Origin: an uncultured virus (IMG/VR IMGVR_UViG_3300049259_000045)
Lineage: Duplodnaviria > Heunggongvirae > Uroviricota > Caudoviricetes
Length of the DNA: 64,000 nucleotides
Strand: one strand, 5' to 3'
IMG/VR virus record: IMGVR_UViG_3300049259_000045
Part shown: one piece after another, positions 1-64,000 of the stretch
Layout of the letters: the number at the start of each line of letters is the position of its first letter
Numbering within the stretch: position 1 is the first letter of the stretch
Notes under the pieces: generated by a model
Told to the model about the DNA's origin: nothing
The model's input: the letters and a program-made list of their open reading frames with translations, nothing else
Databases searched by the model: none
Made by a program: the position numbers and the translations under genes

Positions 1-1
1 G

Positions 2-601
2 GATGACCGTGTCCTGCACCGTGTACAGGTCGTATCCCGCGTCGTCGTCGTGTCCGCGCGTCGGCAGGGTAACCTCGGGGTACTCCGGGGAGGCCTCGAA
101 GATGAGCGGGGTCGGGCTGAGGTGCGCGTCGATCCGGTCGGCCTCGTATCGGGCACTGGTGTCGACCACCCACGTGGCCAGCTCCGTGATGGAGTCGCCC
201 GGAAGAGTCACCCGGACGTTCGGGTACTCGACCCAACCAGCTACGGTCCAACTCACCTTGGCCACGTGATCCGTGACGATGACGATCGGCTTGCCGGTAA
301 CCAGGAACTGCTCGATCTCCGCCGGAACGCCGTACGTGATGACGTTGGACGGCAGGAACGCCACCAAGGCGCCGGACTGGTCGAGGGCGCTCTGGTTGAT
401 GCGGGTGATGAACGGCTCAGGGGGGTTGCCGCCGGTCTCGAACGCGTCGCGAGGGTTGTACACCGCCCATCCGGAGTTCAGCAGTGCCCGGTGCAGCTTT
501 CCCTCGACCTCCATCAGCTTGACCATGTCGCTGTCCGGCTGACGAGCGAAGTCCACGGGCTGAGCCCAGTAAGCGAGACCGGTCTTGACGTTGGTAGCCA
601 T
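2..601 (-). CDS. Partial (runs off the window): nucleoside 2-deoxyribosyltransferase/dNMP N-glycosidase-like domain fused to a trimeric dUTPase-like domain
   Basis: Not in the ORF track. Manual translation from ATG at 601 (SD AGGAG) gives MATNVKTGLAYWAQPVD...VYNPRD...LVAFLPSNVITYGVPAEIEQFLVTGKPIVIV (NDT-family Gxx-E-x6-GKP motif), then LPTRGHDDDAGYDLY (dUTPase motif I AGYDL). Confidence 0.75.
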   Translation of the reverse strand, partial: MATNVKTGLAYWAQPVDFARQPDSDMVKLMEVEGKLHRALLNSGWAVYNPRDAFETGGNPPEPFITRINQSALDQSGALVAFLPSNVITYGVPAEIEQFLVTGKPIVIVTDHVAKVSWTVAGWVEYPNVRVTLPGDSITELATWVVDTSARYEADRIDAHLSPTPLIFEASPEYPEVTLPTRGHDDDAGYDLYTVQDTVI

Positions 602-623
602 CGTTCTCCTTGTTCCCGGGTTG

Positions 624-650
624 GCCGGGTGGGGCGAGTCCCCACCCGGC
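624..650. terminator. GC-rich hairpin (terminator or processing site)
   Basis: gccgggtgggg-loop-ccccacccggc inverted repeat in the intergenic gap. Confidence 0.45.
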
Positions 651-657
651 AGGTAGT

Positions 658-1098
658 TCAGTACGTTGAAGCTACAGCAGCCACGGTCTCGAAGGCGTGA
701 TGCCACGCCTGGTCGAGGCAGTAACGGCCGTTCATGCCGTTCTCAGTAACGCGTACGAACACCTGCTTGCGCGCGATGTCCGCCACCTTGACCAAGGGGA
801 ACCGTCGATCAGCCACGTAGTGCGTGACTCCCGAGATGGTCAGGGCAGTGACCAGGGACCGGGCGCTGAGATTGACTCCCAGCACCTTGGACCCCACCAC
901 CAATGCCACAGCCTGCGTGCCCACGTAACTGGCGACGTGCGCCGCACACGCCTTGCGACCTTCGGCCGAGGTGTGGCCAGCGTCGCTGTCGCGCCAGTGC
1001 TTGTTACCGGCTTGATGCTCGGATTGGACCCAGTGGTCCGCCACGTCGGCGGCAGCCCGCATCAGTACGTAGCGGGTGACTGCCTCCAGCGCCCTCAC
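658..1098 (-). CDS. DUF3307-like membrane protein
   Basis: ADHWVQ...K...AHV...THYVADRR...DQAWH His/Asp pattern with hydrophobic segments. Confidence 0.65.
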   Translation of the reverse strand: MRALEAVTRYVLMRAAADVADHWVQSEHQAGNKHWRDSDAGHTSAEGRKACAAHVASYVGTQAVALVVGSKVLGVNLSARSLVTALTISGVTHYVADRRFPLVKVADIARKQVFVRVTENGMNGRYCLDQAWHHAFETVAAVASTY

Positions 1099-1463
1099 GG
1101 CCAGCGCCCGTTGGCTCGGATGTACTGAGCCATGGCCATGTAGATCATGAGGTCCTTGAGCGTGTCGACGCTCGGCATCTTGCCGTGGATCATGGAGTCA
1201 GCGACCCGCTGCATCTTGCCGTAGGCGTAGACGAAGCACCCGAGTTCCAACGCCTCGGCAGCGTCGATCTCGCGTCCCTGACCTCGGGCGTACAACCGGC
1301 CCATCGCGGCCAGCGAGTTCGATCCGTACTCCTTGGCCTTGGCTCCGATCATCGGAGCCTCGGACTCCACCAGCTTTACCCACCACTCGGCGAACTCCAC
1401 CGGCACGTTATCCGATGTCAGAGCGCACTCGGGCGAGTTGCTGAGGTCTCCCAGGTCTACCAT
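1095..1463 (-). CDS. All-alpha NTP pyrophosphohydrolase-like protein (DUF1599/MazG-like; MazZ-type role likely)
   Basis: KAKEYG...K..R...DTLKDLMIY pattern; lies immediately downstream of purZ. Confidence 0.55.
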   Translation of the reverse strand: MVDLGDLSNSPECALTSDNVPVEFAEWWVKLVESEAPMIGAKAKEYGSNSLAAMGRLYARGQGREIDAAEALELGCFVYAYGKMQRVADSMIHGKMPSVDTLKDLMIYMAMAQYIRANGRWP

Positions 1464-1478
1464 GCTTGCTGTTCCCCC

Positions 1479-2591
1479 TTACAGGAAGATACCGGTCGCG
1501 GGACCGGTACCGATGAACTTGACTACACCGTTGGTCTCACCCATGACCTTCGAAGTGAGATCGATGATCTGACGCTGGCTGTATCGGTCGATCGCGCTCC
1601 AGGAGCTTTGATCGGCAGCCCCCGGGACCACCGAATCCACCATGGTGAGCGCGATATTGACCGACTTACCGCCGTTGGCCTCCAGTGCGTCCCGAACCAT
1701 GTCCGGGTCCCACTCGCCGACGCGTCGGACCTTGTTGGTGACCGTGGTGCGCTCCTCCGGCAGACCGAGGGCGTCCCATGTGGTCTCGCCCTTGAGCGGT
1801 CCGGAGTTGCCTGCCACGCGGATCGGTCGGACGCGAGCGGCCAACCACACCTGGAACTCGTCAACTGCGTCGTGCCACGGGCTCAACCCGGCCATGGCCA
1901 GGAAGTCGATGGCGCGACAATCCGAGCTGGTGCACTGCGGGTAGCTGCCCGCGTGTTGGCCGAGTCCGTAGCCCTGAGTCCCCTCAACGAGGACCGTGGC
2001 GCCCTCCCGCAGCCAGTTGTAGATCAGGGGAACGGTGTCGGCGCCCCCGATCGTGCTGCCGACCAGGTCCGCCGTTCGCCATACTCGGTCAGCCCGAGCG
2101 GCACCGATGCCTTTGGCGGTGGACCCCAGCCGCTTGACCAGGTCCGAGTCCTGCTCGATCTTGATGTGCTCGCCGGTCAGCACCGTGGCCGATCGGTCTA
2201 CCACCAGCCGACCGCTGACATCGTACCCAGCCAAATCGAGCTGGTCGACTTCGTGGTCGAGAACGCCCAGGTCCACCTCGGACCCAGCGGCGATGACCAG
2301 CATAGCGTCATCGTTGCTGACGGCGGCCACGGGGACGCTACGGAGCTTCCAGCGGTGGCCGTAGCCGAACGCGGGAAACGTCCGTCCTTCCGGCAGGTGG
2401 TGGTCTTCCGGCAGCTGAGCGCACCCCTGCGGGCAACGTCCGATAACGGTGTGCCCGGCATTCGGACCGGCAACTCGGACCGCCACCACAGGCGGCTGTC
2501 CCTGAGACTGTCGGGTGAGGTGATCGGCGACGGCGCCCTTACCTTCGGAGCCGAGTTGAGCACCTGCTACAACAATGAGTCTTCCACCCAC
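1479..2591 (-). CDS. purZ: N6-succino-2-amino-2'-deoxyadenylate synthase (PurA-like, PurZ0 type)
   Basis: GAQLGSEGKG (Ser in place of PurA Asp13), GPNAGHT, GSTAKGIG, EGTQG, YPQCTS, PIRVAGNSGPL, ERTTVTNKVRRVG, TMVD. Confidence 0.9.
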   Translation of the reverse strand: MGGRLIVVAGAQLGSEGKGAVADHLTRQSQGQPPVVAVRVAGPNAGHTVIGRCPQGCAQLPEDHHLPEGRTFPAFGYGHRWKLRSVPVAAVSNDDAMLVIAAGSEVDLGVLDHEVDQLDLAGYDVSGRLVVDRSATVLTGEHIKIEQDSDLVKRLGSTAKGIGAARADRVWRTADLVGSTIGGADTVPLIYNWLREGATVLVEGTQGYGLGQHAGSYPQCTSSDCRAIDFLAMAGLSPWHDAVDEFQVWLAARVRPIRVAGNSGPLKGETTWDALGLPEERTTVTNKVRRVGEWDPDMVRDALEANGGKSVNIALTMVDSVVPGAADQSSWSAIDRYSQRQIIDLTSKVMGETNGVVKFIGTGPATGIFL

Positions 2592-2624
2592 TGACGTACC
2601 TCTTCTCTGTTGTGGTACTACCCT

Positions 2625-2654
2625 ATTCTACCATGGGTGTGGTCTCCGGCACAA
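2625..2654 (-). promoter_or_regulatory. SigA/HrdB-like promoter for the purZ cluster
   Basis: TTGTGC-N18-TAGAAT. Confidence 0.6.
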
Positions 2655-2663
2655 GCCGGGCGG

Positions 2664-3152
2664 CTAGTATCCTTGACCCTTCAACTTTTGGCGTCGGATA
2701 TGATATAGCCCAAGACATTCGCTGTCTTTGGCGTGAGGTCCGTGACCATAGCTGGCCCAAGATCGTATCGGCCTGACCGGAGGACGGAACTCGATCAGTT
2801 TGTACAGCGCCTTGTGATCCACCGGTCTGTACCGACGCATCGGCACGTATGCTCGCCGACAAATGTGCTTCATGGCCCCGATCATCTCGGCAGTCTGGAA
2901 CTCCGAGCCCTGCTGCTCTCCCATCTTCCAACCGAACAGTTGGAACTTCTCGTACACTACGAGCTTGACCTGTCGACGCTGGCATGAGGTCACCAGCCGG
3001 TCGATTGTGGAATCAGGGTCAAGGTGCTCCGAGGTAAGGCACCTGGCCCCACTCCACACAGTGAGACCTACGTTGACGTCACCGGGATCGATCGACCACC
3101 ACTCCCCGGGCAGCAGATCGTCACACGCGAATCCGAGTGGGTCATCTTTCAC
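2664..3152 (-). CDS. RuvC-like Holliday junction resolvase
   Basis: SIDPG, VVYEKF, HAKDS acidic triad pattern. Confidence 0.75.
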   Translation of the reverse strand: MKDDPLGFACDDLLPGEWWSIDPGDVNVGLTVWSGARCLTSEHLDPDSTIDRLVTSCQRRQVKLVVYEKFQLFGWKMGEQQGSEFQTAEMIGAMKHICRRAYVPMRRYRPVDHKALYKLIEFRPPVRPIRSWASYGHGPHAKDSECLGLYHIRRQKLKGQGY

Positions 3153-3480
3153 GGGCTGGAAACCTCCTGTTATCGTCCGGAGGGATGAAGATGTACCGCA
3201 GAGCCTGCCCGTCCGGGGTCAACCGAATGGACGATCCTAGTCCGTTGGTCAACATGGGGGGCGCCCAGTCCGGTTGGTACAGAGCCACCTTGAGCTGAGA
3301 CAGGTCAAGAGTGGGCTGAAACACCGCCTCCAACCCGACGGACGGGTCTGGGACAGCCACCGCTCCGTCATGCATCAGGGCCCACCCGGGTAGTTCGAAT
3401 CTGTCCCCATCGAAGGGTCCGCCAACGAATTCCGCCACCTTGCCGGACAGCATCAGGCGCGCGTTGAACTCGGCTGTCAT
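3142..3480 (-). CDS. Hypothetical protein
   Basis: ATG at 3480 overlaps the upstream stop; FVGGPFDG motif. Confidence 0.55.
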   Translation of the reverse strand: MTAEFNARLMLSGKVAEFVGGPFDGDRFELPGWALMHDGAVAVPDPSVGLEAVFQPTLDLSQLKVALYQPDWAPPMLTNGLGSSIRLTPDGQALRYIFIPPDDNRRFPARER

Positions 3481-4070
3481 ACTTCCACCCCCAGTTGGTC
3501 GAACACGTCCCGAGCCCACAGTGCGTCAACCAAGGCGGTGTGTCCCTCGCCCTTCTTGGGCGGTTCGACGCCGATCCGGCGAGAAATCGAGTACGAATCC
3601 CAGGGCAACGTTACGGATTCGCCACGCCCGAGCAGCACGCCAGCGGCCAGCTCCAGCGCGTTTACTACCCGGTAATGCCATGGAGCCTGTCCGAGCAGTT
3701 CCCGCAGGAACGAAGCGTCGAACGCCGTGTTGGATCCGATCAGAATGGCCTTCATCAGCCGCCACGTGATGTCTTCGATCGCCTCGGCTCGGGTCATCGG
3801 GTAGGCTGCGCCGTCCACGATCCACGCGGCTTCGGAACCCTCCGGCACCATGAACCGCTCATGGAACCGGTTGATCTCCAGCGCTTTCGGCTCGGCCCTG
3901 TCGAGGTAGTGCGGACGGATCTGCCAGACCCCCACCAGCTCGGGGTTGGTGTAGAGCGACATGCGCTTGACGCGCTGCACAATGGCGATTTCCCAGGTTT
4001 CGTGAACCTTGGGGATAAGACCGGTGGTCTCCACATCGGCGAAGTCGAAGGTTATGATGTCAGTAGACAT
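3477..4070 (-). CDS. DnaQ-like (DEDDh) 3'-5' exonuclease
   Basis: DVETTGL, SNTAFD, HTALVDA; start reassigned to ATG 4070 (TGATG coupling). Confidence 0.85.
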   Translation of the reverse strand: MSTDIITFDFADVETTGLIPKVHETWEIAIVQRVKRMSLYTNPELVGVWQIRPHYLDRAEPKALEINRFHERFMVPEGSEAAWIVDGAAYPMTRAEAIEDITWRLMKAILIGSNTAFDASFLRELLGQAPWHYRVVNALELAAGVLLGRGESVTLPWDSYSISRRIGVEPPKKGEGHTALVDALWARDVFDQLGVEV

Positions 4071-4246
4071 CAGGAGTCTCCCGTCAGATAGGGGTTCATT
4101 GCGCTGCCCAACCGAGGGCGGTCGGGCCGGTAAATCTGGTGACACTCGCATCCGCAAACGCAACAGTCTTCGCTGCGTCGGCAGTGCCCAGGGCAACCCT
4201 CGTGATTGCCCTGGGCACAATCCGGAATCAAAGGCCGGTCGGCCAA
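4070..4246 (-). CDS. Small Cys/His-rich protein (58 aa)
   Basis: Manual translation MADRPLIPDCAQGNHEGCPGHCRRSEDCCVCGCECHQ...; fills the gap between polymerase and DnaQ and is coupled to DnaQ. Confidence 0.55.
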   Translation of the reverse strand: MADRPLIPDCAQGNHEGCPGHCRRSEDCCVCGCECHQIYRPDRPRLGSAMNPYLTGDS

Positions 4247-4249
4247 CGA

Positions 4250-6601
4250 TCAGCCTTTCTCGTCCCAGCGGTCGGGAGAAATCCCCCAGTTCATGTGCCG
4301 CTTCCGGACCGAGAAGTATTGTTCGAAGCACTTCTGACCGATCTCGGACACTAGCTGAGCCTCCTTGTGCCCCTTCTCGTCGTCGGTGTGCTCGGTAACC
4401 AACGAGTCGTGAATCTGGAGGAGCAGGACGCCCGGAAGCTGGCGCTCGATCTCCAGCATCCAGTAGATCATAGCACGGGCCAAGTTGCCCTGAATGATCT
4501 GGTTGACCGCGCTATTGGTCTTCTCACTCAGGCCGTACACTCGACGCCAGCCGTCCAGCATCGTCAGGTAGCCGCAGCCGCCCTCCCAGCGGGTGACCTT
4601 GTGGGTAGCCTGGTCGGTCAGCCTCTTGAATTCGGGATAGGTCTTGAAGAAGCTGGCGATAGCCGCCTTAGTGTCCGCCATCGAGATGGGAATGCCGGAC
4701 GCTGCTTCGATTTGGGTCATCAGGGCGTAGACACCGCCACCGTACAGGATGCCGAACGTACCACGCTTGGCCGCGTTCCGGAGGTCGTAGAACCGGGGAT
4801 GGTCCTTGTCGACACCGAACAGGGCCATAGCGTTCATCGCGTGGAGGTCAGCGCCAGCGTCGAGGGCATCCCACAGCTTAGTCGAGTTGGCAATGATGGT
4901 GACCACGCGCATCTCGCCGGTGGCGAGGTCGTGCTCGGCCTGGAAGCGGCCAGACCCGGGACGGGGTCCGATGAGCTTCCGGACGGGCACCGTGTCCTCC
5001 GGGATGAGTCCGCCGTGCGGGATGGCCTGAGCCTGCCAGCGGCCCACCGCGAGGCGCCCGGACACCGTTCCTCCGGCCGCGTCTGTGGCGCGGTCGAAAT
5101 CGCTCTTGGTCTGCTTATACCGGGTCCGAATCCGGCCGTCCTTGCCGGTTCGCATGGCCCAACCGGTGTACCACTTCGAGTCGGAGTTCCGCATCTTGGT
5201 CCACTGCATCATCTCCTTGGCCCAAGGTCGGTTCTCCGCCACCAGCTTCCGCAGCTCGGGGATGTCGAGTTTCGGCTGGCCGGTCTTCTCGGTGCGTTCG
5301 GTCGGTTCCAGCCCCATTCCGTTCTTGCCGTTGCATCCTGAGCAGGAGGCAGAGCACGAAGTCGGGTACGTAACCCGCTCGGCCCAGGGGTCGCCGTCTT
5401 CCGGTGACGGCATCTCGATCTGGCTGGCCTCCGGGCAGACCGGCCCGAAGTAGAACCTCTTGGCCTGCATGACCTTGGAGGGGTCGAACGGCATTGTGTA
5501 CGACAGCCGGTGGTGACGATCCCGGAGCTTGGCGCCCTCGGCCAGAGAGTCCTCGACAGCGTACTCGACGCCTCGACGCTCCATGCGGTAGAGGGTGGTC
5601 CGCAGCTCCATCTCGGTGCGGAGCAGTTCCCAGAATCCGGGCAACGTCTCGCCTGCTTCGGCGGATCCGACCTGGTAGTCCTTGAGCCGATAGGTGAGGT
5701 TGGTGTCCTTGGCCGCGTACCGGCCCATTGCGCCGCACCACGGCAACAGGTCGTAGCGTTTGGTCATCTTGACGCCGATCTTGGCCAGCTCCAGTTTCAG
5801 CTCTTCGGCCTCGGTGCCCTCGTCCTCCCCCCACAGACGCTTGGCGGTCTTCTTGAGGGCTGCAGGCTCGATCGGGTCGATCAGCTGCTTTTGGATGACC
5901 ATGGTGCACCAGATCTGGCGACGCCGAACAGCCGGGTTGATCAGAGGTTCGAGCGTCGGCTCCATCATATGCAGCCGTTGGGGCTTGTTCAGTTCCCAGG
6001 TGCCGGGCTCGCTGTCCGGGTCCCAAGCTCCCCAACCATCCCAGATGTCCGGGTTGCCGCCAGCCCCTGCACGTAGTCCGGCTGCAAACTCCGGCATGTC
6101 GTGAATCGAGTTGTGCATGGTCAGCGAGTCGCGCCGGTCCAACCACGCAATCAGGTTGGCGTAGTCGGTCGCGGGCAGGTTGGGCATGGCCAGCTCGGGC
6201 GTGACCTCGTAGCCCAGCACCTTCGACATAGCGACCAAGATCCGGTCCTGCTCGGCCTGGTCAATAACGCCAAACACGGCGTGGCCGGTGTCCGGGTCTT
6301 CGGTCGGCTTACCGGGCTTGCCCAGAACAGGGCCCTGATCGAACGGCCACGCGAAGTCGAGCAGCTCGCCCGGCTCTACGCTCTTGATGTTGCCATGAGC
6401 GTCGTATCGAGTCACTGGCTGACGGAAGCTGACCGACACCACGGAGATCCGAGCCTCGGGCTGCGGCGGATTGTTGCCGGACTTGAAGGGCTCTCCGTCC
6501 TTGTAAAGGCCGGACCCCTCGGTGTCCACGCTGACATCCCAACCGGGCGGAAGTTCCGGCAGCAGGTCGTCGCCAACCTTGGTGAGTTGGGTAATCGGCA
6601 T
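4250..6601 (-). CDS. Family A DNA polymerase (candidate DpoZ)
   Basis: Exo motifs DTEGSGL, HNSIHD, YAAKD; GTVSGRL; motif A DLATGEMR; motif B RNAAKRGTFGILYGGG; motif C QIHD. Confidence 0.9.
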   Translation of the reverse strand: MPITQLTKVGDDLLPELPPGWDVSVDTEGSGLYKDGEPFKSGNNPPQPEARISVVSVSFRQPVTRYDAHGNIKSVEPGELLDFAWPFDQGPVLGKPGKPTEDPDTGHAVFGVIDQAEQDRILVAMSKVLGYEVTPELAMPNLPATDYANLIAWLDRRDSLTMHNSIHDMPEFAAGLRAGAGGNPDIWDGWGAWDPDSEPGTWELNKPQRLHMMEPTLEPLINPAVRRRQIWCTMVIQKQLIDPIEPAALKKTAKRLWGEDEGTEAEELKLELAKIGVKMTKRYDLLPWCGAMGRYAAKDTNLTYRLKDYQVGSAEAGETLPGFWELLRTEMELRTTLYRMERRGVEYAVEDSLAEGAKLRDRHHRLSYTMPFDPSKVMQAKRFYFGPVCPEASQIEMPSPEDGDPWAERVTYPTSCSASCSGCNGKNGMGLEPTERTEKTGQPKLDIPELRKLVAENRPWAKEMMQWTKMRNSDSKWYTGWAMRTGKDGRIRTRYKQTKSDFDRATDAAGGTVSGRLAVGRWQAQAIPHGGLIPEDTVPVRKLIGPRPGSGRFQAEHDLATGEMRVVTIIANSTKLWDALDAGADLHAMNAMALFGVDKDHPRFYDLRNAAKRGTFGILYGGGVYALMTQIEAASGIPISMADTKAAIASFFKTYPEFKRLTDQATHKVTRWEGGCGYLTMLDGWRRVYGLSEKTNSAVNQIIQGNLARAMIYWMLEIERQLPGVLLLQIHDSLVTEHTDDEKGHKEAQLVSEIGQKCFEQYFSVRKRHMNWGISPDRWDEKG

Positions 6602-6619
6602 CTATCGATGTCCTTCCGG

Positions 6620-6832
6620 TCAGTCGGTGTTGAGTTGGTAGTTCTGTATCAGATTGAAGTATACCACGGTGGCGCTGACGTACTCGGTGCGCCTCATAAC
6701 AACGTCGTCCCGAATGGTGTTGAAAGCCGACTTGTACGTGTCACCTTCCACCGGTACGTAGATGCCGTCTTCGGTGGCGTGTTTGTCGGATCCGGGGTCG
6801 CGGATCGTTATCACGTAGTGGTATTCCATCAT
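6620..6832 (-). CDS. Hypothetical protein
   Basis: GGAG SD before ATG; fills the gap. Confidence 0.5.
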   Translation of the reverse strand: MMEYHYVITIRDPGSDKHATEDGIYVPVEGDTYKSAFNTIRDDVVMRRTEYVSATVVYFNLIQNYQLNTD

Positions 6833-6914
6833 CTCCGCCGGGTACAGGTAGGGGGTGGAGCGGAAGACACCCACCCCACCCCCTAGTAAAACACACAAAC
6901 GGGGCACTACACAA

Positions 6915-7145
6915 TTACCCCGAGAAGTACAGGAACGACACGACAGCCACGGCCGTGGCGCCGATCGAGGCGAACGCGATCATCAGCAGCGAGCCCACGA
7001 TGGTGGCAACAGCTGCCAAGAACCGACCGGTTTTCCGCCACCACGTGACCGGTGGAACAGGCTCCGGGTCGAAATAGCAGAGATCTTTGCACGTCTCGCA
7101 CCAGGCGCCGATCTTGAGATTCGGGCTGGTGTCTTGCATGGTCAC
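6915..7145 (-). CDS. Small membrane protein with CxxC
   Basis: C-terminal hydrophobic helices; SD GGGGA. Confidence 0.5.
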   Translation of the reverse strand: MTMQDTSPNLKIGAWCETCKDLCYFDPEPVPPVTWWRKTGRFLAAVATIVGSLLMIAFASIGATAVAVVSFLYFSG

Positions 7146-7158
7146 GTTGTTTCCCCTG

Positions 7159-7266
7159 TCAGCGGTACGAGAGTATAACGTCGGCGGTCACCAGAAACCC
7201 GAGGGTAGCCAGAAAACCTACAGTCAGTACTGCCAGGAACTTGGCAGTGTCGATCAGGAGCTTCAC
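7159..7266 (-). CDS. 35-aa single-TM peptide
   Basis: GTGA overlap with the helicase stop; MKLLIDTAKFLAVLTVGFLATLGFLVTADVILSYR. Confidence 0.45.
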   Translation of the reverse strand: MKLLIDTAKFLAVLTVGFLATLGFLVTADVILSYR

Positions 7267-9116
7267 GTGTTCACCCGACGGGCGTGAGTGCTGAACTTGG
7301 CGACGTGTCGAGTGAGGGGACTCTGGGTCCACCGGATGTTCTTGGCCCTGCTGTCGGCGATGTACACGCGGCCGGTGTCCTCGGTCGTGCGGACCAGACG
7401 CCCGATGCCCTGCGCGAGGGTCTGCAGCATCGAGTCCGAGTAAACCTGCCGACCGTGGATCTTCTCGATGGCCTTCACTTCAAGGGTGGGCACGCCCCAG
7501 GGCAGCCGGTAGATGATCACCTGCCGGAGAGCGTCACCCGGGACGTCAACGCCTGTCCACATCGACGTGACGCCTCCCATCACCGCGTGGCCGTGCGCCT
7601 TGAAGATGCGCAGGCACTCGTCGGTGTCGGCGGGGTCGGTCTGCGACTGGGCCAGAACGGGCACCGAGCGCTTAAGACCCTTGGCCACGTGCGGCATGAC
7701 CTCGTTGAGGTCTTTCCAGGAGGTGAACAGGATCAGCGTCCCGCCCCCTCCCTGCTCGTGGCTCCGGCCGCACATGTCGTTGACTGCGGCCACGGTCTCC
7801 TGAACCCGGTTCCAGTTCAGTTTCGGATCGTTGCCTCGGTGGGAACTGATGGCCAGTGTCGACCGACTGTAATCGAACGGAGTGCCGACGTCCTCCAGTG
7901 GGGCGTCACTGACGCCCATCCGGCGGGGTAGGGTCTGCGGGACCGTGCCGGACACCAAGACGGACGGCTGTCGGGTCAGAATGTCCCGGAAGATGAACGA
8001 GGAATCCACGCACAACGTGTTGAGGGCGGGTTCGAGGTCGGTGCCCCCCTGGTTCTCCAGGGTGATGGTGCTGATGAACCGACCGTACTCGTCCGGGGTG
8101 GCGAAGTCCACGAACCGCTGATGGGCTCGCATCTGCTTCTTGATGACCCTGGCCATGGCACGGTCCTGTTCGGCAACCGCTACTTCAAGCTGAGCGTCGA
8201 GACGGTCCAGCTCCTTGGTGGACTGCGCCACCATACCGGCCAGCTGCTCGTCCCCCTCGGATTCGACGGACCTCTCGCGGTTGAACTCAGTGAGACCGGC
8301 GGTCATGCCCGCTACCCAGATGTCGAGTCCAGGAATCTCGCGGAATACCGCGCTATTGCGCTTGATCTGGTCCGACATGCACGACCGGCCTACGTCGTCC
8401 AGGGCGTGCGCCTCGTCCACGAACAGGGTGTTGAACGCGGGAAGCAGCCCGTTAGCGCCGTTGGTGAATCCGAGAACTCGCCAGTCCCAGACCAGAAGGT
8501 GGCCGTTGGTGATGACTACCTCGGCCTTGGACGCCTCGAACCGGGCGATTTGGACCGCGCAGAGGTCGCCCAACGCGTCATCACAGTCTCCGGAGCACCC
8601 CCACGAATTGTCGAGTCCGTGCTGGGCCCACTCCAGCTTGCCGTCCTTGACGAACTTCTTGAACAGTTCGTTGGGGTCCGGCTCCTGGCTCATCGAGAAG
8701 GACGCGGTGCACAGGTAGCGGTTCCGACCCTTGAGGTACTCGAACCTGCCGCCGGTGGCTTGGGCGATCTTGGGTGCGTCGGTGTGGACGTACTGGTCGA
8801 TCAAGTTGTTGGTAGGGCAGACCACCACCGAGGGCAACCGCTTCGAGTTCGTACGAGCTGCTTCAAGAGCCGCCGTCAGCATCACGTAGCTCTTGCCGGT
8901 ACCGGTGCCAGCCTGCGCGAATCGAGTGCTCTGGTCGCTGATGGCCTCGCGAGCGATTCCGATCAACTTGGTCTGCTGAGGTCGAGGCTCCAGGTTCATC
9001 GACTTCATGACCTGCTCGAAGATCTGATCTCCGTATTTCAAGTCTCTGTCCACTCTATCTGTTTGAAATACGACTCGGCTCCCCCGAGTCGTCGTGTGGA
9101 TGGTGCGTGGTACCAT
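7263..9116 (-). CDS. DinG/XPD-family SF2 helicase with Fe-S-type cysteines (true start probably downstream of 9116)
   Basis: RPQQ Q-motif, AGTGTGKS, KGRNRYLC...C..DC...C, DEAH, LILFTS, WTGVDVPG, QGIGRLVR. Confidence 0.85.
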   Translation of the reverse strand: MVPRTIHTTTRGSRVVFQTDRVDRDLKYGDQIFEQVMKSMNLEPRPQQTKLIGIAREAISDQSTRFAQAGTGTGKSYVMLTAALEAARTNSKRLPSVVVCPTNNLIDQYVHTDAPKIAQATGGRFEYLKGRNRYLCTASFSMSQEPDPNELFKKFVKDGKLEWAQHGLDNSWGCSGDCDDALGDLCAVQIARFEASKAEVVITNGHLLVWDWRVLGFTNGANGLLPAFNTLFVDEAHALDDVGRSCMSDQIKRNSAVFREIPGLDIWVAGMTAGLTEFNRERSVESEGDEQLAGMVAQSTKELDRLDAQLEVAVAEQDRAMARVIKKQMRAHQRFVDFATPDEYGRFISTITLENQGGTDLEPALNTLCVDSSFIFRDILTRQPSVLVSGTVPQTLPRRMGVSDAPLEDVGTPFDYSRSTLAISSHRGNDPKLNWNRVQETVAAVNDMCGRSHEQGGGGTLILFTSWKDLNEVMPHVAKGLKRSVPVLAQSQTDPADTDECLRIFKAHGHAVMGGVTSMWTGVDVPGDALRQVIIYRLPWGVPTLEVKAIEKIHGRQVYSDSMLQTLAQGIGRLVRTTEDTGRVYIADSRAKNIRWTQSPLTRHVAKFSTHARRVNT

Positions 9117-9144
9117 TCTACACTACCCGAGGGAGCCGTGGCAA
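9115..9144 (-). promoter_or_regulatory. SigA/HrdB-like promoter
   Basis: TTGCCA-N18-TAGAAT. Confidence 0.55.
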
Positions 9145-9183
9145 CTGCTTATTAAATTATCCGGGAGAGACCACGTGCTTGGA

Positions 9184-9630
9184 TCAACGGGGGGTCTGCG
9201 GGTTGAACTGATCGGGAGCCTGAGGAACATCGGGAACCTCGATCGGGTGGACCTCGGGCGGTTCCGGGTTGGGGACGTACTTCGGTCGCTCGTCGTACGG
9301 TCGGGGGTCAGCCACGGTGTATTCACCTCCGTCCTTGTCAGGATGGGTCATCCGGTAGTAGTGTTCACGGGACTGCTGGAAAAGGCCCTGTACGGTGTCT
9401 TCCGGGGTCTCGGGGACCGGCGGGGGTCCCGGAGCACCTCCGGCGGCTCCCAGCGGCTCCGTGGGGCCACCGAGCGTCGCGGGAGGCTCTTCCTCCAGCA
9501 GGGCCAGCAGGCGCCTGCCGCACTCCAGGGCGTACTCGGCGGACCGAAGCAGCTCGCGGGCTGCTGTGATCATTGCCGGGTCAAGCACCGGAGTAACAGT
9601 CAGCTTGATCTCGTGGGGCATACGAGCCAT
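9184..9630 (-). CDS. Hypothetical Pro-rich protein
   Basis: Coupled to the upstream gene (TGATG). Confidence 0.55.
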   Translation of the reverse strand: MARMPHEIKLTVTPVLDPAMITAARELLRSAEYALECGRRLLALLEEEPPATLGGPTEPLGAAGGAPGPPPVPETPEDTVQGLFQQSREHYYRMTHPDKDGGEYTVADPRPYDERPKYVPNPEPPEVHPIEVPDVPQAPDQFNPQTPR

Positions 9631-9995
9631 CAGTCTTCGGTATCGGCGTCATCGTCGGCGAGGACGGCAGGGAGATCTTCCTCGCCATCCACAATCGGGG
9701 GAACCTGGTCCCCACCGACGTACCGGCCGTGGATGCAGTAGCCCTCGCCGCCGTCGGCGGCCTTGCGGCTGGTCAGCTCGAATCCGACCCAGTGAGGCTG
9801 CTTGGCCAGCCGTCGACGGACCACACCCGCAGACTTGATGCTGACGTGACCCTCACTGATGATGGCCCACTGACCCGGAAACTGCTCGCGCAGCTTCTTG
9901 GCCAGCTCGCGCCGCTGACCCGCAAGCTCGGTCGAATTGACTTCTGCGGGGTTGGTCGGCGACGGGTCGCTGAACTTGATCCCGTTCGTTTCCAT
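9630..9995 (-). CDS. Hypothetical protein
   Basis: SD GGAGG, promoter upstream. Confidence 0.6.
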   Translation of the reverse strand: METNGIKFSDPSPTNPAEVNSTELAGQRRELAKKLREQFPGQWAIISEGHVSIKSAGVVRRRLAKQPHWVGFELTSRKAADGGEGYCIHGRYVGGDQVPPIVDGEEDLPAVLADDDADTED

Positions 9996-10031
9996 AGTTT
10001 GTGTGTCCTCCCGGTCGATGCACGTACTCCC

Positions 10032-10061
10032 ATTCTACTATAGCCTAGCCGCCGCAGTCAA
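10032..10061 (-). promoter_or_regulatory. SigA/HrdB-like promoter
   Basis: TTGACT-N18-TAGAAT. Confidence 0.6.
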
Positions 10062-10129
10062 GGTGCGGCGTAGCAGATGAGACTGTTGTACCCCATTGTA
10101 CCATAGGGATTCTCGGAGCACAAGCCGAC

Positions 10130-10500
10130 CCGCAGGAACCCAGGAACCCATCTGCGCCGCACGCCGGGCCCTTTTTGTCCCCCCTCGGGGGGAGGATAAA
10201 TATATTAACTAAACTGTAGAACGTTGGCAGTGTTGAGTTAGTGTTAGTCCTCCCCCCCTGGTGGGGGAGTAAAAAAGACAATTCACAGGGATGGGTTCCG
10301 GGTTCCAAGAACTACAACACCCCCTCTGACCGGCCAGAAGATAGGAACTCATATAGGGTTCCAGGTAGTAATAATAGGGGGTTCCAGAGGGTTTTTCGGG
10401 GGGTTCCAGGGTGGGGAAAAGTCCGCTCTACCGTGGTGTTGTTGTAGTGTGGAGAGCATTTCATATCTAAATAGGGTAAACACCGGCAGGAACCCATAGG
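10130..10500. repeat. Putative replication origin with dispersed GG(G)TTCC repeats
   Basis: Non-coding, lower GC; motif at about 10133, 10141, 10293, 10300, 10356, 10379, 10401 and 10487 in both orientations; AT tract at 10196-10213. Confidence 0.5.
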
Positions 10501-10625
10501 GTGCCGTGCCTGGCACCTGGTAGAGGGTGCCATCCGAGGGGTAGTAGAACACCCCTTAGAATGTATATACTGTTGTGCCCCCCTCTAGTGATTCCCAGAG
10601 GGGGGCACGCGCTGAACCGGCCAGG

Positions 10626-13481
10626 CTAGTTCAGGCTGGACCGTTCTATTGCTATGATCTGGGCAAGATTGAGCTTGGACGGGTCGCTAGCCTCGCCCTG
10701 CCCGATCTCCACGCCGATCTTCTCCAGTACCTTGATGGTGATCTCGGGGGGCACCCGCATGTACTTAGACCGGCTCCGACCGCCGTCCAACACGGTGCCG
10801 ACTACCCCAAACTGCGCCCAGTCTTTGTTACGTTCGCCAGCTCGATTTCCCTTCATACCGAGCCGCGCAGCCTGGTCCATCAGGGCAGCCTTGGTCTCGG
10901 TGCGTTCTTCAACCTTTCCCCGCTGTCGCTGTTCCCACCAAGCAGCCAGGCTGTCGATGTGAACCCACATGCTCCGCTCTCCGTCCGGATCTCCAGGAGC
11001 CGTGCAGTAGATCATCGGCGACACGATGTTGTGATGTGCGCCGCTGTTGATCCGGATGGGGGAGGTCGGTACGTCCAGCGCCAGCACAGCCGCTGGCATG
11101 ATCTTCATGGTCAGGGCGTTCTCGTCGCCGGTGTCCGGCCGTGCCTGCGCCCAGTTGTCCACCCGCTCGATGTGAGCCGGGTCTCGGGTGATGTCAGCCA
11201 AGATGCGGGCACCAACGCGCAAGATGGCCATCTTGTCAGCGTGCCTACCCCCGACGCTAGCCCCGTTTGCCAGCTTGCTGGTCCGCAGGGCAACGAAATC
11301 GGCCAGATGCTTCGTTGCCCTGCGGAGAATCATTTGAACAAGAGTACCGGAGAACACGGTAAGGCCGGTGTCCCCTCCGTACTTGTTCATCAGGTCCAGG
11401 ATGTCGTCCCACTGCGGCCTTGTCGGGTCGTGCAGGCTCTTCCGGCCCTTGGGGTTGGGCAAGCTCATGGTAACAATGCGGTCGGACAGGGCCTTGTCTT
11501 CCAGCAGGCTCGATCCTTCCATCGAGATCCACACCGGCGACAGCAGACGAGACCTGACCGTGGATTGGTTGTCCTCGCCCTTTTTGTCGACAGAGCCCTC
11601 GACGGTTGCCTGTCGCAACAGTTCCTTGATGTTATCCACGTTATCCGCGTCGTCCACGTGGACCGGCGCCCCTCGGTGAGCGGTCATGGCGTCCCGGATC
11701 GATGCCCGGGTGCCGATTCCGCCTTCCTTGGTGCGGTTGCCGAACATTTGGTGGATCAGCTGGCTGAACCCCTTGGACTTACCGGACTCGCTGGCTGCCT
11801 GTACCAGGAAGATCGGGAACAGGGACGATTTAGACATCAGCTGGCCCTTGATGACGCTGGCCACCATCCAGGAAGTGAATACCGATGTGAATTCCTCGTC
11901 GTGGAAGGTCATGACCTCCTTGAGGACTTCCCGAGCTTCACTCTCCGGCCGGAATCCGTAATGATGGTCTACCAAGTTGTTTATCATGAGATTCTTGGCC
12001 GGTCGGACCGAAGCATCTGGGTCAACGCCCTTGGCTGTGATTACGCCCTCGTACGTAATGAACCCGCCAGCTTGGTCGTCCCACCCGAGGAAGTTGGTAA
12101 CCCTGCGATTGGCCGGATTCTGGCTTCGCAACAGCTTCTGCAGCCGGACGCCCGGACCGCCGCGCTTGGCTCGGTCGTCGGTGAAGTACAGGGAACATTG
12201 ATACCCCATTGCCCACCCACGCAAGGCCGCTGTGCTGGTAAGCACGCGGTCCGGCAGCTCGACGTCCTGGAACACTTTTCCGTCATCCCGGATTAGATCG
12301 ACGGTCCAAACCGTGGATCCGTCCAGGGTGTTGACGCTGGTGGCCTGGACTTGAAAGTCGCTGAACGGGACGATTTCGACTTCCGGCCCCTTCTTGCCCA
12401 TGTAGTCCCGGACCGTGTTGTACCCAAAATGGCCATCGGTTCGGTCCACCAGAGTGCCGGACGCTTCGTTGAAGGTAGCGTTACCGCGCTCCCGGAGCTT
12501 GGCTTTCTCCTTGCCCCACATCCGTCGAAGCTGGTCCTGTACTAGCTGGTCCGGCTGAGGATTCTTGGATGCCCTCTCGTAGTTCAGCACGAACGCTAGA
12601 GCGACCTCGAACGGCAGGCCCTTCGTGACGAACATGTTGGCGACACCGCCAGCGATGGACAGGCTGTTGTCGTTTCCTCGACCCTGAGCGTCCGGCTTGA
12701 CCAAGGCGTTAACATACCACGGCTTAGCCTGGTCAACCTCGCCAGGCATGCTGATCGGATCCGGCAGATCGTCCTCAGTTGCTGTAGCGGTTTTGTGGTC
12801 GCTGACATGCTCTCGTAGGCCCTTGACCCACGCTGGCGGAAGTTCAGCAAGCTCGGCCACGGCCGGAACTCGGTTGGCCTGCTTACCGTCGGGAGTGTAC
12901 CAGGTTTCGACACGCACCTTGGTAGGATCGAGCTTGTCCTTGACCTCGGACGGCCAAACCACCGCGTATCGGTGCCGGTACTGAATGATCTCGATGTCAG
13001 GAGAGGGGTCGGTGGGCCACTTCACCCCGTCCGGCACCTGATAGAACCGCTTCCCGGACGGACCTTCTCCTCGGGAGGTGCTGACCCAGCTTGCCGGGAG
13101 CGGCCCCCACTTTTTCTCCAGCTCGGCAAGCTGGTCAGCGCCGTGTTTGTCGTCGTACTGGTCGACATCCACTGCGATAACGTTACCGGGCAGCCGGATT
13201 CCGATGTTGGTGGCGCTCTCGTGGCTCCAACCGTGCAACCTCTTGTCGTCCGGCCAGCCGCCATTATCGCCGGTGAATCCGGTGGGAACGGGCGACTTGC
13301 TGAGCTTGGGCAACCTGAGAGTGCCCAGCCAGCCAGCTTCGCGGTATTCGTTGAAGGCTCTGGCAAACGGACCTCGTCCGGGGACCATTGAACAATCGGC
13401 ACTCAAGGTGCAGTAGGTGCTACGTTGGGTAGCCACAAGCTGCACTTGCGCGCTGTCTCCGCCCGTGGTTTCGTAGGACAT
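10626..13481 (-). CDS. Bifunctional primase-polymerase (AEP) / PriCT / P-loop helicase
   Basis: NIGIRL...AVDVD AEP motif, GRGNDN PriCT-like segment, AASESGKS Walker A, VHVDD Walker B; start at 13481 after GGAAGGG. Confidence 0.8.
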   Translation of the reverse strand: MSYETTGGDSAQVQLVATQRSTYCTLSADCSMVPGRGPFARAFNEYREAGWLGTLRLPKLSKSPVPTGFTGDNGGWPDDKRLHGWSHESATNIGIRLPGNVIAVDVDQYDDKHGADQLAELEKKWGPLPASWVSTSRGEGPSGKRFYQVPDGVKWPTDPSPDIEIIQYRHRYAVVWPSEVKDKLDPTKVRVETWYTPDGKQANRVPAVAELAELPPAWVKGLREHVSDHKTATATEDDLPDPISMPGEVDQAKPWYVNALVKPDAQGRGNDNSLSIAGGVANMFVTKGLPFEVALAFVLNYERASKNPQPDQLVQDQLRRMWGKEKAKLRERGNATFNEASGTLVDRTDGHFGYNTVRDYMGKKGPEVEIVPFSDFQVQATSVNTLDGSTVWTVDLIRDDGKVFQDVELPDRVLTSTAALRGWAMGYQCSLYFTDDRAKRGGPGVRLQKLLRSQNPANRRVTNFLGWDDQAGGFITYEGVITAKGVDPDASVRPAKNLMINNLVDHHYGFRPESEAREVLKEVMTFHDEEFTSVFTSWMVASVIKGQLMSKSSLFPIFLVQAASESGKSKGFSQLIHQMFGNRTKEGGIGTRASIRDAMTAHRGAPVHVDDADNVDNIKELLRQATVEGSVDKKGEDNQSTVRSRLLSPVWISMEGSSLLEDKALSDRIVTMSLPNPKGRKSLHDPTRPQWDDILDLMNKYGGDTGLTVFSGTLVQMILRRATKHLADFVALRTSKLANGASVGGRHADKMAILRVGARILADITRDPAHIERVDNWAQARPDTGDENALTMKIMPAAVLALDVPTSPIRINSGAHHNIVSPMIYCTAPGDPDGERSMWVHIDSLAAWWEQRQRGKVEERTETKAALMDQAARLGMKGNRAGERNKDWAQFGVVGTVLDGGRSRSKYMRVPPEITIKVLEKIGVEIGQGEASDPSKLNLAQIIAIERSSLN

Positions 13482-13649
13482 GTATGTCCCTTCCCGGGTG
13501 CTGGCGGTCTGGCCTCCGTCACACCCGATAGCGGTCACTTGGTGCCCTCGGTCGTCTTGGCAGGCGCAATCCGGGGGCACTGCTATGTTCAGCTTGAGAT
13601 TATCGGCTTCATTTAGTCAAACCTCGTCTGGTAGGGGTCTGGAGACTCC

Positions 13650-13678
13650 ATCCTACCACGCGCCGCAAGTCTGCACAA
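13650..13678 (-). promoter_or_regulatory. SigA/HrdB-like promoter
   Basis: TTGTGC-N17-TAGGAT. Confidence 0.5.
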
Positions 13679-13865
13679 CAGATAGAGCAATGTTCGGGAT
13701 GTACCATTCTACTGAGAGCCCCCGGCGGCCTACGGGAGCGCCTGCCAGCCTACCGCCGGTACTGGGCGCCGGGAGCCGCCCCCCACGTCGCGGGAGCCCC
13801 CACCGTACGTCGGGACGGGCACACCGCGCCCCCTGGCCCAGTACACGGGCGCAGGGGGCAGGCGG

Positions 13866-14933
13866 CTACTTCTCGGACCGGTCCACGTACTCCGGGTACC
13901 GCTCGATGAATTCGCGTATCGTCTCCTCGGATTTTTCTGTTCTCCGAGTCTTCCAGACGTACTCGCTTTTTACCACGGTAACCCGAGGGAACATCCCCCG
14001 AGGACCTTCCGCCGGAACCCAGTACTCGCCGTCCGGAACCGGGTCGCCGTCCAGACCGTGCCAGCTCCTCAACTGAGACTCAGTCATCAGTCGACCCTTG
14101 ACACCGTTGACAGCGAACCACCGGTACTCCGGGTGCTTGTCGGCGGACGGGTCCCGCCGGATGCCGTTCTTGAGGTCTTGGAAGTGCGGGAAGTTCTCGT
14201 TGAAGTCGGCGACGGCCTGCTCGGCCTCCGCGAGGGTGGCAGGTTCGGTACGGTGGATGACCGGAGCCTTGGGCTTCGGCATGTGCCGACCGTACAGGGA
14301 GAGAGCGGCCTGCCGCTCGGTTTCGCGGTGCTGGGCTTCGAGGATGTCCTGAGCCCGCTGGTCCAGCAGCTTCAAGTAGTCCGCCAACTCAGCTTCAGGG
14401 TCCCTGCTCGGGTGACTGGTGGTCTCGGTCAGCGGTTCCCGAGCTTCGATGTTACGGATGGCGGGGTACAGGCTGTGCCTCCCGACCCCTTCGATCGGAA
14501 CGTTGGCGTATCGACCAGCTGCGATTGCCTCACCATCCGGTAGGCCGAAGAACGTCCGAAGCTGGCCGTCGGTCAATTCGTTCCACCGTGCTGAACGACG
14601 TACCTGAGTCTGCTCCATCGGCAGGCCGAACGTGAGGGACTGGACGGTTTCGTCCGAGGTTCGCTCGGTGCTGAACCCCCAGCCCAATCCGGCGAACGCG
14701 TTGAGCACGATCAGAATCACCTCGCGCCGCAGACCGACCGGCGCCCGGAGCGTAAATCCGCTCTTGGTGTAGGTGACGCTGATTTCCTTGACCGCCCGCT
14801 CGCTGTACACGACAGCAATCTTCTCGAACGCTCTGGCCAGCGGGTCCGCCGACTGCCGGACCGCCTCGCCCAGTCCGCCCTTCAAGTCATCCACAGTTCT
14901 GCCCTTCTTCTCGGTGTCTTCCCAGTAAAACAC
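13866..14933 (-). CDS. Hypothetical protein
   Basis: Long ORF on the coding strand. Confidence 0.6.
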   Translation of the reverse strand: MFYWEDTEKKGRTVDDLKGGLGEAVRQSADPLARAFEKIAVVYSERAVKEISVTYTKSGFTLRAPVGLRREVILIVLNAFAGLGWGFSTERTSDETVQSLTFGLPMEQTQVRRSARWNELTDGQLRTFFGLPDGEAIAAGRYANVPIEGVGRHSLYPAIRNIEAREPLTETTSHPSRDPEAELADYLKLLDQRAQDILEAQHRETERQAALSLYGRHMPKPKAPVIHRTEPATLAEAEQAVADFNENFPHFQDLKNGIRRDPSADKHPEYRWFAVNGVKGRLMTESQLRSWHGLDGDPVPDGEYWVPAEGPRGMFPRVTVVKSEYVWKTRRTEKSEETIREFIERYPEYVDRSEK

Positions 14934-14949
14934 CCTAGAATAGGCGGTG

Positions 14950-15393
14950 TCAATACCTCTCCGGCCAGTGCCAGGTCCTGAGTGATTTGGTTCTATCGTC
15001 TTGACACACCAACTGTAGCGGCATGCACCTGGTACGAAACATCACGTGAAGATCCACCCAGTACGCTCCGGGAACGCCGAACAGCAACACCTCTTCGTCA
15101 ACCCAGTTCTCGTCTCCGGCTTTATGCACGTAGGTTATTGTAGCCGCGTTGCATTCGCCGTTTCCAGTGCCATCGAGATAGTGAACACTGCTTCCCACCA
15201 AGGGCGTGTAGAGAACCCCCGGTGGGTCAGTGTCCTCCACTACCGGCATGAGGTGCAGCTGATCCTTGTACTCCGCGTACGGAGTGACCTTCCGCCAAGC
15301 GCACCGAGGCATGTGGCAGAAGAATCCGAGGTCGTTGTTGCCGCAGTCGCACCCGGGGGTTTTGGGTACACCTCTTCGGGGGACCGAGGTCAC
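14950..15393 (-). CDS. Hypothetical protein (N-terminal Cys/His cluster)
   Basis: GTGA overlap; CDCG...CH...C. Confidence 0.55.
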   Translation of the reverse strand: MTSVPRRGVPKTPGCDCGNNDLGFFCHMPRCAWRKVTPYAEYKDQLHLMPVVEDTDPPGVLYTPLVGSSVHYLDGTGNGECNAATITYVHKAGDENWVDEEVLLFGVPGAYWVDLHVMFRTRCMPLQLVCQDDRTKSLRTWHWPERY

Positions 15394-15626
15394 TGGATTA
15401 CTCCGGTTTTGTTGAGGTCTATGACGTTCCTGAGCATGCGCCGCTCGACCTCCGCGTCGTACTCTTGCTTGATCTCGGTCTGATCCAAGTTAGGGCGTGT
15501 CAGTTGGACGTCGAAGTAGAAATCCAGCGTAGCGTCCCAACACGTTTGGTCCATCGGGTGGTAGTCGCCGTGGAGCAAGCACATCCCAACAAACAGCTTC
15601 GGCTTGACGGGTGCAGTGTCGTTCAC
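15390..15626 (-). CDS. Hypothetical protein
   Basis: Coupled ORF. Confidence 0.5.
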   Translation of the reverse strand: MNDTAPVKPKLFVGMCLLHGDYHPMDQTCWDATLDFYFDVQLTRPNLDQTEIKQEYDAEVERRMLRNVIDLNKTGVIQ

Positions 15627-15988
15627 TTCGGGTCTTCCTTCATCAAAGCCTGATTTACCACACGCTTGACGGTGGTCACTATGGACGATGCGTCCAGTAT
15701 ATCAGCTCTGTATCGCCAGTGCGCCACCATGTCGTCCAGTTCACCAAACAGACCGCACAGACGCTTAACCTGTTTGATCAACCGGCGGTTCTGATCCTCC
15801 AGGTCGGTCAGCTTGGCATCCGTTTCAGCGACCTGATCCAGACCTCGTCGGAATCGTGTTGCTTCGGACACGCTCAAACCGCCGTAGCGCTCCGCCCGAT
15901 CGACCATAACCCGCATCTGTTCCAGCGTTACGGGACTGTTCGGCCGGTCGTCCCCGTACTCGATCTGGCTAGCCACCGATCTCGGCAT
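15623..15988 (-). CDS. Hypothetical coiled-coil protein
   Basis: SD GAGGAG; overlaps both neighbours. Confidence 0.55.
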   Translation of the reverse strand: MPRSVASQIEYGDDRPNSPVTLEQMRVMVDRAERYGGLSVSEATRFRRGLDQVAETDAKLTDLEDQNRRLIKQVKRLCGLFGELDDMVAHWRYRADILDASSIVTTVKRVVNQALMKEDPK

Positions 15989-16295
15989 CGGGCTGCTCCT
16001 CGTTCTTGGCCATCTTAGCCTCTGCCCGGCGGGAACCGATCAGCTCGGCCATCTTGGTGTAGTCCACGCTTATGGCCCCGTTACGAATCGCCAACGCCCT
16101 CTTGGACGGGACGATGTCGTAGTGCCAGGTTATGCCGTCCTTGTTCTGGAACCAAGCTCGCCTGAGCCCGATGGCCTCAGCCGCCTCGTGCAACTCCGGT
16201 TGGGTGTCGGCAGTCATGTGGCACCACTTGGAATGACCGAGACGACTTTTAACGGCGTCTCCGTAGTCTATTATCTGATCGACGTAAACGGCCAC
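15969..16295 (-). CDS. DUF4031-like protein
   Basis: MAVYVD...WCHMTAD...ELH..A..IGLRRAWFQ...HYD. Confidence 0.75.
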   Translation of the reverse strand: MAVYVDQIIDYGDAVKSRLGHSKWCHMTADTQPELHEAAEAIGLRRAWFQNKDGITWHYDIVPSKRALAIRNGAISVDYTKMAELIGSRRAEAKMAKNEEQPDAEIGG

Positions 16296-16381
16296 CGCAT
16301 CCGTCCTTGGGTACGGCCGTGGCCGCCGACACCTGGGGGGGTAGGGTCGGCGGCCACGGGGTGTGTGGGTTGAGCAGGGGG

Positions 16382-16891
16382 TCAGAAGAGAGGCGCCTCG
16401 GTCTCGCCGCCCTTGAAGCTGCCGTCGGAGGCGTCCTGCTTGGTGACGTCCACCTTGACCTTGACGCCTGCCTCCTTGAGGGTGACCTCGTCGGTGCCGA
16501 CCGGACCGTCCTTGGGCAGGAGCTGGTCGAGGGAGTTCCGGAGTTCGCCCATCTTCGGACCGTCACCGATGGTCTCGTGACCGACCACGCCGCGAAGCTG
16601 GCGACCGATCAGTTCCTCGGTGTCCGTGCCCGTCGGGACCCCGAACGCCGCGAACACGCTCTTGAGCCGGAAGAACGCGGCCTCGCTGAGCGAGGTGTTC
16701 TCGTAGAACCGGCGACCCGCGTTCGGCTCGCCCTCGGTGACATCGAAGCGCCAGGACCAGTACGGGCCCTTCTTGCCCTCCTTGACCTCGACCTCGATGA
16801 GGGTCAGCCGGTAGATGCCCGGGTCGAGGAGCTTGAAGCCGTCTTCCGCGTCCGCGACCTTCTGAGCGAGTGTGTCGTTGAGCTGAGGCAT
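16382..16891 (-). CDS. DUF669-like ssDNA-binding protein
   Basis: LDPGIY...GKKGPYWSW.F...GRRF; acidic tail ending PLF; follows the AAA ATPase. Confidence 0.65.
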   Translation of the reverse strand: MPQLNDTLAQKVADAEDGFKLLDPGIYRLTLIEVEVKEGKKGPYWSWRFDVTEGEPNAGRRFYENTSLSEAAFFRLKSVFAAFGVPTGTDTEELIGRQLRGVVGHETIGDGPKMGELRNSLDQLLPKDGPVGTDEVTLKEAGVKVKVDVTKQDASDGSFKGGETEAPLF

Positions 16892-16962
16892 GTAATGCTC
16901 TCCTTGGTTGTGCTGAGGTTGTTTTCTGCCCGTCTGTCCTCGGGCCGAGGGGTTGTTCTACT

Positions 16963-16992
16963 ATCCTACCATGGCTAGTGTTAGGTACACAA
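16963..16992 (-). promoter_or_regulatory. SigA/HrdB-like promoter
   Basis: TTGTGT-N18-TAGGAT. Confidence 0.55.
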
Positions 16993-17003
16993 GCCCTGGT
17001 GCG

Positions 17004-17849
17004 TTACGCGGCAGTAGACGCGTTCATACGCTTGTCGTACGCGTCCTGGCAGGGATCATTGTCGACCTCGCCATCCTCGTTGACGTACTCAACGAGACGA
17101 TCGAACGTGGGGTTGGCGAATACCGACGGCAGTACGCCGTATCGATCCTTCCCCCGGAACCGGCCAGTGGGGACCGAGCTGGCCACGAACTTGGACGGGT
17201 CGCCGTCCTCGACATCTTCCTGCCGGGTGCACAAGGAAATGTCGACGTACCCGATGAGGTCGTTGGCGAAGGCCGGTGTCAGCGCCGGTCGGTAGTAGAT
17301 GCCACCCTCGTCGGTGTCCGTCTCTCGTCGGTCAAGGCAGACGAACGCCACGTGGCAAGGGAGGTCTCGCAGCCGCCGGGCGACCCGACGACACATCTCG
17401 GTCATTCGGCCCTGCTCCTTGAGGTCCACCTCGAACGGATCCACCACCATGCCAGCGCGCTGGCGCTTGGCGTTGCGGGTGTCCACGATGTCTTCGATGA
17501 ACCTCTTCTGCAGTTCGGTGAACGAGTCGATGAAGACTCCTATCACCCGCGTGGCCGGGTCGAGGTCGCCCTTCTTGACGGACTCCTCTTCTTCGACCAA
17601 CTTCGCTTCGAGCTGGATGGTCAGCTTGTTCATCTGGTCGAAGCTGTTGACCGGATACGGGTGGATGTTTTCCACCGGGACGCCGAGGCGCCGCAGGGGC
17701 CGCTTCTTGAGGCCCGATTCGCAGTCGATCGCGATCACTCGACCGAGCTTGGCCATGTGCGCCACGTCGGTACTCTTGCCCGATCCACCAGGGCCGAAGT
17801 ACACGGCGTTGACCCACTCGTCGGTGTCCGCCAATGTCGGAAGTGCCAT
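17004..17849 (-). CDS. Sak4-like AAA ATPase / recombinase
   Basis: GPGGSGKST, IDCESG, FIDSFTE, GKDR. Confidence 0.75.
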   Translation of the reverse strand: MALPTLADTDEWVNAVYFGPGGSGKSTDVAHMAKLGRVIAIDCESGLKKRPLRRLGVPVENIHPYPVNSFDQMNKLTIQLEAKLVEEEESVKKGDLDPATRVIGVFIDSFTELQKRFIEDIVDTRNAKRQRAGMVVDPFEVDLKEQGRMTEMCRRVARRLRDLPCHVAFVCLDRRETDTDEGGIYYRPALTPAFANDLIGYVDISLCTRQEDVEDGDPSKFVASSVPTGRFRGKDRYGVLPSVFANPTFDRLVEYVNEDGEVDNDPCQDAYDKRMNASTAA

Positions 17850-17910
17850 TTTGTTTGAGTTCTCCTTCTATCCTGCAAGACACCGGGCGTTTGGGAAACG
17901 TCCGGCCGCG

Positions 17911-18030
17911 TGGGCGGCTCGGGATTTGAACCCGCTCGGCCCCACCTCCAGGTCATCCGGCGCGTCCGCCGTCCCAAAGAATGGTCCTTTGCCATGCGGC
18001 AAACAGCTTTCCTTGCTGCTTACCCCGCCC
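17911..18030 (-). ncRNA. tRNA-like RNA with an expanded central region (~120 nt)
   Basis: GGGCGG/CCGCCC-A acceptor-like stem, CAGC-AAGGAAA-GCTG D-like arm, CGGG-TTCAAAT-CCCG T arm; no 7-nt anticodon loop. Confidence 0.55.
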
Positions 18031-18087
18031 TAGTTAGGGACTCTCGACTGGCTCACTTTCATGGGTTGCCCCACAGTCGAGAGTCCC

Positions 18088-18170
18088 CGAGTGACAGGGG
18101 GAGTCGAACCCCTTCCGAAGTGTACTAGTCTCGGAGCAAACCTGCTGCCACGTTTCCAACCCCTGATCAT
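18088..18170 (-). ncRNA. Degenerate tRNA-like element
   Basis: GGGG-TTCGACT-CCCC T arm with a weak acceptor-like stem; next to a long hairpin at 18037-18087. Confidence 0.4.
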
Positions 18171-18207
18171 GGGGGTCGGCCCAAAAGACCCGCGCGCGGG
18201 GTCTTCG

Positions 18208-18281
18208 TTCGCTGAGAAGGATTTGAACCTCCGGCCAACACCTTATCAGGGTGTCGCTCTACCAGACTGAGCTACCAGCGA
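18208..18281 (-). tRNA. tRNA-Ile(GAT)
   Basis: TCGCTGG TA GCTC AGTCTGGTA GAGC G ACACC CT GAT AA GGTGT TGGCC GGAGG TTCAAAT CCTTC TCAGCGA A. Confidence 0.9.
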
Positions 18282-18429
18282 TCGATTTAGTTGTTCCCGT
18301 TAGGCCGGACGGCAGACGGCGTGTATACCGCCCGGCCAGACAGGGTGACTTTATTGCAACTACCGGCTAAGACCAATCCGGCACCCGGGAACAGATTTCC
18401 GACTACCAACCGGATTTCTGCTCGTTGCG

Positions 18430-18568
18430 TGGGTGCCGCTGGAATCGAACCAGATCGTGACGCGGGCTGCCGCCCTATTGTCTGCACAGTCAAGGAGGGA
18501 ATCCAACCCTCACACCCGAACCTTCGGGAATTGACGGACTCGAACCGCCGTACGCCTGCCTTGCACCC
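18430..18568 (-). ncRNA. Structured RNA with three T-arm-like hairpins inside one acceptor-like stem
   Basis: GGGTGC...GCACCC-A closing stem; GGCGG-TTCGAGT-CCGTC, GAGGG-TTGGATT-CCCTC, CTGG-TTCGATT-CCAG. Confidence 0.55.
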
Positions 18569-18596
18569 TCGATATTCAGTTGTTTGACTGTGGATT

Positions 18597-18791
18597 CTAC
18601 CGGCGACGGTCGGACCTGCGCCAGGAGAACGGACCGGGAAGGTTGACCGAAGTCGTCCGACGTCCCGTGCTGCTGATCGTGCGATGGACCGGACCGGCGC
18701 CCACCGTGGCGGAGACGGACTTCTTGTTGAGGTTGATCGACAGGATGCCCGGGATGATCGTGATCCGCTTGCTGAACCGGAGCCCGCTCAT
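18597..18791 (-). CDS. DUF4236-like small basic protein
   Basis: MSGLRFSKRITIIPGILSINLNKKSVSATVG...TTSVNLPGPFSWR. Confidence 0.7.
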   Translation of the reverse strand: MSGLRFSKRITIIPGILSINLNKKSVSATVGAGPVHRTISSTGRRTTSVNLPGPFSWRRSDRRR

Positions 18792-19006
18792 GCCGTCACC
18801 GACGCAGCAGCGGCCTTCTTGGCGCGATTGGCCGCCACATTGGCGTTGTGTCGGTCCGTGTAGATCGTGACGCACTTGGTGCAGTTGGTCGGCGAGTGTC
18901 GGTCACCGCAAACCCGACGCTTCCACGCCTTGCCGTTGCTGCGGTAAGAGTTCCGGCCGGTCTCGACCACCTTCTTCGCGACCTGCTTCTGTTGCTGCTT
19001 CGCCAT
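18788..19006 (-). CDS. Small basic protein with a C-H-C-C cluster
   Basis: SD AGGGGG; CGDRH...CTKC; ATGA coupling to the next gene. Confidence 0.55.
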   Translation of the reverse strand: MAKQQQKQVAKKVVETGRNSYRSNGKAWKRRVCGDRHSPTNCTKCVTIYTDRHNANVAANRAKKAAAASVTA

Positions 19007-19067
19007 CTTGAAGGTCCCCCCTGTTCGTTTGGTAGTTAGCATCGAGAATGCCTCGTTGTATACCACC

Positions 19068-19097
19068 ATTGTACCATGCTAGGTGTTGCTCTGTCTA
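19068..19097 (-). promoter_or_regulatory. SigA/HrdB-like promoter
   Basis: TAGACA-N18-TACAAT. Confidence 0.55.
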
Positions 19098-19308
19098 CCC
19101 CGGGTGTTGGGGGTGCAGGGGTACCATCCAGCCCTGCTGATGAAGCTAACGCTGCCAAGTCGGTACACCGCCGTCAAAGCCCGTGCGACGTTTAGGGCTG
19201 ATTAGGCTCCCTAGTAGCCGGTGACTGTTGGTGGCGGGTGCAACGTCATCGTCGTGTTAGGATCCCGACGTTGCGCCAACTCCTTCATCCCGCTCATGTT
19301 CAGTTGTT

Positions 19309-19399
19309 TGGCTCTCTGGACGGGATTCGAACCCGCGTCCTCCTGCGACACCCCCGAGAGGGCCCTAGGTGAGGTGCTCTGCCCCTGAGCTACCAGAGA
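19309..19399 (-). ncRNA. tRNA-like RNA with encoded CCA but no canonical anticodon loop
   Basis: TCTCTGG TA GCTC AGGGGCA GAGC A [33-nt extended arm] AGGAC GCGGG TTCGAAT CCCGT CCAGAGA G CCA. Confidence 0.75.
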
Positions 19400-19708
19400 A
19401 CTTGGTAACGCCTATCGTGTCCCCGCTGTCACTCGCGTCCCCAGGGCGCGTCTAGCGGTGTTCTTGAGGTAGATTTTGGGTCCGCCGACCCTTGGACGGG
19501 ACCTATCCGGCACGTCGGACTTCACTCAGCTTGGTTTCCGACAACCGTAACGCTGGCTCCCCATGGAAGAGGTGCCGGATAGGGGTTGGCCTGAGGGTCC
19601 TCACGTCCGGTAAGAGCCTTAGTGGAACCTGTTAGACCACCTCGGCAAGGAACCCCATTTGCCGGGGGTTGGTGCTAAGAGACGGTGAGCGCTCACCGGG
19701 GGTCTCTG

Positions 19709-19806
19709 TGGTCGCGCCTGGAATCGAACCAGAATTACCCTTACGCAGTGTCCTAAGCGATTACCCCAAAATGGGTACGGGCGGCTTTCCGTTAGCCGAA
19801 ACGACC
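19709..19806 (-). ncRNA. tRNA-like RNA with the anticodon arm replaced by two hairpins
   Basis: GGTCGTT TC GGCT AACGGAA AGCC G CCC[TACCC/GGGTA + CGC/GCG]GGG TAAT TCTGG TTCGATT CCAGG CGCGACC A. Confidence 0.7.
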
Positions 19807-19962
19807 TCAGTTATTCAGTTGTTTTTCAAGACCGCCCGAGGGTGACGGAGAGCAGCGTGGGTGAGGCTCTTGCGTTGGTCCTCGGGCGGTCTTGCGGCTG
19901 CTCGCTAGTCGGTAGCCAGAGGCTTGCCGCCAAGCAAACTTTTTAGGGGTGCCGTAACCCAG

Positions 19963-20070
19963 TGGCGGCCAGAGGAATCGAACCTCTGCGGGTCTCCCTC
20001 GGGGGATGGAGACAAGGCCAATCGTGGATCGTTGGGGGGGACCCGACCCGTGATCGCTCCTGCAACCGCC
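19963..20070 (-). ncRNA. tRNA-like RNA (acceptor stem and T arm only)
   Basis: GGCGGTT/GGCCGCC-A stem; AGAGG-TTCGATT-CCTCT. Confidence 0.55.
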
Positions 20071-20138
20071 TTGGTTGGAACTGGCCGGGCGCCATCATCG
20101 CCGTTCGAAACGCCCGACCCGTCCCTCTTCGTACCCTT

Positions 20139-20360
20139 CTAGGGTACCATACTGTTTGCCCGGTTGTCAAGTACCTGGCCCCCCGTGGTGGGGTTGCGCT
20201 GTCCCTCCTCGTACGCTCGGTTGAGTTCGTCGGCCACGACGTCCGCAATCCGCTTGGTGCGGAATTGCAAGACACTGACCTCGACCGTGGCGCCGTCCTC
20301 GTTCACCACGTCGATGGGGTTGGTTCCCCCTCGGGGTTGGACCAGGTACTTTCTCGCCAT
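20139..20360 (-). CDS. Hypothetical protein
   Basis: SD GGAGGG; promoter TTGCGC-N18-TAGAAT at 20395-20424. Confidence 0.55.
   Translation of the reverse strand: MARKYLVQPRGGTNPIDVVNEDGATVEVSVLQFRTKRIADVVADELNRAYEEGQRNPTTGGQVLDNRANSMVP
20141..20170 (-). promoter_or_regulatory. Promoter at the head of the RNA island
   Basis: TTGACA-N18-TACCCT. Confidence 0.55.
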
Positions 20361-20397
20361 CTGCGCCGTCCCTCCCGTCGTTCTGTATAGTGCTATT

Positions 20398-20892
20398 CTA
20401 CCATACAGCTTGCTCCGGGCGCAAGTAGCTGCGGGAGCCGTCTCGACGGTATGTCAGTACAGGAATGTTGGCCTCGTCAGCTCGGCGTATGCAGTCTTCC
20501 GTTCCTGTTGACGGAGTCTGCCACAGGAACGCCAAACACGCTATGGGCATCAGATCGACCATGTGTTGATTACGGTAGTTACCCTGAGCCGGACAGATGT
20601 CGCCCTCGCCCCAGGTGTTCGGGCGCCGGTGGCCAGCACTGCAGCTCGGTAGACATAGGCTGCTCCACTTGGCTGGCACCCGATGCAATCGAACGCCCTC
20701 ATAGTAACGTCCGATTGCCCAGCGGTCGGCTATCGCGTCTGCACCCTTACGGTTATGCCCATGTAGAACGCGCATTTCCGTGAAGGGTCCCGTCACGATC
20801 AACGCTAGGTACGCCTCCCACAAAGCGTTATCTATCATGGACCGGTCAGCCCAATTTCGACTGCCGGTGACAAGTACGAGGGCAGAACTCAT
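20398..20892 (-). CDS. SLOG-family (YspA/DUF2493-like) protein
   Basis: VLVTGSRNW, HG..KGADAIA..WA, RNQHMVD, STGTEDCIRRA. Confidence 0.75.
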   Translation of the reverse strand: MSSALVLVTGSRNWADRSMIDNALWEAYLALIVTGPFTEMRVLHGHNRKGADAIADRWAIGRYYEGVRLHRVPAKWSSLCLPSCSAGHRRPNTWGEGDICPAQGNYRNQHMVDLMPIACLAFLWQTPSTGTEDCIRRADEANIPVLTYRRDGSRSYLRPEQAVW

Positions 20893-21827
20893 CAGTGACG
20901 CTCGAATCTTTGCTCCCAACCGGTGTCCCGGAGGAACGTGACCTCTCGGTCTTCCCCGAGCTTCCGGCCGGTCAGGCACGCCTCTCGCATCCCGCAGAAC
21001 CTCTTGCAACGCTCAGCGTCCGGCTGGCGGGTGTGCTTGTTCGCTTTGGAGTACAGGTAGCGCGCTGTCTCCAAGGTCTCCCGCGCGATCGTGGCCAGCT
21101 CGGGGTCAGTGCGATTGGTCGGAACTCGCGCGAACCGGCCTTCCATCGGCTGGGGCTTGGGCTGGGCTCCCGGCTTCTCCCCAGCGGCCTTGCGGATGTG
21201 CCAGTCTGCCACCGCGTCCGGGTAGTCGCCCTTGTTCCGAGTGGTCCGGGCGCCGTTGTACAGGCAGCCGAAGATGTCTTTGCCGAGGCTGTTGAGCGCC
21301 CATTTGTAGATACCGAACTGGTCGTGCAAGTCGAGATCCTGGGTGTCTCCCGGCAAGTTGGCTGCGGTCTTGTGGTCCCATACCCACCGCCGACCGCTGG
21401 ACCGATGTTGTGCGACCAGGTCCACCCCGCCTTTGAGGTTGAATCCGGACAGGCGTCCGGCCGCAGTCCGCAGTGGTACTTCGAACCGGTACTCGACAGC
21501 CAGGATGCGCCACTCGTCGTCGGGCCCATACCGCTCGATGTACCCCTCCACGATCCACCGGACGAGGTCCACGGTTTCGGCGTCGCGGCCGGTGGTCTCG
21601 AAGTCGGCGAACAACTGGTCAAGGCTGGACTGAGCAGCGGCCTGGTTGCCGGGGTCCAACATCAGAGACCGATACCAGGTCTCCATGGCGAGGTGAAACA
21701 TGGACCCCTTGGCCAATGGGCCGGTCTCGTCGTTTGGCTTGGTCCACCTCTCCTTATAGGTTCGCAGATGGTGGTGGGGGCACTGTCGCCCACGCTGAAT
21801 CTCGGACCAGCTTACGGTAGTAGCCAC
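20892..21827 (-). CDS. PD-(D/E)XK (RecB/Cas4-like) exonuclease
   Basis: QCP, GSMFH, AVEYRF, GGVDLV, WDHKT, QFGIY, C..FC....C; GTG start after AAGGAG. Confidence 0.8.
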   Translation of the reverse strand: MATTVSWSEIQRGRQCPHHHLRTYKERWTKPNDETGPLAKGSMFHLAMETWYRSLMLDPGNQAAAQSSLDQLFADFETTGRDAETVDLVRWIVEGYIERYGPDDEWRILAVEYRFEVPLRTAAGRLSGFNLKGGVDLVAQHRSSGRRWVWDHKTAANLPGDTQDLDLHDQFGIYKWALNSLGKDIFGCLYNGARTTRNKGDYPDAVADWHIRKAAGEKPGAQPKPQPMEGRFARVPTNRTDPELATIARETLETARYLYSKANKHTRQPDAERCKRFCGMREACLTGRKLGEDREVTFLRDTGWEQRFERH

Positions 21828-21939
21828 GTTTCTCCTTGCTTGGATGAACACCAACTGTTGCCGCAGTCGATCAAATACAGATCTATATGCGGTTCTATCA
21901 GTCCCCCGGTAGCGAATCCGGAGGCTGATACGGTCAGCC

Positions 21940-22374
21940 CTAGTTCTCGTTCGAGCTGTCGGACGCGTCGAGGGTCGTGTCGGTCGTGGACGTCGCATCT
22001 TCGGGCGATGCGACGGACAGGCCCTTCAAACCAGACAGCAATGCCTCGTCTTCGATGTAGAGATCCGCGTGGACGCCTCGCCACCCGAGGTTGGTACCCT
22101 CCCACTCCAGTATCATCCCCTCCGGCAACGCCCCCTGGTGATGGAGTGCATCGTTCATCATTGCCAGATAGCTATCCGCCAAGTGGTGATAGTATCTGGC
22201 GTACGCGGCTTCGACCTCTTGACGGGTTATCCAGCCGTAGTGCGACCACCACTGAGAAGCTTGACGCCAGCCTCGCGGTTTGGCGTGCGGCCGGTAGTAA
22301 TACTTGGTCTTGGCAGAAGACGAGCGGCGACGCTCCCGCAAGATAGCGCGGTTACGTCTGGCGCGAGGATTCAC
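21940..22374 (-). CDS. Hypothetical protein
   Basis: GTGA coupling. Confidence 0.5.
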   Translation of the reverse strand: MNPRARRNRAILRERRRSSSAKTKYYYRPHAKPRGWRQASQWWSHYGWITRQEVEAAYARYYHHLADSYLAMMNDALHHQGALPEGMILEWEGTNLGWRGVHADLYIEDEALLSGLKGLSVASPEDATSTTDTTLDASDSSNEN

Positions 22375-22568
22375 GTGGACTTCACTCCGAGGGGGTCGGT
22401 GTCGATGACGTTCCCGAATTGGTCGGTCATCAGGTCGCGCAGAGAATCGATGGCGGTAATCAGGTCGGCCTTTTCTCGGACTGTCATGCTGTCAACCACC
22501 CGAGTGGCCTCGCCGATGTCTTCGATCATCACCAACGATAGGGCGTAAGTTTCGGCGCTGTGTTGCAT
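22371..22568 (-). CDS. Hypothetical protein
   Basis: TGATG coupling. Confidence 0.5.
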   Translation of the reverse strand: MQHSAETYALSLVMIEDIGEATRVVDSMTVREKADLITAIDSLRDLMTDQFGNVIDTDPLGVKST

Positions 22569-23044
22569 CAGGCCAACCGCCCCGCGAGTTTGGCCTGCAG
22601 GTTGGGGTGGTCGGACAGTTCCGCCAACACGTCATCCCGAGTCTTCACACCTGACTTGACTTCGGTCTGGAGACGACTCAACAGTTTGGCGTCGTGACCG
22701 GGACGGAATCTACCGCCGCAGGTCTCGCCACAGCCGCACCCGCAGGGGCCCCCTCCCGACGTGCTACGGGGGGTCCGTGGACTTCTCGGAGTGCTGGCGG
22801 TACCGGCGCCCCGCTGGCCGCTCGTAGCCTCTCCCGTGGGCCCTCCGGCCGCTTCCCGGCGGTTGGCGTTATTGGCGTGCACCTCGGTTGCCCCATAGGC
22901 GTGGCTCGGCGTGGTAGCGTCCTTGCCCGGATAACCGCAACGGCAGGCGCTCCGAAACTTCACACCATACATCTCGGGCGGTCCGGGCACGTGTGCGGTA
23001 TCCGGACTGACGCTACCTTTGAACGTCAACGGCATTGCTGACAC
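22568..23044 (-). CDS. Hypothetical Zn-binding protein (CGCGCG...RFRPGHD)
   Basis: Cys/His motifs; SD GGAGGG; promoter at 23073-23102. Confidence 0.6.
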   Translation of the reverse strand: MSAMPLTFKGSVSPDTAHVPGPPEMYGVKFRSACRCGYPGKDATTPSHAYGATEVHANNANRREAAGGPTGEATSGQRGAGTASTPRSPRTPRSTSGGGPCGCGCGETCGGRFRPGHDAKLLSRLQTEVKSGVKTRDDVLAELSDHPNLQAKLAGRLA

Positions 23045-23105
23045 GTTATCCCTCCCTTCTGTGATTCTATCCAGTCTACCATAGGACTTGCTCTATGGGC
23101 AATTA

Positions 23106-23633
23106 CTACTGTTTGTGGCCAGTAACGTCGTTCCACAATCTACCGTGCCAAATCCGAGTGACAGTAGACTCAGAAATGCCGAATTCGACGCTAGTAGAGG
23201 TCCGAGGTGTTTCGCCTTTCTGGCGATAGATGGCCAGCACCAGGTCTGGAGTAAGCTTCGTCCGATGAATCGGTTTGATAACCTTGCGATGAACCGGACT
23301 GATGCACTGCGAGTCGCCACACGTCGGATACGAGTGCCTTGGTCCGTCGTCACGATCTTCGAACTGAGGGAACCATTCGCGCAACATCCACCAAAAGGCG
23401 GAAATCCTCGGCCCACCCTTTTCGTACTCGAACACCGGGAATCTTTTGCCGCGCACGGTCACGCATTTGCCGTGCCAAATCCAGCACCCGGACGGTTCGT
23501 GAGACACCCGAAGGAACCACTGTCTGCGCGGCTTGGCCCACCCAACGAAAGTGTCAATGTGCTGGTACAGGGGACGCTGCGGAGGCTTGGACACGATCGC
23601 CCAAGCCTCCGCGTCGGTAAGCGTGAACTCCAT
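23106..23633 (-). CDS. HNH-like endonuclease with C-terminal HTH
   Basis: GCWIWHG...TCGDSQCISPVH...KLT...FGISESTVTRI...W. Confidence 0.65.
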   Translation of the reverse strand: MEFTLTDAEAWAIVSKPPQRPLYQHIDTFVGWAKPRRQWFLRVSHEPSGCWIWHGKCVTVRGKRFPVFEYEKGGPRISAFWWMLREWFPQFEDRDDGPRHSYPTCGDSQCISPVHRKVIKPIHRTKLTPDLVLAIYRQKGETPRTSTSVEFGISESTVTRIWHGRLWNDVTGHKQ

Positions 23634-24388
23634 CAGACGCGGTCCCCGCACACGGGGCCGATTCCGGCCGCGATGGACTTCTCGTCGGTGAGGGTGGCCG
23701 CGCAGACGCAGCAGGTCTCGTAAAGCTTGCCCCACTCCTTGGCCTCGTCCAGTGTCATCCGCTCCGCCGGAGCGAGCTTGTACACCATCCCAGCGACCCG
23801 CTCGAAGTGCCAGTCGCCGTTGCCGTCGTCAACCAGCTTCTTGGCGTACGGACGACCCGACCCGTGAACCGCGATCTGAACCCGGTAGATCGATCCGTCG
23901 GCGGTGCGGTACATGCCCTGCTCAGCCGGTCCGTCGGACTTCTTGGCGACGGGCTTGCGGTCCGGCCACGGCTGGCCCAGCATGAACGATCGAGCGCCAT
24001 CAACTTCGGTCTTCAACATGTGGCCGAGGTAGGTTTCCAGGTCCTCGCCCAGGTACTCCGTGACGTTCTTCGCGGCAGCCAGCTTGCGGATCATCGACTT
24101 CTGCGGGTCCGTGGCAAGTCGGCTGCGGTCACGGTTCCACGGGCCGAACGACCCGTCACCTTCACCAGCCTGCGACCGCCGGGTCTGGGGCTGAACCACA
24201 CCCTGAATGCGGGGGGCTGCCACGGCCGTGGTCTCGGTGAGCTGGGTCAGAACCCGCTGCATCCCGGACCGGAGGTTGCAAGGCGCCTCGGCGGTGCAGC
24301 ACTCGGCGTCGTGAACAGCCAGACCCTCGCGGATCATCGCGGTCTGCTCCATGACCTCGGCTTTGGTGCTCGGCGTCAGTACCGGCAT
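23633..24388 (-). CDS. DUF6011-like Zn-finger protein
   Basis: C-terminal CCVCAATLTDEKSIAAGIGPVC; promoter at 24421-24450. Confidence 0.7.
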   Translation of the reverse strand: MPVLTPSTKAEVMEQTAMIREGLAVHDAECCTAEAPCNLRSGMQRVLTQLTETTAVAAPRIQGVVQPQTRRSQAGEGDGSFGPWNRDRSRLATDPQKSMIRKLAAAKNVTEYLGEDLETYLGHMLKTEVDGARSFMLGQPWPDRKPVAKKSDGPAEQGMYRTADGSIYRVQIAVHGSGRPYAKKLVDDGNGDWHFERVAGMVYKLAPAERMTLDEAKEWGKLYETCCVCAATLTDEKSIAAGIGPVCGDRV

Positions 24389-24450
24389 TTCTACCTCCCG
24401 ATTTCGTCCCTGTTAGTACCATTCTAACACGGATAGATATCGGCGCACAA

Positions 24451-24486
24451 GCACCCCGGCGCTTGATCTTGCCAGCGCCGGGGTGC
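24451..24486. terminator. Intrinsic terminator-like hairpin
   Basis: gcaccccggcgct...agcgccggggtgc. Confidence 0.55.
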
Positions 24487-24504
24487 TGCGGTTGAGCAGA
24501 TTGA

Positions 24505-24702
24505 TCAGCGAGCGTGGCGATGAATGTGGCACAGCCGCTGGAACCAGGTGCACTTGAGCTTGACCGTTATCGGCCCCGTACTCTTGTGACACGGGTTGGT
24601 CACGCTGCACGGCGCGGGGGTGGCAGCCTCAGCCGTGACCGCGCTGCCCGCGATCAGGGCTGCCGCGAGGGCCACCGATACTGCCATCCTGCGAGCGTTC
24701 AT
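24505..24702 (-). CDS. Small secreted 4-Cys peptide
   Basis: Signal peptide MNARRMAVSVALAAALIAGSAVTAEA; SD AAGGA. Confidence 0.55.
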   Translation of the reverse strand: MNARRMAVSVALAAALIAGSAVTAEAATPAPCSVTNPCHKSTGPITVKLKCTWFQRLCHIHRHAR

Positions 24703-24712
24703 GGACTTTTCC

Positions 24713-24904
24713 TTACTGAGTTCTCGACAGCTCGCGCTGCCAAGGGGCGGGCATGGATTCGGTGTCGGTGTACAGACCGGCCGCAATGGAAGTCATGGCC
24801 CACGGGCGCACTCCCCATTCGCCGGACTCGTTGTGGTCGGCTGCTGCTCCGATCATGGACTGCCGGAGAGTCTTGGCTGTTGCTCGGGCTTCGGCTTCGG
24901 TCAC
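24713..24904 (-). CDS. Hypothetical protein
   Basis: GTGA coupling to the NlpC/P60 gene. Confidence 0.45.
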   Translation of the reverse strand: MTEAEARATAKTLRQSMIGAAADHNESGEWGVRPWAMTSIAAGLYTDTESMPAPWQRELSRTQ

Positions 24905-25353
24905 TTGAGCCTCCCGTACCAAACCGAGCTGGTCCAAATCTTCTCGATCCGGACTTTGGCCCCCGAGTAAGGCGCGTGCAGGACGTTCCCGCTGCCGGTG
25001 TAGATGCCGACGTGGTAGACGGACGACCCGGAGTGGAAGAACACCAGATCGCCAGCCTTGCGATTGGCCTTCGTGACGTGCTTGATGCGGCTGCTGTTGT
25101 ACTGAGCGCTGGCGGTTCGGGGAAGCTTGCGGCCAGCGTGCTCGAACGAGTAGTACGTCAATCCGGAGCAGTCGAAGCGATTCGGGCCAGCCGCACCGTA
25201 CTGGTACAGGTCACCCTTCTTCGATTTGGCGATGCTATACGCCTTGCTCTCGATCGCGGTGACAGTCAGCGCCGACGATGGTGCAGCCTCGATCATCGAG
25301 ACAGCTGCTGCCAGCACGGTCGCAGTTGCCACTGTTACGAGTTTCCTGTTCAC
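24901..25353 (-). CDS. Secreted NlpC/P60 peptidoglycan endopeptidase
   Basis: Signal peptide; YQYGAAGPNRFDCSGL, LPRT, GDLVFF, HVGIY. Confidence 0.9.
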   Translation of the reverse strand: MNRKLVTVATATVLAAAVSMIEAAPSSALTVTAIESKAYSIAKSKKGDLYQYGAAGPNRFDCSGLTYYSFEHAGRKLPRTASAQYNSSRIKHVTKANRKAGDLVFFHSGSSVYHVGIYTGSGNVLHAPYSGAKVRIEKIWTSSVWYGRLK

Positions 25354-25374
25354 GGACGAGTCTCCAATGTAAGA

Positions 25375-25644
25375 CTACTGGGGGACGATGCTGAGCTTGC
25401 TGTTACGCGCCCCCTTCCGTGCGATTTCGTTACGGTCGACCCGTCGCTCGATCAGCTGGTCGGCGGCTTCGATCGGACCGAGTACCCAGGAGGACAGGAA
25501 CTCCTGCGCTTCCGTGCGAGCCTCGCGGCTGACGTTGCAGGAATCGTTGTCCGGGTCGAGGAACGCCTTGAGATCGTTCAACGCATCGGCCAAATTGCGC
25601 CGAACGGCGATGATCTCACTGCTGTCGAACTTCTCCTGCGCCAC
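25375..25644 (-). CDS. Hypothetical protein
   Basis: SD AAGGAG. Confidence 0.55.
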   Translation of the reverse strand: MAQEKFDSSEIIAVRRNLADALNDLKAFLDPDNDSCNVSREARTEAQEFLSSWVLGPIEAADQLIERRVDRNEIARKGARNSKLSIVPQ

Positions 25645-25645
25645 G

Positions 25646-25963
25646 TCAGCTCTCCTTGGGGTCTTCTGCGTGGAGTTCCCACGCGTGGTAACGGAAAAAT
25701 CCGTCGGTCCAGGGCTGCGGGTCGAACTTGGTCCTAGGTTCGTGATGAACCGGGTTGCACACTCCCCAAACCGGCCGGACCGTCTTACCTTCCGCTACGG
25801 CCTTGAGCATCTGTCGAGTGTTAGGACCCTTGCCCTTGAATGCCGACTGCATTTCCCTGGATGCCATACCACCAGTAAAACACACAACTTGCGTCTGGCG
25901 CAACTCCTCCGGTACAGCAGCAGCCGAGGACCCAATGAAGAGTCCTCGGCTGCTGGAGGTCAA
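25646..25963 (-). CDS. Hypothetical protein
   Basis: Fills the operon. Confidence 0.45.
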   Translation of the reverse strand: MTSSSRGLFIGSSAAAVPEELRQTQVVCFTGGMASREMQSAFKGKGPNTRQMLKAVAEGKTVRPVWGVCNPVHHEPRTKFDPQPWTDGFFRYHAWELHAEDPKES

Positions 25964-25967
25964 GGTG

Positions 25968-26312
25968 TTACGCGGACACGACGTTGTACGTGCGACCGAT
26001 CGCCACCCACACGTAGGTGAGTTCGCCTACCAGACCCCGGAGCTTGATGGTCTCGAACGGCTCGCAGCTGTCGCCGTGGTAGACCCGAACCGTTCCCTCG
26101 CCGTACATGTAGTTGGTCTCGATCTGATGATCGCTGCTGACGAGGTCCCGCCACCGAGCCGGTCGAACCTGCTCGAAATCCGGACCTCGCAAGATGTCGA
26201 CCAGCAAGGCGAGGTGTTCTTGAACGAGCTTACACCGCGATACGCTGGTCAGGGACCCGAGCGGGTTGGTGGACGTTGATGGGTGTCGGGCCAGGGGGGG
26301 TGCTGTCGACAT
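25968..26312 (-). CDS. Hypothetical protein
   Basis: Overlaps the HTH gene; start uncertain. Confidence 0.45.
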   Translation of the reverse strand: MSTAPPLARHPSTSTNPLGSLTSVSRCKLVQEHLALLVDILRGPDFEQVRPARWRDLVSSDHQIETNYMYGEGTVRVYHGDSCEPFETIKLRGLVGELTYVWVAIGRTYNVVSA

Positions 26313-26550
26313 GAATCTCCTTGTCCTGTTCGAAGACGTTGTAGCGGAGAAACGCTCCGAACGCAGATCGGCCGGACACGTAGGCGTCCAGTGCTTTCTC
26401 GGGGTTCAGTCGGTATTCGCGAACGATCCGGCCAAGAAGTTCCCGGCCAGGCAGGCGGTCACCAGACTTGAGCCGGGAAACCGTGCTGAAATGGCACCCG
26501 ACCCGGGTGGCAAAGTCGCTGAGCGTAACGGTTTCCCTACTTGTCTCCAT
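26230..26550 (-). CDS. Cro/C1-type HTH regulator (probably leaderless)
   Basis: TLSDFATRVGCHFSTVSRLKSGDRLP; the ATG lies 7 nt after the -10 of TTGCTA-N18-TACCAT (26558-26587). Confidence 0.75.
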   Translation of the reverse strand: METSRETVTLSDFATRVGCHFSTVSRLKSGDRLPGRELLGRIVREYRLNPEKALDAYVSGRSAFGAFLRYNVFEQDKEIHVDSTPPGPTPINVHQPARVPDQRIAV

Positions 26551-26647
26551 GACCCCCATGGTACCACACTCCTTGTCTCTATAGCAATAATAGTCTACTC
26601 GATCGACTCCAGTAGTTTAAACAGACTGGACGGACGATGGTCGGAAG

Positions 26648-27520
26648 TCATCTGACTGCCGTGAATCCGTGGCGGTGTCCCAGCCAGGTAAGGCTAACGA
26701 AGCCGGGAATTCCGTCCGCAGCGTTGCCGGTGTAGTGCAGCTTGTGCTGAACTCCCTGATACGCCTGGATGGTCTTGGTGCCGAACGAGCCGTCGACCCA
26801 CTTCGAGGCCAGCAGACCCTCGGATACCAGCGCGTGCTCGACCAGAAGGACCTCGGTCTTGTAGCTGGTATGGCCCTGCGCCGCGTGAGGGTCCTTCTTG
26901 GCTGCCGCCACGACGTGCGACAGGTGTACTGTCGGATGGACCGCCGGAGTCACCACGGGCTTGGGGTACTGGCCGTAGTCCGAGGTGTAAGCGTAGTCCT
27001 CGTCAGCCGTGCCGTTCAGCAAGCTGGCGCCTGTCTGGCGGATGTTCGCATGAGACGACCACTGCCCGTTCGACCAAGCCTTGGTCTGCCACAGGTAGTG
27101 GATACCGGCCGCGTGGGCGCCCTCCACGACCTTGAAGCTACCATACACGCCCACTCTGGCCAGTCCGATCTCGGAGATGACCCCTTGGAAGTACGGCAAC
27201 ACTGCTGCCCAGGTCACATCCTTGTCTACCGCGAAGTAGAGAGGGTGGTTGGCCGGAAGCTTCACCGCAGCACGCTGACGGTCAGCGTCCTTGGCGTCGA
27301 GAACACCAGCCGCGTTGCCAGCCGTGGCCCTACCGGCTGTGGTCTCCCAGACAGTGATGATGCTCAGACCGGCTGCCCGGTAGATCGGGACGTCGGTCGG
27401 GTGCAGGTCCTTGGAATCATCCTTGGAGAAGTACCGAGCGACCCAGTGAGCACCTGCGCCGGTGATCTGACTTACGGTGGGTCTGGCCCAAGCCAGGTCC
27501 ATGCCCTTGATGGGTGTCAT
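26648..27520 (-). CDS. Endolysin: DUF1906/GH25-like glycoside hydrolase plus peptidoglycan-binding domain
   Basis: WVARY, TVWE, YFAVD, GVYG, WQTKAWS; VDGSFGTKT...ADGIPG. Confidence 0.8.
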   Translation of the reverse strand: MTPIKGMDLAWARPTVSQITGAGAHWVARYFSKDDSKDLHPTDVPIYRAAGLSIITVWETTAGRATAGNAAGVLDAKDADRQRAAVKLPANHPLYFAVDKDVTWAAVLPYFQGVISEIGLARVGVYGSFKVVEGAHAAGIHYLWQTKAWSNGQWSSHANIRQTGASLLNGTADEDYAYTSDYGQYPKPVVTPAVHPTVHLSHVVAAAKKDPHAAQGHTSYKTEVLLVEHALVSEGLLASKWVDGSFGTKTIQAYQGVQHKLHYTGNAADGIPGFVSLTWLGHRHGFTAVR

Positions 27521-28386
27521 GATGCGAATCCCTTCACGTTCAGCCAGACCTTGGCCGCGTCCGCGAACACGTGGTCAGCGTCCTCGGTCGGCGGAGGAGT
27601 CGGTATCGAACCGACAACGAGGTTGGGCACAGTAACGTCGCCCTGCTGCGACAGTAGCCACTTCATTTCGTCTACGGTGACGTATCCCCACCCGTTGAGG
27701 CCCCAATCGGTGTCCCATGAATTCGGGAACCAGTAGCGCCCCAACTCCAGTTCGAATCGGCACACCTCCAGTTCGTGACCCCCGGCGGACCCTGAGGTCT
27801 TGTCTACCTTGACGTGTCCGTCCGGGTCGGTGTTGAACATGGAGTTGAGCCAGCCGGTGCCGAGGAGCACACCCGCACGCTGTAGCGCTGCGTTCATCGC
27901 GTCGATGCTGAACGCGTGAGTGTATTTGTCCGCCAGCCCGAGAGCTACGAGAGCCTTGGCGGCACCCAGACCGGACGATCCGGTATCGGTGGGCGGGTAG
28001 TTGCCAGCGAACGAGTCGAGAACGGTGGCCAGGCTGTAGAGCTTGACCGCGAATTCCTCGTTGAGTTGGTGCGCGCCAACGGCAAAAATCCCGTGAGACG
28101 CAGCGGCTCCTGCGGAGGAGATGACCACGGACGTGGTGGCGGTGTGCCCGGCGGAGTCGGTGCCGAGCAGGCCGGTAGCCGCATTGCCGGTGCAGGAACC
28201 GAGATTCCCCTGGTTCAGGATGGGGATACGTCGAGTCCAGTTGACCGAGCTGATCGACCCCTTGGGCAGCACGGGCTCAGCGTACGCGATGGATCGAGAG
28301 TCATGGTTGATGTGCCGACCCAACCGCCGGTTGAGGTGAATGGACTCCGGCAAGGTCCGGTGATTGGGGGTGCTGTTCCAGTCCAT
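27517..28386 (-). CDS. Papain-like (C1) cysteine peptidase, probable lysin peptidase component
   Basis: NQGNLGSCTG, GGHE, NSW...WGLNG. Confidence 0.75.
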   Translation of the reverse strand: MDWNSTPNHRTLPESIHLNRRLGRHINHDSRSIAYAEPVLPKGSISSVNWTRRIPILNQGNLGSCTGNAATGLLGTDSAGHTATTSVVISSAGAAASHGIFAVGAHQLNEEFAVKLYSLATVLDSFAGNYPPTDTGSSGLGAAKALVALGLADKYTHAFSIDAMNAALQRAGVLLGTGWLNSMFNTDPDGHVKVDKTSGSAGGHELEVCRFELELGRYWFPNSWDTDWGLNGWGYVTVDEMKWLLSQQGDVTVPNLVVGSIPTPPPTEDADHVFADAAKVWLNVKGFAS

Positions 28387-28429
28387 GGATGGGGCTCTCC
28401 TCGTCGCTCTGTGCTTTTGGGTGGGTTGC

Positions 28430-30790
28430 TTACGACACTAGCTGGCTGACTCCGACAGGAGGCCACGAACTACCAGCGGGATATGAGATCTTGACCACCG
28501 AGGAAAGGACGGAAGCGTACTCCGGGGCCAGCGTGAGGAACACGTTGGACAAGAATAGCGTGTTGGCTGCCGCAGGAGTTCCGAAGTAGGCCGGATTGAT
28601 TCCGGCGAAAGCCGCCGTGGCTGGAGCCGCGAAGTAGTTGTTGAGGAACGTCCAAGTAGCGGCCGGAACGACAACGCCGTTGTTGCTGTTGGCCACGAAC
28701 CCGCCGTTGTTGTCGAACCAGTTGATGCCTAGCGAGATGGTGAAGCCGCTTGTAGAATACACCCATCCGTTGACCCAGTAGTACACGGTCTGACCGGCCA
28801 CCGCGCTGCCGGGGTCTACCGCGACGTTCTCCGATTCCGCGTACGGGTTGGCCGTAGAACCGTTCGGAGTTATCAACCCAGAGAACGCGAACCCGCCGTG
28901 CGTCTGGGCGCTCGACCTGGTGATGGTCGCCCCGTTGAGCGCTGTCCACGGAGAAACCGTGGTGGCGAACGTGGGGTTGGAGTTCAGGGCGTCATTAGGA
29001 AGCATCGTCGCTTCCATCACCCCGTTGATTATCTCGTACTGGTTGTACAGCAGCTGAGTGGACCGGTTTCCTTGGTTGGTCTGGGCGGGAACGGTCAAAT
29101 CTTCCCAGGTATGGAGCAGCGGCAGTAGGTTGGGGTTGCTGCCGTCTCCGTAAACCGACATCGGTACCACTACATCATTTGAATAGGTAGTCCAAGTGCC
29201 GCTGTGCCGGTTGGATACCAGTACGTCGGACGTCGTACCGGGGGAAATCGCTACGCCAAGCTCCAGGTAACTGGACTGGTCCTGATACTGGTTTTGCTGC
29301 ATCACCAGGTGATACGGATTGACAGTGGACAGGCCGGAAGCTGGCAGGGGAACGGACACCAGGGGGACCGGAATCATGAGCAGCGACACGTACACCGAAT
29401 TGATCAAGTCCAGATAGATTATCTGCCACTGACCGTTGATATTCCGGAACGCGGATGCTTGCTTTTGACTGGGTCCGATGCTCCAATGACTGCTCCACCA
29501 CTGATCGGCAGCACCATCATCCGCTGTGATTGTCATTACCTGGATGCTGTTTGACACCGTTGTGGGGCCCAACAGACCGCTGACTATGATCAAAGCGTTG
29601 TCGGTGACACAGGTGTTCCAGCCGGGGGACGGGGTGTACACCCCGACCTGCAGTGACGGACCCGGCTGCCAAGGACCCAAGGACCCGTCACTTGAGTTAA
29701 TCTTGGACATGTACACGTTAGACACGCCCACCAAGGACGTGGAGCTGGTAGACCCTCCGGCCACCACCAGCCAGCCGTTGATAACTGCCGCGTGGCTGCT
29801 GTAGATAGTGGAAGGAAACACCGGTCCTGCGGTCCACGACGATATTTGACCGTTGTTCATTTGCGCGTACCACACGCTATTAACAGCGGCACCACCGGCG
29901 CTAGTTGCTCCCCCGATTATGTACACCGTCTCGCTGGTCGAATCCGCAGCCGACGCGTGGTGATACAGCGGAGTAGGCAACGCAGTCTGCGATGACCAGG
30001 ACGCGATGGAACCTTGCAGAGAGTCCCATCCGGCCACCCACACGTAGTTGGTGGGTCCTGAACCGTTGTCTCCGCCGGTAGCCACAATAAAGTCGGAGGT
30101 GGCCGTTACTGCACCGTAAGCGGACGTCGCGGGCAGCGACGGTTGAGCCACGGCCGTGCCCATCAGGTTGTCTCCCAGGTACGGCACCAGGTTCACAACA
30201 TTCAGCGGGGTAGAGCTGCCGATGTTGGTACCACCTACCATGATCTGGTAGTTTCCGAAGGTGGAAATGGACGGGAACGTGGCTACGCCCGAGCTGTCGC
30301 CTGTTGGCCCGGTATACGTACGCTGTCGAGGTCCGCCGACGCCCATCATGGTGTTGAGAGACGGATTGGCCAGGGAGGGCGCCGAGCTGTCCGACAGACC
30401 ATTCTTGGCGCCGGTGTTGGTGAAAAACGACGCAGGTATCATGGTTGACACCACGGGACCAGCAGCCACGTTCGGGACACCGCCGGTATCTGCGTACACG
30501 CTGAACAGCATGTTGGCCCCGTTACCGACGGGGGCTATTGGGACCACAATCCGACTCAACACCGTGTTTCCGCTGGGCATGTTGAATCGTTGATCAAAGT
30601 CCAGGGTGTTGCCTGGCCTGACAGCGGTGTACAGCGGCCAGCAGTCGAACGCCTCCAATAGAGCAGCTTCGTACGCTACTTGGACCACGTGACTGCCCAG
30701 AAACTGGTCAATCTGGTTGGCGTGATTGGTGGCGTTTAGGTCTCCGGGTAGCCCATTTTTGGCTGCTTCCCAACCCGGGGTGGTAGGCAC
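28430..30790 (-). CDS. Minor tail / receptor-binding protein with Kelch repeats and a CBM-like C-terminus
   Basis: Repeated GG...W Kelch units; NSNPTF...W...SSAQTHGG CBM-like segment. Confidence 0.7.
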   Translation of the reverse strand: MPTTPGWEAAKNGLPGDLNATNHANQIDQFLGSHVVQVAYEAALLEAFDCWPLYTAVRPGNTLDFDQRFNMPSGNTVLSRIVVPIAPVGNGANMLFSVYADTGGVPNVAAGPVVSTMIPASFFTNTGAKNGLSDSSAPSLANPSLNTMMGVGGPRQRTYTGPTGDSSGVATFPSISTFGNYQIMVGGTNIGSSTPLNVVNLVPYLGDNLMGTAVAQPSLPATSAYGAVTATSDFIVATGGDNGSGPTNYVWVAGWDSLQGSIASWSSQTALPTPLYHHASAADSTSETVYIIGGATSAGGAAVNSVWYAQMNNGQISSWTAGPVFPSTIYSSHAAVINGWLVVAGGSTSSTSLVGVSNVYMSKINSSDGSLGPWQPGPSLQVGVYTPSPGWNTCVTDNALIIVSGLLGPTTVSNSIQVMTITADDGAADQWWSSHWSIGPSQKQASAFRNINGQWQIIYLDLINSVYVSLLMIPVPLVSVPLPASGLSTVNPYHLVMQQNQYQDQSSYLELGVAISPGTTSDVLVSNRHSGTWTTYSNDVVVPMSVYGDGSNPNLLPLLHTWEDLTVPAQTNQGNRSTQLLYNQYEIINGVMEATMLPNDALNSNPTFATTVSPWTALNGATITRSSAQTHGGFAFSGLITPNGSTANPYAESENVAVDPGSAVAGQTVYYWVNGWVYSTSGFTISLGINWFDNNGGFVANSNNGVVVPAATWTFLNNYFAAPATAAFAGINPAYFGTPAAANTLFLSNVFLTLAPEYASVLSSVVKISYPAGSSWPPVGVSQLVS

Positions 30791-30807
30791 AGGTTACTCC
30801 TTGTTGA

Positions 30808-31074
30808 CTAGGTCGAGATTACCACAGTGGACGCGCCGACGTAGGCCACGGTCCGGCTGATATCCTTCTCCGGGAACGCCGCGAACAGGACGCCGTACGC
30901 CGCGTCCATCACCGCCGTTATTACCTCGTCGTTGAGAGTTTGGAACGGGTCGGAAGTCGGAAGAGTGAACTCGTAGGCGGGGCTGGCGCCGGTCTCCTCG
31001 TCCTGATTGCGCACTATCAGGGTGATCACAGCCTGGACAGGAGCGAAATCCTCGGTGGGGGTGATGAGGGTCAT
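30808..31074 (-). CDS. Hypothetical tail-region protein
   Basis: SD GGAG; position in the tail operon. Confidence 0.55.
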   Translation of the reverse strand: MTLITPTEDFAPVQAVITLIVRNQDEETGASPAYEFTLPTSDPFQTLNDEVITAVMDAAYGVLFAAFPEKDISRTVAYVGASTVVIST

Positions 31075-31087
31075 GACGGGGGGTCTC

Positions 31088-31585
31088 CTACGAGATCGGT
31101 TGTCCGGAATAGAGAGCGGTAGACCCGCAGTCCTCTATCAGCAGGTACGACACATCGGCTGCGTCGGCGGTCCAAGTCCAGGTTTGCGCTACCGCTCCCT
31201 GCAGACCTAGCAGACTGATGGCCGTGGTGATATTGGCTCCGGTGATGTTGGTCAGGATAGTAGAGAAGTTGACCGCCACTGCGGCACCGGATGCCTGCGC
31301 GTTATTGACTCGGATGGTGTCTTTGTACACCGTTCCTGTGTTGGTATTTCCTTTGCGGATGCGGTACAGGGCGTAGCTGTCGGTACCGGCAGAATGGAGT
31401 CCCCACACGGTCACCTTGTACGCGCGACCGGTGTAGAAGGTGACGCTCGGGCTAGTGATGATCACGGTCTCGGTGGCCGCGAAAGTCTGGTTGGTTGTAC
31501 GGGTTGTCTGCCCAACGAACCCTAGTCCCGAGTTGGCGATGCGTTGAGACGCGTAGACCGAGTTGATCAGTTCCTGAGAGGGCAC
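31088..31585 (-). CDS. Minor tail protein
   Basis: Thr/Ala/Gly-rich beta composition. Confidence 0.6.
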   Translation of the reverse strand: MPSQELINSVYASQRIANSGLGFVGQTTRTTNQTFAATETVIITSPSVTFYTGRAYKVTVWGLHSAGTDSYALYRIRKGNTNTGTVYKDTIRVNNAQASGAAVAVNFSTILTNITGANITTAISLLGLQGAVAQTWTWTADAADVSYLLIEDCGSTALYSGQPIS

Positions 31586-32347
31586 TTACGTCACCGCCGA
31601 CAATAGGCCACCGCTGTAGGTGAACGTCCGATACGATTGCAGGTAGCCGCTGGCGGTCTGCCCGACCGTGTATTCAGCGTATGTGCTGAGTGCCTCGCTG
31701 GCGTTATACGTGGAAACCGTCCACCGTGCCCCCGAATCTTCCCAGGTAGCAGTCTGCAGGCCCGTAGTGGACTGGTCGAACACTCGGTATTGGAACCCGT
31801 AGGACTGAGCCGCCCAGCTGGTGCCGTTGGCTGAGGTGGACGCCCCCGACACCTGATTAGACCGATGCCAGGTGTAGTTGAAGCTGGCACCTCCGGCCGG
31901 AGTAGTAACCAGCCAATAGGTAGTGCTGGCGGTCAAACCCGTCACCGGCAACGGTAGGGTTACGAATACCGTGGTCACGCCAGCTGTCACGCTGAATGTG
32001 TACTCGGTGGTTACGGTGACAGTAGCCAGGGCTGCGCCGGTGGGCGCTCCTCCCGAGTTGGCGTACACATTTACCGTTATGGTTCCCAGGTTGCTTCCCA
32101 GGGATGTGTTGCCGGTCAGAGTGAGCTGAACATACCCGATGGCGGTTTGGCCTGCGGCGGTAGTGAACGACTGAGCCAGGTAAGTAGCGTTGCTGTTGGT
32201 GGTGCCGGTTCCGGCGGTGGCTTGAGCTGCGGTCTGAGTAGCCGCGTACAACAGCGTGTTGACGTGGGACCCCAGCAGCTGGTTTACGTGTCCGGCCAAC
32301 GGTGGCGAACCAGCGGTTGCCGCTTGCCAGGTCGGTGTTATGGCCAT
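31586..32347 (-). CDS. Minor tail protein
   Basis: Start MAITPTWQ after GGAG; LAQSF...VYANSGGAP motif. Confidence 0.65.
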   Translation of the reverse strand: MAITPTWQAATAGSPPLAGHVNQLLGSHVNTLLYAATQTAAQATAGTGTTNSNATYLAQSFTTAAGQTAIGYVQLTLTGNTSLGSNLGTITVNVYANSGGAPTGAALATVTVTTEYTFSVTAGVTTVFVTLPLPVTGLTASTTYWLVTTPAGGASFNYTWHRSNQVSGASTSANGTSWAAQSYGFQYRVFDQSTTGLQTATWEDSGARWTVSTYNASEALSTYAEYTVGQTASGYLQSYRTFTYSGGLLSAVT

Positions 32348-32349
32348 AG

Positions 32350-32889
32350 CTACGCTCCCGCCAAAGTAAATGTAGCTTGCAGGATCAGGGTGTCGGTTGT
32401 CGGCACCGACAACGATGGAGAGAAAGCCCAGTGGTCGAGCATGGTACCCGCCAAAGCCACGGTTGAGTCGTCGCTGCTGCCGTTGGCGAATACACCGGCT
32501 TCGGTTACGGTCCACGTGGTAGCCGGAGAGGGGAAGTAGAACAGCCAGGTGAACTCAGCTGGTAGTGTCGGAGTAGCTGGCCCTGAGGCTCCCGCTCCTA
32601 CCGACTGCCTGCCCAGCTCGCTGAATAGAAGGGTGTCAGCTGCGGCTACTGTACCGGTTCCCGACCCCACCGCTCCCCACAACGGAGTGAGATAGGTGGG
32701 GGACGTTATCCCGAGGTTGCCTGCCTGGTCCTGCAATCCTGACCACACTATGGCTCCGGCCAGCGCGGTTAGACCGGCGCTGCACATTATGTTGTCACCG
32801 CGCCTGCTGTCCCGGATAGTGCCGTCCGGACGAACAACCTCCAACGACAGTCGACCTTTTATCCGGAACAGCCCTGCTTCTACCCCCAT
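32350..32889 (-). CDS. Minor tail protein
   Basis: AVGSGT...ADT.L.SELGR...TEAGVF tail/baseplate pattern. Confidence 0.65.
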   Translation of the reverse strand: MGVEAGLFRIKGRLSLEVVRPDGTIRDSRRGDNIMCSAGLTALAGAIVWSGLQDQAGNLGITSPTYLTPLWGAVGSGTGTVAAADTLLFSELGRQSVGAGASGPATPTLPAEFTWLFYFPSPATTWTVTEAGVFANGSSDDSTVALAGTMLDHWAFSPSLSVPTTDTLILQATFTLAGA

Positions 32890-33098
32890 GTTGTAGACCC
32901 CCATGCGCCAGCGTCCCATGCTGAGTTACCCACGATTAGCGTTCCAGTCATCGAGTCCGAGGTCTGGGCGGACTCGTCAGTCTCGGCAAAGAACCCCAAG
33001 CCACTGATTATCTGGTCGCTGCCCTGCTGCCCGGACGACTGGTCGTTGAGTGTCCCCAGTATGTCAACCAAGGTGTAGGGGCGAAATACTCCAGGCAT
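32880..33098 (-). CDS. Small virion-region protein
   Basis: C-terminal WD..AWG...WG. Confidence 0.55.
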   Translation of the reverse strand: MPGVFRPYTLVDILGTLNDQSSGQQGSDQIISGLGFFAETDESAQTSDSMTGTLIVGNSAWDAGAWGSTTWG

Positions 33099-33107
33099 TG
33101 CGGCCCC

Positions 33108-33728
33108 TTAAGTTAGCGCGGCGAACAGACCGAAGGAACTTGACGACAGGCTGCCCAAGGTAACAGAGGACGGCATGGAGGTTTGGCTGCCCGCAGACTG
33201 GATGAATCTTCCTGGAGAAGTTCCGACATTGATCATGGACCCCGACTGCAAAGATCCACCACGAATTGAAGGGGTGGTTGTGGCAGCGTTGAACAGAATG
33301 GCCACATAGTACAGTCCGGCAGCCGCCGAGAATGAAGCCGCCAGCGGGATGGTTTTGGTTCCGGTGCTGTTGACTGTGGTGGTCAAATCAGCGCTGAGTC
33401 CTTGCCTAACCCCACTGTTGTTGTACACGGCCACGAAGTTTTGGCCCGATGTCAACCCCACTCCAGCGGTTCCTACCGTGATTATCGCGTTGGTCACCGT
33501 GGTGGCGTTCCGGATTGCCATCTTCTCGAAGTAGATTATCCCTCCGGTAAGGGCCTCGTTGACGTTGACCGTGACGGGGTCCATGGTCCAGGCCAAAAGG
33601 CCTTGATCGGTCGGCCCCCACGGGGCGTTGTTCTGGAGGGCGGTTGCTTGAGCTTGTAGATCGAGCAGAGCCGCGTTGAGCGGAGAGTCCCAGTTAGTGG
33701 TTCCACCGGGAATGGCAGTTACTGTCAT
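33108..33728 (-). CDS. Minor tail protein
   Basis: WDSPLNAAL N-terminal motif, AWTMDP. Confidence 0.6.
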   Translation of the reverse strand: MTVTAIPGGTTNWDSPLNAALLDLQAQATALQNNAPWGPTDQGLLAWTMDPVTVNVNEALTGGIIYFEKMAIRNATTVTNAIITVGTAGVGLTSGQNFVAVYNNSGVRQGLSADLTTTVNSTGTKTIPLAASFSAAAGLYYVAILFNAATTTPSIRGGSLQSGSMINVGTSPGRFIQSAGSQTSMPSSVTLGSLSSSSFGLFAALT

Positions 33729-35192
33729 CTAGCTTCCAAACCCTCCTCGGCCGTAGCCACCAGAGCCGTATCCGAATGACGGGCCTACAAACAGCCGGAT
33801 GGCCGTAGTATTGCAGCTTCGATACCCTCCGGCGCCGAAGTTCACTGTGTTGCTGATGATCAGAAACTGGTCATTCAATCCGGCCACGTAGTTGTTTTCG
33901 GAATCCGGGATGAATTGATTGACTACGGTAACCGTTTGGCCAGAACGGGCAAACCCAGCCCATGACTCGTCGGTCGTCCAGGTCAGTCTCTCCGCCGGGA
34001 ACGAGTATTCTTGTCGCTCTCGCAAGGCTCGACTTAGCGCCATGGGCACCGTTATCAAGCTGGTGTCATTGATGTACTCGGAGAATATGCCGCCGTTAGG
34101 CCCGTTATAGGTAGCCTGCGAATTGAAGTCATTGGCTTGAGCTACCACCGGGGCCTGATAGTCATACCAGATCTTGATGATCTCGCCAGCCGCCGGAGCG
34201 GCGATAGTGTTGGTCAGGGACCAAGCTCCGATACTGTTCTGCACAATTTGCCAGGTACCGGTACCGGTGGAGCCGCTGTCAACCAGGGTTACATCCACCA
34301 CAATGTCGCCTACGGACAGCACCGGAGTGCCGGTCACCGTGTATCGCAGCGGCCAAGATTGCTGCGCCCCGTTGCCCAACCAAACGTCAGTTGGGCTGTT
34401 GTCGGTGCTACCGAACGCTATGGTCTGGTTGGCTCCTTGAACCAAGATCCGGTTTCTCAACGAAGTGGCGTCCCACTCATAGCTGAAACTACCGTCCAGC
34501 GAGAAATGACCCTCAGTGGCCGATCCACCGGTTCCCGTGGGAGAGGTGGTGAACGTAACCCCGGAACTCTGTGCCGATGTGGCGTCGAAGAAGTGTAGTT
34601 TCAAGTTCTCATCGACGTACCATCCGTACGGGGTGGCTTGCCCAGCTAGCTGGGCCAAGGTGCGCCACGCGGACGACAGCGAGGTGTAATTCAGCACAAA
34701 ACTGGCAAGCTGAGGTCCGGGGCTGATGAAACCGCCATCTGCCACGGTCGCGGCGGTTATTCCGCAGTTGGCCTGCTGAACAAGCTGGATCACTATTTGG
34801 TCGACTGTCAACCCGTAGAAGACGCCATGAACGGTGGCGTTGTCCGCGTAGAACGTGAAGTCAGTGCACTGCAGCGTCCACTCATTGCGAACGGGGCCGG
34901 TCACGCTGAACAACGGGTCGTTGCACACTCCGGCAAACAAAGTTTGCGAAATGGCGTTATCGACCAACTTGACAGTGGACATGGCCGGGACAACGATGTT
35001 CTGGGTTGTCAGGTATTCGTCTATCAGGGGGAACGTGGCGGTGTCACCCTGCCTACCGAACTGCTGAGATATACTGGGCTGCCCAGCGGCCCCCGACCAA
35101 GCAAGCTGATTGCTGTAGTCGACCGGGGAGCCGCCGGGAGGCGTAACAGTAAACGTCAGGTTCGGACTAGCAACCGAACCGGGCATCATCAC
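33729..35192 (-). CDS. Tail tip / hub minor tail protein
   Basis: Immediately after the tape measure; WYVDENLKLHFF. Confidence 0.65.
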   Translation of the reverse strand: MMMPGSVASPNLTFTVTPPGGSPVDYSNQLAWSGAAGQPSISQQFGRQGDTATFPLIDEYLTTQNIVVPAMSTVKLVDNAISQTLFAGVCNDPLFSVTGPVRNEWTLQCTDFTFYADNATVHGVFYGLTVDQIVIQLVQQANCGITAATVADGGFISPGPQLASFVLNYTSLSSAWRTLAQLAGQATPYGWYVDENLKLHFFDATSAQSSGVTFTTSPTGTGGSATEGHFSLDGSFSYEWDATSLRNRILVQGANQTIAFGSTDNSPTDVWLGNGAQQSWPLRYTVTGTPVLSVGDIVVDVTLVDSGSTGTGTWQIVQNSIGAWSLTNTIAAPAAGEIIKIWYDYQAPVVAQANDFNSQATYNGPNGGIFSEYINDTSLITVPMALSRALRERQEYSFPAERLTWTTDESWAGFARSGQTVTVVNQFIPDSENNYVAGLNDQFLIISNTVNFGAGGYRSCNTTAIRLFVGPSFGYGSGGYGRGGFGS

Positions 35193-38100
35193 ATCCTAAT
35201 GTGAGTACCGGCAGCAGGCAGTATTCGAGTAGCTACCCGCTTGCCCAGTTTGTCGACCAGGGCGTCCATGTCGCGGTCGGACATTACCTGACTGCCTCGT
35301 AGGTCGAAGTAGACGTTGCCCCCTCCAGCTTGCTGAGACGTGCTCATGTACGGAAGTCCGGCGGTAGTCTTGACAGCGTTACCCAACAGTGTGGGAACCA
35401 CCTGCTTGGATCGGTCAGCCGCTGTCACCATGGACCCGGCCAGATCCGCTACGGCCTTGTTGGCGACTCCGGCAGCCTTCTGGACTCCCATCGCGATACC
35501 ACCCGGGATGTGCTTGCCTACCTGGTTTGCGAACACCTCGGACGGACTCTTGATACCCAGCGCCTTCTTGATAGCCTTTTCCATGCTCTTGGCTATTTTG
35601 AGCATCTGGGCTTCGATGGTCTTTTCTTGAGACTGCAGCCCCTTGACCAGACCCTTGGCCGAGGCGATTCCCGCGCTGTACATCGAGTTGGCAACAGCGG
35701 CCCCGGTAGCATTGGCTGCCGATTGCATGTTGGTCTGGGTCTTGTTCATCTGCTTGATCGTAGACGAATCGGCGTTGACCAGGGCTGCGGCGGTTGCCTC
35801 GCCTTGATCCACACCAGCTGCTGCGATCTGCTGGATGATTGCTGTCGACAGTCCCTTTTTGCGGAGTGTGGCCAGCTGCTGCGCGAACTTCTGCGCGTCG
35901 GCAGCCTGCTTCTTGTAGTTGGCCAGGATGTCGCCGGACGACAGCGGATTGAACTGGTCCACCGGCTGCATGATGACCGACGCGTTTTGCATGATGCTCG
36001 ACGCGACGCTGTTCTTCTCTTTGGTCCAGTCGGCTTGGAGGGTAGCGAGCTTGGACTTAGCGGCCTTAAGCTTGGTGGCCACACTGTCCCGCTGAGCAGC
36101 CAGCTTTCGCAGCTCGGTGTCTTCCCTCTTGGCGTACGACTGCAGCCGAGTCAGCTCAGCTTCGTTGTCCTTTATCCAGTCGCGGAGACCGGCGCCCTTC
36201 TTGCCCTGTGCGGCTGAAGTGGACAACATGTCTTGCAGCTTGTTCTTGGTCTCAGTCAGCAAGGTTTCTATCTTGCGGGTGGCGGTCTTGACCGAGGCGG
36301 TAGACCCGGTGATGCCATCTACCAGACCCTCATTGAGGTAGATGCCGAGCTGCCGGAACACCTTGCTCGGAGACGCGATACCCAGAGCCGAGGAAGTAGC
36401 TGCAACGGTGCTCTTGGCTACCTTGACGGCTGCGGCGGACACCAGATGCGCATTGCTGTCGATTCCACCCGCCATGCCCTGCGTGACCGGCAGGCCGACC
36501 TCTTGGGCGAACTTCTTCGACGGAGAGCCGATGCCGAGGAAGCTCTTGGCCGCGCTAAGGGCGCTCTTGGCCGCGCTCTTGGCCGCGCTGGCGACAGAGC
36601 CCACTCCGTTTTCGATGCCCTTGACGATTCCGTCGATGATGGCCTTGCCGACCGACAGAAACTGACCGGCCGTGGTCTTGGCCGCCGACAACGCGTCACT
36701 GAGCTTGCCCTTGATGGACTTGGCAATGTTGCCGCCGATGGTGGTGACAGTATGCCAAGCCGAGGTGAGCGGGTTGATGATGGCGGTCTTGATCCCGCTC
36801 CATGCGGAACTGGCTGCACCCTTGATGCTGTTCCAGATTCCGGACAGATACGGTCTGACCGCGTTCCAAATCGACTTGAGAACGCCCCATGCAGACTCGA
36901 TCGGCTGGATTATCACCAGCTTGATTCCCAGCCACAAAGCCCGAGCTGTGCTCTCGATTCCCTTCCATATGGTCGAGAAGAACGACTTGATACCATTCCA
37001 GGCGGCTTTAGCTGTTCCCGTTATCTGCTCGTGGAAGTGGTTCCACGTAGCCAGCAGGATTGCTATCGGCAACGCGAAGATTACCAGTAGCAGGGGCCAC
37101 CACTTGGCAAAGAAGTCCTTGATGGCGTTCCAAGCCGTGGAGGTCGCGCTGGACACCGCATCCCACGCGGACACTAGCGCATGCCACACCGCCATTGCGG
37201 CCATCACAACCGCGTTCCAAGCGGTAGCCAGGGCTCGGCCGGTGGCGTCTGCTGCCGTAACGATGGCTGCCCAAGCAACTTCAAGGGCGTGCCACATGTC
37301 CACAACCGCTGTCTTAACCGCACTGAACACGGCCTTGACGATGGCTCGGAACTTGTCGAAGTGCATGTAGGCGTAGATCAGACCGGCCACGATCATCGCT
37401 ACCAGGATGATGATTTCGGCCAGCCCGCTGGCCTCCATCTCGCCAGCGAATATGCCCATCACGATATCGAGGGCGCCCATAGCCAACGCCCATGCCTTGA
37501 TGGCGATGACAGCGGCTGCGGCTCCTCCGGCTACTGCCAGAATCAGGCCAGCCATCTTTTGGTGCTGACCTATCCAAGTAGCCATCGGTCCGAGAACGTC
37601 GGTGATGGCTACTACGACAGCCTGAGCCGCCGGGAGCAGAATGGTACCGATCTCGATACCGGCGGTGCTGACCGACGCCTTAAGTACGTCCATCTTCTGA
37701 TTGAACGTGCCTTGGATTTTGTCCCAGTCTTCGACGTGCTTGCCGCCCTTGGTGGCAGCCTCGGAAATCTTGTCGGTGGCGTTCTTGAATTCCTCCATCC
37801 GGCCACCGGTGATCATCAGCGAGGTGTTCAGGCCGGTAGCGCCACCGAGCAGCTTGGACATTGCGGCGTTGTAGGTCTGAGCCGCCGGGCTGCCGCCCTT
37901 AAGCATGTCGTTAAAGCTATGCGTCTTGTTGGCCAGCGTGCCGAACTGCGACATCATCGACGCCTGAATAGGCGGCAACGTCTTGAGTTCCTTGCGCCAG
38001 TTACCGAGCGATGTGGTACCGTTCAGATAGCCGGTAGCCAGCTTCTGCAAGCTGGGAGGCATCGCCTTGATCATGGTATCGGCGTTGGCTGCTGCCTGCT

Positions 38101-39397
38101 TAGACGCGTTGAACGTCGAGATAAGAACCTCGCCGCCCTTGGTGTGGGTGGCAACCGCGTTGGTCAGGATTTCCAGCGTTCCGGTGAGACCTCGTTTGCC
38201 GAGGTTCTTCGACAGGTCGTTGGAGTTGAGCCCGAGGTTCTGCATTTCCTTGATGGCCACGTTATTCGGGTTGGACAGCGCCCGAATGGTGTTGGCCAGG
38301 TCCTGCGATGCCTGCTGCGCCGACATGTTCTGCGCGGTCATGGTGGCCATAGCGCCACCGACCTGAGCGAACTTGAGGCCAGCGGCTGCGGCCAGCGGAG
38401 CGACGTTGCCCAGCGAGCTGGCCAGGTCCTGCATCCGCATGTCGCCTGCCGCCGTGGTGGCGATCAGCTGGTTCATCATGTTGACGGCTTGGTCACCAGC
38501 CATGCCGTACGAGTTCATCGTTCCGGTAAGCGTCTTGCCTACCGTGTCGAAGTCTGCTCCACCGACCTTGGCGCCCTCTGCGGCCACCTTGAGGATGTTC
38601 AGACCAGCTGCACCGTGGTACCCGGAAGACTCGATGTGGTACATCGAGTTGCTCAAGTCCATGGCGGTGGTGCCGGTGGCTATGGAGATCTGCAGGATGC
38701 CCTTTTGAACCATAGCCAGGTTCTTTTGGGCTTCGCCAGCGTCCGTGACCAAGTGCTGGGTAGACGATTGGAAGTCACCGGCGGCTTTGACAGATATTAC
38801 CGCGATAGCAGCCGCTGCCACTGCGGCAACCGTGGCGGCTTTGCTCATCTTGCCCAACATGCCCGCCGAGGCAGCCGCCGACCCGCCCACCCGAGCGTTT
38901 GCCGCTGCAGTGGCGTCGGCTGCTGCGGTGGCCTCTCCGTTAGCTGCCGCTGCAGCTCGGGCTACCTCACCCTGACGGGCTTCGGCCGCGCTGGCTCCGG
39001 TGGTGGCTTTGGCCAGCTCTCGTTGGGCCGCGTTGAGTTCTTCGAGAGAGGCCACCAGAGCATGTTGCGCCGCAGCGTCAGACCCACCCGCATCTGCGGA
39101 AGCTGCTTGAGCCTCCATCAGCTTACGTTCGGCGTTGGCTGCCGTGTCGGTGGCCATGGTCAGTTTGGCGCGAGCTGCGCTTAGCTGGGTGGCAGCCAGC
39201 TCAGCCGCGTCGGTACCGGACGCGGTCTGCAGCAGGCTTTCGTCTATTGCAGCTCCAGCAACCTGAGCCGCGTCAGCCGCTCTCACCGCCGAGTCGGACA
39301 GGCCGGTTAGGGCCCCTTCCACTCGACCGATGACAGCGGCTGCGCGGTCTCGGGCCTCCAGTACTGCCAGGATCGTAAATTCCTCAACCCCGGCCAC
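35189..39397 (-). CDS. Tape measure protein
   Basis: 1402 aa, Ala-rich helical, Trp-spaced repeats, TM segment, three LGIxSPS motifs. Confidence 0.9.
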   Translation of the reverse strand: MAGVEEFTILAVLEARDRAAAVIGRVEGALTGLSDSAVRAADAAQVAGAAIDESLLQTASGTDAAELAATQLSAARAKLTMATDTAANAERKLMEAQAASADAGGSDAAAQHALVASLEELNAAQRELAKATTGASAAEARQGEVARAAAAANGEATAAADATAAANARVGGSAAASAGMLGKMSKAATVAAVAAAAIAVISVKAAGDFQSSTQHLVTDAGEAQKNLAMVQKGILQISIATGTTAMDLSNSMYHIESSGYHGAAGLNILKVAAEGAKVGGADFDTVGKTLTGTMNSYGMAGDQAVNMMNQLIATTAAGDMRMQDLASSLGNVAPLAAAAGLKFAQVGGAMATMTAQNMSAQQASQDLANTIRALSNPNNVAIKEMQNLGLNSNDLSKNLGKRGLTGTLEILTNAVATHTKGGEVLISTFNASKQAAANADTMIKAMPPSLQKLATGYLNGTTSLGNWRKELKTLPPIQASMMSQFGTLANKTHSFNDMLKGGSPAAQTYNAAMSKLLGGATGLNTSLMITGGRMEEFKNATDKISEAATKGGKHVEDWDKIQGTFNQKMDVLKASVSTAGIEIGTILLPAAQAVVVAITDVLGPMATWIGQHQKMAGLILAVAGGAAAAVIAIKAWALAMGALDIVMGIFAGEMEASGLAEIIILVAMIVAGLIYAYMHFDKFRAIVKAVFSAVKTAVVDMWHALEVAWAAIVTAADATGRALATAWNAVVMAAMAVWHALVSAWDAVSSATSTAWNAIKDFFAKWWPLLLVIFALPIAILLATWNHFHEQITGTAKAAWNGIKSFFSTIWKGIESTARALWLGIKLVIIQPIESAWGVLKSIWNAVRPYLSGIWNSIKGAASSAWSGIKTAIINPLTSAWHTVTTIGGNIAKSIKGKLSDALSAAKTTAGQFLSVGKAIIDGIVKGIENGVGSVASAAKSAAKSALSAAKSFLGIGSPSKKFAQEVGLPVTQGMAGGIDSNAHLVSAAAVKVAKSTVAATSSALGIASPSKVFRQLGIYLNEGLVDGITGSTASVKTATRKIETLLTETKNKLQDMLSTSAAQGKKGAGLRDWIKDNEAELTRLQSYAKREDTELRKLAAQRDSVATKLKAAKSKLATLQADWTKEKNSVASSIMQNASVIMQPVDQFNPLSSGDILANYKKQAADAQKFAQQLATLRKKGLSTAIIQQIAAAGVDQGEATAAALVNADSSTIKQMNKTQTNMQSAANATGAAVANSMYSAGIASAKGLVKGLQSQEKTIEAQMLKIAKSMEKAIKKALGIKSPSEVFANQVGKHIPGGIAMGVQKAAGVANKAVADLAGSMVTAADRSKQVVPTLLGNAVKTTAGLPYMSTSQQAGGGNVYFDLRGSQVMSDRDMDALVDKLGKRVATRILPAAGTHIRM

Positions 39398-39626
39398 TGG
39401 GCTGCGCCCTTCTGGCGTTCTGCGCCTTCTCTTCCCTGACGATTAGCTCGATATAAAGCAGATAATCCTCCACTTCTCGCCAGGGTCGGCGTTCTAGATC
39501 CTCACGCTTGAGGCCCAGTCGCTTCCATATTTCGGCCTCCAGCAAGAACGTGCCCAGCGACAACGGAGTTTGTTCCCCGCTTGTCCCCATCCGAATTGCT
39601 GCGTTCGCCCTCAGGACGAAAGTCAC
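39384..39626 (-). CDS. Tail assembly chaperone, frameshifted C-terminal part (gpT-like)
   Basis: Overlaps the TAC gene in the +1 frame and ends at the tape measure start. Confidence 0.6.
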   Translation of the reverse strand: MTFVLRANAAIRMGTSGEQTPLSLGTFLLEAEIWKRLGLKREDLERRPWREVEDYLLYIELIVREEKAQNARRAQPSGRG

Positions 39627-39981
39627 GCCGCTCAGCTGCCTTGACAGGCTCGTTGAACTTGTTGATCAGATCGAAGATCCGGTCGAACTCGATGCCCGGA
39701 AGTCGTTTCACGTTCCCCAACGTGACCGGCCAGATGGTGCCGTCCTCCTCGTCCAGGTTCCAGGCGATGATGGACGCCAGAACCATTTCGAGTCGGTAGG
39801 TGGCCGTGTCCATGTCGATCTGGACGCCCTGGCCAGGGTCCATCCGGCCGTTGGTGAGAGCGCGTTCGGCGTGCTCCTTGTCGCCCTGTGACAGCACCTT
39901 CTTGAGTTCGACCCAGTACCGGCCGTCCTCGTCAAGGGTGTGACGGTAGGTGTCGGAGTACGCGGACAGAAAACCGGGCAT
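39502..39981 (-). CDS. Tail assembly chaperone (gpG-like)
   Basis: Between major tail and tape measure; IIAWNL motif. Confidence 0.75.
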   Translation of the reverse strand: MPGFLSAYSDTYRHTLDEDGRYWVELKKVLSQGDKEHAERALTNGRMDPGQGVQIDMDTATYRLEMVLASIIAWNLDEEDGTIWPVTLGNVKRLPGIEFDRIFDLINKFNEPVKAAERRDFRPEGERSNSDGDKRGTNSVVAGHVLAGGRNMEATGPQA

Positions 39982-39999
39982 CGCTGCCTCTTCCTTGGA

Positions 40000-41226
40000 C
40001 TAGTAAGGCAGGTACACCGAGTTGGTGACGATTGCCTTGATGGTGTACTGGCTGTTGCCGCTCAGAGGGCGACTGGCCTCGTAGGTAAGCGTGGACATGA
40101 CCACGTCGTCCACCTTGAGGTCGTTCGCGAACTTGCTGAGCGCGATCTGCGGCATCAGGATCTCGATGGTTCCACCGCTGGCAGGGTGCACCAAGGTGAA
40201 GTCCAGGGCGCCGAGGGTGCCGTTGGCCATCCGGTTGAAGTCGCCGTAGGTGGAGTCGTTCAGGCTGTCGAACACCACGTCGATCGCGCCGCTGGTGTGC
40301 AGCGTGAGCGGAGTGAGGTAAGACGGCCCGTGCTGATTCGAGTAGGTGTAAGTTTCCTTGACACCGTTCTCGATGCTGATCGAGACGTTGCTGGTCTCGG
40401 TCCGCAGGGTGTTGTAGATGGTGAGGTTCGCCTCGGCGAACACGTAGGGCATCTCATCCACGACCGTGATCGGCGTGGGTGTGTTCATCACCGCGACCGA
40501 GCGGCCCATAACGTCGGCGGTCATTTCGACCGCCGTGTTGCCCACCGGCGCCTTGAGATCGAACTTGTTCACCCGGCAGCCAGCGAACTGGAGGGACTGG
40601 AATCCGCCGATGTTCTTCTCGACCGTGAGCGAGGCGATCGTGTTCTGTTGCAGGATCGTGTGAACGTAGGGAGCCGTCACGATCTTGACCGCAGCCGCAG
40701 CCAAGTGACCGTACGTGAACGCGACATCAACGGTACCGTTCACCCCCGTAAGGGTGGCGATCTTGCGGACCTCGGAGGTGGTCGTCGGTCCGGCGCCGTT
40801 GACATCCACCTGGATGATGGAGCCGATGGAATAGCCGGTAGCCGAAGTCAGCACGAACGCGGTAGATGCGGCGGTGATGCCGGGTGCCGCCAGCGTGGTG
40901 GCCGAAGTCGATCCGGTGCCGGTGACGCCCGTACCGGCTACGTTGTCCGCGCCGATCGAGGACACCACAAGTTCCATGGCGTTCGACGGGAAGATCGGAC
41001 CTGTGATGGCTCCGGCGAACTTCGCCTCGCCGTACAGGTTGTAGATCTGCTTGTCACGAACGCCCTGCATCAGCGACGGAGAGAACCAACCGGGGTCCTC
41101 TTCCAGCGTGTTGGAGGCCATCGGCAGGAACGTATTGGCAGTAACGGGCGTGCCAAACACGGTCTCCACGGCCAGGCCGGTTGCGGAAAGGGAACCGTAC
41201 TTCTCTGCGAACGAAGGAAATGCCAC
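40000..41226 (-). CDS. Major tail tube protein
   Basis: GLAVETVFGTPV, SLTVEK, FAGCRVN. Confidence 0.8.
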   Translation of the reverse strand: MAFPSFAEKYGSLSATGLAVETVFGTPVTANTFLPMASNTLEEDPGWFSPSLMQGVRDKQIYNLYGEAKFAGAITGPIFPSNAMELVVSSIGADNVAGTGVTGTGSTSATTLAAPGITAASTAFVLTSATGYSIGSIIQVDVNGAGPTTTSEVRKIATLTGVNGTVDVAFTYGHLAAAAVKIVTAPYVHTILQQNTIASLTVEKNIGGFQSLQFAGCRVNKFDLKAPVGNTAVEMTADVMGRSVAVMNTPTPITVVDEMPYVFAEANLTIYNTLRTETSNVSISIENGVKETYTYSNQHGPSYLTPLTLHTSGAIDVVFDSLNDSTYGDFNRMANGTLGALDFTLVHPASGGTIEILMPQIALSKFANDLKVDDVVMSTLTYEASRPLSGNSQYTIKAIVTNSVYLPY

Positions 41227-41244
41227 AGACCTCCTCAGCGGTCG

Positions 41245-41589
41245 TTACTTGGCGGTGTCGTCAGCGGGAACGTCGCTGTCGGCGGTCTTGGTGGTTGTGG
41301 TAGCCCGCTTCTTGGGTGCGGTCTTGGCCGGAGTGGTATCGTCCTGAACTTCCGTGGGGGTTTCCTCGGCCTCGGAGGCGTCCGCCGGGCTTTCGTCCGT
41401 CTCCTCGGTCTCGATGGCGAGGAGAGCCGCGTCTTCCTCGTTCACCAGCTCGATGTCCTTACGGCTCATGAACGCCCGAGCCTGATCCAGGTCTTCCACC
41501 CAGAACTCATCGCCCGGATTCAGCTCGCCAACGGGCGGAGCCAGGAACGATACCGTGCCCGCCCCGATGTACCGCAGTTCCACGGTCAT
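41245..41589 (-). CDS. Hypothetical acidic protein
   Basis: Coupled ORF. Confidence 0.55.
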   Translation of the reverse strand: MTVELRYIGAGTVSFLAPPVGELNPGDEFWVEDLDQARAFMSRKDIELVNEEDAALLAIETEETDESPADASEAEETPTEVQDDTTPAKTAPKKRATTTTKTADSDVPADDTAK

Positions 41590-42044
41590 CCTCTCCTCAT
41601 GTCGCTGATAATGGCCTCGCGGTACCGCTGCTGAATGTAAGGCATCATCGGCAACAGAGCCTTGCGAGGAAACGGGTTGGGCTGAGTGCCAGGGTGGTTA
41701 ACCCTGCGCCGGAACACGTCGCCGTTCGGACCAGTCCAGTGCAGCACCTTGGCAGCCCTGGCTTCGATCACGTGGGGAGGGGTTCCGTCTATCACGAACT
41801 TGGCGTACGGAGTGTGCGCGGTGAATGTCACTGTTATCCCGCTGCCGATTGCCGTAGTTCTCTTGTACTTGACGCTGTCCCGAAGCCTACCCCCGCTAGG
41901 CCCTTTGCCTACCGGAGTCTTGGCTTTGATAGCGGATCGTCCGGCCGGTCCGATCTCGTCGGCCCACCGGACCGCAGCCCTGGCCCATTGGAACCTCAGG
42001 AGGGGATCGTTGTCTCTGCCGGTCACCGACACTCTGAGAGTCAT
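41586..42044 (-). CDS. HK97 gp10-like tail completion protein
   Basis: TPV...GRLRDS...YAKFVIDGT.PH.I...VNHPGT.PNPF. Confidence 0.75.
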   Translation of the reverse strand: MTLRVSVTGRDNDPLLRFQWARAAVRWADEIGPAGRSAIKAKTPVGKGPSGGRLRDSVKYKRTTAIGSGITVTFTAHTPYAKFVIDGTPPHVIEARAAKVLHWTGPNGDVFRRRVNHPGTQPNPFPRKALLPMMPYIQQRYREAIISDMRRG

Positions 42045-42520
42045 CCCTGTACCGCCTCGTACACGTCAAGCCCGATGCGCGCTGTGTAGTACAGCATCCG
42101 CAACGTGGACGGGGTTCGCTCCGGCGGATACTCCAGCTCGAAATCCTCGCCGATGGCCAGGACCTGCGATATAACCCCGGTGGTGGGGTCGGTGATGAAC
42201 AACGGCATTACGGTGGTCCATGTCTTGGCCATCACCGCGTCAATGATCAGGGCAAATTCCTGATCTACCGTCGGGCTGTCCGGCACAGTCTCCCAAGACA
42301 GGTAGACGTCCACCACCCAGTTAAGTCTCTTGAACCCAGGACCGCGAGGAGCGGTTTGGCGTTGACCCCGGAGTCTAGCTCCCCAGATGTACGCCTTGGG
42401 CCTGTCCAGGTCCTCCAGAGTGGGAGGCGTGACGTACGCTTCCAAGTTCTTGTCGAGAGCCGGTATGGGTAGGTCAGCCAACAAAGACTGCACGTACAGT
42501 TGAACCGAGTTGAGTGGCAT
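42041..42520 (-). CDS. Tail terminator / neck protein
   Basis: Position and size. Confidence 0.55.
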   Translation of the reverse strand: MPLNSVQLYVQSLLADLPIPALDKNLEAYVTPPTLEDLDRPKAYIWGARLRGQRQTAPRGPGFKRLNWVVDVYLSWETVPDSPTVDQEFALIIDAVMAKTWTTVMPLFITDPTTGVISQVLAIGEDFELEYPPERTPSTLRMLYYTARIGLDVYEAVQG

Positions 42521-43497
42521 CAGATCACCCGACGGTACGGCCCGAGAATGTTTTTGTACTCGGTTTTCAAGTCGTCTACCCCATGGCCGCCCAAAGTCTC
42601 CGAGCCAGGCAGATTCTGGATGGAAACCGACGTTATGCCCGCTTCCAGGGCCTGGCTAGTCGCTGCCAGCACCGACGCCCACAGAATGTCTTGCGGCACT
42701 GACGACACCACCACCCCCACACCATGCTCAGCCGTAAGAGCCGTAGGGAGAGTCAACGTACCCGGACCGGCTGGCGCCGTCCCGCCGTTGTTGGGTAGCA
42801 CCTTGAGCGTGGTGGCTGTCACAGACTGAGCTGTTATCACCTCGGTTTTGGACCCGTCATAGATGAACGCAGCCGCTCCGGCGAATCCGGTTACGTCGTC
42901 TACATGCAGTACGGTGTCCCCAGATTGTGCCTGCTCAGTGAGGCCAGCATGCGGCCATCCGTTGACGTACGTAGCGGACACTCGGTATCCGTTCCGACCA
43001 AGAGCCCAGCTTACTGAGCCCGGAGCCAGCAGGATCGATTGTCCACCCTCGCCCGCAGCAGACGGCGCGGTGGTTCCGTAAAGGCCGATTACCGGGTGTT
43101 CGATGTCGAACATACCGGCGCCAAGCTGGCTCCACCGCCGAGGGAATGAAGCGTTGGCGGACACCTGCACGGCCAGGATGTCAGTTACCGGCCACCGCTG
43201 CAGAATGTACCGAGCGTTTCCGGTGCCCTGCTCGATGGTTATCCGAAAATTCGGACCGGACTGCACCTCGGTATCAATCGTGGCTCGGATCACCTGATTG
43301 CAGTAACCATCAACCAACCCGGTGGCGCGCCAACAGATGTTGGTCTGTTCTGCTCGCTGTGCCTCGTCGGAAGCTTTGGGGAACGGGATGATGGACCACG
43401 AAACACCGGTTGGCGCGTCGTGAATCATGTCAGGCGTCACGTAGGGAGTAGCGATATGCCCTCCGTCTCCTCCAATATCCGGGCGCATCGAGTACAC
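42520..43497 (-). CDS. Head-to-tail adaptor (start uncertain)
   Basis: ATPYVTP...ATGLVDGYCNQ...VPQDI.WA...LGPYRR. Confidence 0.7.
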   Translation of the reverse strand: MYSMRPDIGGDGGHIATPYVTPDMIHDAPTGVSWSIIPFPKASDEAQRAEQTNICWRATGLVDGYCNQVIRATIDTEVQSGPNFRITIEQGTGNARYILQRWPVTDILAVQVSANASFPRRWSQLGAGMFDIEHPVIGLYGTTAPSAAGEGGQSILLAPGSVSWALGRNGYRVSATYVNGWPHAGLTEQAQSGDTVLHVDDVTGFAGAAAFIYDGSKTEVITAQSVTATTLKVLPNNGGTAPAGPGTLTLPTALTAEHGVGVVVSSVPQDILWASVLAATSQALEAGITSVSIQNLPGSETLGGHGVDDLKTEYKNILGPYRRVI

Positions 43498-43625
43498 AGC
43501 CAGCGCTCGTTGGTGGTGTCCCAGGTCCCGTGTTTGTCACAGAACAGCGACCGACAGTTTTCGCAGTTCCCTACGGGAGGACGACCTCGCTGAGGGCACA
43601 ACTTGCATGAGTGTCTACCTCGCAA
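43437..43625 (-). CDS. Small Cys-rich Zn-finger protein
   Basis: CxxC, CxxC, CxxH, CxxC. Confidence 0.5.
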   Translation of the reverse strand: MRGRHSCKLCPQRGRPPVGNCENCRSLFCDKHGTWDTTNERWLCTRCARILEETEGISLLPT

Positions 43626-43645
43626 CGGGCCGTCCTCCTGAGGTG

Positions 43646-44248
43646 TCAGCTACCGGCAGGCTTGCGCCGAGCCGGGGCAGGAGCGGCCTTCTTGACCGGA
43701 GCCTTGGGCGGGGTAGGCGTGGGTTCGGTCGGCACCTCGTCCTTGGGCGCGGAAACGTCCTCGGTGGGAACGATTTTCTTCGTTCCGGGAACCGGGTCGA
43801 GACCCACCAGCATCGACGCGCCGCACTCCGCGCAGAACTTGGCCCCTACCGGGTTCCGGTGTCCGCCGGGGCATTCCTCGGTGGTTGGCCCGACTCCGGA
43901 GACGTTGCCGCCGGTCATGATCGCGGCCAGCTGCTGGATGGCCATCGGTAGATCTCCCAATCCGGCCAGCTTCTGCAGGGCCTCAGCATTGGCGTCCTGC
44001 TGTTCTCGCTGACCGGCTCGTTGCTGAACCTCTCGGCGAGACTGCTCGTCCGGGGTCTCGGGCAGGTCGTCCGGGTGACTGGACCAGTGCGGGTCACTCC
44101 GAAGAATGTCCTCGCACGGACCGCAGGTCAATGCCCACATCTTGTCAGGCGCACCTTCGCGAACGGGTCGACTGTGGACTTCTCCACAACCTCCGTGCTG
44201 AGGTGTGATGGTGACGCTCATCAGGTCACTGCGAGCGTAAACAGTCAT
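43646..44248 (-). CDS. Zn-ribbon protein
   Basis: CGEVH, CGPC, CPGGH...FCAECG. Confidence 0.6.
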   Translation of the reverse strand: MTVYARSDLMSVTITPQHGGCGEVHSRPVREGAPDKMWALTCGPCEDILRSDPHWSSHPDDLPETPDEQSRREVQQRAGQREQQDANAEALQKLAGLGDLPMAIQQLAAIMTGGNVSGVGPTTEECPGGHRNPVGAKFCAECGASMLVGLDPVPGTKKIVPTEDVSAPKDEVPTEPTPTPPKAPVKKAAPAPARRKPAGS

Positions 44249-44277
44249 GACGCGCCCCCTTTCCTCTTAGTCAAGCG

Positions 44278-44556
44278 TTATATAACGCTGGTGGGTTCCC
44301 CGCAGCGGGGACAGGTGGTGTTCCAGGCGTTCCAGGTGCGGTTGCACGGTTCGCACCGCTGGCCCCTCTTGGTGCCAAAGGACTGAGACCCCTTGGCACT
44401 GACCAGGCCGGTGTCCCCGTACTGCCCGCTGTTGATGGCCGAGGCGTGCCGGTCTGATACGGTCACTGAGCCGCCGGGTTTGCCAGCGGTGTACTTGGTG
44501 CCGTCTTTGCAGTCAAGCCCGGAACACCCGGGGGGAAGCTGTACCTTAACACTCAT
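44278..44556 (-). CDS. Small Zn-ribbon protein
   Basis: CEPC...CPRCG; SD AAGGA. Confidence 0.55.
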   Translation of the reverse strand: MSVKVQLPPGCSGLDCKDGTKYTAGKPGGSVTVSDRHASAINSGQYGDTGLVSAKGSQSFGTKRGQRCEPCNRTWNAWNTTCPRCGEPTSVI

Positions 44557-44569
44557 CAGGATTAGTTCC

Positions 44570-45223
44570 TTACAGGAGCTGGCCGCTTGCAGTGCCCGCA
44601 GCCGAGGTGGCTCCACCGAACTTGAGTGTTAGTGTAGCCGCGCTAGTTCCAGCCACTACGGTTAGCGGGATAGTCACCGAATCAGCCAGGTTGGCAGCCA
44701 CAGTGGATGTTAGGGCCAGCTGAGCTACAACGGTGTTAGCCGCTGGGGACGCCGTAGACCCGGTTGTGACGATATTTGGACTGGAGGAAGTTCCAGTTGC
44801 CACCGTCAACGAGGCTGACAAGGCCACGGAGCCTACCCAGGTGCGGTTGGCCGGAATCGTTATCATAATACCATTGTCAGTGGAGGCAGTGCCAACCAAT
44901 ACGTTGGCTGCAGTCACCGAGGCAGGGTTAGTGGATACTGTTCCAGAAACCGGTTGAGTTCCTGTACCCACGTTAGCGGTAACGGTTCCGCTGACAGCTT
45001 GAGTGGCCGGGAAGTTGCTTACAGAAACCAGCCAAGACTGCGATCCAGCGGCACCCTGATCTACCGTTCCGCCGGAACCTCCGCCACCGGAACTGTTGGG
45101 GGACAGCGTTACTACCAACGCGTTGTCGGTAGACGCAGCAACCGCGCCATCTTGCTTGACCGCTACCTGGGTTCCGGCTCCATCCGTGATTTCAACGAAC
45201 TGGCCGGGTGTTTGCAGCGGCAT
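44570..45223 (-). CDS. Virion structural protein
   Basis: Thr/Ser/Ala/Val-rich; VSGTV repeats. Confidence 0.6.
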   Translation of the reverse strand: MPLQTPGQFVEITDGAGTQVAVKQDGAVAASTDNALVVTLSPNSSGGGGSGGTVDQGAAGSQSWLVSVSNFPATQAVSGTVTANVGTGTQPVSGTVSTNPASVTAANVLVGTASTDNGIMITIPANRTWVGSVALSASLTVATGTSSSPNIVTTGSTASPAANTVVAQLALTSTVAANLADSVTIPLTVVAGTSAATLTLKFGGATSAAGTASGQLL

Positions 45224-45227
45224 CGGG

Positions 45228-45713
45228 TCACACCCCGGAGGTGACGGAGATCGAGGTCCCGGAGCGAGTGGAGAACTGACCGAATGTCACACCGGTCGAG
45301 TGAGCCTTGGTGGTCGCGGCCACCACCACGCTGGTTCCGGTCGAACCTGCTCCGACCACGACCAGCTCGCTGTTGTTGCCGTCCTGAATGGACACCACCA
45401 TGCCGTTGGTGAAGCTGGCTCCGCCGGACGCCACGGCCAAGGCGGTCGCGCCCAGCGTCGCGTCAGCACTGAGCGTGTTGGTGGGGGACACCACGTTGTT
45501 CAGGCCGGACACGGCGTAGATCGAGTAGTTCACGTCAGGAAGACTGATTTCCTGGCCGGGCTCCAGAGGGAAACCGGTAGCCGCTGTCACACCGGTCTGA
45601 CCGAGGAACGCCGTGGTTCGGCCCATGTTGTTGACGATCAGGTTCTGCGCCATGGCCTGCGGAGCGAAGATCAGCGCGGGTGCCGACCCCACCGGAGTAT
45701 TGGAAGTCGCCAT
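45228..45713 (-). CDS. Putative head decoration protein
   Basis: N.G..TAFLG..GVTAATGFPLEPG motif shared with the adjacent gene. Confidence 0.55.
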   Translation of the reverse strand: MATSNTPVGSAPALIFAPQAMAQNLIVNNMGRTTAFLGQTGVTAATGFPLEPGQEISLPDVNYSIYAVSGLNNVVSPTNTLSADATLGATALAVASGGASFTNGMVVSIQDGNNSELVVVGAGSTGTSVVVAATTKAHSTGVTFGQFSTRSGTSISVTSGV

Positions 45714-45783
45714 ATGTGCCTTTCCGGGAAGTGGGCCCGACCCCGGGGGGAACCAGAGAGGTCGGGCCCACGTTGGGGGTGGA

Positions 45784-46110
45784 CTAGTCCACTACGTTGA
45801 CGGTGGCCAGGCCGGTCTCGACCGCAGCCGTTCCGCTGGAGGTGATCGCGTAGATGTCGCCCACCGTGTCACCCTTGACGTGACTGTACCCGAGGTAGGT
45901 GAGCTGCTGGCCAGCGTCGAGACGCAGACCGTGAGCAGCCGTCACCGTGGACGACCCGAGGAACACCGACACGGTACCGATGTTCACGATGGTCACGTCG
46001 CGGAGCGTGGCCCCGGTGGCGTACTTGGACGAGGTGGTGTCGAAGATCTTGACCGTAGCGCCGGATCCGACGCTCGACACCTGTACGGTACTGGCAGCGT
46101 AAATGCCCAT
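45784..46110 (-). CDS. Putative head decoration protein
   Basis: Start MGIYAAS after GAAAGG; NIGTVSVFLGSSTVTAAHGLRLDAG. Confidence 0.55.
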   Translation of the reverse strand: MGIYAASTVQVSSVGSGATVKIFDTTSSKYATGATLRDVTIVNIGTVSVFLGSSTVTAAHGLRLDAGQQLTYLGYSHVKGDTVGDIYAITSSGTAAVETGLATVNVVD

Positions 46111-46150
46111 AGATAGCCTTTCCGTGCTGCTTGGGCGAACGAAGGGTGGC

Positions 46151-46187
46151 CGGGTTTCTGCCCCACCCTCGAAGGGCAGAAACCCGG
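46151..46187. terminator. Hairpin after the capsid gene
   Basis: ccgggtttctgccc...gggcagaaacccgg. Confidence 0.55.
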
Positions 46188-46193
46188 AGCTTG

Positions 46194-48005
46194 TCAGGAG
46201 AACGGAGTTACGTCGCTGACCTGCAGACCCTGGAGAAGGCCCGAGTAGAACGGAGCGTGGCTGACCAGCGCGCCGTACATGAAGATCGAGTAGCGGAACG
46301 TAGCGTCGATGACCGGCCAGGCGATGGACACGTAGTCCTGCACCATCGTCATCTCCCACGCGTTCGCGACGTTCGTCCACGTCTGCGGGAGCTGGTAGGT
46401 CATGAGCATTGCGGTGCCCTGGGTCAGCCAGGGGTGCACCACCAGCTTGAGGATAGAGCGGGTGATCGGGTTCTGGAACTCCGACACCGCCGCACCGACA
46501 CGAACACCGGGAACGTCGGACTGCTCCAGGAACAGCCGGTAGTTCGTGGCCGACCCCTGGCTGATCACGTCGTTCGACAGGCGCATGATGTCTCCGCCGT
46601 CGCCGACGATCTCCGCCGGGTCCGCGCGGAACGCACCCGGGTTGTTGCTGCTCTGGTTCTCCCACAGGGCGTCGAGAGCGGTGTACAGCACGTTGTAGCT
46701 GAGGTGGCTGCCAACCGACCCGTTGTAGTAGCCGCCCTGCCAGCCGCTCGGGTAGATGCCCGAACCGGCGGACTTACCCGACAGCGTCGGGATGATGCCC
46801 TCCATGCGGGTGGCCGAACCGGTGCCGGAGTCGCTGGCCGGGGGAATCGGCTGGGTGCTGGCTGCCGCCGCACCTTGCAGGGTATACTTGATGCCGCCGA
46901 TGCCGGTCGCGAACCGGTACCAGTTGGCGCCGTCGGTGGAGGTGTAGACGTTGTACGTCAGGGCACCGGCCGAGGGGCCGATGGTGAGGTCCACCACCTG
47001 ACCGGCGCTGACGCTGGTGGCGGTCGAGCCGGACGGCACGGTCTCACCGTAGTAGTTCGCGGCGGTGACCTTGACGGACGTGACGGAAGTCGCCAGCGCG
47101 GTCTCGCCGGAACCAGCCGCACGGACGTTCGCCGACACGATGGTCGGAGCTACCAGGTTGGTGCTGGTGGCCGCGATCATCTGGTATTCCTCGCCGAGCA
47201 TCATCTCTTGGAGGAGAATCAGGTTGGCGAGAGCCGAGACGTCCTCGAAGCCCTGACCGGCAAACTGCGCCAGCCACGACAGGGATTCCGTCAGGCCGAA
47301 GAACCGGTAGGGCACATTGATCGTGACCTCGGTCTGGCCGCCGGACTGCGGGAGGTTCAGCGGCCACGAAGTGCCCGCCAGCGAGCCACCCGACTGGACC
47401 AGCTCGGGGATGGAGATGTCGAGGACGCTCTGGCCACCGGTCTGCGAACCGGAGATGCCCGTGAACACCTTCTCGATGCGGCTGGTGCCCTGTCCCGCCG
47501 GACGCGGGAGCTTGTTGCGGAACACCGTGTACATCGGGTAGATCAGCCGGGACGGCGCCAGCAGGTCGAACGGGACCAGGCCCGAGACCGTGCCGATGCC
47601 GAGGTTTCCGGCGGTGAAGCTCTTGAGCGCGTCCGCGCCACCCGGCATCGCGCCGAGCACCTGGGAAAGCTGCTCCCCGATCGACGGGGTGTTGAGAGCT
47701 GTGGCCAGGTAGCCGAACTGGTTGAGGAAGCTCGGGTTGAGCCCCTTCACCACATCGGCCTTGGCGTGGTACCCGCGCTGGGTCTCCGCGCGCAGGTCCA
47801 TCGCGGCCTGGTGCGCCTTGGTGAGGATCTGGGTCTGGTCGGTCAGCGGCTCGTTGCCGTTGCCGACGTAACCCGCGCCCTTGACCATGAACGGCATGCG
47901 AGCCTTGAGCATGTCGCCGGAACGGCTGTACTTGCCCGCGTCCTTGGTAGCTTCCTTGATTGCCGAGCCAGGGCTCGGACGCTCTGCGGTGAGGATGTCA
48001 GCCAC
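46194..48005 (-). CDS. Major capsid protein with an inserted Ig/Fn3-like domain
   Basis: FDLLAPSRLIYP...FRNKLPR, VHPWLTQGT, YGAL; strong SD AAGGAGG; follows the protease. Confidence 0.8.
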   Translation of the reverse strand: MADILTAERPSPGSAIKEATKDAGKYSRSGDMLKARMPFMVKGAGYVGNGNEPLTDQTQILTKAHQAAMDLRAETQRGYHAKADVVKGLNPSFLNQFGYLATALNTPSIGEQLSQVLGAMPGGADALKSFTAGNLGIGTVSGLVPFDLLAPSRLIYPMYTVFRNKLPRPAGQGTSRIEKVFTGISGSQTGGQSVLDISIPELVQSGGSLAGTSWPLNLPQSGGQTEVTINVPYRFFGLTESLSWLAQFAGQGFEDVSALANLILLQEMMLGEEYQMIAATSTNLVAPTIVSANVRAAGSGETALATSVTSVKVTAANYYGETVPSGSTATSVSAGQVVDLTIGPSAGALTYNVYTSTDGANWYRFATGIGGIKYTLQGAAAASTQPIPPASDSGTGSATRMEGIIPTLSGKSAGSGIYPSGWQGGYYNGSVGSHLSYNVLYTALDALWENQSSNNPGAFRADPAEIVGDGGDIMRLSNDVISQGSATNYRLFLEQSDVPGVRVGAAVSEFQNPITRSILKLVVHPWLTQGTAMLMTYQLPQTWTNVANAWEMTMVQDYVSIAWPVIDATFRYSIFMYGALVSHAPFYSGLLQGLQVSDVTPFS

Positions 48006-48051
48006 AGAACCCTCCTTTAAGTTCGAAGCGAGATGATCGAGCTTGGTACTG

Positions 48052-50628
48052 CTACAGTCCGCGCATCTTGACGAGCGCGTTCCAGGCAGCCTCTCGCTGC
48101 GCAGGGTCCGGACTGGTTCGGAACTGAGTTTCCAGTTCGTTCATCATCATCCGCTGGGTCCGCTCTGCGGTCTCAGCAATGGTAGCCACACCGGTAGCTC
48201 CGGCGGACTTGGTGACCGGGTTCTGTCCCACGCCCTTGAAGGCTTGGACCCGGGGGTCGGGGAGGTCGCCGAGGGCGTCCACGTTCTGAGTGAGGGCGGT
48301 GACCTGTTCGGTCAAAGCCGCCACCTGCTTGACCAGAGTCGCGATGCCGGAATCCGTGGATTCCGCCTTGTCGATCTTGGCCTTCTTGTGCTTCTTGACC
48401 TTGATGCCCTCGGCCACCGTCGGGTCTACCGGCGCTGCCGGATCTTCCGACTTGACAGTCGAGGGAACAGGGCTGGGCGTGGTCGCCTCGAATCCCATGG
48501 GGCACAGGTCCGGGAACGTCTGCGAAATGTGATCGTGCATCGCCGACATTGCCGAAGCCGCCGCGTTCCGCATCGACGCCTCATAGCTGACGCGTGTCAA
48601 GTCTCCGGTGCCCTTGTTGGCCGGGCTGGGGGACTCGTGACCAGCGGTGAGCGGACCGCGCTGGAACTGGCTGGCGTCGAGCTGACGAGTCGGAACGCTT
48701 GCCGACCATGCCGCCGGTCGAGAACCGGGGCTCTCCGAAGCGTGTCCGGCCGTGATGGCAGGCCGATTGAACTTGGACGGGCTCAGTTCGGTCGGAGTGG
48801 GGAACGCCCCCGGACCTTGATTGGCGTCACGGAACGCCTTGTGAGACTCGAACCGAAGATCGTTGGTGATCTCGACGCCTGCGCGCTTGATGGTGTCCGC
48901 GTGCTGCCACAGAGCGGTTGCAGCGGTAGCCTCTTCCAGCGTGCCGCCGGTGGCCGCGTCCAGGGCCTTGGACTGCCAGTAGAAGATGTCCAGGTCGTTT
49001 ACCGACACGTCCGGGTGGGACTTGGCCACGTCGTCCGGGTGGAACCCCGGGCACAGCAGGTCGTGCAGCGAACCGAGGTTGGGCGGAACACCGATGGACT
49101 TGATCCGGGTGACAGTCTTGAGATGGGCCGTGTCAGGGTCGGTAGGCATACCCGCGTCATGCTCCAGGGACTCGATGGCGGTCCCGTCCGGCTCACGATG
49201 CGCCGGTACAGGCTTGATGTCGGACACTGCCGTTCCGGCCGCACCTGCCCCCGGAGTCGGCTTGCTGGCCTTGGTGTTGGCTCCCTCGTACCCCGGGTTT
49301 TCCTTGCCGCAGCCAGGGCAGTATTTCTCGTCTTCGTCCAGTTCTCGGCTGCAGCCGAGGCAGGTGAAGTCGTGGCTCTTGGTGGCAGCGGGGGTCTGAT
49401 CGTTGCCACACTCCGGGCAGAACTTGTGAAGAACGTCGATGTTGGCACCACATCCGGCGCACAACTTCTTGTCCTTCTTGACGGCCTCGGGCTCGTTCTC
49501 GGTCTTGCTGGCGATCGGCAGCTCAGCGCCGCACTTCTCGCACTTGCGGACCTTGGCGTCAGCGTGGTAGGACTTGCCACACTTCGGGCAATCCTTCGCG
49601 CCCTTGGTGGCCTCGTCCTCCTCGCTGCCGAATGCCGGGGCACCCTCTCCCCCGAAATCGGGCTTCTTGCCCTTCTTCTTGGCCTTTTCGGCCGTGTCAG
49701 CGCCCTCCGACTTCCAGCTTTCGGGAAGCTGCTGCACGTACTCCGGACCGAGGCGGTTCGCGATCTGAACGATGTTCTGCCGGAGCTTGTCAGGACTGTA
49801 GTTGTCCGACCCCGCGCGACCGATCGAGCTGGCTGCGTCCGACACGTCGCCAGGCTTCACGATCGGGAACGATCGATCGCGGCCTGCGAAGTTGTCAGCC
49901 GGAATCTTGTCCCGATCGGTGCCGCCCCCGACGTTCGGGTCGACATCCTTCTTCTCGACCACCGATGCGTCGGCCTGCGCCTTCTCGGCAACCGCTCGGT
50001 GTTCCAGCAGCTTGGCCAGATCTCCGGGGCTGAACGTGCTCGATCCAGGAACAGTATCCGGGACCTTGATGCCGTCATACGCCTGCTGCAGGATCGTGGA
50101 GTTGCCGAACACCTTACCCACGAATTCGGCGTGACCATCGTCGCCAGCGGACTTGACCAGCTCGATCCCGCAGTTCTTGTTGGCGGGTCGGTCGACCAGG
50201 CTGATTTCCACGATCTCGCCGTCGACAATCCGCCCACCCCTGGCCACCGCGTCCCGCACGATCTTGGGCCGAGCGATGCCCACCGAGTACGCCCGGAGAG
50301 TCTTGGTCTCGACCAGCCGCTTGGCCACCGGCTCGACCACCAGGGACTTGACGTAGGTCTCTCCGCCGGACCCCGTGTTGATCTCCACGCCCACGCCAGC
50401 CGGGTCACGCTGAGCGTTGTGCTGGACTCGGACGTTGGCACCAGTGGCCAGCCAGTCGGCGATGGCCTTAGCCGACCAATCGGGGTCCACGATCTGCTCG
50501 TCGGAGTCCACGCTGCCGTCGGTGGCCTTACCGTAAACCAGCAGGTCGCCCTCGGGCGTGGTCTCAGTCTTCTCGATCGGGAAACTGAGGTAAGTCAGTT
50601 CCGATCCGTTGGTTAGAGTCGCAGCCAT
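48052..50628 (-). CDS. Capsid maturation protease fused to Zn-ribbon and scaffold regions
   Basis: VYGKAT...DSDEQIV, VRVQH, YSVG, EISLVDRPAN; tandem CxxC pairs; C-terminal coiled coil. Confidence 0.8.
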   Translation of the reverse strand: MAATLTNGSELTYLSFPIEKTETTPEGDLLVYGKATDGSVDSDEQIVDPDWSAKAIADWLATGANVRVQHNAQRDPAGVGVEINTGSGGETYVKSLVVEPVAKRLVETKTLRAYSVGIARPKIVRDAVARGGRIVDGEIVEISLVDRPANKNCGIELVKSAGDDGHAEFVGKVFGNSTILQQAYDGIKVPDTVPGSSTFSPGDLAKLLEHRAVAEKAQADASVVEKKDVDPNVGGGTDRDKIPADNFAGRDRSFPIVKPGDVSDAASSIGRAGSDNYSPDKLRQNIVQIANRLGPEYVQQLPESWKSEGADTAEKAKKKGKKPDFGGEGAPAFGSEEDEATKGAKDCPKCGKSYHADAKVRKCEKCGAELPIASKTENEPEAVKKDKKLCAGCGANIDVLHKFCPECGNDQTPAATKSHDFTCLGCSRELDEDEKYCPGCGKENPGYEGANTKASKPTPGAGAAGTAVSDIKPVPAHREPDGTAIESLEHDAGMPTDPDTAHLKTVTRIKSIGVPPNLGSLHDLLCPGFHPDDVAKSHPDVSVNDLDIFYWQSKALDAATGGTLEEATAATALWQHADTIKRAGVEITNDLRFESHKAFRDANQGPGAFPTPTELSPSKFNRPAITAGHASESPGSRPAAWSASVPTRQLDASQFQRGPLTAGHESPSPANKGTGDLTRVSYEASMRNAAASAMSAMHDHISQTFPDLCPMGFEATTPSPVPSTVKSEDPAAPVDPTVAEGIKVKKHKKAKIDKAESTDSGIATLVKQVAALTEQVTALTQNVDALGDLPDPRVQAFKGVGQNPVTKSAGATGVATIAETAERTQRMMMNELETQFRTSPDPAQREAAWNALVKMRGL

Positions 50629-50723
50629 AGGGCTCCCTAGTTGTCGGTCAGCGACCGGTTGTGGTGTTGACGGCAGCGTACCCGGCTTCGGTCGCTGACT
50701 GAAAATCGACACATCAGGGTGAC

Positions 50724-50753
50724 TTGTGCCTAACCCGTTTGATGTGTTATAAT
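50724..50753 (+). promoter_or_regulatory. Promoter of the lone plus-strand gene
   Basis: TTGTGC-N18-TATAAT. Confidence 0.65.
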
Positions 50754-50790
50754 TGTTCTACAAGGACGGAAACGAACCAAGGAGCCCAAA

Positions 50791-50964
50791 ATGTCGAACA
50801 CCGCGAACACCAGCCGCCGGTTCCAGATCCGCTACGACAACAAGGCTGGAATCAACGGAGTCTTCGACTCCGAGGCCAACAAGTTCGTTGGTCACACCCA
50901 GACCGTCAGCGGCTGCCAGAGCCTCCGCCGCAACATCGAGCGCCGGGCGAACAACGCCAGCTGA
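50791..50964 (+). CDS. 57-aa protein (moron-like)
   Basis: SD AAGGAG, ATG; MSNTANTSRRFQIRYDNKAGINGVFDSEANKFVGHTQTVSGCQSLRRNIERRANNAS. Confidence 0.7.
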   Translation: MSNTANTSRRFQIRYDNKAGINGVFDSEANKFVGHTQTVSGCQSLRRNIERRANNAS

Positions 50965-50969
50965 ACCGC

Positions 50970-51004
50970 TGAGCCCCCTCGGGACTTCCTCCCGAGGGGG
51001 CTCA
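50970..51004. terminator. Perfect 15-bp hairpin between convergent genes
   Basis: tgagccccctcggga-cttcc-tcccgagggggctca. Confidence 0.7.
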
Positions 51005-51217
51005 GGCGTTTAGATCGTCAGGCTCTAGAACCAAGGGCGCCTCGCCAAGCTTCAAGCGAGGCGCCCAACGGGCTCCCGGACCACGGAGAACGTAGCCGAA
51101 ATCGGTCGTGACCGAGTCCCACTTGAGGGTCACATGCGCCCCCAGATCCTCCAGCTCGTTCATCAGTTCCGCTGCTCTGGTCAAGGCGTCCACGATACGT
51201 TCGCGCTGTTCACTCAC
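51002..51217 (-). CDS. Hypothetical protein
   Basis: GTGA coupling to the portal stop. Confidence 0.55.
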   Translation of the reverse strand: MSEQRERIVDALTRAAELMNELEDLGAHVTLKWDSVTTDFGYVLRGPGARWAPRLKLGEAPLVLEPDDLNA

Positions 51218-54200
51218 CGGACGTCCTTCCAAATTTGGTCGACCACTCTGTGCCACTCAGCCATCAACTCCGGCCGGATTGCCGGGTTTTCTGCGGCGTG
51301 CCATGAGTCCCACCAAGCCAGAGCCTCGACTTGGTCACCATCGGGGTCGTCCGGGTTGTTTACCTCATACCGGCCGTCGAATACCGGCAGGTCGGATTCG
51401 TGTTCTATCTGATACACAAACCCCGCGTAAACGCCGTTGTAAGTAAGCCACTCGCCGATCTTGACCGCGCTGTCCGGGAAGTTCATCCCGGTTTCCTCGG
51501 ACCATTCTCGCAGAGCTGCAGCCTCGGGCGTCTCGCCCTCCTCCAAGCAGCCGCCGGGAAACTCCCAGAACCCCGACGCGGGATCGGTCTCGTCATAGGC
51601 TCGTTGGAGCATGAGCAGCCGGTCAGTGTCCTTGGCATGGACGCACACACCGGCGGCTACCGGTCCTACCGACTTGGACTGATACGAGTACTCGCTGCCG
51701 CCGGTACCCTCAGTACGTTGATACGAATGGGTTTCATTCCACGGGCCGTCCTCGGTGGGAACCTTGGCCAGGTACGCTCGAACAGGCTTGCTGACCATTC
51801 GGGACGCCAGCGCTCGATGGTGTCCATCGACTACCATGGCCTTGTCGTGGCCAGGCTTCTTGACCAACAGTATGGGCCGAACGTCCTCGCCGGTTAGCAG
51901 CTTCTTGGCAAATTTGGCTACCTTACCTGCCTCGTGATCAGCAGCCCACGAACCAGCGTCCTCGAAATCGATGTCGTCGGCAGTAACCTCGATCGGACCC
52001 TGCCACTTGACGAATGCCATCCAGACTATGGCGTGTGCGGGGAAGTCACCCGCCATAGTCTGAAATGCTCCGTGTGCGGCATCGGTCATCCGAGGCGCCA
52101 TCTTGTCCGACACTGATTCGTCGTCGTCGTGACTGATCGACCCGTCAGCGTGCTGCCAGCCGTTCTCAGTGTCGTACGCGACCGGAATTCCGCATGGGCA
52201 CATCACGGAGTGCTTGGCGTGACTCTGACCCAGACCGCAGAGGGCGCAAGCCCCCTGACCGTTGTCCTTGAACTCGTGCAGCACGTCCTGGGCGTCTCCG
52301 GACGTTCCGTCGATGCCAGCCGCTTGCCGATCAGCGTCGGACTTGACGGATGACGGGCTGCAGTGTGGGCAACCCTTGTCGTGTACCGCCGGACTGCGAA
52401 ACACCTCGTCGCACTTGGGGCTGTCAATCTCGGACGGATACAAGCTGCCGCCAGCGTCGCACCGATAGCACTCGTGGCCGGTAGCGTGCTCTCCCGACCC
52501 TCCGCAGCAATCGCAGCCGGTCAGAGTAGCGGACTTGTCAGCTCCGTAGATACCGTTGACGTCGTGGGCGGACAGGAACGGACCGCCACCGCCAGCCGGA
52601 CCGCCCTGCGGACCCTCGTCCGCCTCGGTCCAGCGCTCTTGCCCGTTAGTGTCGACAATTCGACGCATCGCCAGCCTGGCTGCTGCCTTGTATTCCATGC
52701 CGCTCTTAATTCGAGACGACAGGATGCGCAAGTCAGAGAAGGTTAGGTTACGTCGATTCCATTCGGAAACGGTCAGACCCTTGGACAGATGACGAGCAGC
52801 CGCCTCCATTTCGGAGTAGACCATCCGGTACAGAGCGTTGTTGGACATCTCGCTGTGCACTTGCTCAGCGCTGATGTCGGAGGGTTCAACACTGATGCCT
52901 TGCCAGCCGCCGTTTTGGCGTGCGCGTTGGTTGCCCATATCGGCAAGCTGACGGCGGATGTCGTCCCGGGTCTGAGCTTGCGACCTGGACGGTTCCGGCA
53001 CAGTAGCCAAGAACCGCTGACGAGCGTCCTCAGCCTGATTGCGCCGAGCCGTGATGTCGCTCAACTGCTGCTGGTAATACCCGACCTCAGCGTCATCGTC
53101 CCGAAGAGTGTTGGTGCCCTCTTCTACCGGATCACCCTCCTTGATGTACTCCAAGCTGCACTTGCAGTTGGGGCCACCGAGGCAAACATCTCCGAAATCA
53201 CCATCACCAGGCCAGCCGGGCAGGCTGTGGAAGGTGTAGGTGATTCCGTCCCGAGCTATGCAGGCTCCGCAGTGCTCCGACGCTCCGAGGTGCCACACGA
53301 TCTGATAGCTACCGTCGGCCTGGAGGGTACGGCCGTACGCGATGTTGTACGCGCCGACCAGCGTCCGACCGTACAGGTCGAGTCGGCTGGATAGACGAGA
53401 TTGCGCCAAGGCCCCACCGGTGGCAAGATCCTTGAACAGCCCCATCAAGAACGGGCGTTGACTCTCGGCTCGGGAAGACGCTTCGCTGTCCACGTAGGAA
53501 GACAGGTCATCAAAGCCTGAATCGTCGTCTCCCTCTCCGTCGTCCTTGCGGACCCCGGTTATTCCGTGATCTCGACGGGCGTCACCGGCTGCCGCCCTCA
53601 TTACCTGCCGGTATCCGGTGGCAAGGTGCTGAACGCCTTCATTCAAGCCGGTGGCAGCGTCGATCTCGCCCTCTTGGTACTGGTCCACAATCCGCCGCAG
53701 ACCGAGGGTAACGCGTTTGGCGGACGCATCCACGCGGTTCTGACGCCGCGCTTGGTGCCGTGCTGCCCCCGCGTGCACGGGGCGCCTGGCCTTCTGTGTG
53801 TCCGTCTTGACGTCCGGTGGGGTCTTCTGCGACGTCTCGTGCCCCTCGGCGGCCTCGTGCCCGGGGGACTGCTGCGAGCCCCCCGGAGACCCTCCTCCTG
53901 GCTTCTTGTCGTCCGACTCTTGACCCGGCTCGGGCGGCTTTCCACCGTTCGCAGCGAGTTGCTGCGTGGCCTGCAAGCTGGCCTGACGGGTTGCACTGGC
54001 CTCGGCCAGCGTGACGAATCCGGTCGCTGGGGTGGCCCATCCAGGATCGGAAGTCTCGGGCAGGCCCCAAGGAGGAAGGTTCAGCTTCTCGCGACCTTCG
54101 TCAATCGAGCGCAGACCAGAGTTGACCTGGTTGACAACGAGCGTGGTGGTGGTTGCCTCGTCGTCTTCCTCGATCTGACCCTCGAACACAAACCGCATGT

Positions 54201-55623
54201 CGTCTTGGCCGCACGCGTCTTGCAGTACCATGTCGAAAATGTCGCTGAGGTACTGCAGCGTAGGCTTGGTGGCCTTACGGTCGGACATCGTGCTGGTCAT
54301 TTTGGACATCTGGTTGGCCGCACCACTGGACATCGTGGTGCTGACCTTAGGCGCAATACCCAGTTCCATCGGCATTACGTCGAATGCCATGCAGACCTGG
54401 TTCATTACGACTTCATCGAACGCATCCGCAATCTGCGGAGGGCGCTGCGGGTCCACCTTGCTGCCGGACGGCAGGACCAAGATCTTGTGCTTCCAAGCCG
54501 GGTCGCCCGCCACCGCGTTGAGCGCGTCCTGCAGTTCGCGGATCTGGTTCGGAGTCATGTTGGCGTTCGAGTCACCAGGCGAGATGTACACCGCAGGGAC
54601 CGTGCCCTCACGGAAGTAATCAAGCTGATAACCCTGCTTCTGCAACCCGGCCATCACGGGAACCAGCGCACGCTCGATCGGCGGAAATCCGTAAGGAGTC
54701 CACCGGCGAGGGGTCATCGGCAGGTAGAGAAGCTGATCCGTCTGGAACCTGGACACCTCGGCTCCGGTCAGACCCCCGTACTCCAGGTCTCGATCCGTCA
54801 CCAGTGTCATCAAGTCCACGCGAGGGACCCCGTACAGGTACTGCTGATAAGCCACGGCCGGAGGACGAGGGCGCTCGCCGTGGAGCCCAAGGAGCGGCCG
54901 GATGGTGGAGCCGGACAGCAGAGACAGCGAATCGAAGTCGGACCCCATCAGGCCACGTCCGCGACCCTTGGCCCACTTCTTGCGGAACAGCACCGACAGC
55001 GCATCGAACACGAACACCTCTTCGAGCAACGCGTCGATAAAAGTGTTCCAAGAGAAGTAGTCGGAGTCCGGCTTCTTGAAGAACTTCATCGCCTGAGCGC
55101 GTCGCTCGCCGAAGTCCCGCATAGCCACGCGGTCTCCGCGCATGGCCTTCGACGCTTCCTTGGTAGGCATGATGTCCCACTCCAGCGACCGGATTTCAGA
55201 CTTCCGGAGCTGGATAGCGGCTCGGGCCACCGAGTACACATCGGCCAGCGTCCGCAGCGTGTTGAAGTCCGCCAGCTTGATGCCCTCGGAACCAGGCTGC
55301 CCTACCGGAAGGTTCCACCCAACCTCGTACTGGAACAGCCGAGGTTCCGGCAGGTCCGAATCCTCGGGGGGAGCGTCCACCGGAACAGGCAAGATCGGGC
55401 TGAACGGCCCGAATGCTCCGTCAGTGAACGTCTGCGCCGGTCGCGGGAGGTACGATCGATAGGCGTTGGACCAAGTTCCCGTTGCCCCCCCGGAGTCAAG
55501 CTCTCTGGCCAGCGGAGAAATTTGAGAGGTGGAGATGCCGGGTAGCCCCTGGTTGGCCGGGCTCGGGCTCTGTGCGCCCGGTATGGCCTTCATGCTACTG
55601 ATGATGGAACCGCGTGGAGCCAC
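51214..55623 (-). CDS. Portal protein fused to MuF-like, Zn-binding, ParB-like and NUDIX domains
   Basis: Portal YGFPPIE, YFREGTVP; MuF HCGAC...PGDG...CLGGPNCKC; ParB PILLV...VDGHHR; Nudix box GGCLEEGETPEAAALREWSEETG. Confidence 0.85.
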   Translation of the reverse strand: MAPRGSIISSMKAIPGAQSPSPANQGLPGISTSQISPLARELDSGGATGTWSNAYRSYLPRPAQTFTDGAFGPFSPILPVPVDAPPEDSDLPEPRLFQYEVGWNLPVGQPGSEGIKLADFNTLRTLADVYSVARAAIQLRKSEIRSLEWDIMPTKEASKAMRGDRVAMRDFGERRAQAMKFFKKPDSDYFSWNTFIDALLEEVFVFDALSVLFRKKWAKGRGRGLMGSDFDSLSLLSGSTIRPLLGLHGERPRPPAVAYQQYLYGVPRVDLMTLVTDRDLEYGGLTGAEVSRFQTDQLLYLPMTPRRWTPYGFPPIERALVPVMAGLQKQGYQLDYFREGTVPAVYISPGDSNANMTPNQIRELQDALNAVAGDPAWKHKILVLPSGSKVDPQRPPQIADAFDEVVMNQVCMAFDVMPMELGIAPKVSTTMSSGAANQMSKMTSTMSDRKATKPTLQYLSDIFDMVLQDACGQDDMRFVFEGQIEEDDEATTTTLVVNQVNSGLRSIDEGREKLNLPPWGLPETSDPGWATPATGFVTLAEASATRQASLQATQQLAANGGKPPEPGQESDDKKPGGGSPGGSQQSPGHEAAEGHETSQKTPPDVKTDTQKARRPVHAGAARHQARRQNRVDASAKRVTLGLRRIVDQYQEGEIDAATGLNEGVQHLATGYRQVMRAAAGDARRDHGITGVRKDDGEGDDDSGFDDLSSYVDSEASSRAESQRPFLMGLFKDLATGGALAQSRLSSRLDLYGRTLVGAYNIAYGRTLQADGSYQIVWHLGASEHCGACIARDGITYTFHSLPGWPGDGDFGDVCLGGPNCKCSLEYIKEGDPVEEGTNTLRDDDAEVGYYQQQLSDITARRNQAEDARQRFLATVPEPSRSQAQTRDDIRRQLADMGNQRARQNGGWQGISVEPSDISAEQVHSEMSNNALYRMVYSEMEAAARHLSKGLTVSEWNRRNLTFSDLRILSSRIKSGMEYKAAARLAMRRIVDTNGQERWTEADEGPQGGPAGGGGPFLSAHDVNGIYGADKSATLTGCDCCGGSGEHATGHECYRCDAGGSLYPSEIDSPKCDEVFRSPAVHDKGCPHCSPSSVKSDADRQAAGIDGTSGDAQDVLHEFKDNGQGACALCGLGQSHAKHSVMCPCGIPVAYDTENGWQHADGSISHDDDESVSDKMAPRMTDAAHGAFQTMAGDFPAHAIVWMAFVKWQGPIEVTADDIDFEDAGSWAADHEAGKVAKFAKKLLTGEDVRPILLVKKPGHDKAMVVDGHHRALASRMVSKPVRAYLAKVPTEDGPWNETHSYQRTEGTGGSEYSYQSKSVGPVAAGVCVHAKDTDRLLMLQRAYDETDPASGFWEFPGGCLEEGETPEAAALREWSEETGMNFPDSAVKIGEWLTYNGVYAGFVYQIEHESDLPVFDGRYEVNNPDDPDGDQVEALAWWDSWHAAENPAIRPELMAEWHRVVDQIWKDVR

Positions 55624-55638
55624 GGCACCTCCCTTCGA

Positions 55639-57669
55639 TTAGCGGGTGAACCATTCCCAGACACTGGAACCGGTTCGACAAGGGAACAGGTCGGCTACCG
55701 GAGATCCCGTGGTCAGCACCAGCGAAGTGGCTCCGTTGATGTGTTCGCTGCCCTGCGGCAGAACGTTCACCGCGTTGCCGCTGCTGTCCGACTTCCGGAT
55801 GGTGTACGTGTTCGGAGTCCACGCGGCACTGATCAACGTGATGTTTACTGGGCCAGCGCTGGCGTCCACCACGATGGCGTTATCCAGGATGGTGACAGTA
55901 TAGTTCGAGCTGTGCGTGTTGGCCACAAAGCCCTGCTGACCGTTCACCACCTTGAGACCGGTCGGATGCGCCACGTTGATGGTAGCGGTGTTGACCAGCC
56001 CCACCAGGTTTATCTCGCCGAGTAGGGCGTTCAGACCGCCACCCGAGGTGTTGTCAATCAGCGAGATGGTTCCCTCGGTGTCAAACGTCCCATACAGCCA
56101 GGGGCCGATGCCCTGCTGTCCTGACCCGAACACCTGCAGAGTGTTGATGCACGACTCGACCGAGGTCTGTCCTACATTCAGTGCGTGGCTGGCGCCCACC
56201 GACCCATCGTAGGTGCCGACGATCCCCCACGCAGTCCAGCAGTACAGGATGCGCGAAGAGTCTCCGACGAAGTGCTCGGAGGCAAATATCGCGTAGGTGT
56301 ATCCACCTTGGCAGGTAAAGTTGCTGGTCCAGCAGTTGTCGTTGTTGCCGTTGGCAGGCATCAGCCCACCGATGGACAGCCCGGAGGCCAACAGGCTCTG
56401 GTTGTCGTAGTCTCCGGCGGCTACTTCACCTGTAGTACCGTAAGTGAAGTTCTGCAGACTGGCCTCGCCACATCCGTAAAAGTCGTACGCGCCGTAGGTA
56501 AGGCCGTTGATGCTGTGAGCGGTCCGGATGGAGATGTCCTTCAACACTACGTACATGTTGCTGAACAGGGTGGCTCGACCGTACCCGTTGACCGTGGTAG
56601 GACCACCGATTACCGACGGGTTGCCGTTGGCGTTGATATCGGAGATCTGGGCGCTCGGACTGGAGTACACCCCGGAGCTAACCAGGGTCGCTCCTGATTT
56701 CTGCATCACGGTCTGCTGCCAGTGCTGGCACGCTGACGCGTTGCCCGGACCCTCGAAGATCAGGGTGACCTTGTTTTCGGTGGTCGGAATGATCGGCAGC
56801 GGGATCTGGCTGTTCCCGAGCGTCGGACCGCCCGTGATCAGATCGCCGTCGATCATCCAGAACTGAGAAACCGCTGCGGGGAACTTCACCACAGCTAGGC
56901 CAGCGTGAGCGCGAGCGTAGGCAACCGCGTCGTTGGTGGCTTGGATCAAGGCCGGTGTTTCATCAGGGCCGATCTGCACCTGCATACCAGTCAGGGACTG
57001 TCCGGACGCATTCGTAACCGACAGGACTGCGTGGCCCGAATCGGTGACGGTACTGATCACACCGACTAGCGTGGTTGAGGCAGCGCTGCCCGCGTTCTTG
57101 ACCATGACTACCCAGCCGACCATACCCGAAACGAACGGGTGCGAGGTCGTGCAGGCCAGGTTGGCGCTACCGACGCCCATCGCGCCGTCGTGCACCTCGA
57201 TACCACGGCCGGTAGCCCCGTAGTCGGCTACGTTGAACACCCAGTCCTGCGAACCGCCGAGTTGAGACACCGTAGCCACGTCGCTGGGGTCTGTGCCCGG
57301 AGTGACTGACGTGATCTTGTGGCTGTTGTTGGACCAGTCGGCAGCCGGGGGGTGCAAGTTGGCCACTCGGTCCAGAGTGCCGGTTTCGACCGTCGGATGG
57401 CTCGGCACGGTGTTGTTTACCGAAATAGATTGGTCGCCAGCTGTTACACTGGTAACCGCCCCTGAGCCGATGCCGAATACGTAAGGCCCGTGGCCGGTCC
57501 AACTGCCGAGGGTCTTGGGCCCCCAGTACGTCGGATTGTCCGGATCCGTCTGGTTGATGTAGTAGTCGCCGTCAATCCCGACCGAATTCGAGGGCGCTCC
57601 GGTGCCGGGAATCCAGGTGTTGCCTCGGGGTCCCGATGTTCCAGCCGACGATACGACAACGGTAGTCAG
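55639..57669 (-). CDS. Tailspike / depolymerase-like beta-helix protein (probable CTG start)
   Basis: FNVADYGATG...DET.ALIQA; the frame stays open upstream of 57408 with GTGAPSNSVGIDGDYYIN...WGPK. Confidence 0.7.
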   Translation of the reverse strand: MTTVVVSSAGTSGPRGNTWIPGTGAPSNSVGIDGDYYINQTDPDNPTYWGPKTLGSWTGHGPYVFGIGSGAVTSVTAGDQSISVNNTVPSHPTVETGTLDRVANLHPPAADWSNNSHKITSVTPGTDPSDVATVSQLGGSQDWVFNVADYGATGRGIEVHDGAMGVGSANLACTTSHPFVSGMVGWVVMVKNAGSAASTTLVGVISTVTDSGHAVLSVTNASGQSLTGMQVQIGPDETPALIQATNDAVAYARAHAGLAVVKFPAAVSQFWMIDGDLITGGPTLGNSQIPLPIIPTTENKVTLIFEGPGNASACQHWQQTVMQKSGATLVSSGVYSSPSAQISDINANGNPSVIGGPTTVNGYGRATLFSNMYVVLKDISIRTAHSINGLTYGAYDFYGCGEASLQNFTYGTTGEVAAGDYDNQSLLASGLSIGGLMPANGNNDNCWTSNFTCQGGYTYAIFASEHFVGDSSRILYCWTAWGIVGTYDGSVGASHALNVGQTSVESCINTLQVFGSGQQGIGPWLYGTFDTEGTISLIDNTSGGGLNALLGEINLVGLVNTATINVAHPTGLKVVNGQQGFVANTHSSNYTVTILDNAIVVDASAGPVNITLISAAWTPNTYTIRKSDSSGNAVNVLPQGSEHINGATSLVLTTGSPVADLFPCRTGSSVWEWFTR

Positions 57670-57678
57670 ATGTCCCCC

Positions 57679-58050
57679 TTACGGCGTGGTAGTGGGCTGG
57701 AGGAGGAATGGGCCTTGAACCAGGGCCTCCGCGTCGTTTAGTCCCGCGTTCATCCACAAAGTGAACGACCCGCCGGACCAATTCGCTGTTGCGGTAGCCG
57801 ACAGCGCTACCAGCACCGTGGACGTGTCCAGGTCTACGAAGATGGTGCCCTGACTGGTACCGGCTGCGTCGGTTACCTCGATCTTCGGTATCGTTGCTTT
57901 GTCGTCCGTGGACGGCCTGGCCACGAACAGGAACGATTTGGTGGAAATGTCCATCGGGGTCTTGTCGTCATTTTGGAGCTGGCAGCTCAAGCTCCAGGAC
58001 GATCCTTGAGACGATATTACCGTGTAGTAGTTCGGCAGGACTGCTACCAC
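57679..58050 (-). CDS. Virion adaptor / Ig-like protein
   Basis: SQGSSW...PMDIS...LSATATA...LVQGPF; SD AGGGG. Confidence 0.55.
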   Translation of the reverse strand: MVAVLPNYYTVISSQGSSWSLSCQLQNDDKTPMDISTKSFLFVARPSTDDKATIPKIEVTDAAGTSQGTIFVDLDTSTVLVALSATATANWSGGSFTLWMNAGLNDAEALVQGPFLLQPTTTP

Positions 58051-58058
58051 ATCGGCCC

Positions 58059-58328
58059 CTATTCGTCGTCGTACACATCGTGCGGGAACACCACGTTGAT
58101 TTCCCACCCGGAGTTGGCAGACCAGTATTCGACTGATGCCATGGTGCCGTTGGGGTGGTACTCTACCTTCTTGATGCGCGGGCACGGCTGGCGGTCGGCG
58201 GATGTACCCGCTACGGTGGAATGAATCCCCGCGCAATGCGAGCAGGCGTGTTTACCCGCCTCCTGGCCCTCGAATATCTTCTGGGCTGCGCTCTTCTGTT
58301 CCGGCGTCAGCAGCTGGCTCTCCGTCAT
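58059..58328 (-). CDS. Small Zn-binding protein
   Basis: CSHCAGIH...CPR. Confidence 0.55.
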   Translation of the reverse strand: MTESQLLTPEQKSAAQKIFEGQEAGKHACSHCAGIHSTVAGTSADRQPCPRIKKVEYHPNGTMASVEYWSANSGWEINVVFPHDVYDDE

Positions 58329-58458
58329 CGCTATCCTTCTTAACTTCGCGAGTGCGGCCGCACAGGTTACAGAATTTGTAGTGCTCCCGGTACACGTTAC
58401 GGCACCTTTTGCACCGGACCATTCCGTATGCGTAAAGCCAGCTGCCCTCGGCTACCAT
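58252..58458 (-). CDS. Small Zn-ribbon protein
   Basis: CKRC...CNLC; TAATG coupling. Confidence 0.45.
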   Translation of the reverse strand: MVAEGSWLYAYGMVRCKRCRNVYREHYKFCNLCGRTREVKKDSDDGEPAADAGTEERSPEDIRGPGGG

Positions 58459-58727
58459 TATTTCAAGGTAACGTGAGGGAAAGCCGCTCGCTGACCTGCT
58501 TCGCGCATCTGCCGAGCCAGATCGAGCGACGGAATCGCTACCGAACAGAACGTTTCGTGCGCCTTGCGCGCCTCAACAAATTCGGCGTACTGCTCCATCG
58601 TGTTGGCTGTCCACACCCGGCCACAGAACTTGTCCGGGTTGGAGTTGCACAGGAGCGCCATCGGCAGACTCCGAGGAGTTCCGTAGTACGGCTGCTCGGC
58701 GAGATCGTGCGGTGCTGTTCTGGCCAT
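58458..58727 (-). CDS. Hypothetical protein
   Basis: Start after GGAG. Confidence 0.5.
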   Translation of the reverse strand: MARTAPHDLAEQPYYGTPRSLPMALLCNSNPDKFCGRVWTANTMEQYAEFVEARKAHETFCSVAIPSLDLARQMREAGQRAAFPHVTLK

Positions 58728-58729
58728 GC

Positions 58730-60349
58730 TCAGTTCTCCCTGTTCCGTCGGCAGTGCGGGCACCGAAGCGGGTGATATTCGCCCATGTACGTCCGGCCGC
58801 AATGCGCGCAGGTGATAACGCCATAAGCCTCGGTCCAGCCGCCGGACTGCGGCCACACCGCCATCACGGCGCCGTCACCTCGGTCAGTGGATCGACCAAT
58901 GCGCTTCTTGATGTCGTCCTTGGACTCTACCTGAATGCGGCCACCCGACATGATACGCCAGTGAGGCGCGGTCAGGTCGCCCAGTAGTAGGTCATCCGGC
59001 GGGATGGCCAGTTCGTGGTCAGACGAGGGGTCAAGCATCTCACGCAAGTTCCACCAGCCTGCGGCTCGACAGTTGACGAACCCCAATTCGCCGGAACTGT
59101 CTCGGCGGTTGGTTCCGGCGGAAGCGTTGAACGGATCGACGGATTTCTTAAGCTCGCGCAGTCGGTCCACCACGCCAGCACCGATGCCAATAACGTCGAC
59201 CACGGCCATCATGCCCTCGTTCGGCTCCAGAATCCCGACCACACGACCGGTGGTCTTCATCAGATCCTCGCGAGACGATTCACGCAGTTCGGTGATAACG
59301 TTACCGTGACGGATGGCCATGATGGTCTTGTCCTCGCCAGACCGAGCTACGTCGACGCCCACCGTGTGCAGTCCTTCGGTAGGGCGCTCGCTGCCAGCTT
59401 CGACCCACTGCCGGTAGCGCTCCATAGCCGCTTCGATCCAACTAAGCGGAATTACGCCATCCTCGTCGGAAGAGTAGAACTCGCCGAGGACGCGGTTTTG
59501 AAAGGCTGCGCTTTTCTCGCCCCACTGCAACTTGCGCTGATCAGCCCACTGCATCGACACCCGCTTGGCCGCTACAGCCTCGGCGAGGGTCACGTGCCTG
59601 GCCCACCAGTCCTCAAGTCCTGGCGCCCTGCGGTGGATATCGTAGAAGGTACCGTTGGGCTCTCCGGGGGTACTAGCGGCGAGTGCGAACGCCTCGGGCA
59701 GGCCACCGGCGGGGTTGGCTCCGGAGAAGGCTCCTTCGGCCGCTTCGAAAGTCTTCGATCCGATGGCCTTGGATTCGTCAAATACGTACAACACGCTGTC
59801 CGCGTGCACGCCCTCGATAAGTTCCGCGTTATTGGACGCCACCGCGAACGCGGCCCCGTGCTCTAGCTTGATATTCAGGCTGAGCAGCTCGGTCCGTTCG
59901 TCCAGCGGACCGCGTCCCAACTCCGACCACTTGATGCGTTTGGCCCATTTGTGGATCTCGGGCCACAGGTACTTTTCGAGCTGCCGCCACGCTCCGGCGG
60001 TACTGGCAATCTTCCAATCCACTCCGGCCGCGTCGCGAGTGATGGCGAACCACAGAATCGCGAGCGCCGAAGTGGTGGACTTGCCGAGACCGTGCGGACC
60101 ACGGACAGCCACACGACGTTTGATCGGTATTGCGGCCAAAGTCTCGCTCTGGTAAGCAGTAAGACTATTGGAACCCCAGTCGATGCAGTGTTCTGCAAAC
60201 CCGGCGGGGTCGCTGTAGTACCGGTTGGCGTCGCCCGGAAACTCGGACTTTGCCGGGACCGTCGTTTGTTCAGCTTCCACCATCAGCTGCCGCAGCTTCT
60301 GCAACCGCTGGAGTTTGATCATTAGAAGCTGATCGTCAGATCCCGACAT
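58730..60349 (-). CDS. terL: Terminase large subunit
   Basis: AYQ Q-motif, GPHGLGKS, VFDES, ASTP, GVDVARSGED, STDRGD. Confidence 0.92.
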   Translation of the reverse strand: MSGSDDQLLMIKLQRLQKLRQLMVEAEQTTVPAKSEFPGDANRYYSDPAGFAEHCIDWGSNSLTAYQSETLAAIPIKRRVAVRGPHGLGKSTTSALAILWFAITRDAAGVDWKIASTAGAWRQLEKYLWPEIHKWAKRIKWSELGRGPLDERTELLSLNIKLEHGAAFAVASNNAELIEGVHADSVLYVFDESKAIGSKTFEAAEGAFSGANPAGGLPEAFALAASTPGEPNGTFYDIHRRAPGLEDWWARHVTLAEAVAAKRVSMQWADQRKLQWGEKSAAFQNRVLGEFYSSDEDGVIPLSWIEAAMERYRQWVEAGSERPTEGLHTVGVDVARSGEDKTIMAIRHGNVITELRESSREDLMKTTGRVVGILEPNEGMMAVVDVIGIGAGVVDRLRELKKSVDPFNASAGTNRRDSSGELGFVNCRAAGWWNLREMLDPSSDHELAIPPDDLLLGDLTAPHWRIMSGGRIQVESKDDIKKRIGRSTDRGDGAVMAVWPQSGGWTEAYGVITCAHCGRTYMGEYHPLRCPHCRRNREN

Positions 60350-60361
60350 GGCGACCTCTGG

Positions 60362-60655
60362 CTACGAAGTGGATGAGTCGGGCTGAGGCGTGTCCGTGCT
60401 GCCGATGCCCAGCTCCTGCAGCACCTTCTTGAGTTCGTCGGCGATGATCGGCCGGAGCGCGTCCGCCAGCTTGGTCACGTCGCCCTTGGCCTCGGCGACC
60501 GCCGTCTTGACGAGAGCGACGATCTCCTCCTCGAAGTGCTCGAACACGGGCAGGGCGGCCTCGGCGAGAACATGTGCGTCCGCCTCGCCGACGTTCAGCG
60601 CCTGGCCCACGAAGTGCTTGATCTTGTCGAACAGACTACCGAATGCACTGGGCAT
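60362..60655 (-). CDS. Hypothetical helical protein
   Basis: SD AGGAG. Confidence 0.6.
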   Translation of the reverse strand: MPSAFGSLFDKIKHFVGQALNVGEADAHVLAEAALPVFEHFEEEIVALVKTAVAEAKGDVTKLADALRPIIADELKKVLQELGIGSTDTPQPDSSTS

Positions 60656-60694
60656 CGCGGACTCCTAGGATAGTTTGGGGTTCGGGCATGAAAC

Positions 60695-60726
60695 GACCCC
60701 CTGACGATTACCTTCGTCAGGGGGTC
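60695..60726 (-). terminator. Intrinsic terminator
   Basis: GACCCCCTGACGA-loop-TCGTCAGGGGGTC followed by GTTT. Confidence 0.7.
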
Positions 60727-60778
60727 TATAGGGTCTCATTCAGAGTGAGAGTCTATGGCGTTCATATTCCCTGGCACC

Positions 60779-61061
60779 AGCACATTTAAAGACAGCGGGT
60801 CAGTCTTAGGTCATCTCGTTCTGCCATTGAACGTACCGCGCGTCGAGTCGCGCGGGCTGGATTCGAACCAGCAACCGATGAGTGTCGCCCGAAGTCAGTC
60901 GATCTGGAGCCGAACGCGATGCGTTAGCTTGGAGCAATAGTCTGAGATTGACGGTCCCTGCCTCTACCACCTGGGCTACCTCGGCTCGTTGTGCCGAGGG
61001 GAGGTGTCGAACCTCCGCTGTCAGGACGTTTTCAGACTGAGCTTTAGCTTCAGCTTGTGCT
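60779..61061 (-). ncRNA. Structured RNA with two circularly permuted tRNA-like (YrlA-like) domains
   Basis: Domains at 60954-61027 and 60811-60881, each ordered T arm, loop-closed acceptor stem, D arm; AGCACA/TGTGCT closing helix; hexamer repeats. Confidence 0.75.
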
Positions 61062-61095
61062 CACCCGTCGGACTCGCCGACGGGAACTTGGGGGT

Positions 61096-61830
61096 CTACC
61101 CGTTGAACAGGTAGTGGAACAGCGGACCACCGATCGAGTAGTCGTGCACATCCGAGCCGTTGGCCTCTTCACGGGCGTACTTCACCGCTCGTTGCAGTTC
61201 CCCGATCCGACTCAGCAGCTCGTTGACGTGATTCAACGGAGTAGCGCCGGACGCCTTGATCGTGGTCCAGTAGCCGACGGAGATGTCCTCCATCCACACG
61301 TCGACTTGAGCGGGGTGGCGTTCGGTGGCCTCGGCCTTGACGTGGTTGCGGGGGACTTTCTTGCTCCGCACGGTACGCACCGGCTCGGTCGTCCAGACAC
61401 CCAGCTCCTGGTTGAACGACCACTGTTCCGCCGGGTCCAACGTGGGGATCTTGGAGATCAGCGTCCGGAGGTCGGTCAGCTTCTTCTCCAAGAACAGCAG
61501 ATACGTCACCGGAACGTCCGTGGCCAGGGTCCGCGCGCCGACCACGATGTCCGCCTTGGCGGTGGTGTTGGCTATGTCCTTGGTCAATGTGACATCCAGG
61601 AGCTGGGCCAGCCCCTCGGCGACGTTCTGCAGGACCTGCGACACGCTGAGCTGTACCCGAGTCGATTCGGGCGGAAGCTGCTCGCCTTCCTCGTCCTTCG
61701 GCTGGTACGTCCGCGAGATTCCGGCCAGCAGGTTGTTGCGCTGCAAATCGTGGTACGCCTTGGTGACGACACTCTCGGCCGTGGACTTAACGCCCTTCTC
61801 GACCGCGATGATCTGATTGAGCTTGGCCAC
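61096..61830 (-). CDS. Uncharacterised helical protein (recalled as DUF7873-like)
   Basis: MAKLNQIIAVEKGVKS...LAGISRTYQPKDEEGEQLPPESTRVQ...HPAQV...AREEAN; GTG start after AGGAG. Confidence 0.75.
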   Translation of the reverse strand: MAKLNQIIAVEKGVKSTAESVVTKAYHDLQRNNLLAGISRTYQPKDEEGEQLPPESTRVQLSVSQVLQNVAEGLAQLLDVTLTKDIANTTAKADIVVGARTLATDVPVTYLLFLEKKLTDLRTLISKIPTLDPAEQWSFNQELGVWTTEPVRTVRSKKVPRNHVKAEATERHPAQVDVWMEDISVGYWTTIKASGATPLNHVNELLSRIGELQRAVKYAREEANGSDVHDYSIGGPLFHYLFNG

Positions 61831-61873
61831 GCTCGTGCTCCTACTGAGATTGTGGGATTGCTCTGTGGAGGGC

Positions 61874-61903
61874 ATCCTACCATGGCAGGGGCTGGCGTGT
61901 CTA
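61874..61903 (-). promoter_or_regulatory. SigA/HrdB-like promoter
   Basis: TAGACA-N18-TAGGAT. Confidence 0.6.
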
Positions 61904-61916
61904 CCGTCTGTTCTAG

Positions 61917-61990
61917 TGGCGCCGACCGGATTCGAACCGGTGACCTCTGGGTTATGGGCCCAGCGTGCTACCGAACTGCACTACGGCGCT
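61917..61990 (-). tRNA. Initiator-type tRNA-Met(CAT)
   Basis: AGCGCCG TA GTGC AGTTCGGTA GCAC G CTGGG CC CAT AA CCCAG AGGTC ACCGG TTCGAAT CCGGT CGGCGCC A; 1:72 mismatch and three G:C pairs in the anticodon stem. Confidence 0.9.
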
Positions 61991-62045
61991 TTGAGTTGCG
62001 TGGACCGGGAGCAGTGGCCAGACCGGAGACCGGTCCACGCAAGTT

Positions 62046-62804
62046 TCACAAAGATATTCGCCGATACGCGGCTGTGGTAGCTAGCATCCCAAAGCCAATG
62101 TATCCGCTGGTATTGGTCGACCCGGTAGGGGTCGGCGATACGATAGCGTCCGGAGAGCAGGTGTACCGGGGTGCCGTTGTATCGAAGTTATCAACCGGAG
62201 AGCAGGTGTACGCCACGCCAGCCGGATCGGTGTAGGTCCAACCGGCGGGAGGCTGTCCGGGGGTCCCGTCGGTGCCGTCTCGACCGTCTGTACCGTTAGT
62301 TCCGTCCTTGCCCGCAGCGCCAGCGACTCCGGCCACGCCTTGGTCTCCCTGAGGTCCGGGAACCGTCGAGTCCGCTCCAGGCAGGCCCTGAGCGCCAGAG
62401 GGTCCGGGAACCGTCGAGTCCGCCCCCGGTGACCCAGCGACACCCCTCGGACCCGTGGGACCAGGCTCCGGGGACGCTGCAGCTCCGGCCTTTCCTGAGG
62501 CTCCCGAAGCCCCCGGAGAACCCGCCGGTCCAGCCGGTCCGGTGACCGCCGGTCCAGGCTCCCCTCGACTGCCGGGGGGACCAGCGACTGGAGACGCGCC
62601 CAACTGCTGCACCTGCCGAGCCAGGGCGTCCCGAGCAGCGTTCGCTTGCGACAGGTCGTGGCTAAGTCCCTGCAAAGTGACGACTATCCACGTTAGTACG
62701 CCCACAGCGGCCAGGACTTTGGCCGCAAACCACGCATCCTCAATGCGGCGATTCGGCGGTTCTTCCGTAGGAAGGTCCTTCGTCTCTTGACGATGGGAAC
62801 TCAC
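62046..62804 (-). CDS. Membrane-anchored collagen-like protein
   Basis: N-terminal TM, coiled coil, GXY repeats, C-terminal Cys pair. Confidence 0.75.
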   Translation of the reverse strand: MSSHRQETKDLPTEEPPNRRIEDAWFAAKVLAAVGVLTWIVVTLQGLSHDLSQANAARDALARQVQQLGASPVAGPPGSRGEPGPAVTGPAGPAGSPGASGASGKAGAAASPEPGPTGPRGVAGSPGADSTVPGPSGAQGLPGADSTVPGPQGDQGVAGVAGAAGKDGTNGTDGRDGTDGTPGQPPAGWTYTDPAGVAYTCSPVDNFDTTAPRYTCSPDAIVSPTPTGSTNTSGYIGFGMLATTAAYRRISL

Positions 62805-63121
62805 CCACCCGCTCCCTTCGCTGCAATATACGCTGTCAGCAGCACCAGCAATACAGGCACGACCAGCGCCGTTAGTATCAAGCGTCGGTCCTGTGCCCGC
62901 TGTTTTTCCTTCTCGCGAGCGGCCTCTTCCAGCGCCTTGACGCGCTCCACCAACAGCCGATGACCTTCGTCGCGGGCTTGTTGTTCGAGCAGATATCGCT
63001 CTACAGACACCCGCTTGTCTATCAGTACACCGAGCTGCCTGATATCATCGCGAATGTCGCCGACCCGATCCTCAAAGCGTCGTGCGAGTTCGCCCAAGGT
63101 CGGGTCGTCGGCCACGTGCAC
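62801..63121 (-). CDS. Coiled-coil membrane protein (lysis accessory/holin-like)
   Basis: PTLGELARR...C-terminal TM. Confidence 0.6.
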   Translation of the reverse strand: MHVADDPTLGELARRFEDRVGDIRDDIRQLGVLIDKRVSVERYLLEQQARDEGHRLLVERVKALEEAAREKEKQRAQDRRLILTALVVPVLLVLLTAYIAAKGAGG

Positions 63122-63146
63122 CCCCGGGGGTCAACCTATGCAGGTT

Positions 63147-63425
63147 TTACAGGTCGTCATCGTCGTCGTCATACAGCACACCAAACACCGAATGAGAAAC
63201 AAACGCGGCGTGGTCGAGCATCGCGGCCATAGATGCAGCCTGCTCCTCGGGTGTCCGGTCGTCCTCTCCGGACAGACCGCGCGCGAACCCTTCGGCGGCA
63301 AGTTGGCCGAACGAAGGTCCTACCCGCTTCCACGGTCGGCCAAACGGCACCCCTGCAAACACCAGGGAGATGGACCGAGCAATGCCGAGCCGGTGCAGAA
63401 TGTACTTCGGCCGGTACTTCTTCAC
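63147..63425 (-). CDS. Hypothetical protein
   Basis: GTGA coupling. Confidence 0.45.
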   Translation of the reverse strand: MKKYRPKYILHRLGIARSISLVFAGVPFGRPWKRVGPSFGQLAAEGFARGLSGEDDRTPEEQAASMAAMLDHAAFVSHSVFGVLYDDDDDDL

Positions 63426-63877
63426 AGCGTCAGATCCCCGAAGTCACGCTCTGCTCGGTTGGTCATCTCTTCGGTGAGCTTCGCGATCTGTGCGTCGATG
63501 TCGTCTACCGTGAGGATCTGAACCTTGGTAGCGCTGTCCAGGCCAAGCATCTTGGCTCGACGCTCCAGGATTCGGATAGCCACCTCGACAGAGCGGGGAG
63601 TGCCGCGTTCGATGCCGGGTTGCAGCGCCAACAGCATCTGGTCCATCCGGCGGCACTCGATCTCGCGCAGAACTTCGACACTGTGATCGGGCGTGGTCAG
63701 CTGCTTGGCCAACGCCTCGTAGATGTCTGCACTGGCAGCGGCCGGACTGACGTAGTTCAACTCAGCGGCAATATCCTCGGGAGAGTACCCGGCAATTCGC
63801 ATCTTGACGGCCTTACCCCGCCGAATCTGTCGCTTCGACCGAGTTGACCGAGTTGCGTCGATAGTGGTCTCAGTCAT
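63422..63877 (-). CDS. Terminase small subunit (HTH)
   Basis: RIAGYSPEDIAAELNY...RMD...ERRAKMLGLD; SD AAGGAGG. Confidence 0.7.
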   Translation of the reverse strand: MTETTIDATRSTRSKRQIRRGKAVKMRIAGYSPEDIAAELNYVSPAAASADIYEALAKQLTTPDHSVEVLREIECRRMDQMLLALQPGIERGTPRSVEVAIRILERRAKMLGLDSATKVQILTVDDIDAQIAKLTEEMTNRAERDFGDLTL

Positions 63878-64000
63878 GCCGGTACCACCTCCTTAGGGTC
63901 TCTGTTCTTGTTGTGGGGAAGCGGGGGAGCCACGGGGGGGGTTCCGTCCTCGCCCTTGGGCGGGAGTTCGAGCAGGTTGTACCGAACGCCCTTAGGGGTC

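Follow-up and report, generated by a model that had tools for sequence, protein, structure and literature searches.

A predicted DmtZ-DutZ fusion protein encoded in the purZ cluster of an uncultured virus

How might a phage that carries purZ, but in which no HD enzyme is seen, keep adenine out of its DNA? This question is raised by the left end of a 64,000-nucleotide stretch from an uncultured virus (IMG/VR record IMGVR_UViG_3300049259_000045), the whole of which is called here the window. A sequence-only reading of this stretch had pointed to an NDT/DNPH1-like domain joined to dUTPase motif I, and had proposed that the dUTPase fold may convert dATP to dAMP, with the NDT domain cutting off or exchanging the adenine base. 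According to our analysis, the open reading frame found at this end very probably codes for the first 200 residues of a DmtZ-DutZ fusion of 306 aa belonging to a PurZ0-type Z-DNA actinophage. The features on which the analysis bears are collected in Table 1.

Table 1. Features at the left end of the window (positions are those of the window)
Feature	Position	Strand	Basis
dmtZ-dutZ fusion gene (predicted), 5' two-thirds (codons 1-200 of 306)	2..601	minus	ORF exits the left end of the window; P0003 100% identical over 200 aa
Start of the DutZ domain (trimeric dUTPase-type), residues 177-200, DAGYDL	2..73	minus	phrog_135; PF00692 on P0003
DmtZ (NDT/DNPH1-like) domain, residues 1-160	122..601	minus	Residue mapping on Ghobes DmtZ, AF2 fold, Foldseek
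Shine-Dalgarno region (AAGGAG, 4 nt before ATG)	602..615	minus	Read from the sequence
Predicted membrane protein, 146 aa, between protein X and dmtZ-dutZ	658..1098	minus	phrog_2470 'membrane protein', E 4.3e-17
Four-helix protein X (predicted fold), 122 aa, conserved directly downstream of purZ0	1095..1463	minus	Homology, tblastn, predicted fold
Probable PurZ0-type 2-aminoadenylosuccinate synthetase, P-loop G-S-E-G-K-G	1479..2591	minus	PF00709, E 4e-31; phrog_1211, E 9.5e-76
3'-5' exonuclease-like protein beside the polymerase gene	3477..4331	minus	PF00929, E 8.6e-4 (below cut-off); phrog_192, E 8e-19
Family A DNA polymerase, candidate DpoZ-1-type	4250..6601	minus	PF00476, E 3.4e-32

With open ends allowed, the ORF listing shows on the minus strand an ORF at 2..706 that leaves the window at base 2. 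The fusion gene had been described as missing from the ORF track, and this is the case because the default listing drops ORFs that run off an end. An in-frame ATG is found at 601..599 and just upstream of it lies GAACAAGGAGAACG, that is AAGGAG followed by a 4-nt spacer; the visible product from this ATG is 200 aa long, and the preceding gene on this strand (658..1098) ends 56 nt upstream of it. The GTG at 706 was discarded as a start codon as it would overlap this upstream gene. In the product, the motifs GVPAEIE, GKP and AGYDL occupy residues 91-97, 103-105 and 188-192 respectively, and the window DNA displays the complete N-terminal domain and the dUTPase domain up to its first motif only.

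The rest of the gene could be recovered as a protein but not as DNA. Indeed, the full-length protein of 306 aa present in the protein collection (P0003) is 100% identical to all 200 window residues and is the window's own protein; its last 106 residues, comprising most of the dUTPase domain, come from that collection and not from window DNA. At the DNA level, an exact 50-base word from the start of the window was absent from the three contig collections searched (viral_contigs, metagenome_contigs and genome_contigs; 0 matches), and megablast of window positions 1-4000 against GenBank phages gave as its sole match a 279-bp purZ stretch of Galactica at 80% identity.

The NDT/DNPH1-like domain of the window protein spans residues 1 to about 165. 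On BLASTP the 200-aa protein aligns with the Wayne DmtZ-DutZ protein at 32% identity (193 columns, E 6e-19), and its match to Ghobes DmtZ (E 8e-14) covers 80 aa with 38% identity. By alignment mapping, window residues Y11, D17, P50, N69, E95 and W118 correspond to Ghobes Y6, D12, P57, N77, E103 and W124. In Ghobes, Tyr6, Asn77 and Glu103 have been described as the catalytic triad, Asp12 as the contact of the adenine 6-amino group, Pro57 as a transferase-type residue and Trp124 as a lid, and the mutants Y6A, D12A/R and E103A were reported inactive while N77D and P57A were impaired (PMC12884076). These six residues are invariant in 5/5 aligned proteins. The equivalents of the catalytic triad, Y11, N69 and E95, do not vary across an alignment of 15 sequences either, and over 150 distant representatives the catalytic-core D, G and E are unchanged. 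At two modelled phosphate-pocket positions, Ghobes Gln13 and Val98 are replaced in the window protein by Phe18 and Tyr90, where Wayne carries Phe and Trp.

The AF2 model of residues 1-170, computed from a 15-row alignment, displays an alpha/beta domain with five strands (pLDDT 84.4, pTM 0.80). When this model was compared with the PDB using Foldseek, the best match was the CMP N-glycosidase MilB (4jel, E 7.4e-06, TM 0.60/0.66), ranks 1-20 being occupied by MilB, E. faecalis V583 7m5h, the purine 2'-deoxyribosyltransferase 1s2d and NDT chains, with human DNPH1 appearing from rank 32. The total of 104 matches at E<=0.001 also includes flavodoxin-like reductases and the TIR fold at lower TM. The same set of neighbours is given for Wayne in PMC12884076. 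The window domain thus resembles DNPH1/Rcl, MilB and bacterial NDTs in its alpha/beta fold (Foldseek E 7e-06 to 3e-04, TM 0.5-0.68), its Glu nucleophile and its Tyr. However, its identity to the 2'-deoxynucleoside or nucleoside 5'-phosphate N-hydrolases DNPH1/Rcl and MilB and to the NDTs is 12-20%, the Asp of their triad is an Asn in the window protein and, as published, the DmtZ homologue is dAMP-specific and moves deoxyribose-5-phosphate to 2-aminoadenine.

HMM searches with the two Pfam families gave a divided answer on P0003. The dUTPase family PF00692 covers residues 177-305 (E 1.6e-23, 83.3 bits for a cut-off of 22), whereas the NDT family PF05014 (Nuc_deoxyrib_tr) stays under its cut-off at residues 36-118 (E 0.15, 12.6 bits vs 28.8). 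Since Wayne has no match to PF05014 and Ghobes DmtZ reaches 18.3 bits, the characterised DmtZ proteins also fail this model. With phmmer, the N-terminal domain retrieved 301 proteins at E<=1e-3 from 1.84 billion representatives, 26 of them at E<=1e-10. Among the best 150 of these 301 relatives, 124 are 255-360 aa long, 126 carry PF00692 and 70 have PF05014 at E<=1e-3; given PF00692 in 126 of the 150, the fusion is the usual form of the DmtZ domain in public data. Taken by predicted fold, Foldseek neighbours and DmtZ homology, the NDT-like nature of the N-terminal domain of the window protein is confirmed.

Of the dUTPase domain, about 24-30 residues are visible in the window. On the 200-aa fragment no Pfam family was found at E<=0.01, and PHROGs returned phrog_135 'dUTPase' over residues 170-200 (E 8.1e-06). 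In the 15-sequence alignment of full-length proteins DAGYDL, GRSS, GIID..YTG, G.R.AQ and RG..GFGS.G are invariant, and these correspond to the five dUTPase motifs. Furthermore, a profile built on the 15 full-length relatives and compared with PDB sequences matched solved dUTPases at E 6e-30. The junction between an NDT/DNPH1-like domain and dUTPase motif I, as it was first described, is therefore upheld by the motifs, the domains of P0003, the predicted fold and DmtZ homology. On tblastn, the C-terminal 136 aa (a 'spread' listing of 1706 records) matched Keanu at 57% and 137 bits and Arthrobacter phages at 45-49% and 115-124 bits, while canonical phage dUTPases scored <=73 bits against the same domain among the matches listed. 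Judged by identity and by these score gaps, the window DutZ domain would be closest to the dUTPases of PurZ0 phages. DutZ forms a monophyletic group in PMC12884076.

The fusion belongs to a family that has already been described. Poubanne et al. (Nucleic Acids Res, Feb 2026; PMC12884076) characterised the Wayne fusion (ALY10777.1) and the split Ghobes enzymes. According to this source, DutZ of Wayne and Ghobes converts dATP, dGTP and dUTP to the monophosphates, DmtZ either produces adenine from dAMP or moves the deoxyribose-5-phosphate onto the Z base, the complete Wayne fusion turns dATP mostly into adenine and its N-terminal domain alone makes adenine from dAMP. The kcat of the Wayne fusion is highest on dUTP (16.4 vs 5.9 s-1 for dATP; Table 1 of that paper), hence ordinary dUTPase duty is part of the function. 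The same source counts dutZ in 98/98 PurZ0 genomes and dmtZ in 85, with 77/85 dmtZ fused. A 2025 preprint (10.1101/2025.10.22.683976) independently connected Wayne-like dZ phages with an NDT and with a 'dUTPase/NDT dual protein', and reports a measured exchange of dA/dZ nucleosides by a metagenomic NDT (NDT-M2) from predicted dZ contigs. In GenBank phages, tblastn with the 200 aa gave 114 records (105 Arthrobacter, 5 Streptomyces and 4 Gordonia), for which the annotations under the matches listed are deoxyuridine triphosphatase, dUTPase and, in two RefSeq rows, dCTP deaminase. In the protein collection all 15 matches, P0003 and 14 others, are 287-311 aa long and all carry PF00692.

For the window fusion itself, the gene, its domain architecture, its homology, its conserved residues, its fold as modelled and its gene context are observed, and its substrates and activities would be those expected by homology to the Wayne enzyme at 32% identity. 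On this basis, the C-terminal DutZ domain, of trimeric-dUTPase type, would convert dATP to dAMP and PPi and would also yield dGMP, the PurZ substrate, from dGTP and dUMP from dUTP. In the DmtZ domain, Glu95 would be the nucleophile, placed by Tyr11 and Asn69, and Asp17 would sense the 6-amino group of adenine. The domain would cut the glycosidic bond of dAMP to give free adenine, and the deoxyribose-5-phosphate would go to water (hydrolase) or else to free 2-aminoadenine, giving dZMP (transferase). Together with PurZ0, the fusion may remove dATP irreversibly and feed dZTP synthesis, and it would stand in for the HD enzyme DatZ and for MazZ of PurZ-type phages. The dATP-to-dAMP conversion by the dUTPase fold and the cleavage or swap of adenine by the NDT domain, as proposed from the letters of the window, are supported, through measurements on the Wayne fusion and the split Ghobes enzymes (PMC12884076) and through homology here. 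The further claim of an alternative adenine-exclusion route in one polypeptide is likewise supported by homology to the Wayne fusion, and the route had already been published (PMC12884076) and is noted in the 2025 preprint as well. Adenine exclusion appears to be one job of the enzyme, beside the dUTPase activity that the Wayne enzyme strongly retains.

The Wayne and window fusions are both 306 aa long and share the NDT-like N-terminus, the linker, the trimeric-type dUTPase C-terminus and the conserved DmtZ residues; in both phages the fusion comes a few genes after PurZ0, and DatZ is seen neither in the Wayne genome nor in the visible window. They differ by their identity of 32% over the visible 200 aa and by the gene directly after purZ0, which is a DUF5664-1 gene in Wayne and in the window codes for an unrelated 122-aa protein, named here X. 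Moreover, Wayne has a genome of 44 kb compared to the ~92-kb parent contig of the window phage, whose gene content is Hiyaa-like. The closest isolates are the Streptomyces phages Keanu, Hiyaa, Galactica and Spocter (Hiyaavirus), with gp67 annotated as 'deoxyuridine triphosphatase'. Their fusion is 34-40% identical over 200 aa, their DutZ 57% and their PurZ 56%, and the gene that follows purZ is homologous to X at its C-terminal end. However, the alignable DNA is limited to the 279-bp purZ stretch at 80%, and the Keanu counterpart of X is the C-terminal portion of a protein of 450 aa, not a protein of 122 aa. As for the Gordonia phage Ghobes, its DmtZ (AOE44404.1) and DutZ (AOE44406.1) share the catalytic residues and the pathway, but they are encoded by two separate genes, the Ghobes DmtZ has an insertion of ~20 residues that is not in the window protein, and it also hydrolyses dZMP (PMC12884076).

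The gene neighbourhood was examined as well. The dmtZ-dutZ gene lies two genes downstream of purZ, with the polymerase and exonuclease-like genes upstream of purZ; the 146-aa protein encoded at 658..1098 matched no Pfam family. The label of phrog_1211 on the window purZ product is '2-aminooxy adenylosuccinate synthetase'. The P-loop serine of this product (Ser15), which replaces the catalytic Asp13, is found without variation in Keanu, Wayne, Ghobes and Zanella too, and the identity of the product is 44-57% to actinophage PurZ, including that of Gordonia phage Archimedes, for which the PurZ0 structure is solved, compared to 27-32% for the PurZ of phiVC8, Alteromonas and Acinetobacter. By the P-loop serine and the identity gap, the window PurZ appears to fit the PurZ0 subgroup, whose characterised members prefer ATP. 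The placement of the fusion in a purZ cluster is thereby borne out, with a predicted PurZ0-type purZ two genes upstream. Among relatives, the fusion or dUTPase gene of Keanu, Preamble, Wayne and Ghobes is found 1-3 genes after the PurA-like/purZ gene. A metagenome pattern scan with P0003 gave 80 loci, in which tblastn found a dUTPase match in 80/80 and both PurZ and X in 1/80 (locus L005), where dutZ stands alone. The DmtZ domain was found by tblastn in 0/80 of these loci, hence the scan yielded neither further fused relatives nor co-occurrence statistics.

As to DatZ, the HD families PF12917, PF13023 and PF01966 were searched in 120 ORF translations of the window (7 + 55 + 58) at E<=1e-3, or E<=0.01 for one set of translations, and gave 0 matches, in agreement with the initial statement that no HD protein is visible in the window; this search covers the window, which is part of a parent contig of 91,734 bases (the longest contig of P0167) that extends ~28 kb beyond it. 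PF12917 was found in 0/3 complete genomes of relatives (Keanu, Wayne and Ghobes), while the same search matched 6/14 control genomes. DatZ (HD, YfbR-like, PF12917) and MazZ of PurZ-type phages such as S-2L and phiVC8 have the same task as that expected of the fusion, namely dATP removal and dGMP supply, but their folds are unrelated and the product of DatZ is dA and triphosphate.

Other explanations of the window protein have to be weighed against a DmtZ-DutZ fusion. It could be an ordinary dUTPase with a role in keeping uracil from DNA, its N-terminal extension being dead or just regulatory or structural. The annotation of relatives as 'deoxyuridine triphosphatase' in GenBank, among the matches listed, would suit such a protein, as would the score of PF05014 under threshold on P0003 and the high dUTPase activity that the Wayne enzyme retains (PMC12884076, Table 1). 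However, the protein retains the NDT catalytic triad together with Asp17 and Trp118, the core D, G and E are invariant over 150 distant representatives, the isolated Wayne N-terminal domain makes adenine from dAMP (PMC12884076) and the gene is closely linked to purZ0, and we regard a plain dUTPase as highly unlikely. That the NDT domain acts on nucleosides, as a type I purine 2'-deoxyribosyltransferase (dA + Z -> dZ + A) uncoupled from dAMP, is an improbable reading given that the fused Wayne homologue and Ghobes DmtZ use dAMP (PMC12884076), that the product of the partner enzyme is dAMP, arguing for channelling, and that the best structural matches are the nucleotide N-glycosidases MilB. What speaks for it is the exchange of dA/dZ nucleosides by NDT-M2 (10.1101/2025.10.22.683976) and the presence of true nucleoside NDTs among the Foldseek matches at similar scores.

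The fusion could also have arisen as an assembly or frameshift artefact joining two genes that are separate as in Ghobes. The ORF is nevertheless unbroken across the domain junction within the window (residues 160-200), 15/15 protein matches are 287-311 aa long with PF00692 and 126/150 representatives are fused; against these, the split Ghobes genes and the stand-alone dutZ of L005, Zanella, Olihed and Parvaparticeps are precedents for separate genes, and the probability that we assign to an artefact is negligible.

As a DmtZ-DutZ fusion, the window protein is a divergent copy of the published family, from a phage that is not in the GenBank phage set at the DNA level, as judged by megablast of the first 4 kb of the window. 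The family has so far two characterised sources, to which the window adds a member 32% identical to Wayne, of use for mapping the truly constrained residues and as a possible alternative scaffold for deoxyribose-5-phosphate transferase chemistry. Because the adenine-exclusion route has already been demonstrated, no new question comes from the window fusion, and discovery potential is confined to protein X beside purZ0.

X has a predicted four-helix fold (pLDDT 85.1). Its sequence gave no Pfam family at E<=1 and, at E<=10, only scattered single matches in 26 members; the X profile had 0 matches among PDB sequences even at E<=10. A relationship to DUF5664 was considered and set aside: hhalign against a 30-sequence DUF5664 alignment gave a probability of 0.08, hence X is not detectable as a DUF5664 relative, and no similarity of X to Wayne DUF5664 or to Ghobes gp52 was found by BLASTP. 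On Foldseek nothing was found for the X model at E<=0.001, iMazG 2q73 having a probability of 0.41. With VIA-align, the wide search gave two-helix matches with a best Z of 6.7, S-2L MazZ 7ody a Z of 6.2 (rmsd 2.6, 64 aligned) and mouse 2a3q a Z of 5.9 (rmsd 3.3, 77 aligned), all of which are below the informative level for helical bundles. The resemblance of X to MazG-like enzymes, S-2L MazZ included, hence consists of weak and non-decisive fold matches. Atlas matches of X are unnamed viral clusters only, one of which has DUF1599 on 14% of its members.

The conservation of X next to purZ0 is observed in 7/7 inspected PurZ0 loci other than those of Arthrobacter phages (the window, Keanu, Ghobes, Parvaparticeps, Olihed, Zanella and metagenome locus L005), where X, or a longer protein ending in X, comes immediately after purZ0; Keanu gp66, in its C-terminal part (E 2e-22), and Ghobes gp51 (E 2e-21) are homologous to X, and both are encoded directly after purZ. 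On tblastn X was found in 31 phage records, 18 of Microbacterium, 6 of Gordonia, 5 of Streptomyces and 1 each of Curtobacterium and Micrococcus, and in none of Arthrobacter phages. The PurZ search gave, among 200 records, 105 Arthrobacter, 18 Microbacterium, 6 Gordonia and 5 Streptomyces. The X and PurZ counts are therefore equal for Microbacterium, Gordonia and Streptomyces, the comparison being made on the totals per genus and on several of the records in common. X is not mentioned in the main text of PMC12884076. It is possible, if rather doubtful, that X is a regular, so far undescribed part of the PurZ0 Z-DNA module. In Wayne and Preamble the slot after purZ is occupied not by X but by the dATP/dGTP diphosphohydrolase DUF5664-1, and X could be a non-homologous replacement of this enzyme, such as a dNTP pyrophosphatase of the MazG/MazZ-like type that has diverged strongly, or it could be a partner or regulator of PurZ0.

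The family of protein X, the product of the gene behind purZ0 (the 2-aminoadenylosuccinate synthetase gene of Z-DNA phages), was found directly 3' of purZ0 in all of the seven loci inspected. Protein X has an invariant motif, K..YGSNSLA. Members of the family are present in 31 phage records, and Arthrobacter phages are not among these; in the Arthrobacter PurZ0 phages the slot held by protein X in the window is occupied by the dATP/dGTP diphosphohydrolase DUF5664-1. Profile comparison of protein X with DUF5664 gave no similarity and no Pfam family was found for it; its fold gave only weak hints of MazG-like enzymes.

Features in the window and in the related metagenome locus L005
Feature	Location	Strand	Remark
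Protein X, 122 aa, four-helix (predicted)	window 1095-1463	-	directly 3' of purZ0
PurZ insertion, ~25-30 residues	PurZ residues ~45-85, window about 2340-2460	-	PurZ alignment
203-aa ORF, YAcAr domain of SLOG family	window 20401-21009	-	PF10686, E 5.9e-12
1469-aa ORF, phage portal and NUDIX hydrolase domains	window 51217-55623	-	PF04860, PF00293
259-aa ORF, DUF7873	window 61099-61875	-	very strong match over full length, E 1.7e-104
Related cluster: polA, purZ, X, 153-aa ORF, stand-alone dutZ	L005 5089-7728 (64 kb metagenome contig)

The PurZ insertion is common to the window and phage Keanu and holds a Cys-x3-Cys motif (CPQGC / CPNDC) together with His residues; the PurZ0 proteins of Wayne, Ghobes and Zanella are without this insertion. 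It may form a metal-binding loop particular to the Hiyaa-like lineage.

In the L005 cluster no dmtZ, the gene of the NDT/DNPH1-like domain, was found beside dutZ, and its DutZ (the dUTPase-fold domain) is 62% identical to that of the window; this cluster is an example of the PurZ0 type without dmtZ.

Elsewhere in the window, the 1469-aa ORF joins a portal domain (residues 277-515) to a C-terminal NUDIX hydrolase domain (residues 1322-1444, E 3.3e-17), and a portal with such a tethered, predicted nucleotide pyrophosphatase is unusual in a Z-DNA phage. The YAcAr domain of the 203-aa ORF represents a further nucleotide-binding Rossmann-like domain in this phage.

Follow-up and report, generated by a model that had tools for sequence, protein, structure and literature searches.

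A new member of the PurZ0-type gene sets for 2-aminoadenine DNA in an actinophage, with an unnamed four-helix protein next to PurZ0

The DNA we have analyzed, which we call the window, is a stretch of 64,000 nucleotides from an uncultured virus (IMG/VR IMGVR_UViG_3300049259_000045). It comprises most of the genome of a siphovirus-like actinophage. Its nearest relatives are Hiyaavirus phages of Streptomyces and UViG_3300046782_000218, an IMG/VR contig of 89 kb. A megablast search with the region described here gave no close DNA match, and coverage did not exceed 15% of the region. The genes found are shown in Table 1. The features that we confirm from the initial annotation are not due to chance, being located in proteins which match curated families with E-values from 1e-30 to 1e-96.

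Table 1. Genes at the beginning of the window, with their positions and the basis of each assignment
Feature	Position	Strand	Content or basis
DmtZ-DutZ fusion	2..601	-	NDT-like dAMP hydrolase/transferase domain, linker, first ~30 residues of dUTPase-like domain
Predicted membrane protein, 146 aa	658..1098	-	phrog_2470 'membrane protein', E 4.3e-17
Four-helix domain protein of an unnamed family, associated with PurZ0, 122 aa	1095..1463	-	AF2 model, linkage to PurZ0
PurZ0-type succino-amino-deoxyadenylate synthase, 370 aa	1479..2591	-	NF038379, PDB match, tree, motif columns
162-aa protein, no assigned role	2664..3152	-	phrog_5202 (unknown function), E 1.5e-9
125-aa ORF, no assigned role	3142..3519	-	ORF list
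DnaQ-like 3'-5' exonuclease	3477..4331	-	phrog_192 'DNA polymerase exonuclease subunit', E 8e-19, residues 98-281
Hiyaavirus-type family A DNA polymerase, 783 aa, with a 3'-5' exonuclease region at its N-terminus	4250..6601	-	PF00476, E 3.4e-32

Neither the 146-aa membrane protein nor the 162-aa protein matches any Pfam or NCBIfam family, and Pfam and PHROGs searches gave no family for the 125-aa ORF. The membrane protein gene, located between the four-helix gene and DmtZ-DutZ, has no known pathway membership. The exonuclease ORF also matches PF00929 (8.6e-4), under the cut-off of that model. As delimited mechanically, it overlaps the 3' end of the polymerase gene; its true start is probably an internal Met near 4070, directly ahead of the FADVETTG motif.

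The 370-aa protein matches PF00709 (E 4e-31) and phrog_1211 (E 9.5e-76). It passes the NCBIfam PurZ model NF038379 (322.5 bits, cut-off 300) and fails all five PurA equivalogs (score/cut-off: 183.9/368, 119.4/395.55, 104.2/402, 72.1/445 and 49.6/700). Its best match in the PDB is 7VF6 (1.4e-79), the PurZ0 of phage Archimedes (PMC12884076). The next matches are Pyrococcus horikoshii PurA (5K7X, 1.8e-32) and phiVC8 PurZ (6FM1, 1.7e-20), with S-2L PurZ (7ODX, 5e-13) and Escherichia coli PurA (1.5e-10) further down.

Two motifs are of particular use. GSEGKG occupies residues 14-19 of the protein (2535-2552 of the window), TMVD residues 316-319 (1635-1646 of the window). When the protein is aligned with E. 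coli PurA, the Ser of GSEGKG falls in the column of the Asp of GDEGKG, and TMVD falls in the column of TKLD. The P-loop is GDEGKG in PurA, GSE[AG]KG in all eight PurZ0 sequences, that of the window included, and GSTGKG in all five PurZ sequences. The column of the TKLD Asp contains Asp in 8/8 PurZ0 and Asn in 5/5 PurZ. In a larger alignment (A4, 60 rows) D319 is invariant in every row and S15 is nearly invariant. The PurZ0 of the window also has a lineage-specific, Cys-containing insertion at about 2364-2441.

In a maximum likelihood tree of 33 rows, with no archaeal PurA among them and E. coli PurA as the sole outgroup, the window protein has the Hiyaa, Spocter and Galactica proteins as its sister group (99/98). 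All seven reference PurZ0, that of Archimedes included, belong to one clade with it (97/99), and the five reference PurZ make up another (100/99). By the curated model, the phylogeny, the nearest solved structure and the two motif columns, this protein is a true PurZ0. The initial annotation had described a PurA-like enzyme with the Asp13-to-Ser change and an equivalent of TKLD, and had placed it in the PurZ0 type: The alignment, the Pfam match and the tree bear this out.

It is extremely improbable that we are dealing with an ordinary auxiliary adenylosuccinate synthetase, which would raise AMP synthesis in a phage with canonical DNA. The protein does belong to PF00709, and it keeps PurA-like residues of the GTP site, Glu in GSE and Asp in TMVD. 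Nevertheless, it has Ser in the catalytic Asp13 column, where 99% of 251 PurA-clade sequences have Asp and 100% of 147 phage PurZ/PurZ0 have Ser (PMC12884076). The five PurA equivalogs score far under their cut-offs while the PurZ model is passed, and the gene is linked in the genome to DmtZ-DutZ.

The PurZ0 of the window would use GTP; this, like all the enzymatic activities considered here, is predicted from homology to the enzymes of Ghobes, Wayne and Archimedes. Tong et al. are said to have found in 2023 that PurZ0 uses GTP. The TKLD Asp would decide between GTP and ATP in PurZ0, as is said to be reported in the PurA literature and in that same work. One sentence in PMC12884076 gives the opposite order of nucleotides, 'ATP and GTP, respectively'. 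The introduction of a bioRxiv paper is consistent with GTP use being ancestral and ATP use derived.

The DmtZ-DutZ fusion was overlooked in the initial annotation. The 3' part of this gene is lost beyond the start of the window. Its start is likely the ATG at 601, although the mechanical ORF extends to a GTG at 706. The protein has 34% identity (E 1e-27) with the N-terminal domain of Hiyaa gp69, which matches PF05014 and PF00692. In DmtZ the catalytic triad is Tyr6, Asn77 and Glu103, to which Asp12, Pro57 and Trp124 are added (Ghobes numbering, roles from PMC12884076); all six residues are invariant in an alignment of five rows (A3) which includes the window ORF. For DmtZ, as for PurZ0, the identity, the family and the catalytic residues are established at the level of sequence, and so are the order of the genes and the linkage of the four-helix domain in the genomes. 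As for DutZ, the ~30 residues inside the window (LPTRGHDDDAGYDLY...) align with the beginning of the dUTPase domain in Hiyaa, Galactica and RAP15, and this short tail matches the phrog_135 dUTPase (1.1e-5). All of the 98 PurZ0 genomes in PMC12884076 carry dutZ; 85 of them carry dmtZ, fused to dutZ in 77.

The same gene order found in the window (PolA, PurZ0, a protein with the four-helix domain at its end, DmtZ-DutZ fusion) is present in the Hiyaavirus phages Hiyaa, Spocter and Galactica and in UViG_3300046782_000218. The synteny covers helicase, PolA, PurZ0, four-helix domain, DmtZ-DutZ and a PurB-like lyase in this contig, which is the closest relative, and in Hiyaa and Galactica. All three encode the lyase, while none is found within the window. 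The window PurZ0 is 68% identical to that of the contig and 56% identical to those of Hiyaa and Spocter; identities for PolA range from 58 to 77%. An insertion after NAGHTV in PurZ0 is common to the window and these relatives. There are also differences: The four-helix domain is a protein by itself in the window but makes up the C-terminal end of larger proteins in Hiyaa (419 aa) and Galactica (315 aa), and in the window a membrane protein gene is inserted before DmtZ-DutZ. The set is of a known kind, the PurZ0-type genes for replacement of adenine by 2-aminoadenine in DNA, and the window adds a new member to it.

The family A polymerase mentioned in the initial annotation is indeed present. 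It has 58% identity over its full length with Hiyaa gp56. The best NCBIfam model is phage_DpoZ_2, with 222.5 bits, which does not reach the cut-off of 350; phage_DpoZ_1 gives 41.6 (cut-off 500). Motif B is TFGI[LI]Y, with Tyr, in the window (TFGILY), Hiyaa, Galactica and the IMG/VR relative. Phe is found at position B4 of this motif in Wayne, RAP15, Ghobes, Goodman and phiVC8, and also in LazerLemon, a non-PurZ phage with no PF00709 match anywhere in its record. According to PMC10201439, Phe at B4 is common to both DpoZ clusters; the correspondence of B4 with Klenow Y766 is our own reading of that paper. LazerLemon is found among the polymerases of PurZ0 phages in the best tree (84/96). Forcing the eight rows from PurZ0 phages into a single group lowers lnL by 7.07 (p-AU 0.164), so monophyly with the Wayne-like DpoZ to the exclusion of the non-Z phage is neither demonstrated nor rejected. 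With a score below the NCBIfam cut-off, no motif-B Phe and an ambiguous position in the tree, this polymerase cannot be assigned to DpoZ.

We think it probable that these genes are the part of a lytic-type actinophage genome which serves replication and nucleotide metabolism, and that this phage makes 2-aminoadenine (Z) DNA through the PurZ0 route. The DutZ domain would turn dATP into dAMP and dGTP into dGMP. The fused DmtZ domain would split adenine from dAMP, and might transfer deoxyribose-5-phosphate to free Z. PurZ0 would then join dGMP and aspartate, with GTP as phosphate donor, giving N6-succino-2-amino-dAMP, from which an adenylosuccinate lyase would free dZMP. The lyase may be the phage's own, encoded beyond the window edge, or that of the host; the closest relatives encode one themselves. 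Host kinases would make dZTP, and the phage polymerase would insert Z opposite T in a pool depleted of dATP. Virion DNA likely contains Z. Some observations do not favor this model: The DutZ domain is cut after ~30 residues, the window shows no gene for a PurB-like protein, and the polymerase is under the DpoZ cut-off, has Tyr at B4 and belongs to a part of the tree where LazerLemon is intermixed. PMC13128860 states that most dZ genomes predicted from PurZ lack proof.

These features of the polymerase, together with the p-AU value, would suit a phage which makes dZTP and substitutes Z only in part, its Hiyaavirus-type polymerase not being Z-selective and the A/Z ratio being set solely by depletion of dATP by DutZ and DmtZ. 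We find this improbable. Two predicted dATP-removing activities are encoded, and S-2L attains complete replacement of A by Z without a Z-specific polymerase, according to PMC10201439, so control of the pool can suffice.

Other Z-DNA systems show both likenesses and differences. PurZ0 enzymes of the Archimedes/Ghobes type have the GSE P-loop and the Asp in the TKLD column, as in the window, with an identity of about 44%. Their polymerases are just 27-29% identical to that of the window, and Ghobes encodes DmtZ and DutZ in two genes, while they are fused in the window and in Wayne. The Wayne/Korravirus module of Arthrobacter phages has a PurZ0 of the same type, the fusion and the same gene order. 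It differs in the B4 residue of the polymerase and in the slot after PurZ0, which in Wayne and RAP15 is occupied by DUF5664 (PF18909), unrelated to the four-helix domain of the window. In phiVC8, S-2L and the Acinetobacter phages the logic is the same: dATP is depleted, dGMP is supplied, and an Asp13-to-Ser paralogue of PurA leads from dGMP to dZMP. These phages also have a small gene directly downstream of purZ. On the other hand, PurZ of the phiVC8/S-2L type belongs to a different clade, with GSTGKG and Asn for the TKLD Asp, and PurZ phages carry an HD-type DatZ and a MazG-type MazZ in place of DutZ and DmtZ (PMC12884076).

The four-helix gene is located 16 nt downstream of PurZ0 and has a GC3 of 0.85. 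The initial annotation described its product as MazG-like and as a possible source of dGMP. The ORF is real and adjoins PurZ0, but a MazG-like nature could not be confirmed, and the characterised dGMP suppliers and dATP removers of PurZ0 phages are DutZ and DmtZ (PMC12884076, experimental), whose gene lies outside the part covered by that annotation. The family has 25 relatives apart from the window copy. In these 26 rows, neither MazG nor PF18909 (DUF5664) is matched in Pfam at E<=10. PHROGs and NCBIfam give no match for the window ORF, and a PDB profile search with the family found nothing. Alignment of the family (A1) with DUF5664 (A2) by hhalign gives a probability of 0.07, and with a three-row MazZ alignment 0.16; BLASTP gives no alignment with RAP15 gp51. 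The ExxE...ExxD metal-binding motif, which all three MazZ sequences of that alignment have, is missing from the invariant columns, and no catalytic motif of known NTP pyrophosphatases is detectable. These searches do not place the protein in DUF5664-1, and membership in MazG/MazZ cannot be demonstrated, a weak fold resemblance being all that is left.

This resemblance comes from the AF2 model of the 122-aa protein (pLDDT 85), which has four helices. In a wide fold search only S-2L MazZ (7ODY: Z 6.2, rmsd 2.6, 64 aligned) and a mouse structure (2A3Q: Z 5.9, rmsd 3.3, 77 aligned) span all four. Many unrelated helical structures have Z 5.7-6.7 in the same search, and the fold tool itself notes that scores of about 6 are noise level for helical bundles. 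In Foldseek iMazG has the highest probabilities (0.41 and 0.35), with no hit at E<=0.001.

The association with PurZ0 is very constant. In Hiyaa, Galactica, Goodman and Ghobes a homologue is encoded directly after PurZ0; that of Ghobes, gp51, has 38% identity (2e-21). The four-helix gene is directly downstream of PurZ0 in 80/80 IMG/VR loci (39/39 clusters), and in a reverse survey the domain adjoins PurZ0 in 9/9. Among 150 metagenomic representatives, 15 have it fused to the C-terminal end of PurZ0. PF00709 is present in these 15 fusions and in three of four longer proteins with the domain; for the fourth, no Pfam domain is recorded. Every fusion partner identified in these 15 fusions and four proteins has a PurA-like domain. 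In the present survey, linkage to PurZ0 is tighter for this domain than for DmtZ. We conclude that it is an unnamed four-helix domain, companion of PurZ0.

What this companion does may be considered in two ways. It would work with PurZ0, either as a new dGTP/dATP pyrophosphohydrolase in the slot of MazZ and DUF5664 or as a non-catalytic partner. A highly diverged, all-alpha enzyme of the MazG/MazZ type feeding dGMP to PurZ0 is a possible, somewhat doubtful reading. The slot suggests it: In ZP6, OH and Bhz9 the gene directly after purZ codes for a pyrophosphohydrolase, either MazG-type or DUF5664/DUF550, and the DUF5664 protein of Wayne hydrolyses dATP and dGTP (PMC12884076). The predicted four-helix bundle, the two fold matches over its whole length and the iMazG hits point the same way, and the invariant K, R, D, N and Y residues of the family would suit nucleotide binding. 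The empty profile searches, the absence of ExxE...ExxD and the noise level of the fold scores count against it. A subunit or regulator of PurZ0 with no catalytic role, concerned for instance with assembly, with allosteric control or with the delivery of substrate, can also be put forward tentatively, given the natural fusions, the constant adjacency, the lack of other fusion partners and of known catalytic motifs. However, the conserved charged residues resemble a ligand site, and the Arthrobacter PurZ0 phages lack the domain and have the enzyme DUF5664 instead, which fits better with an enzymatic role.

In summary, we see an even chance that the four-helix domain belongs to the core of the PurZ0 pathway, a component so far unrecognised, and, separately, that the Hiyaavirus-type PolA is a possible third independent adaptation to Z-DNA. 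If so, the domain would found a new protein family. This family would then consist either of dGTP/dATP pyrophosphohydrolases of a new class, which replaced or preceded MazZ and DUF5664 in the slot after PurZ0, or of obligatory subunits of PurZ0.

The initial annotation had proposed a PurZ0-type module for 2-aminoadenine (Z) DNA at one end of the window, and this main claim holds: the enzyme passes the curated PurZ model, falls in the PurZ0 clade, has 7VF6 as its best solved structure and carries the PurZ0 motif columns. The ORF, with N-terminus MGGRLIVVAGAQLGSEGKG, matches PF00709 (4e-31) and phrog_1211, "2-aminooxy adenylosuccinate synthetase" (9.5e-76). The NCBIfam model NF038379, "succino-amino-deoxyadenylate synthase PurZ", is passed with 322.5 bits (curated cut-off 300), while the scores for the five NCBIfam PurA equivalog models are far under all their cut-offs (183.9 vs 368 for the best one). 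In the ranking of solved structures, 7VF6 (1.4e-79) is followed by P. horikoshii PurA 5K7X (1.8e-32) and phiVC8 PurZ 6FM1 (1.7e-20); S-2L PurZ 7ODX (5e-13) and then E. coli PurA (1.5e-10) are found lower. According to PMC12884076, 7VF6 is the PurZ0 of Gordonia phage Archimedes. A tblastn search of 50,697 phage records gave matches in 200 of them. The Streptomyces phages Spocter and Hiyaa are at the top (56%), followed by Gordonia, Arthrobacter and Microbacterium phages (41-46%) and by PurZ phages of Vibrio, Acinetobacter and others (27-32%).

Features of the window mentioned in the text (window positions)
Feature	Position	Strand	Length	Remarks
DmtZ-DutZ fusion	2-601	(-)		from likely ATG start (mechanical ORF 2-706), cut by window edge
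Four-helix protein	1095-1463	(-)	122 aa	
PurZ0	1479-2591	(-)	370 aa	
Insertion in PurZ0	~2364-2441	(-)		residues ~51-76
DnaQ-like exonuclease	3477-4331	(-)		mechanical ORF
PolA	4250-6601	(-)	783 aa	
DinG-like helicase	7263-9116			
PrimPol	10626-13580			
Tape measure	35189-39397			
Zinc ribbon protein	48052-50712	(-)	886 aa	double zinc ribbons (PF12773, 7.5e-11); between portal and capsid
Portal protein	51214-55623	(-)	1469 aa	PF04860, phrog_2662; C-terminal NUDIX hydrolase
Terminase	58730-60349			start of gene run ending at Z module
DUF7873 protein	61096-61875	(-)	259 aa	very strong match (1.7e-104)

A maximum likelihood tree of 33 rows agrees with this placement. It includes the window enzyme, seven reference PurZ0, five reference PurZ, E. 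coli PurA as the only outgroup and 19 metagenomic representatives, which are every sixth of the 330-400 aa proteins among the best 150. The phylogeny proposed as a check thus places the window enzyme, together with all seven reference PurZ0, in a clade (97/99) apart from the five reference PurZ, which form their own (100/99). The sister of the window enzyme is the group of Hiyaa, Spocter and Galactica, all Streptomyces phages (99/98).

The GSEGKG and TMVD motifs noticed in the initial annotation are correct, as seen in the alignment with E. coli PurA, and both columns separate PurZ0 (8/8, including the window) from PurZ (5/5). The P-loop is GDEGKG in E. coli PurA, GSE[AG]KG in PurZ0 and GSTGKG in PurZ. 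The column of LTKLD in E. coli PurA has LTMVD (the window motif), LTMLD, ITMLD, LSMAD or LSFAD in PurZ0, always with the Asp retained, and LNFCN, LNFMN or LNFAN, with Asn, in PurZ. This Asp, D319 of the window enzyme, is invariant in all 60 rows of a wider PurZ0 alignment. Tong et al. 2023 (Nat Microbiol) reportedly found that PurZ0 uses GTP. The introduction of the PurZ0 bioRxiv preprint presents the use of ATP/dATP as a derived state of PurZ, which agrees with GTP for PurZ0. One sentence in PMC12884076 gives the reverse order of nucleotide donors; it conflicts with the motif columns, with this introduction and with the reported finding of Tong et al. 2023, and is probably a slip.

Insertions are found in some of these enzymes. 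After the conserved NAGHTV, the window PurZ0 has an insertion with the pattern G.CP..C...H, common to Hiyaa, Spocter, Galactica and some metagenomic representatives. A long insert is present here in eight of the 60 rows of the wider alignment, and one of these rows (representative P0044) has a zinc-ribbon-like CPEC...CSFC instead; the insertion may be a metal-binding knuckle on a variable part of the surface. In another representative (P0065, 737 aa), PurZ0 is split by an intein-like Hint and LAGLIDADG insert.

The ORF at the window edge extends past the window start. Read from an internal ATG at 601, its product is 34% identical (1e-27) to the N-terminal domain of Hiyaa gp69, a fusion of an NDT-like domain (PF05014, 3.4e-5) and a dUTPase (PF00692, 5.7e-27). 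All six residues which matter in DmtZ of phage Ghobes by mutagenesis or modelling (Tyr6, Asp12, Pro57, Asn77, Glu103 and Trp124, according to PMC12884076) are invariant in a five-row alignment including the window ORF, which runs on into LPTRGHDDDAGYDLY, the beginning of a dUTPase-like domain, before it is cut. The same paper counts dutZ in all of 98 PurZ0 genomes; 85 of them have dmtZ, which is fused to dutZ in 77. The actual dATP/dGTP-handling genes of the module would be those at the window edge, overlooked in the initial annotation. The closest relative found, an 89-kb IMG/VR contig (UViG_3300046782_000218; PurZ0 68% and PolA 77% identical), contains helicase, PolA, PurZ0, four-helix protein, a complete DmtZ-DutZ of 307 aa and a PurB-like lyase (PF00206, 6.1e-35). 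PurB-like lyases are also encoded by Hiyaa and Galactica.

The small gene which follows PurZ0 had been read as MazG-like, and its membership in that family is unsupported. The protein has no match in Pfam, PHROGs, NCBIfam or PDB. We have collected 25 relatives, none of which has a Pfam domain; the 26-row family is characterized by a KA.xYGSNSLA turn, by ALELG...Y..(G/E)K..R..D and by P..D(T/S)..D...Y..M with a W at the end, and ExxE...ExxD is absent from these conserved features. The invariant residues include K42, N49, R86, D89, D100 and D104. Pfam finds MazG or PF18909 in none of the 26 members at E<=10. The hhalign probability is 0.16 against a three-row alignment of MazZ (ZP6, OH and phiVC8 p26) and 0.07 against a 20-row DUF5664 alignment, and a PDB profile search with the family gives no match.

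The AlphaFold2 model built from the 26-row alignment has four helices and is a confident one (pLDDT 85.1, pTM 0.71). Foldseek finds no PDB match to it at E<=0.001, and its top two probabilities (0.41, 0.35) are both for iMazG. A wide VIA fold search gives no row at Z>=8, most rows being two-helix hairpins. All four helices are covered in two rows: S-2L MazZ 7ODY (Z 6.2, rmsd 2.6, 64 aligned) and 2A3Q (Z 5.9, rmsd 3.3, 77 aligned). These model comparisons are compatible with a MazG-like bundle, yet they fall inside the noise which the tool states for helical proteins. The nearest ESM Atlas clusters are viral hypotheticals, in some of which 10-14% of the members have PF07659 (DUF1599); this is a lead only, and PF07659 is found by Pfam in none of the 26 family members at E<=10. 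A predicted complex of PurZ0 with the 122-aa protein scores 0.01 against a mark of 0.32 without controls, and is counted neither for nor against.

The distribution of this domain is closely linked to PurZ0. In cultured phages, the gene directly 3' of PurZ0 is homologous to it in Hiyaa (gp68, C-terminal 100 aa, 46%, 3e-29), Galactica (gp66, 46%, 4e-30), Ghobes (gp51, 38%, 2e-21) and Goodman (gp55, 38%, 8e-17). The family HMM matches these four and Spocter among nine reference loci. The same slot matches the DUF5664 HMM in the Arthrobacter phages Wayne and RAP15, and the partial loci of phiVC8 and of LazerLemon, a Streptomyces phage, match neither HMM. Natural fusions are also found: among the best 150 of 2817 metagenomic PurZ0-like representatives (at 50% identity), 15 have the four-helix domain C-terminal to PurZ0 (E 5e-17 to 2.7e-33), and they make up 15 of the 18 with at least 440 aa. 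A family-profile search for longer proteins gave four, three of them with PF00709 and the fourth with no Pfam domain on record. A single polypeptide of 1367 aa (P0111) contains PurZ0, four-helix, HIRAN, dUTPase and SAP domains.

In IMG/VR, we have surveyed the best 80 of 308 stretches with a PurZ0 relative, a sample biased towards the nearest relatives of the query, with 32 of the 80 loci in one cluster (PurZ0 identity at least 80%). All 80 loci and all 39 clusters have a four-helix domain on the strand of PurZ0, with its start between -21 and +939 nt relative to where the PurZ0 match ends; DUF5664 is present in none of the 80. For 33 of these clusters, 2500 nt or more of downstream sequence exists; all 33 have Dut and 26 have DmtZ. 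The reverse survey, from the four-helix domain, shows PurZ0 just upstream in 9/9 loci, a small yield because the pattern scan is insensitive. In the PurZ phages ZP6, OH and Bhz9, the gene after purZ codes for a MazG-type or DUF5664-DUF550 pyrophosphohydrolase. Considering the linkage in cultured phages, metagenomes and IMG/VR, and the contents of this slot in PurZ phages, the four-helix domain always accompanies PurZ0 outside Arthrobacter phages, next to it or fused to it, and fills the slot held elsewhere by a dGTP/dATP pyrophosphohydrolase.

The polymerase matches PF00476 (3.4e-32). It is 58-60% identical to the Hiyaa and Galactica enzymes at full length, and 27-29% identical to those of Wayne, Ghobes and Goodman. 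A tblastn search at E<=1e-20 gives 147 records, of which 105 are from Arthrobacter phages, 18 from Microbacterium, 16 from Streptomyces, 6 from Gordonia and 1 each from Curtobacterium and Micrococcus phages. The PurZ search gives equal counts for Arthrobacter, Microbacterium and Gordonia, but only 5 Streptomyces records instead of 16; therefore some related polymerases belong to phages without PurZ. LazerLemon is the one such phage checked, and PF00709 is not found in its whole record. The family A polymerase of this phage (4639-6989), which has no PurA-like gene, groups among the polymerases of PurZ0 phages and carries Phe in motif B; a MazG gene lies directly upstream of it.

The best NCBIfam model for the window PolA is phage_DpoZ_2, with 222.5 bits (cut-off 350). 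In two small trees of 10 and 11 rows, the window, its IMG/VR relative, Hiyaa and Galactica form a clade (100/100), whose sister group consists of Ghobes, Goodman, Wayne, RAP15 and LazerLemon (83-84/96-98). Constraining the eight PurZ0-phage rows to one clade costs 7.07 lnL (p-AU 0.164, small tree), so a single clade is neither supported nor rejected. PMC10201439 assigns a Phe at motif-B position B4, which in our own reading of that text is Klenow Y766, to both DpoZ clusters. Phe is found here in Wayne-type phages, phiVC8 and the non-Z LazerLemon; the window PolA and its three nearest relatives have Tyr. Because of the low score, the Tyr at B4 and the tree placement, we have not filed this enzyme as DpoZ, a membership left unsupported. 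It may be unselective or independently adapted; S-2L is described in the same paper as fully substituted with no Z-specific polymerase. A separate DnaQ-like exonuclease gene adjoins this PolA, which has its own exonuclease region; since the mechanical ORF shares 82 nt with the polymerase gene, its true start is probably internal.

Almost all window genes are on the minus strand, in the order terminase, portal fusion, tape measure, lysins, recombination genes, PrimPol, DinG-like helicase and Z module, with a GC content of ~0.62 throughout. No deposited phage is close in DNA: Megablast matches of 1095-6601 cover at most 15% of the query and all are Streptomyces phages of the Hiyaa group. The NUDIX domain of the portal protein (PF00293, 3.3e-17, residues 1322-1444) might be a virion-associated nucleotide hydrolase of a candidate Z-DNA phage, with the nucleotide pool of the host as a possible target at entry.

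Z-genomes are resistant to many restriction enzymes and are of interest to synthetic biologists, and PurZ0 phages are a less studied branch of Z-DNA phages. Given the genes encoded, the virion DNA of this phage quite likely contains Z. dZ-DNA has already been predicted for over 2000 viruses, according to PMC13128860, and the window, ordinary in itself, adds one more Hiyaavirus-like, uncultured-looking PurZ0 member. The most interesting outcome is the four-helix domain, which points to a specific gap, open to experiment, in the PurZ0 gene set as published: the parts consulted of PMC12884076 and of the PurZ0 bioRxiv preprint make no mention of it. In addition, candidate Z-phages of the Hiyaavirus type use a polymerase without the published DpoZ signature.

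Follow-up and report, generated by a model that had tools for sequence, protein, structure and literature searches.

Several described RNAs share parts of a tRNA fold with the locus analyzed here. Mycobacterium phage DS6A has a TLD-only tmRNA (Hudson, Lau, and Williams, 2014; PMC4131195), a phage-encoded RNA that is little more than a tRNA-like domain: it has an acceptor helix and a T arm, a D-loop analogue where a D arm would be, and a short hairpin that replaces the message and the pseudoknots. YrlA, a Y RNA-like RNA of bacteria and mycobacteriophages (Chen et al., 2014; PMC4201824), mimics a tRNA through its T and D arms but lacks an anticodon. Plant mitochondrial t-elements (Forner et al., 2007; PMC1920247) are anticodon-less tRNA-like folds that sit beside mRNA ends and are documented cleavage signals for RNase P and RNase Z. 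The eukaryotic nucleus contains mascRNA, or MEN-beta tRNA-like RNA (RF01684). Murine gammaherpesvirus 68 has a viral array of alternating hairpins and non-aminoacylated tRNA-like units, which tRNA-processing enzymes cut apart; it differs from the locus described below in belonging to an animal virus, in its use of RNA polymerase III, and in that its hairpins are microRNA precursors.

The window, that is, the whole stretch of 64,000 nucleotides from an uncultured soil phage, contains on the minus strand an island of approximately 2.3 kb (17,912–20,170; all coordinates of island elements refer to the minus strand). It comprises one true tRNA (Ile) and six tRNA-shaped elements (E1, E2, E3, E6, E7, and E8), interspersed with four long hairpins, two promoters, and two small basic genes. 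The island of mimics noticed in the first-pass annotation, with a single canonical tRNA and six further tRNA-like elements, is thus confirmed, and the support is uneven: strong for E1, E2, E3, and E7; moderate for E6; and weak for E8. E1, E2, the E3 type, and E7 recur with compensatory changes in a related IMG/VR phage (L001), whose neighboring Sak4 protein is 78% identical to that of the window. All six elements combine a T arm with an acceptor helix and have no anticodon loop: the acceptor helix and a T arm with a UUCRANY loop are present in E1, E2, E3, E6, and E7 and, weakly, in E8, while the 7-nt anticodon loop on a 5-bp stem of tRNA (RF00005) is absent from all of them in the ARAGORN output and the Rfam alignments. 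ARAGORN reports in the island only tRNA-Ile(gat) (18207–18281, minus strand), a canonical tRNA with the anticodon GAU and 67.9 bits with the Rfam tRNA model. E3, at 47.5 bits, exceeds the Rfam tRNA cut-off of 29.

The strict T-arm motif (loop TTCRANY closed by at least four pairs) is found 12 times in the 64-kb window, against 1.44 ± 1.18 in simulated sequences (maximum 6, n = 300), an enrichment of about 8-fold over chance, and all copies are on one strand. Eight of the 12 lie within 17935–19987 on the minus strand; one is that of tRNA-Ile, and one (18549) is inside E6. Directly 3' of 12 of the 14 elements (window and L001, true tRNAs included) stands AC, and this recurrence in the sequence suggests that mimics and true tRNAs may share a 3' maturation route. 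The mimics themselves gave no significant folding z-score (E1, −1.38; E2, −0.85; E3, −0.30; E6, 0.00; E7, +0.85). The motif AAACAACTGAA occurs three times; the same count is reached in 3 of 100 shuffles, and the repetition is only suggestive. None of nine other reading frames in the island reached the cut-off of a Pfam family.

The mimics are of more than one type: E1 and E7 have no D arm, and E2 and E3 are cloverleaves in which another structure takes the place of the anticodon arm. Besides its acceptor and T arm, E7 (18091–18151, minus strand; 61 nt) contains the linker CAGGUUUGC and a 6-bp stem closed by a loop of 10 nt; the element scores 82 bits with R1, a model built from the E7 family, and its L001 copy, not used to build R1, scores 57.4 bits. 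In the family (eight sequences), 96.1% of cells are paired and 13 of 18 pairs have changed on both sides, a pairing reached by none of 500 shuffles and by slid controls to at most 57%; the alignment (A9) leans towards structure, as its eight rows were fitted to R1 and four of them built that model. An independent low-depth variant from a freshwater metagenome (X4) carries eight changes in E7, four in stems and four in loops, and those in stems are all compatible with pairing (U-A to C-G, and two G-C to G-U; one of these can mend an A-C mismatch). The linker CAGGUUYGC is conserved across phages of 43–63% GC, and E7 is also kept in a more distant phage (L019, 51% Sak4 identity), where the tRNA island that contains it has the same place in the genome.

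E1 (19963–20070, minus strand; 108 nt) is a second D-arm-less mimic shaped like the tRNA-like domain of tmRNA (26.8 bits with R1, E 6e-4). It has an acceptor GGCGGUU/GGCCGCC, a T arm AGAGG-UUCGAUU-CCUCU, and a variable 60-nt middle, and is followed by A-C. Against the L001 copy, 21 of 26 columns agree at the 5' end and 28 of 30 at the 3' end, compared with 27 of 74 in the middle. The 23-nt 3' end has no match among 185,579 species genomes, and hence was neither copied from the end of a host tRNA or tmRNA nor derived from an attP-like sequence. The idea that E1 is a tmRNA in permuted or two-piece form was considered and rejected, the downstream GGCGGC pairing (a partial match to beta_tmRNA) not being kept in L001; so was a mini-tmRNA with a tag, there being no conserved reading frame and the indels relative to L001 not being multiples of three.

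By the R1 model, E1 and E7 both have the features of the tRNA-like domain of tmRNA, namely an acceptor and a T arm together with a D-loop analogue that has no D stem. The tag reading frame and the pseudoknots of tmRNA are not present in these 108 and 61 nt; ARAGORN gives no tmRNA, and neither these elements nor the rest of the island match Rfam tmRNA (RF00023) at E up to 10. A member of the E7 family (L089) does align end to end with RF00023, with 328 middle positions deleted, at 25.8 bits (cut-off 47 bits). The acceptor helix, the D-loop analogue, the T arm, and the short hairpin in place of message and pseudoknots are common to E1, E7, and the DS6A element (PMC4131195). R1 finds the DS6A element, which is unannotated in its GenBank record, at 17.8 bits (E 0.003), a weak sequence similarity, and the window differs in having two such units plus other classes of mimic. 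A further difference is the G3:U70 alanine identity pair: DS6A and four members of the E7 family (L025, L089, L065, and L041) have it together with an A-CC end, while E1 has C3-G70 and E7 has U-A at the corresponding place (A9 columns 3/94), where four of the eight family members have G-U. E7 also aligns over the whole mascRNA model (22.9 bits, cut-off 42.5), through acceptor, reduced D region, hairpin, and T arm; with a eukaryotic nuclear RNA, this is a likeness of architecture only.

E2 and E3 align end to end with the Rfam tRNA model, with an insertion exactly at the anticodon loop; E1, E6, E7, and E8 have no match to this model at E up to 10. E2 (19709–19806, minus strand) has a 6-bp acceptor, a D arm GGCU/AGCC, and a T arm; a branched insert of 44 nt stands in for the anticodon arm. 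It scores 26.2 bits with Rfam tRNA (cut-off 29), 38 nt replacing the anticodon loop, and its L001 homologue 31.3 bits. E3 (19309–19399, minus strand) is a tRNA body with a 7-bp acceptor, D and T arms, and encoded CCA, in which a 33-nt irregular hairpin replaces the anticodon arm (a 27-nt insertion at the anticodon loop in the Rfam alignment); two L001 homologues have instead of these 33 nt a 12-nt arm, CCGA-GGCA-UCGG, with a 4-nt loop. The window and L001 share 23 predicted pairs in E2, with none broken and one compensatory change, and in E3 four of the seven acceptor pairs are changed on both sides relative to the L001 homologues; these conservation counts, as well as those for E1, rest on two to three sequences, since the searches yielded no more than two contigs of related phages and a single low-depth variant. 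In that variant (X4), a UC to CU swap in the E3 acceptor produces one C-A mismatch and one U-G pair.

E6 (18430–18568, minus strand; 138 nt) combines an acceptor of 6 bp, GGGUGC/GCACCC, with a 3' T arm; two more hairpins inside the element, at 18549 and 18511, have loops that resemble T loops. L001 contains a positional analogue only (5524–5634), and X4 differs from E6 at two positions, of which the one listed makes a loop the canonical UUCGAAU. E8 (17912–18030, minus strand) is a possible mimic seen in the window only, with a weak T arm of four pairs and a 6-bp acceptor; it has a z-score of −2.72, but its minimum-energy fold lacks the T arm. No sequence homologues of E6 or E8 were found.

The promoter, the four long hairpins, and the two small basic ORFs listed in the first-pass annotation are all present. 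Promoter P1 (20141–20170, minus strand), read from the sequence, consists of TTGACA (20170–20165), an 18-nt spacer, and TACCCT (20146–20141); it is identical in L001 and absent from the list of the consensus promoter scan. That scan gives promoter P2 (19068–19097, minus strand), TAGACA-18 nt-TACAAT with an extended TG, which matches the consensus at 10 of 12 positions and is conserved in L001, and no promoter between E8 and the Sak4 start. Downstream of P1, hairpin H0 (20083–20119, minus strand; z −2.21) has a 19-nt loop, UUUCGAACGGCGAUGAUGG, identical in L001, where the stem differs in sequence yet still pairs. The long hairpins, all on the minus strand, are a 15-bp stem between E1 and E2 (19827–19894; z −7.12); a hairpin RNA (19502–19583; z −3.74) whose conserved core of about 41 nt is common to Streptomyces phages KimJongPhill and Zuko; a compound module (18292–18393; z −3.35), partly conserved in L001 (5414–5505); and a 14-bp hairpin found in the window only (18037–18087; z −6.06). 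Directly 3' of tRNA-Ile, a terminator-like GC hairpin followed by UUUU can be read from the sequence (18183–18203, minus strand), and L001 also has a hairpin at this position. The small genes (both minus strand) encode a 72-aa protein (18788–19006; pI 10.6) with the motif CGDRHSP-NC-KC, 60% identity to an L001 protein, and no family match in Pfam or PHROG, and a 64-aa protein (18597–18791; pI 12.0) with DUF4236 (E 4.8e-15).

In IMG/VR, the L001 contig was the only match to the E7 loop, to the H0 loop, and to the Sak4 protein, and metagenome contigs gave no match to the Sak4 protein alignment or the E2 5' pattern. The E7 pattern has 10 loci in IMG/VR, of which six (L020–L024 and L028) were set aside by inspection for having no complementary T stem and acceptor; in genome contigs it has 63 loci, by a rough estimate about the number expected by chance, of which R1 scores three strongly (48–55 bits), five weakly (21–27 bits), and 55 not at all. 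A 17-mer of the L001 tetraloop arm has 10 loci, nine of them chance matches in apparently coding DNA with no tRNA nearby. By blastn against GenBank phages, the island and the L025 and L026 elements gave only tRNA-Ile, the KimJongPhill/Zuko core (45 nt in this comparison), or nothing. In the literature searched, with subscription journals outside its coverage, there is no description of a tRNA-mimic island in actinobacteriophages.

Outside the coordinates of the first-pass annotation, the window has a second island (60791–61038, minus strand) with two YrlA-like RNAs (29.4 and 24.0 bits with Rfam YrlA, RF02553; cut-off 69). Their folds have a T arm, an acceptor stem closed by a loop, and a D arm, with the RNA ends on the anticodon side, which is exactly the YrlA topology (PMC4201824). 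Only this pair has it; elements of the first island differ from YrlA in having an open acceptor like that of a real tRNA. Published phage YrlA genes adjoin a Ro60 gene, whereas the scan of 53 window reading frames (25 with PHROGs, 28 with Pfam) yielded no Ro60/TROVE gene, nor did that of a 99%-complete relative (G001). Given the DS6A design of E1 and E7 and the YrlA-like RNAs of the second island, the RNAs do not form the one undescribed set that had been proposed.

In the mimics, the acceptor, the D analogue, and the T arm are conserved, and the replaced arm varies freely. Judging from the sequence, they have the predicted acceptor/T-arm minihelix used by RNase P and RNase Z. From the structures, conservation, and covariation observed we infer processing, stability, and a binding partner, and tentatively favor, at somewhat less than an even chance, a non-coding RNA operon that would yield excised, stable, non-decoding mimics of the tRNA top half acting in trans. 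P1 and P2 would drive the island, and the transcript would run into the Sak4 replication-gene operon. Six or so RNAs would keep the tRNA top half, that is, the acceptor stacked on the T arm plus a D arm or D-loop analogue; host RNase P and RNase Z would excise each unit as for tRNA-Ile, and CCA would then be added. The released stable RNAs could not decode and would occupy host proteins that recognize the top half of tRNA. The most specific proposal is that E1 and E7 would titrate SmpB and trans-translation factors, as their design, like that of the DS6A RNA, is a tmRNA tRNA-like domain from which the message part is missing; the partner of E2 and E3 could be an enzyme or toxin that binds the elbow or the acceptor end.

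Lying in the leader of the Sak4 operon, the island could just as well act in cis alone. The mimics would then be processing or stability marks like t-elements, functionless once excised, and cleavage at them by RNase P and RNase Z would free tRNA-Ile, the hairpin RNAs, and the mRNAs of the small genes and the Sak4 operon. We consider this rather unlikely, while still a serious contender. It agrees with the location of the island between its promoters and the Sak4 operon, with no promoter found from E8 to the Sak4 start; with the alternation of mimics and long hairpins; with the short distance, 50–63 nt in the window and in L001 alike, from the end of the last mimic to the Sak4 start; and with the similar, operon-leader position of t-elements, which are documented cleavage signals (Forner et al., 2007; PMC1920247). 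T-elements differ in being organellar and in having no conserved D analogue, and cleavage at the window mimics is presumed. For cutting, the minihelix alone suffices, and a cis role leaves unexplained the conservation of the CAGGUUYGC linker across phages of 43–63% GC, the identity of the E1 3' end in 28 of 30 columns, the D arms of E2 and E3, and the separate YrlA-like pair.

A function of the inserted arm itself, as an sRNA seed or aptamer on a tRNA body serving as a stabilizing scaffold, is improbable. The inserts are structured, and the 10-nt E7 loop, RCUAGUACAC, is identical in the window, L001, and X4 apart from its first base; however, this loop is replaced in L019 and has no exact complement elsewhere in the window, so that no antisense target is present there, and the E1 and E3 inserts differ completely between the window and L001. 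The scaffold idea of the first-pass annotation is weakened, as the replaced arms are the least conserved parts.

Phage tRNAs counter tRNA-cutting defenses, and the island lies in an early or replication region, which would suit decoys for host anticodon nucleases, as had also been put forward. Known anticodon nucleases, to our knowledge, recognize the anticodon loop; none of the six elements has a 7-nt loop of this kind, the L001 versions of E3 have a 4-nt loop, and the replaced arm is the least conserved part, so we regard such decoys as very improbable. Least credible are decaying tRNA pseudogenes or intron-bearing tRNAs that decode after splicing: ARAGORN with introns allowed and low thresholds can be forced to call Pro(agg) with a 6-nt intron, Arg, Thr, and Ser, but these calls are mutually inconsistent, the inserts are far too short for group I introns, splicing could not restore the anticodon arm from the 12-nt arm of L001, shorter than a real 17-nt one, and compensatory changes in L001, the E7 family, and X4 keep the helices, in line with the earlier claim of selection rather than decay.

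An extension of the trans-acting reading, which we offer as a speculation with little probability, is that the island and the YrlA-like pair would together make an RNA-only kit for host takeover or counter-defense, in which every mimic of the tRNA top half would be tuned to sequester its own host protein, one that recognizes the shape of tRNA and not the anticodon. The candidates are SmpB and trans-translation for E1 and E7, Ro60/Rsr for the YrlA-like pair, and acceptor-end-modifying enzymes or toxins for E2, E3, and E6.

Standard annotation overlooks such mimics: of these genes, ARAGORN and Rfam at their thresholds catch E3 and the true tRNA alone. A wider census could start from the covariance model of E7 and from the TLD-only family, which occurs in unrelated phages and in bacterial genomes assembled from metagenomes. 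The presence in one phage of at least three anticodon-less mimic architectures, with their own promoters, suggests that tRNA shape is a general phage tool, with possible uses in processing RNA or in titrating host factors. Should the mimics indeed act in trans, this would amount to RNA-based interference with ribosome rescue or with tRNA-directed defenses.

The tRNA mimics of the island, a minus-strand RNA stretch at about 17,912–20,170, belong to more than one family. ARAGORN finds tRNA-Ile(GAU) (18281–18207) in the island and tRNA-Met (61990–61916) and no others in the window, in agreement with the single canonical tRNA (Ile) that the first-pass annotation had seen there; Rfam at gathering thresholds gives one additional tRNA match (19399–19312, 47.5 bits), to E3, with a 27-nt insertion at the anticodon-loop position of the Rfam tRNA alignment. 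Scanning for T arms (TTCRANY loop, at least four closing pairs) yields 12 in the window versus 1.44 ± 1.18 (maximum 6) in 300 simulated sequences; eight of the 12, every one on the minus strand, lie within 17935–19987. When an element is defined as a T arm whose next 7 nt pair with a complementary upstream strand, six are obtained besides tRNA-Ile, the number claimed earlier: E1 (20070–19963), E2 (19806–19709), E3 (19399–19309), E6 (18568–18430), E7 (18151–18091), and E8 (18030–17912), all on the minus strand. In E1, E2, and E6, acceptor and T arms both appear in the minimum-energy fold; in E3 they appear in the centroid fold, and the E8 fold does not contain them.

E1 and E7 lack a D arm, the acceptor leading through a short G-G-U-U-containing linker (CAGGUUYGC in E7) to a variable hairpin region and then the T arm. 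An ordinary cloverleaf, complete with D and T arms, is seen in E2 and E3, where replacement is limited to the anticodon arm: E2 has a branched insert of 44 nt there, and the E3 type a hairpin of 33 or 12 nt. In E6, one acceptor helix encloses the 3′ T arm and two internal hairpins with T-loop-like loops.

The window (61% G+C) derives from a tailed phage and is present in soil-metagenome runs, with no RNA run among those listed; nearly all its real genes are on the minus strand, and their products include a tape-measure protein, portal, terminase, DNA polymerase, primase-polymerase, helicase, exonuclease, and Sak4-like annealing protein. A 1469-aa protein (51214–55623, minus strand) has PHROG matches to a portal domain and a C-terminal NUDIX hydrolase domain. 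The island, read on the minus strand, is bounded by a small gene (20139–20360) and the Sak4 gene (start 17849); a SLOG-family (YAcAr, YpsA-related) protein gene (20398–21009, minus strand) lies just upstream. The promoter proposed earlier at 20141–20170 is borne out as TTGACA-18 nt-TACCCT (20170–20141), identical in the related phage, and a second one, TAGACA-18 nt-TACAAT, is seen at 19097–19068 on the minus strand. The first transcript hairpin (20083–20119, minus strand; about 4050–4095 in the relative) has a 19-nt loop identical in both phages and a stem of different sequence with pairing kept. All four long hairpins of the first-pass annotation fold much better than shuffled sequence (z from −3.35 to −7.12), and its two small ORFs are indeed basic (pI 10.6 and 12.0), one being DUF4236 and the other 60% identical to the relative's counterpart; none of nine other island reading frames has a Pfam family above cut-off.

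IMG/VR holds one close relative, with locus L001 (contig G001, 89 kb, 99% complete; Sak4 protein 78% identical), and one distant relative, L019 (Sak4 identity 51%), both with a tRNA or tRNA-like island in the matching position, directly upstream of the Sak4 gene. L001 carries tRNA-Leu(GAG) (4656–4736) in place of tRNA-Ile and two paralogous mimics that share one 12-nt tetraloop arm (5310–5376 and 5769–5833); between related phages, island content thus turns over in whole modules. Short contigs from a freshwater metagenome of a separate study represent a variant strain and span E7, E6, E3, and one hairpin. Metagenome and genome scans give no further relatives of E1 or E2.

Several units are preceded by A/U-rich leaders, three of which contain AAACAACUGAA. 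Within the window this motif is confined to the island (18575–18585, 19299–19309, and 19814–19824, minus strand): E2, E6, and a small helix each have it 5–8 nt upstream, and it also immediately follows the E3 CCA; variants precede tRNA-Ile (about 18296) and an L001 element (5508–5520). Its count is equalled in three of 100 shuffles, and it may be a leader or processing site. A hairpin RNA at 19502–19583 (minus strand) shares a core of about 41 nt, GCGUUACGGUUGUCGGARACCAAGCYGAGUGAAGUCCGACG, with Streptomyces phages KimJongPhill and Zuko (L004, 3488–3580, and L005, 2488–2580, both minus strand), where the copies are unannotated and adjacent to tRNA-Lys. The outer helix is individual to each copy, and no Rfam family is matched.

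Comparison of helices points to selection in E7, E2, and E3. Between the window and L001, no E7 pair is broken and five have both partners altered, counted by direct reading of both sequences, as the computed alignment misplaces the 3′ end. The freshwater E7 differs by eight changes: one compensatory pair (U18135–A18114 to C–G), two G–C to G–U, one of which can alternatively mend an A–C mismatch in the T stem, and four in loops or linker. R1, a covariance model trained on four E7-type sequences, matches the L001 copy outside its training set (57.4 bits) and E1 of the window (26.8 bits, E = 6e-4). Across the eight-member E7 alignment, which carries the caveat of having been fitted to R1, paired cells make up 96.1% and both partners have changed in 13 of 18 pairs; in 500 shuffles no score is as high, and sliding the partner lowers pairing to at most 57%. 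E2 keeps all 23 predicted pairs in L001, one via change on both sides (Rfam tRNA model, 26.2 bits in the window and 31.3 in L001). E3 has two L001 homologues (5310–5376 and 5769–5833), with a 12-nt CCGA-GGCA-UCGG hairpin as anticodon arm; among the three sequences, both partners vary in four of the seven acceptor pairs. Against selection, however, a UC to CU swap in the freshwater E3 gives one C–A mismatch, the mimics have no significant folding z-scores, the E6 counterpart in L001 is a positional analogue only, and no relative of E8 was found.

A pattern scan locates the E7/E1 design in unrelated phages of 43–50% G+C (L025, 2498–2568, adjoining tRNA-Gln and tRNA-Tyr; L026/L027, with L026 at 2484–2553, minus strand), and from 63 pattern matches R1 selected three loci of metagenome-assembled bacterial genomes (L089, 598–668; L065, 598–669; L041, 584–655, minus strand). 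These RNAs of about 70 nt form a TLD-only, tmRNA-like family (TLD, the tRNA-like domain of tmRNA): L025, L089, L065, and L041, but not L026, have 5′ GGGGGCA and 3′ UGCCUCC-A-C, giving G3:U70. None reaches an Rfam cut-off; L089 aligns end-to-end to the tmRNA model but lacks every one of its 328 central positions (25.8 bits, cut-off 47). L089 and L026 each have another tRNA-like fold directly upstream. R1 also finds the published 'TLD only' tmRNA of mycobacteriophage DS6A (Hudson et al. 2014, PMC4131195) at 28478–28559 of the record (L093, 1979–2060; 17.8 bits, E = 0.003), where the GenBank entry annotates nothing between gp33 and gp34. E1 and E7 thus share the build of TLD-only tmRNAs. By the usual tests they fall outside the tmRNA family, showing no G3:U70, tag frame, or Rfam match.

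Beyond the island, two tandem YrlA-like RNAs (61038–60791, minus strand) lie downstream of a DUF7873 gene and tRNA-Met, with a terminator at 60695–60726. Each has a T arm, an acceptor stem closed by a 6–7-nt loop, and a D arm, with ends on the anticodon side (Rfam YrlA 29.4 and 24.0 bits, cut-off 69). Whereas the published phage YrlA genes of Chen et al. (2014, PMC4201824) adjoin a Ro60 gene, no TROVE domain or Ro60 gene is seen in the window reading frames scanned or in G001, which also lacks this second island.

All units contain the acceptor/T-arm minihelix, followed by A-C in 12 of 14 units (window and L001, true tRNAs included); together with the A/U-rich leaders, this suggests excision by RNase P and RNase Z along the route of tRNA-Ile, with CCA added afterwards. 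We tentatively favour mimics that would act in trans by occupying host proteins, with SmpB singled out as the candidate for E1 and E7 on account of their likeness to the DS6A-type molecule. Marks for cleavage and stability that act purely in cis, for which plant mitochondrial t-elements offer a precedent (Forner et al. 2007, PMC1920247), are somewhat less likely, since a mark needs no conserved D analogue, D arms, or near-identical E1 ends, and YrlA-like RNAs occur in the same phage. Conservation covers the tRNA top half and the replaced arms diverge freely, which argues in favour of a role resting on that half, against an insert put on display as the functional part, and against the anticodon-nuclease decoys proposed in the first-pass annotation. 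The separate designs (TLD-only tmRNA, YrlA, t-elements) are already known; in the openly accessible literature searched, no description of a promoter-driven multi-architecture island in an actinobacteriophage-like genome was found. Occupation of host proteins in trans and marking in cis are not exclusive, as excision would serve either.
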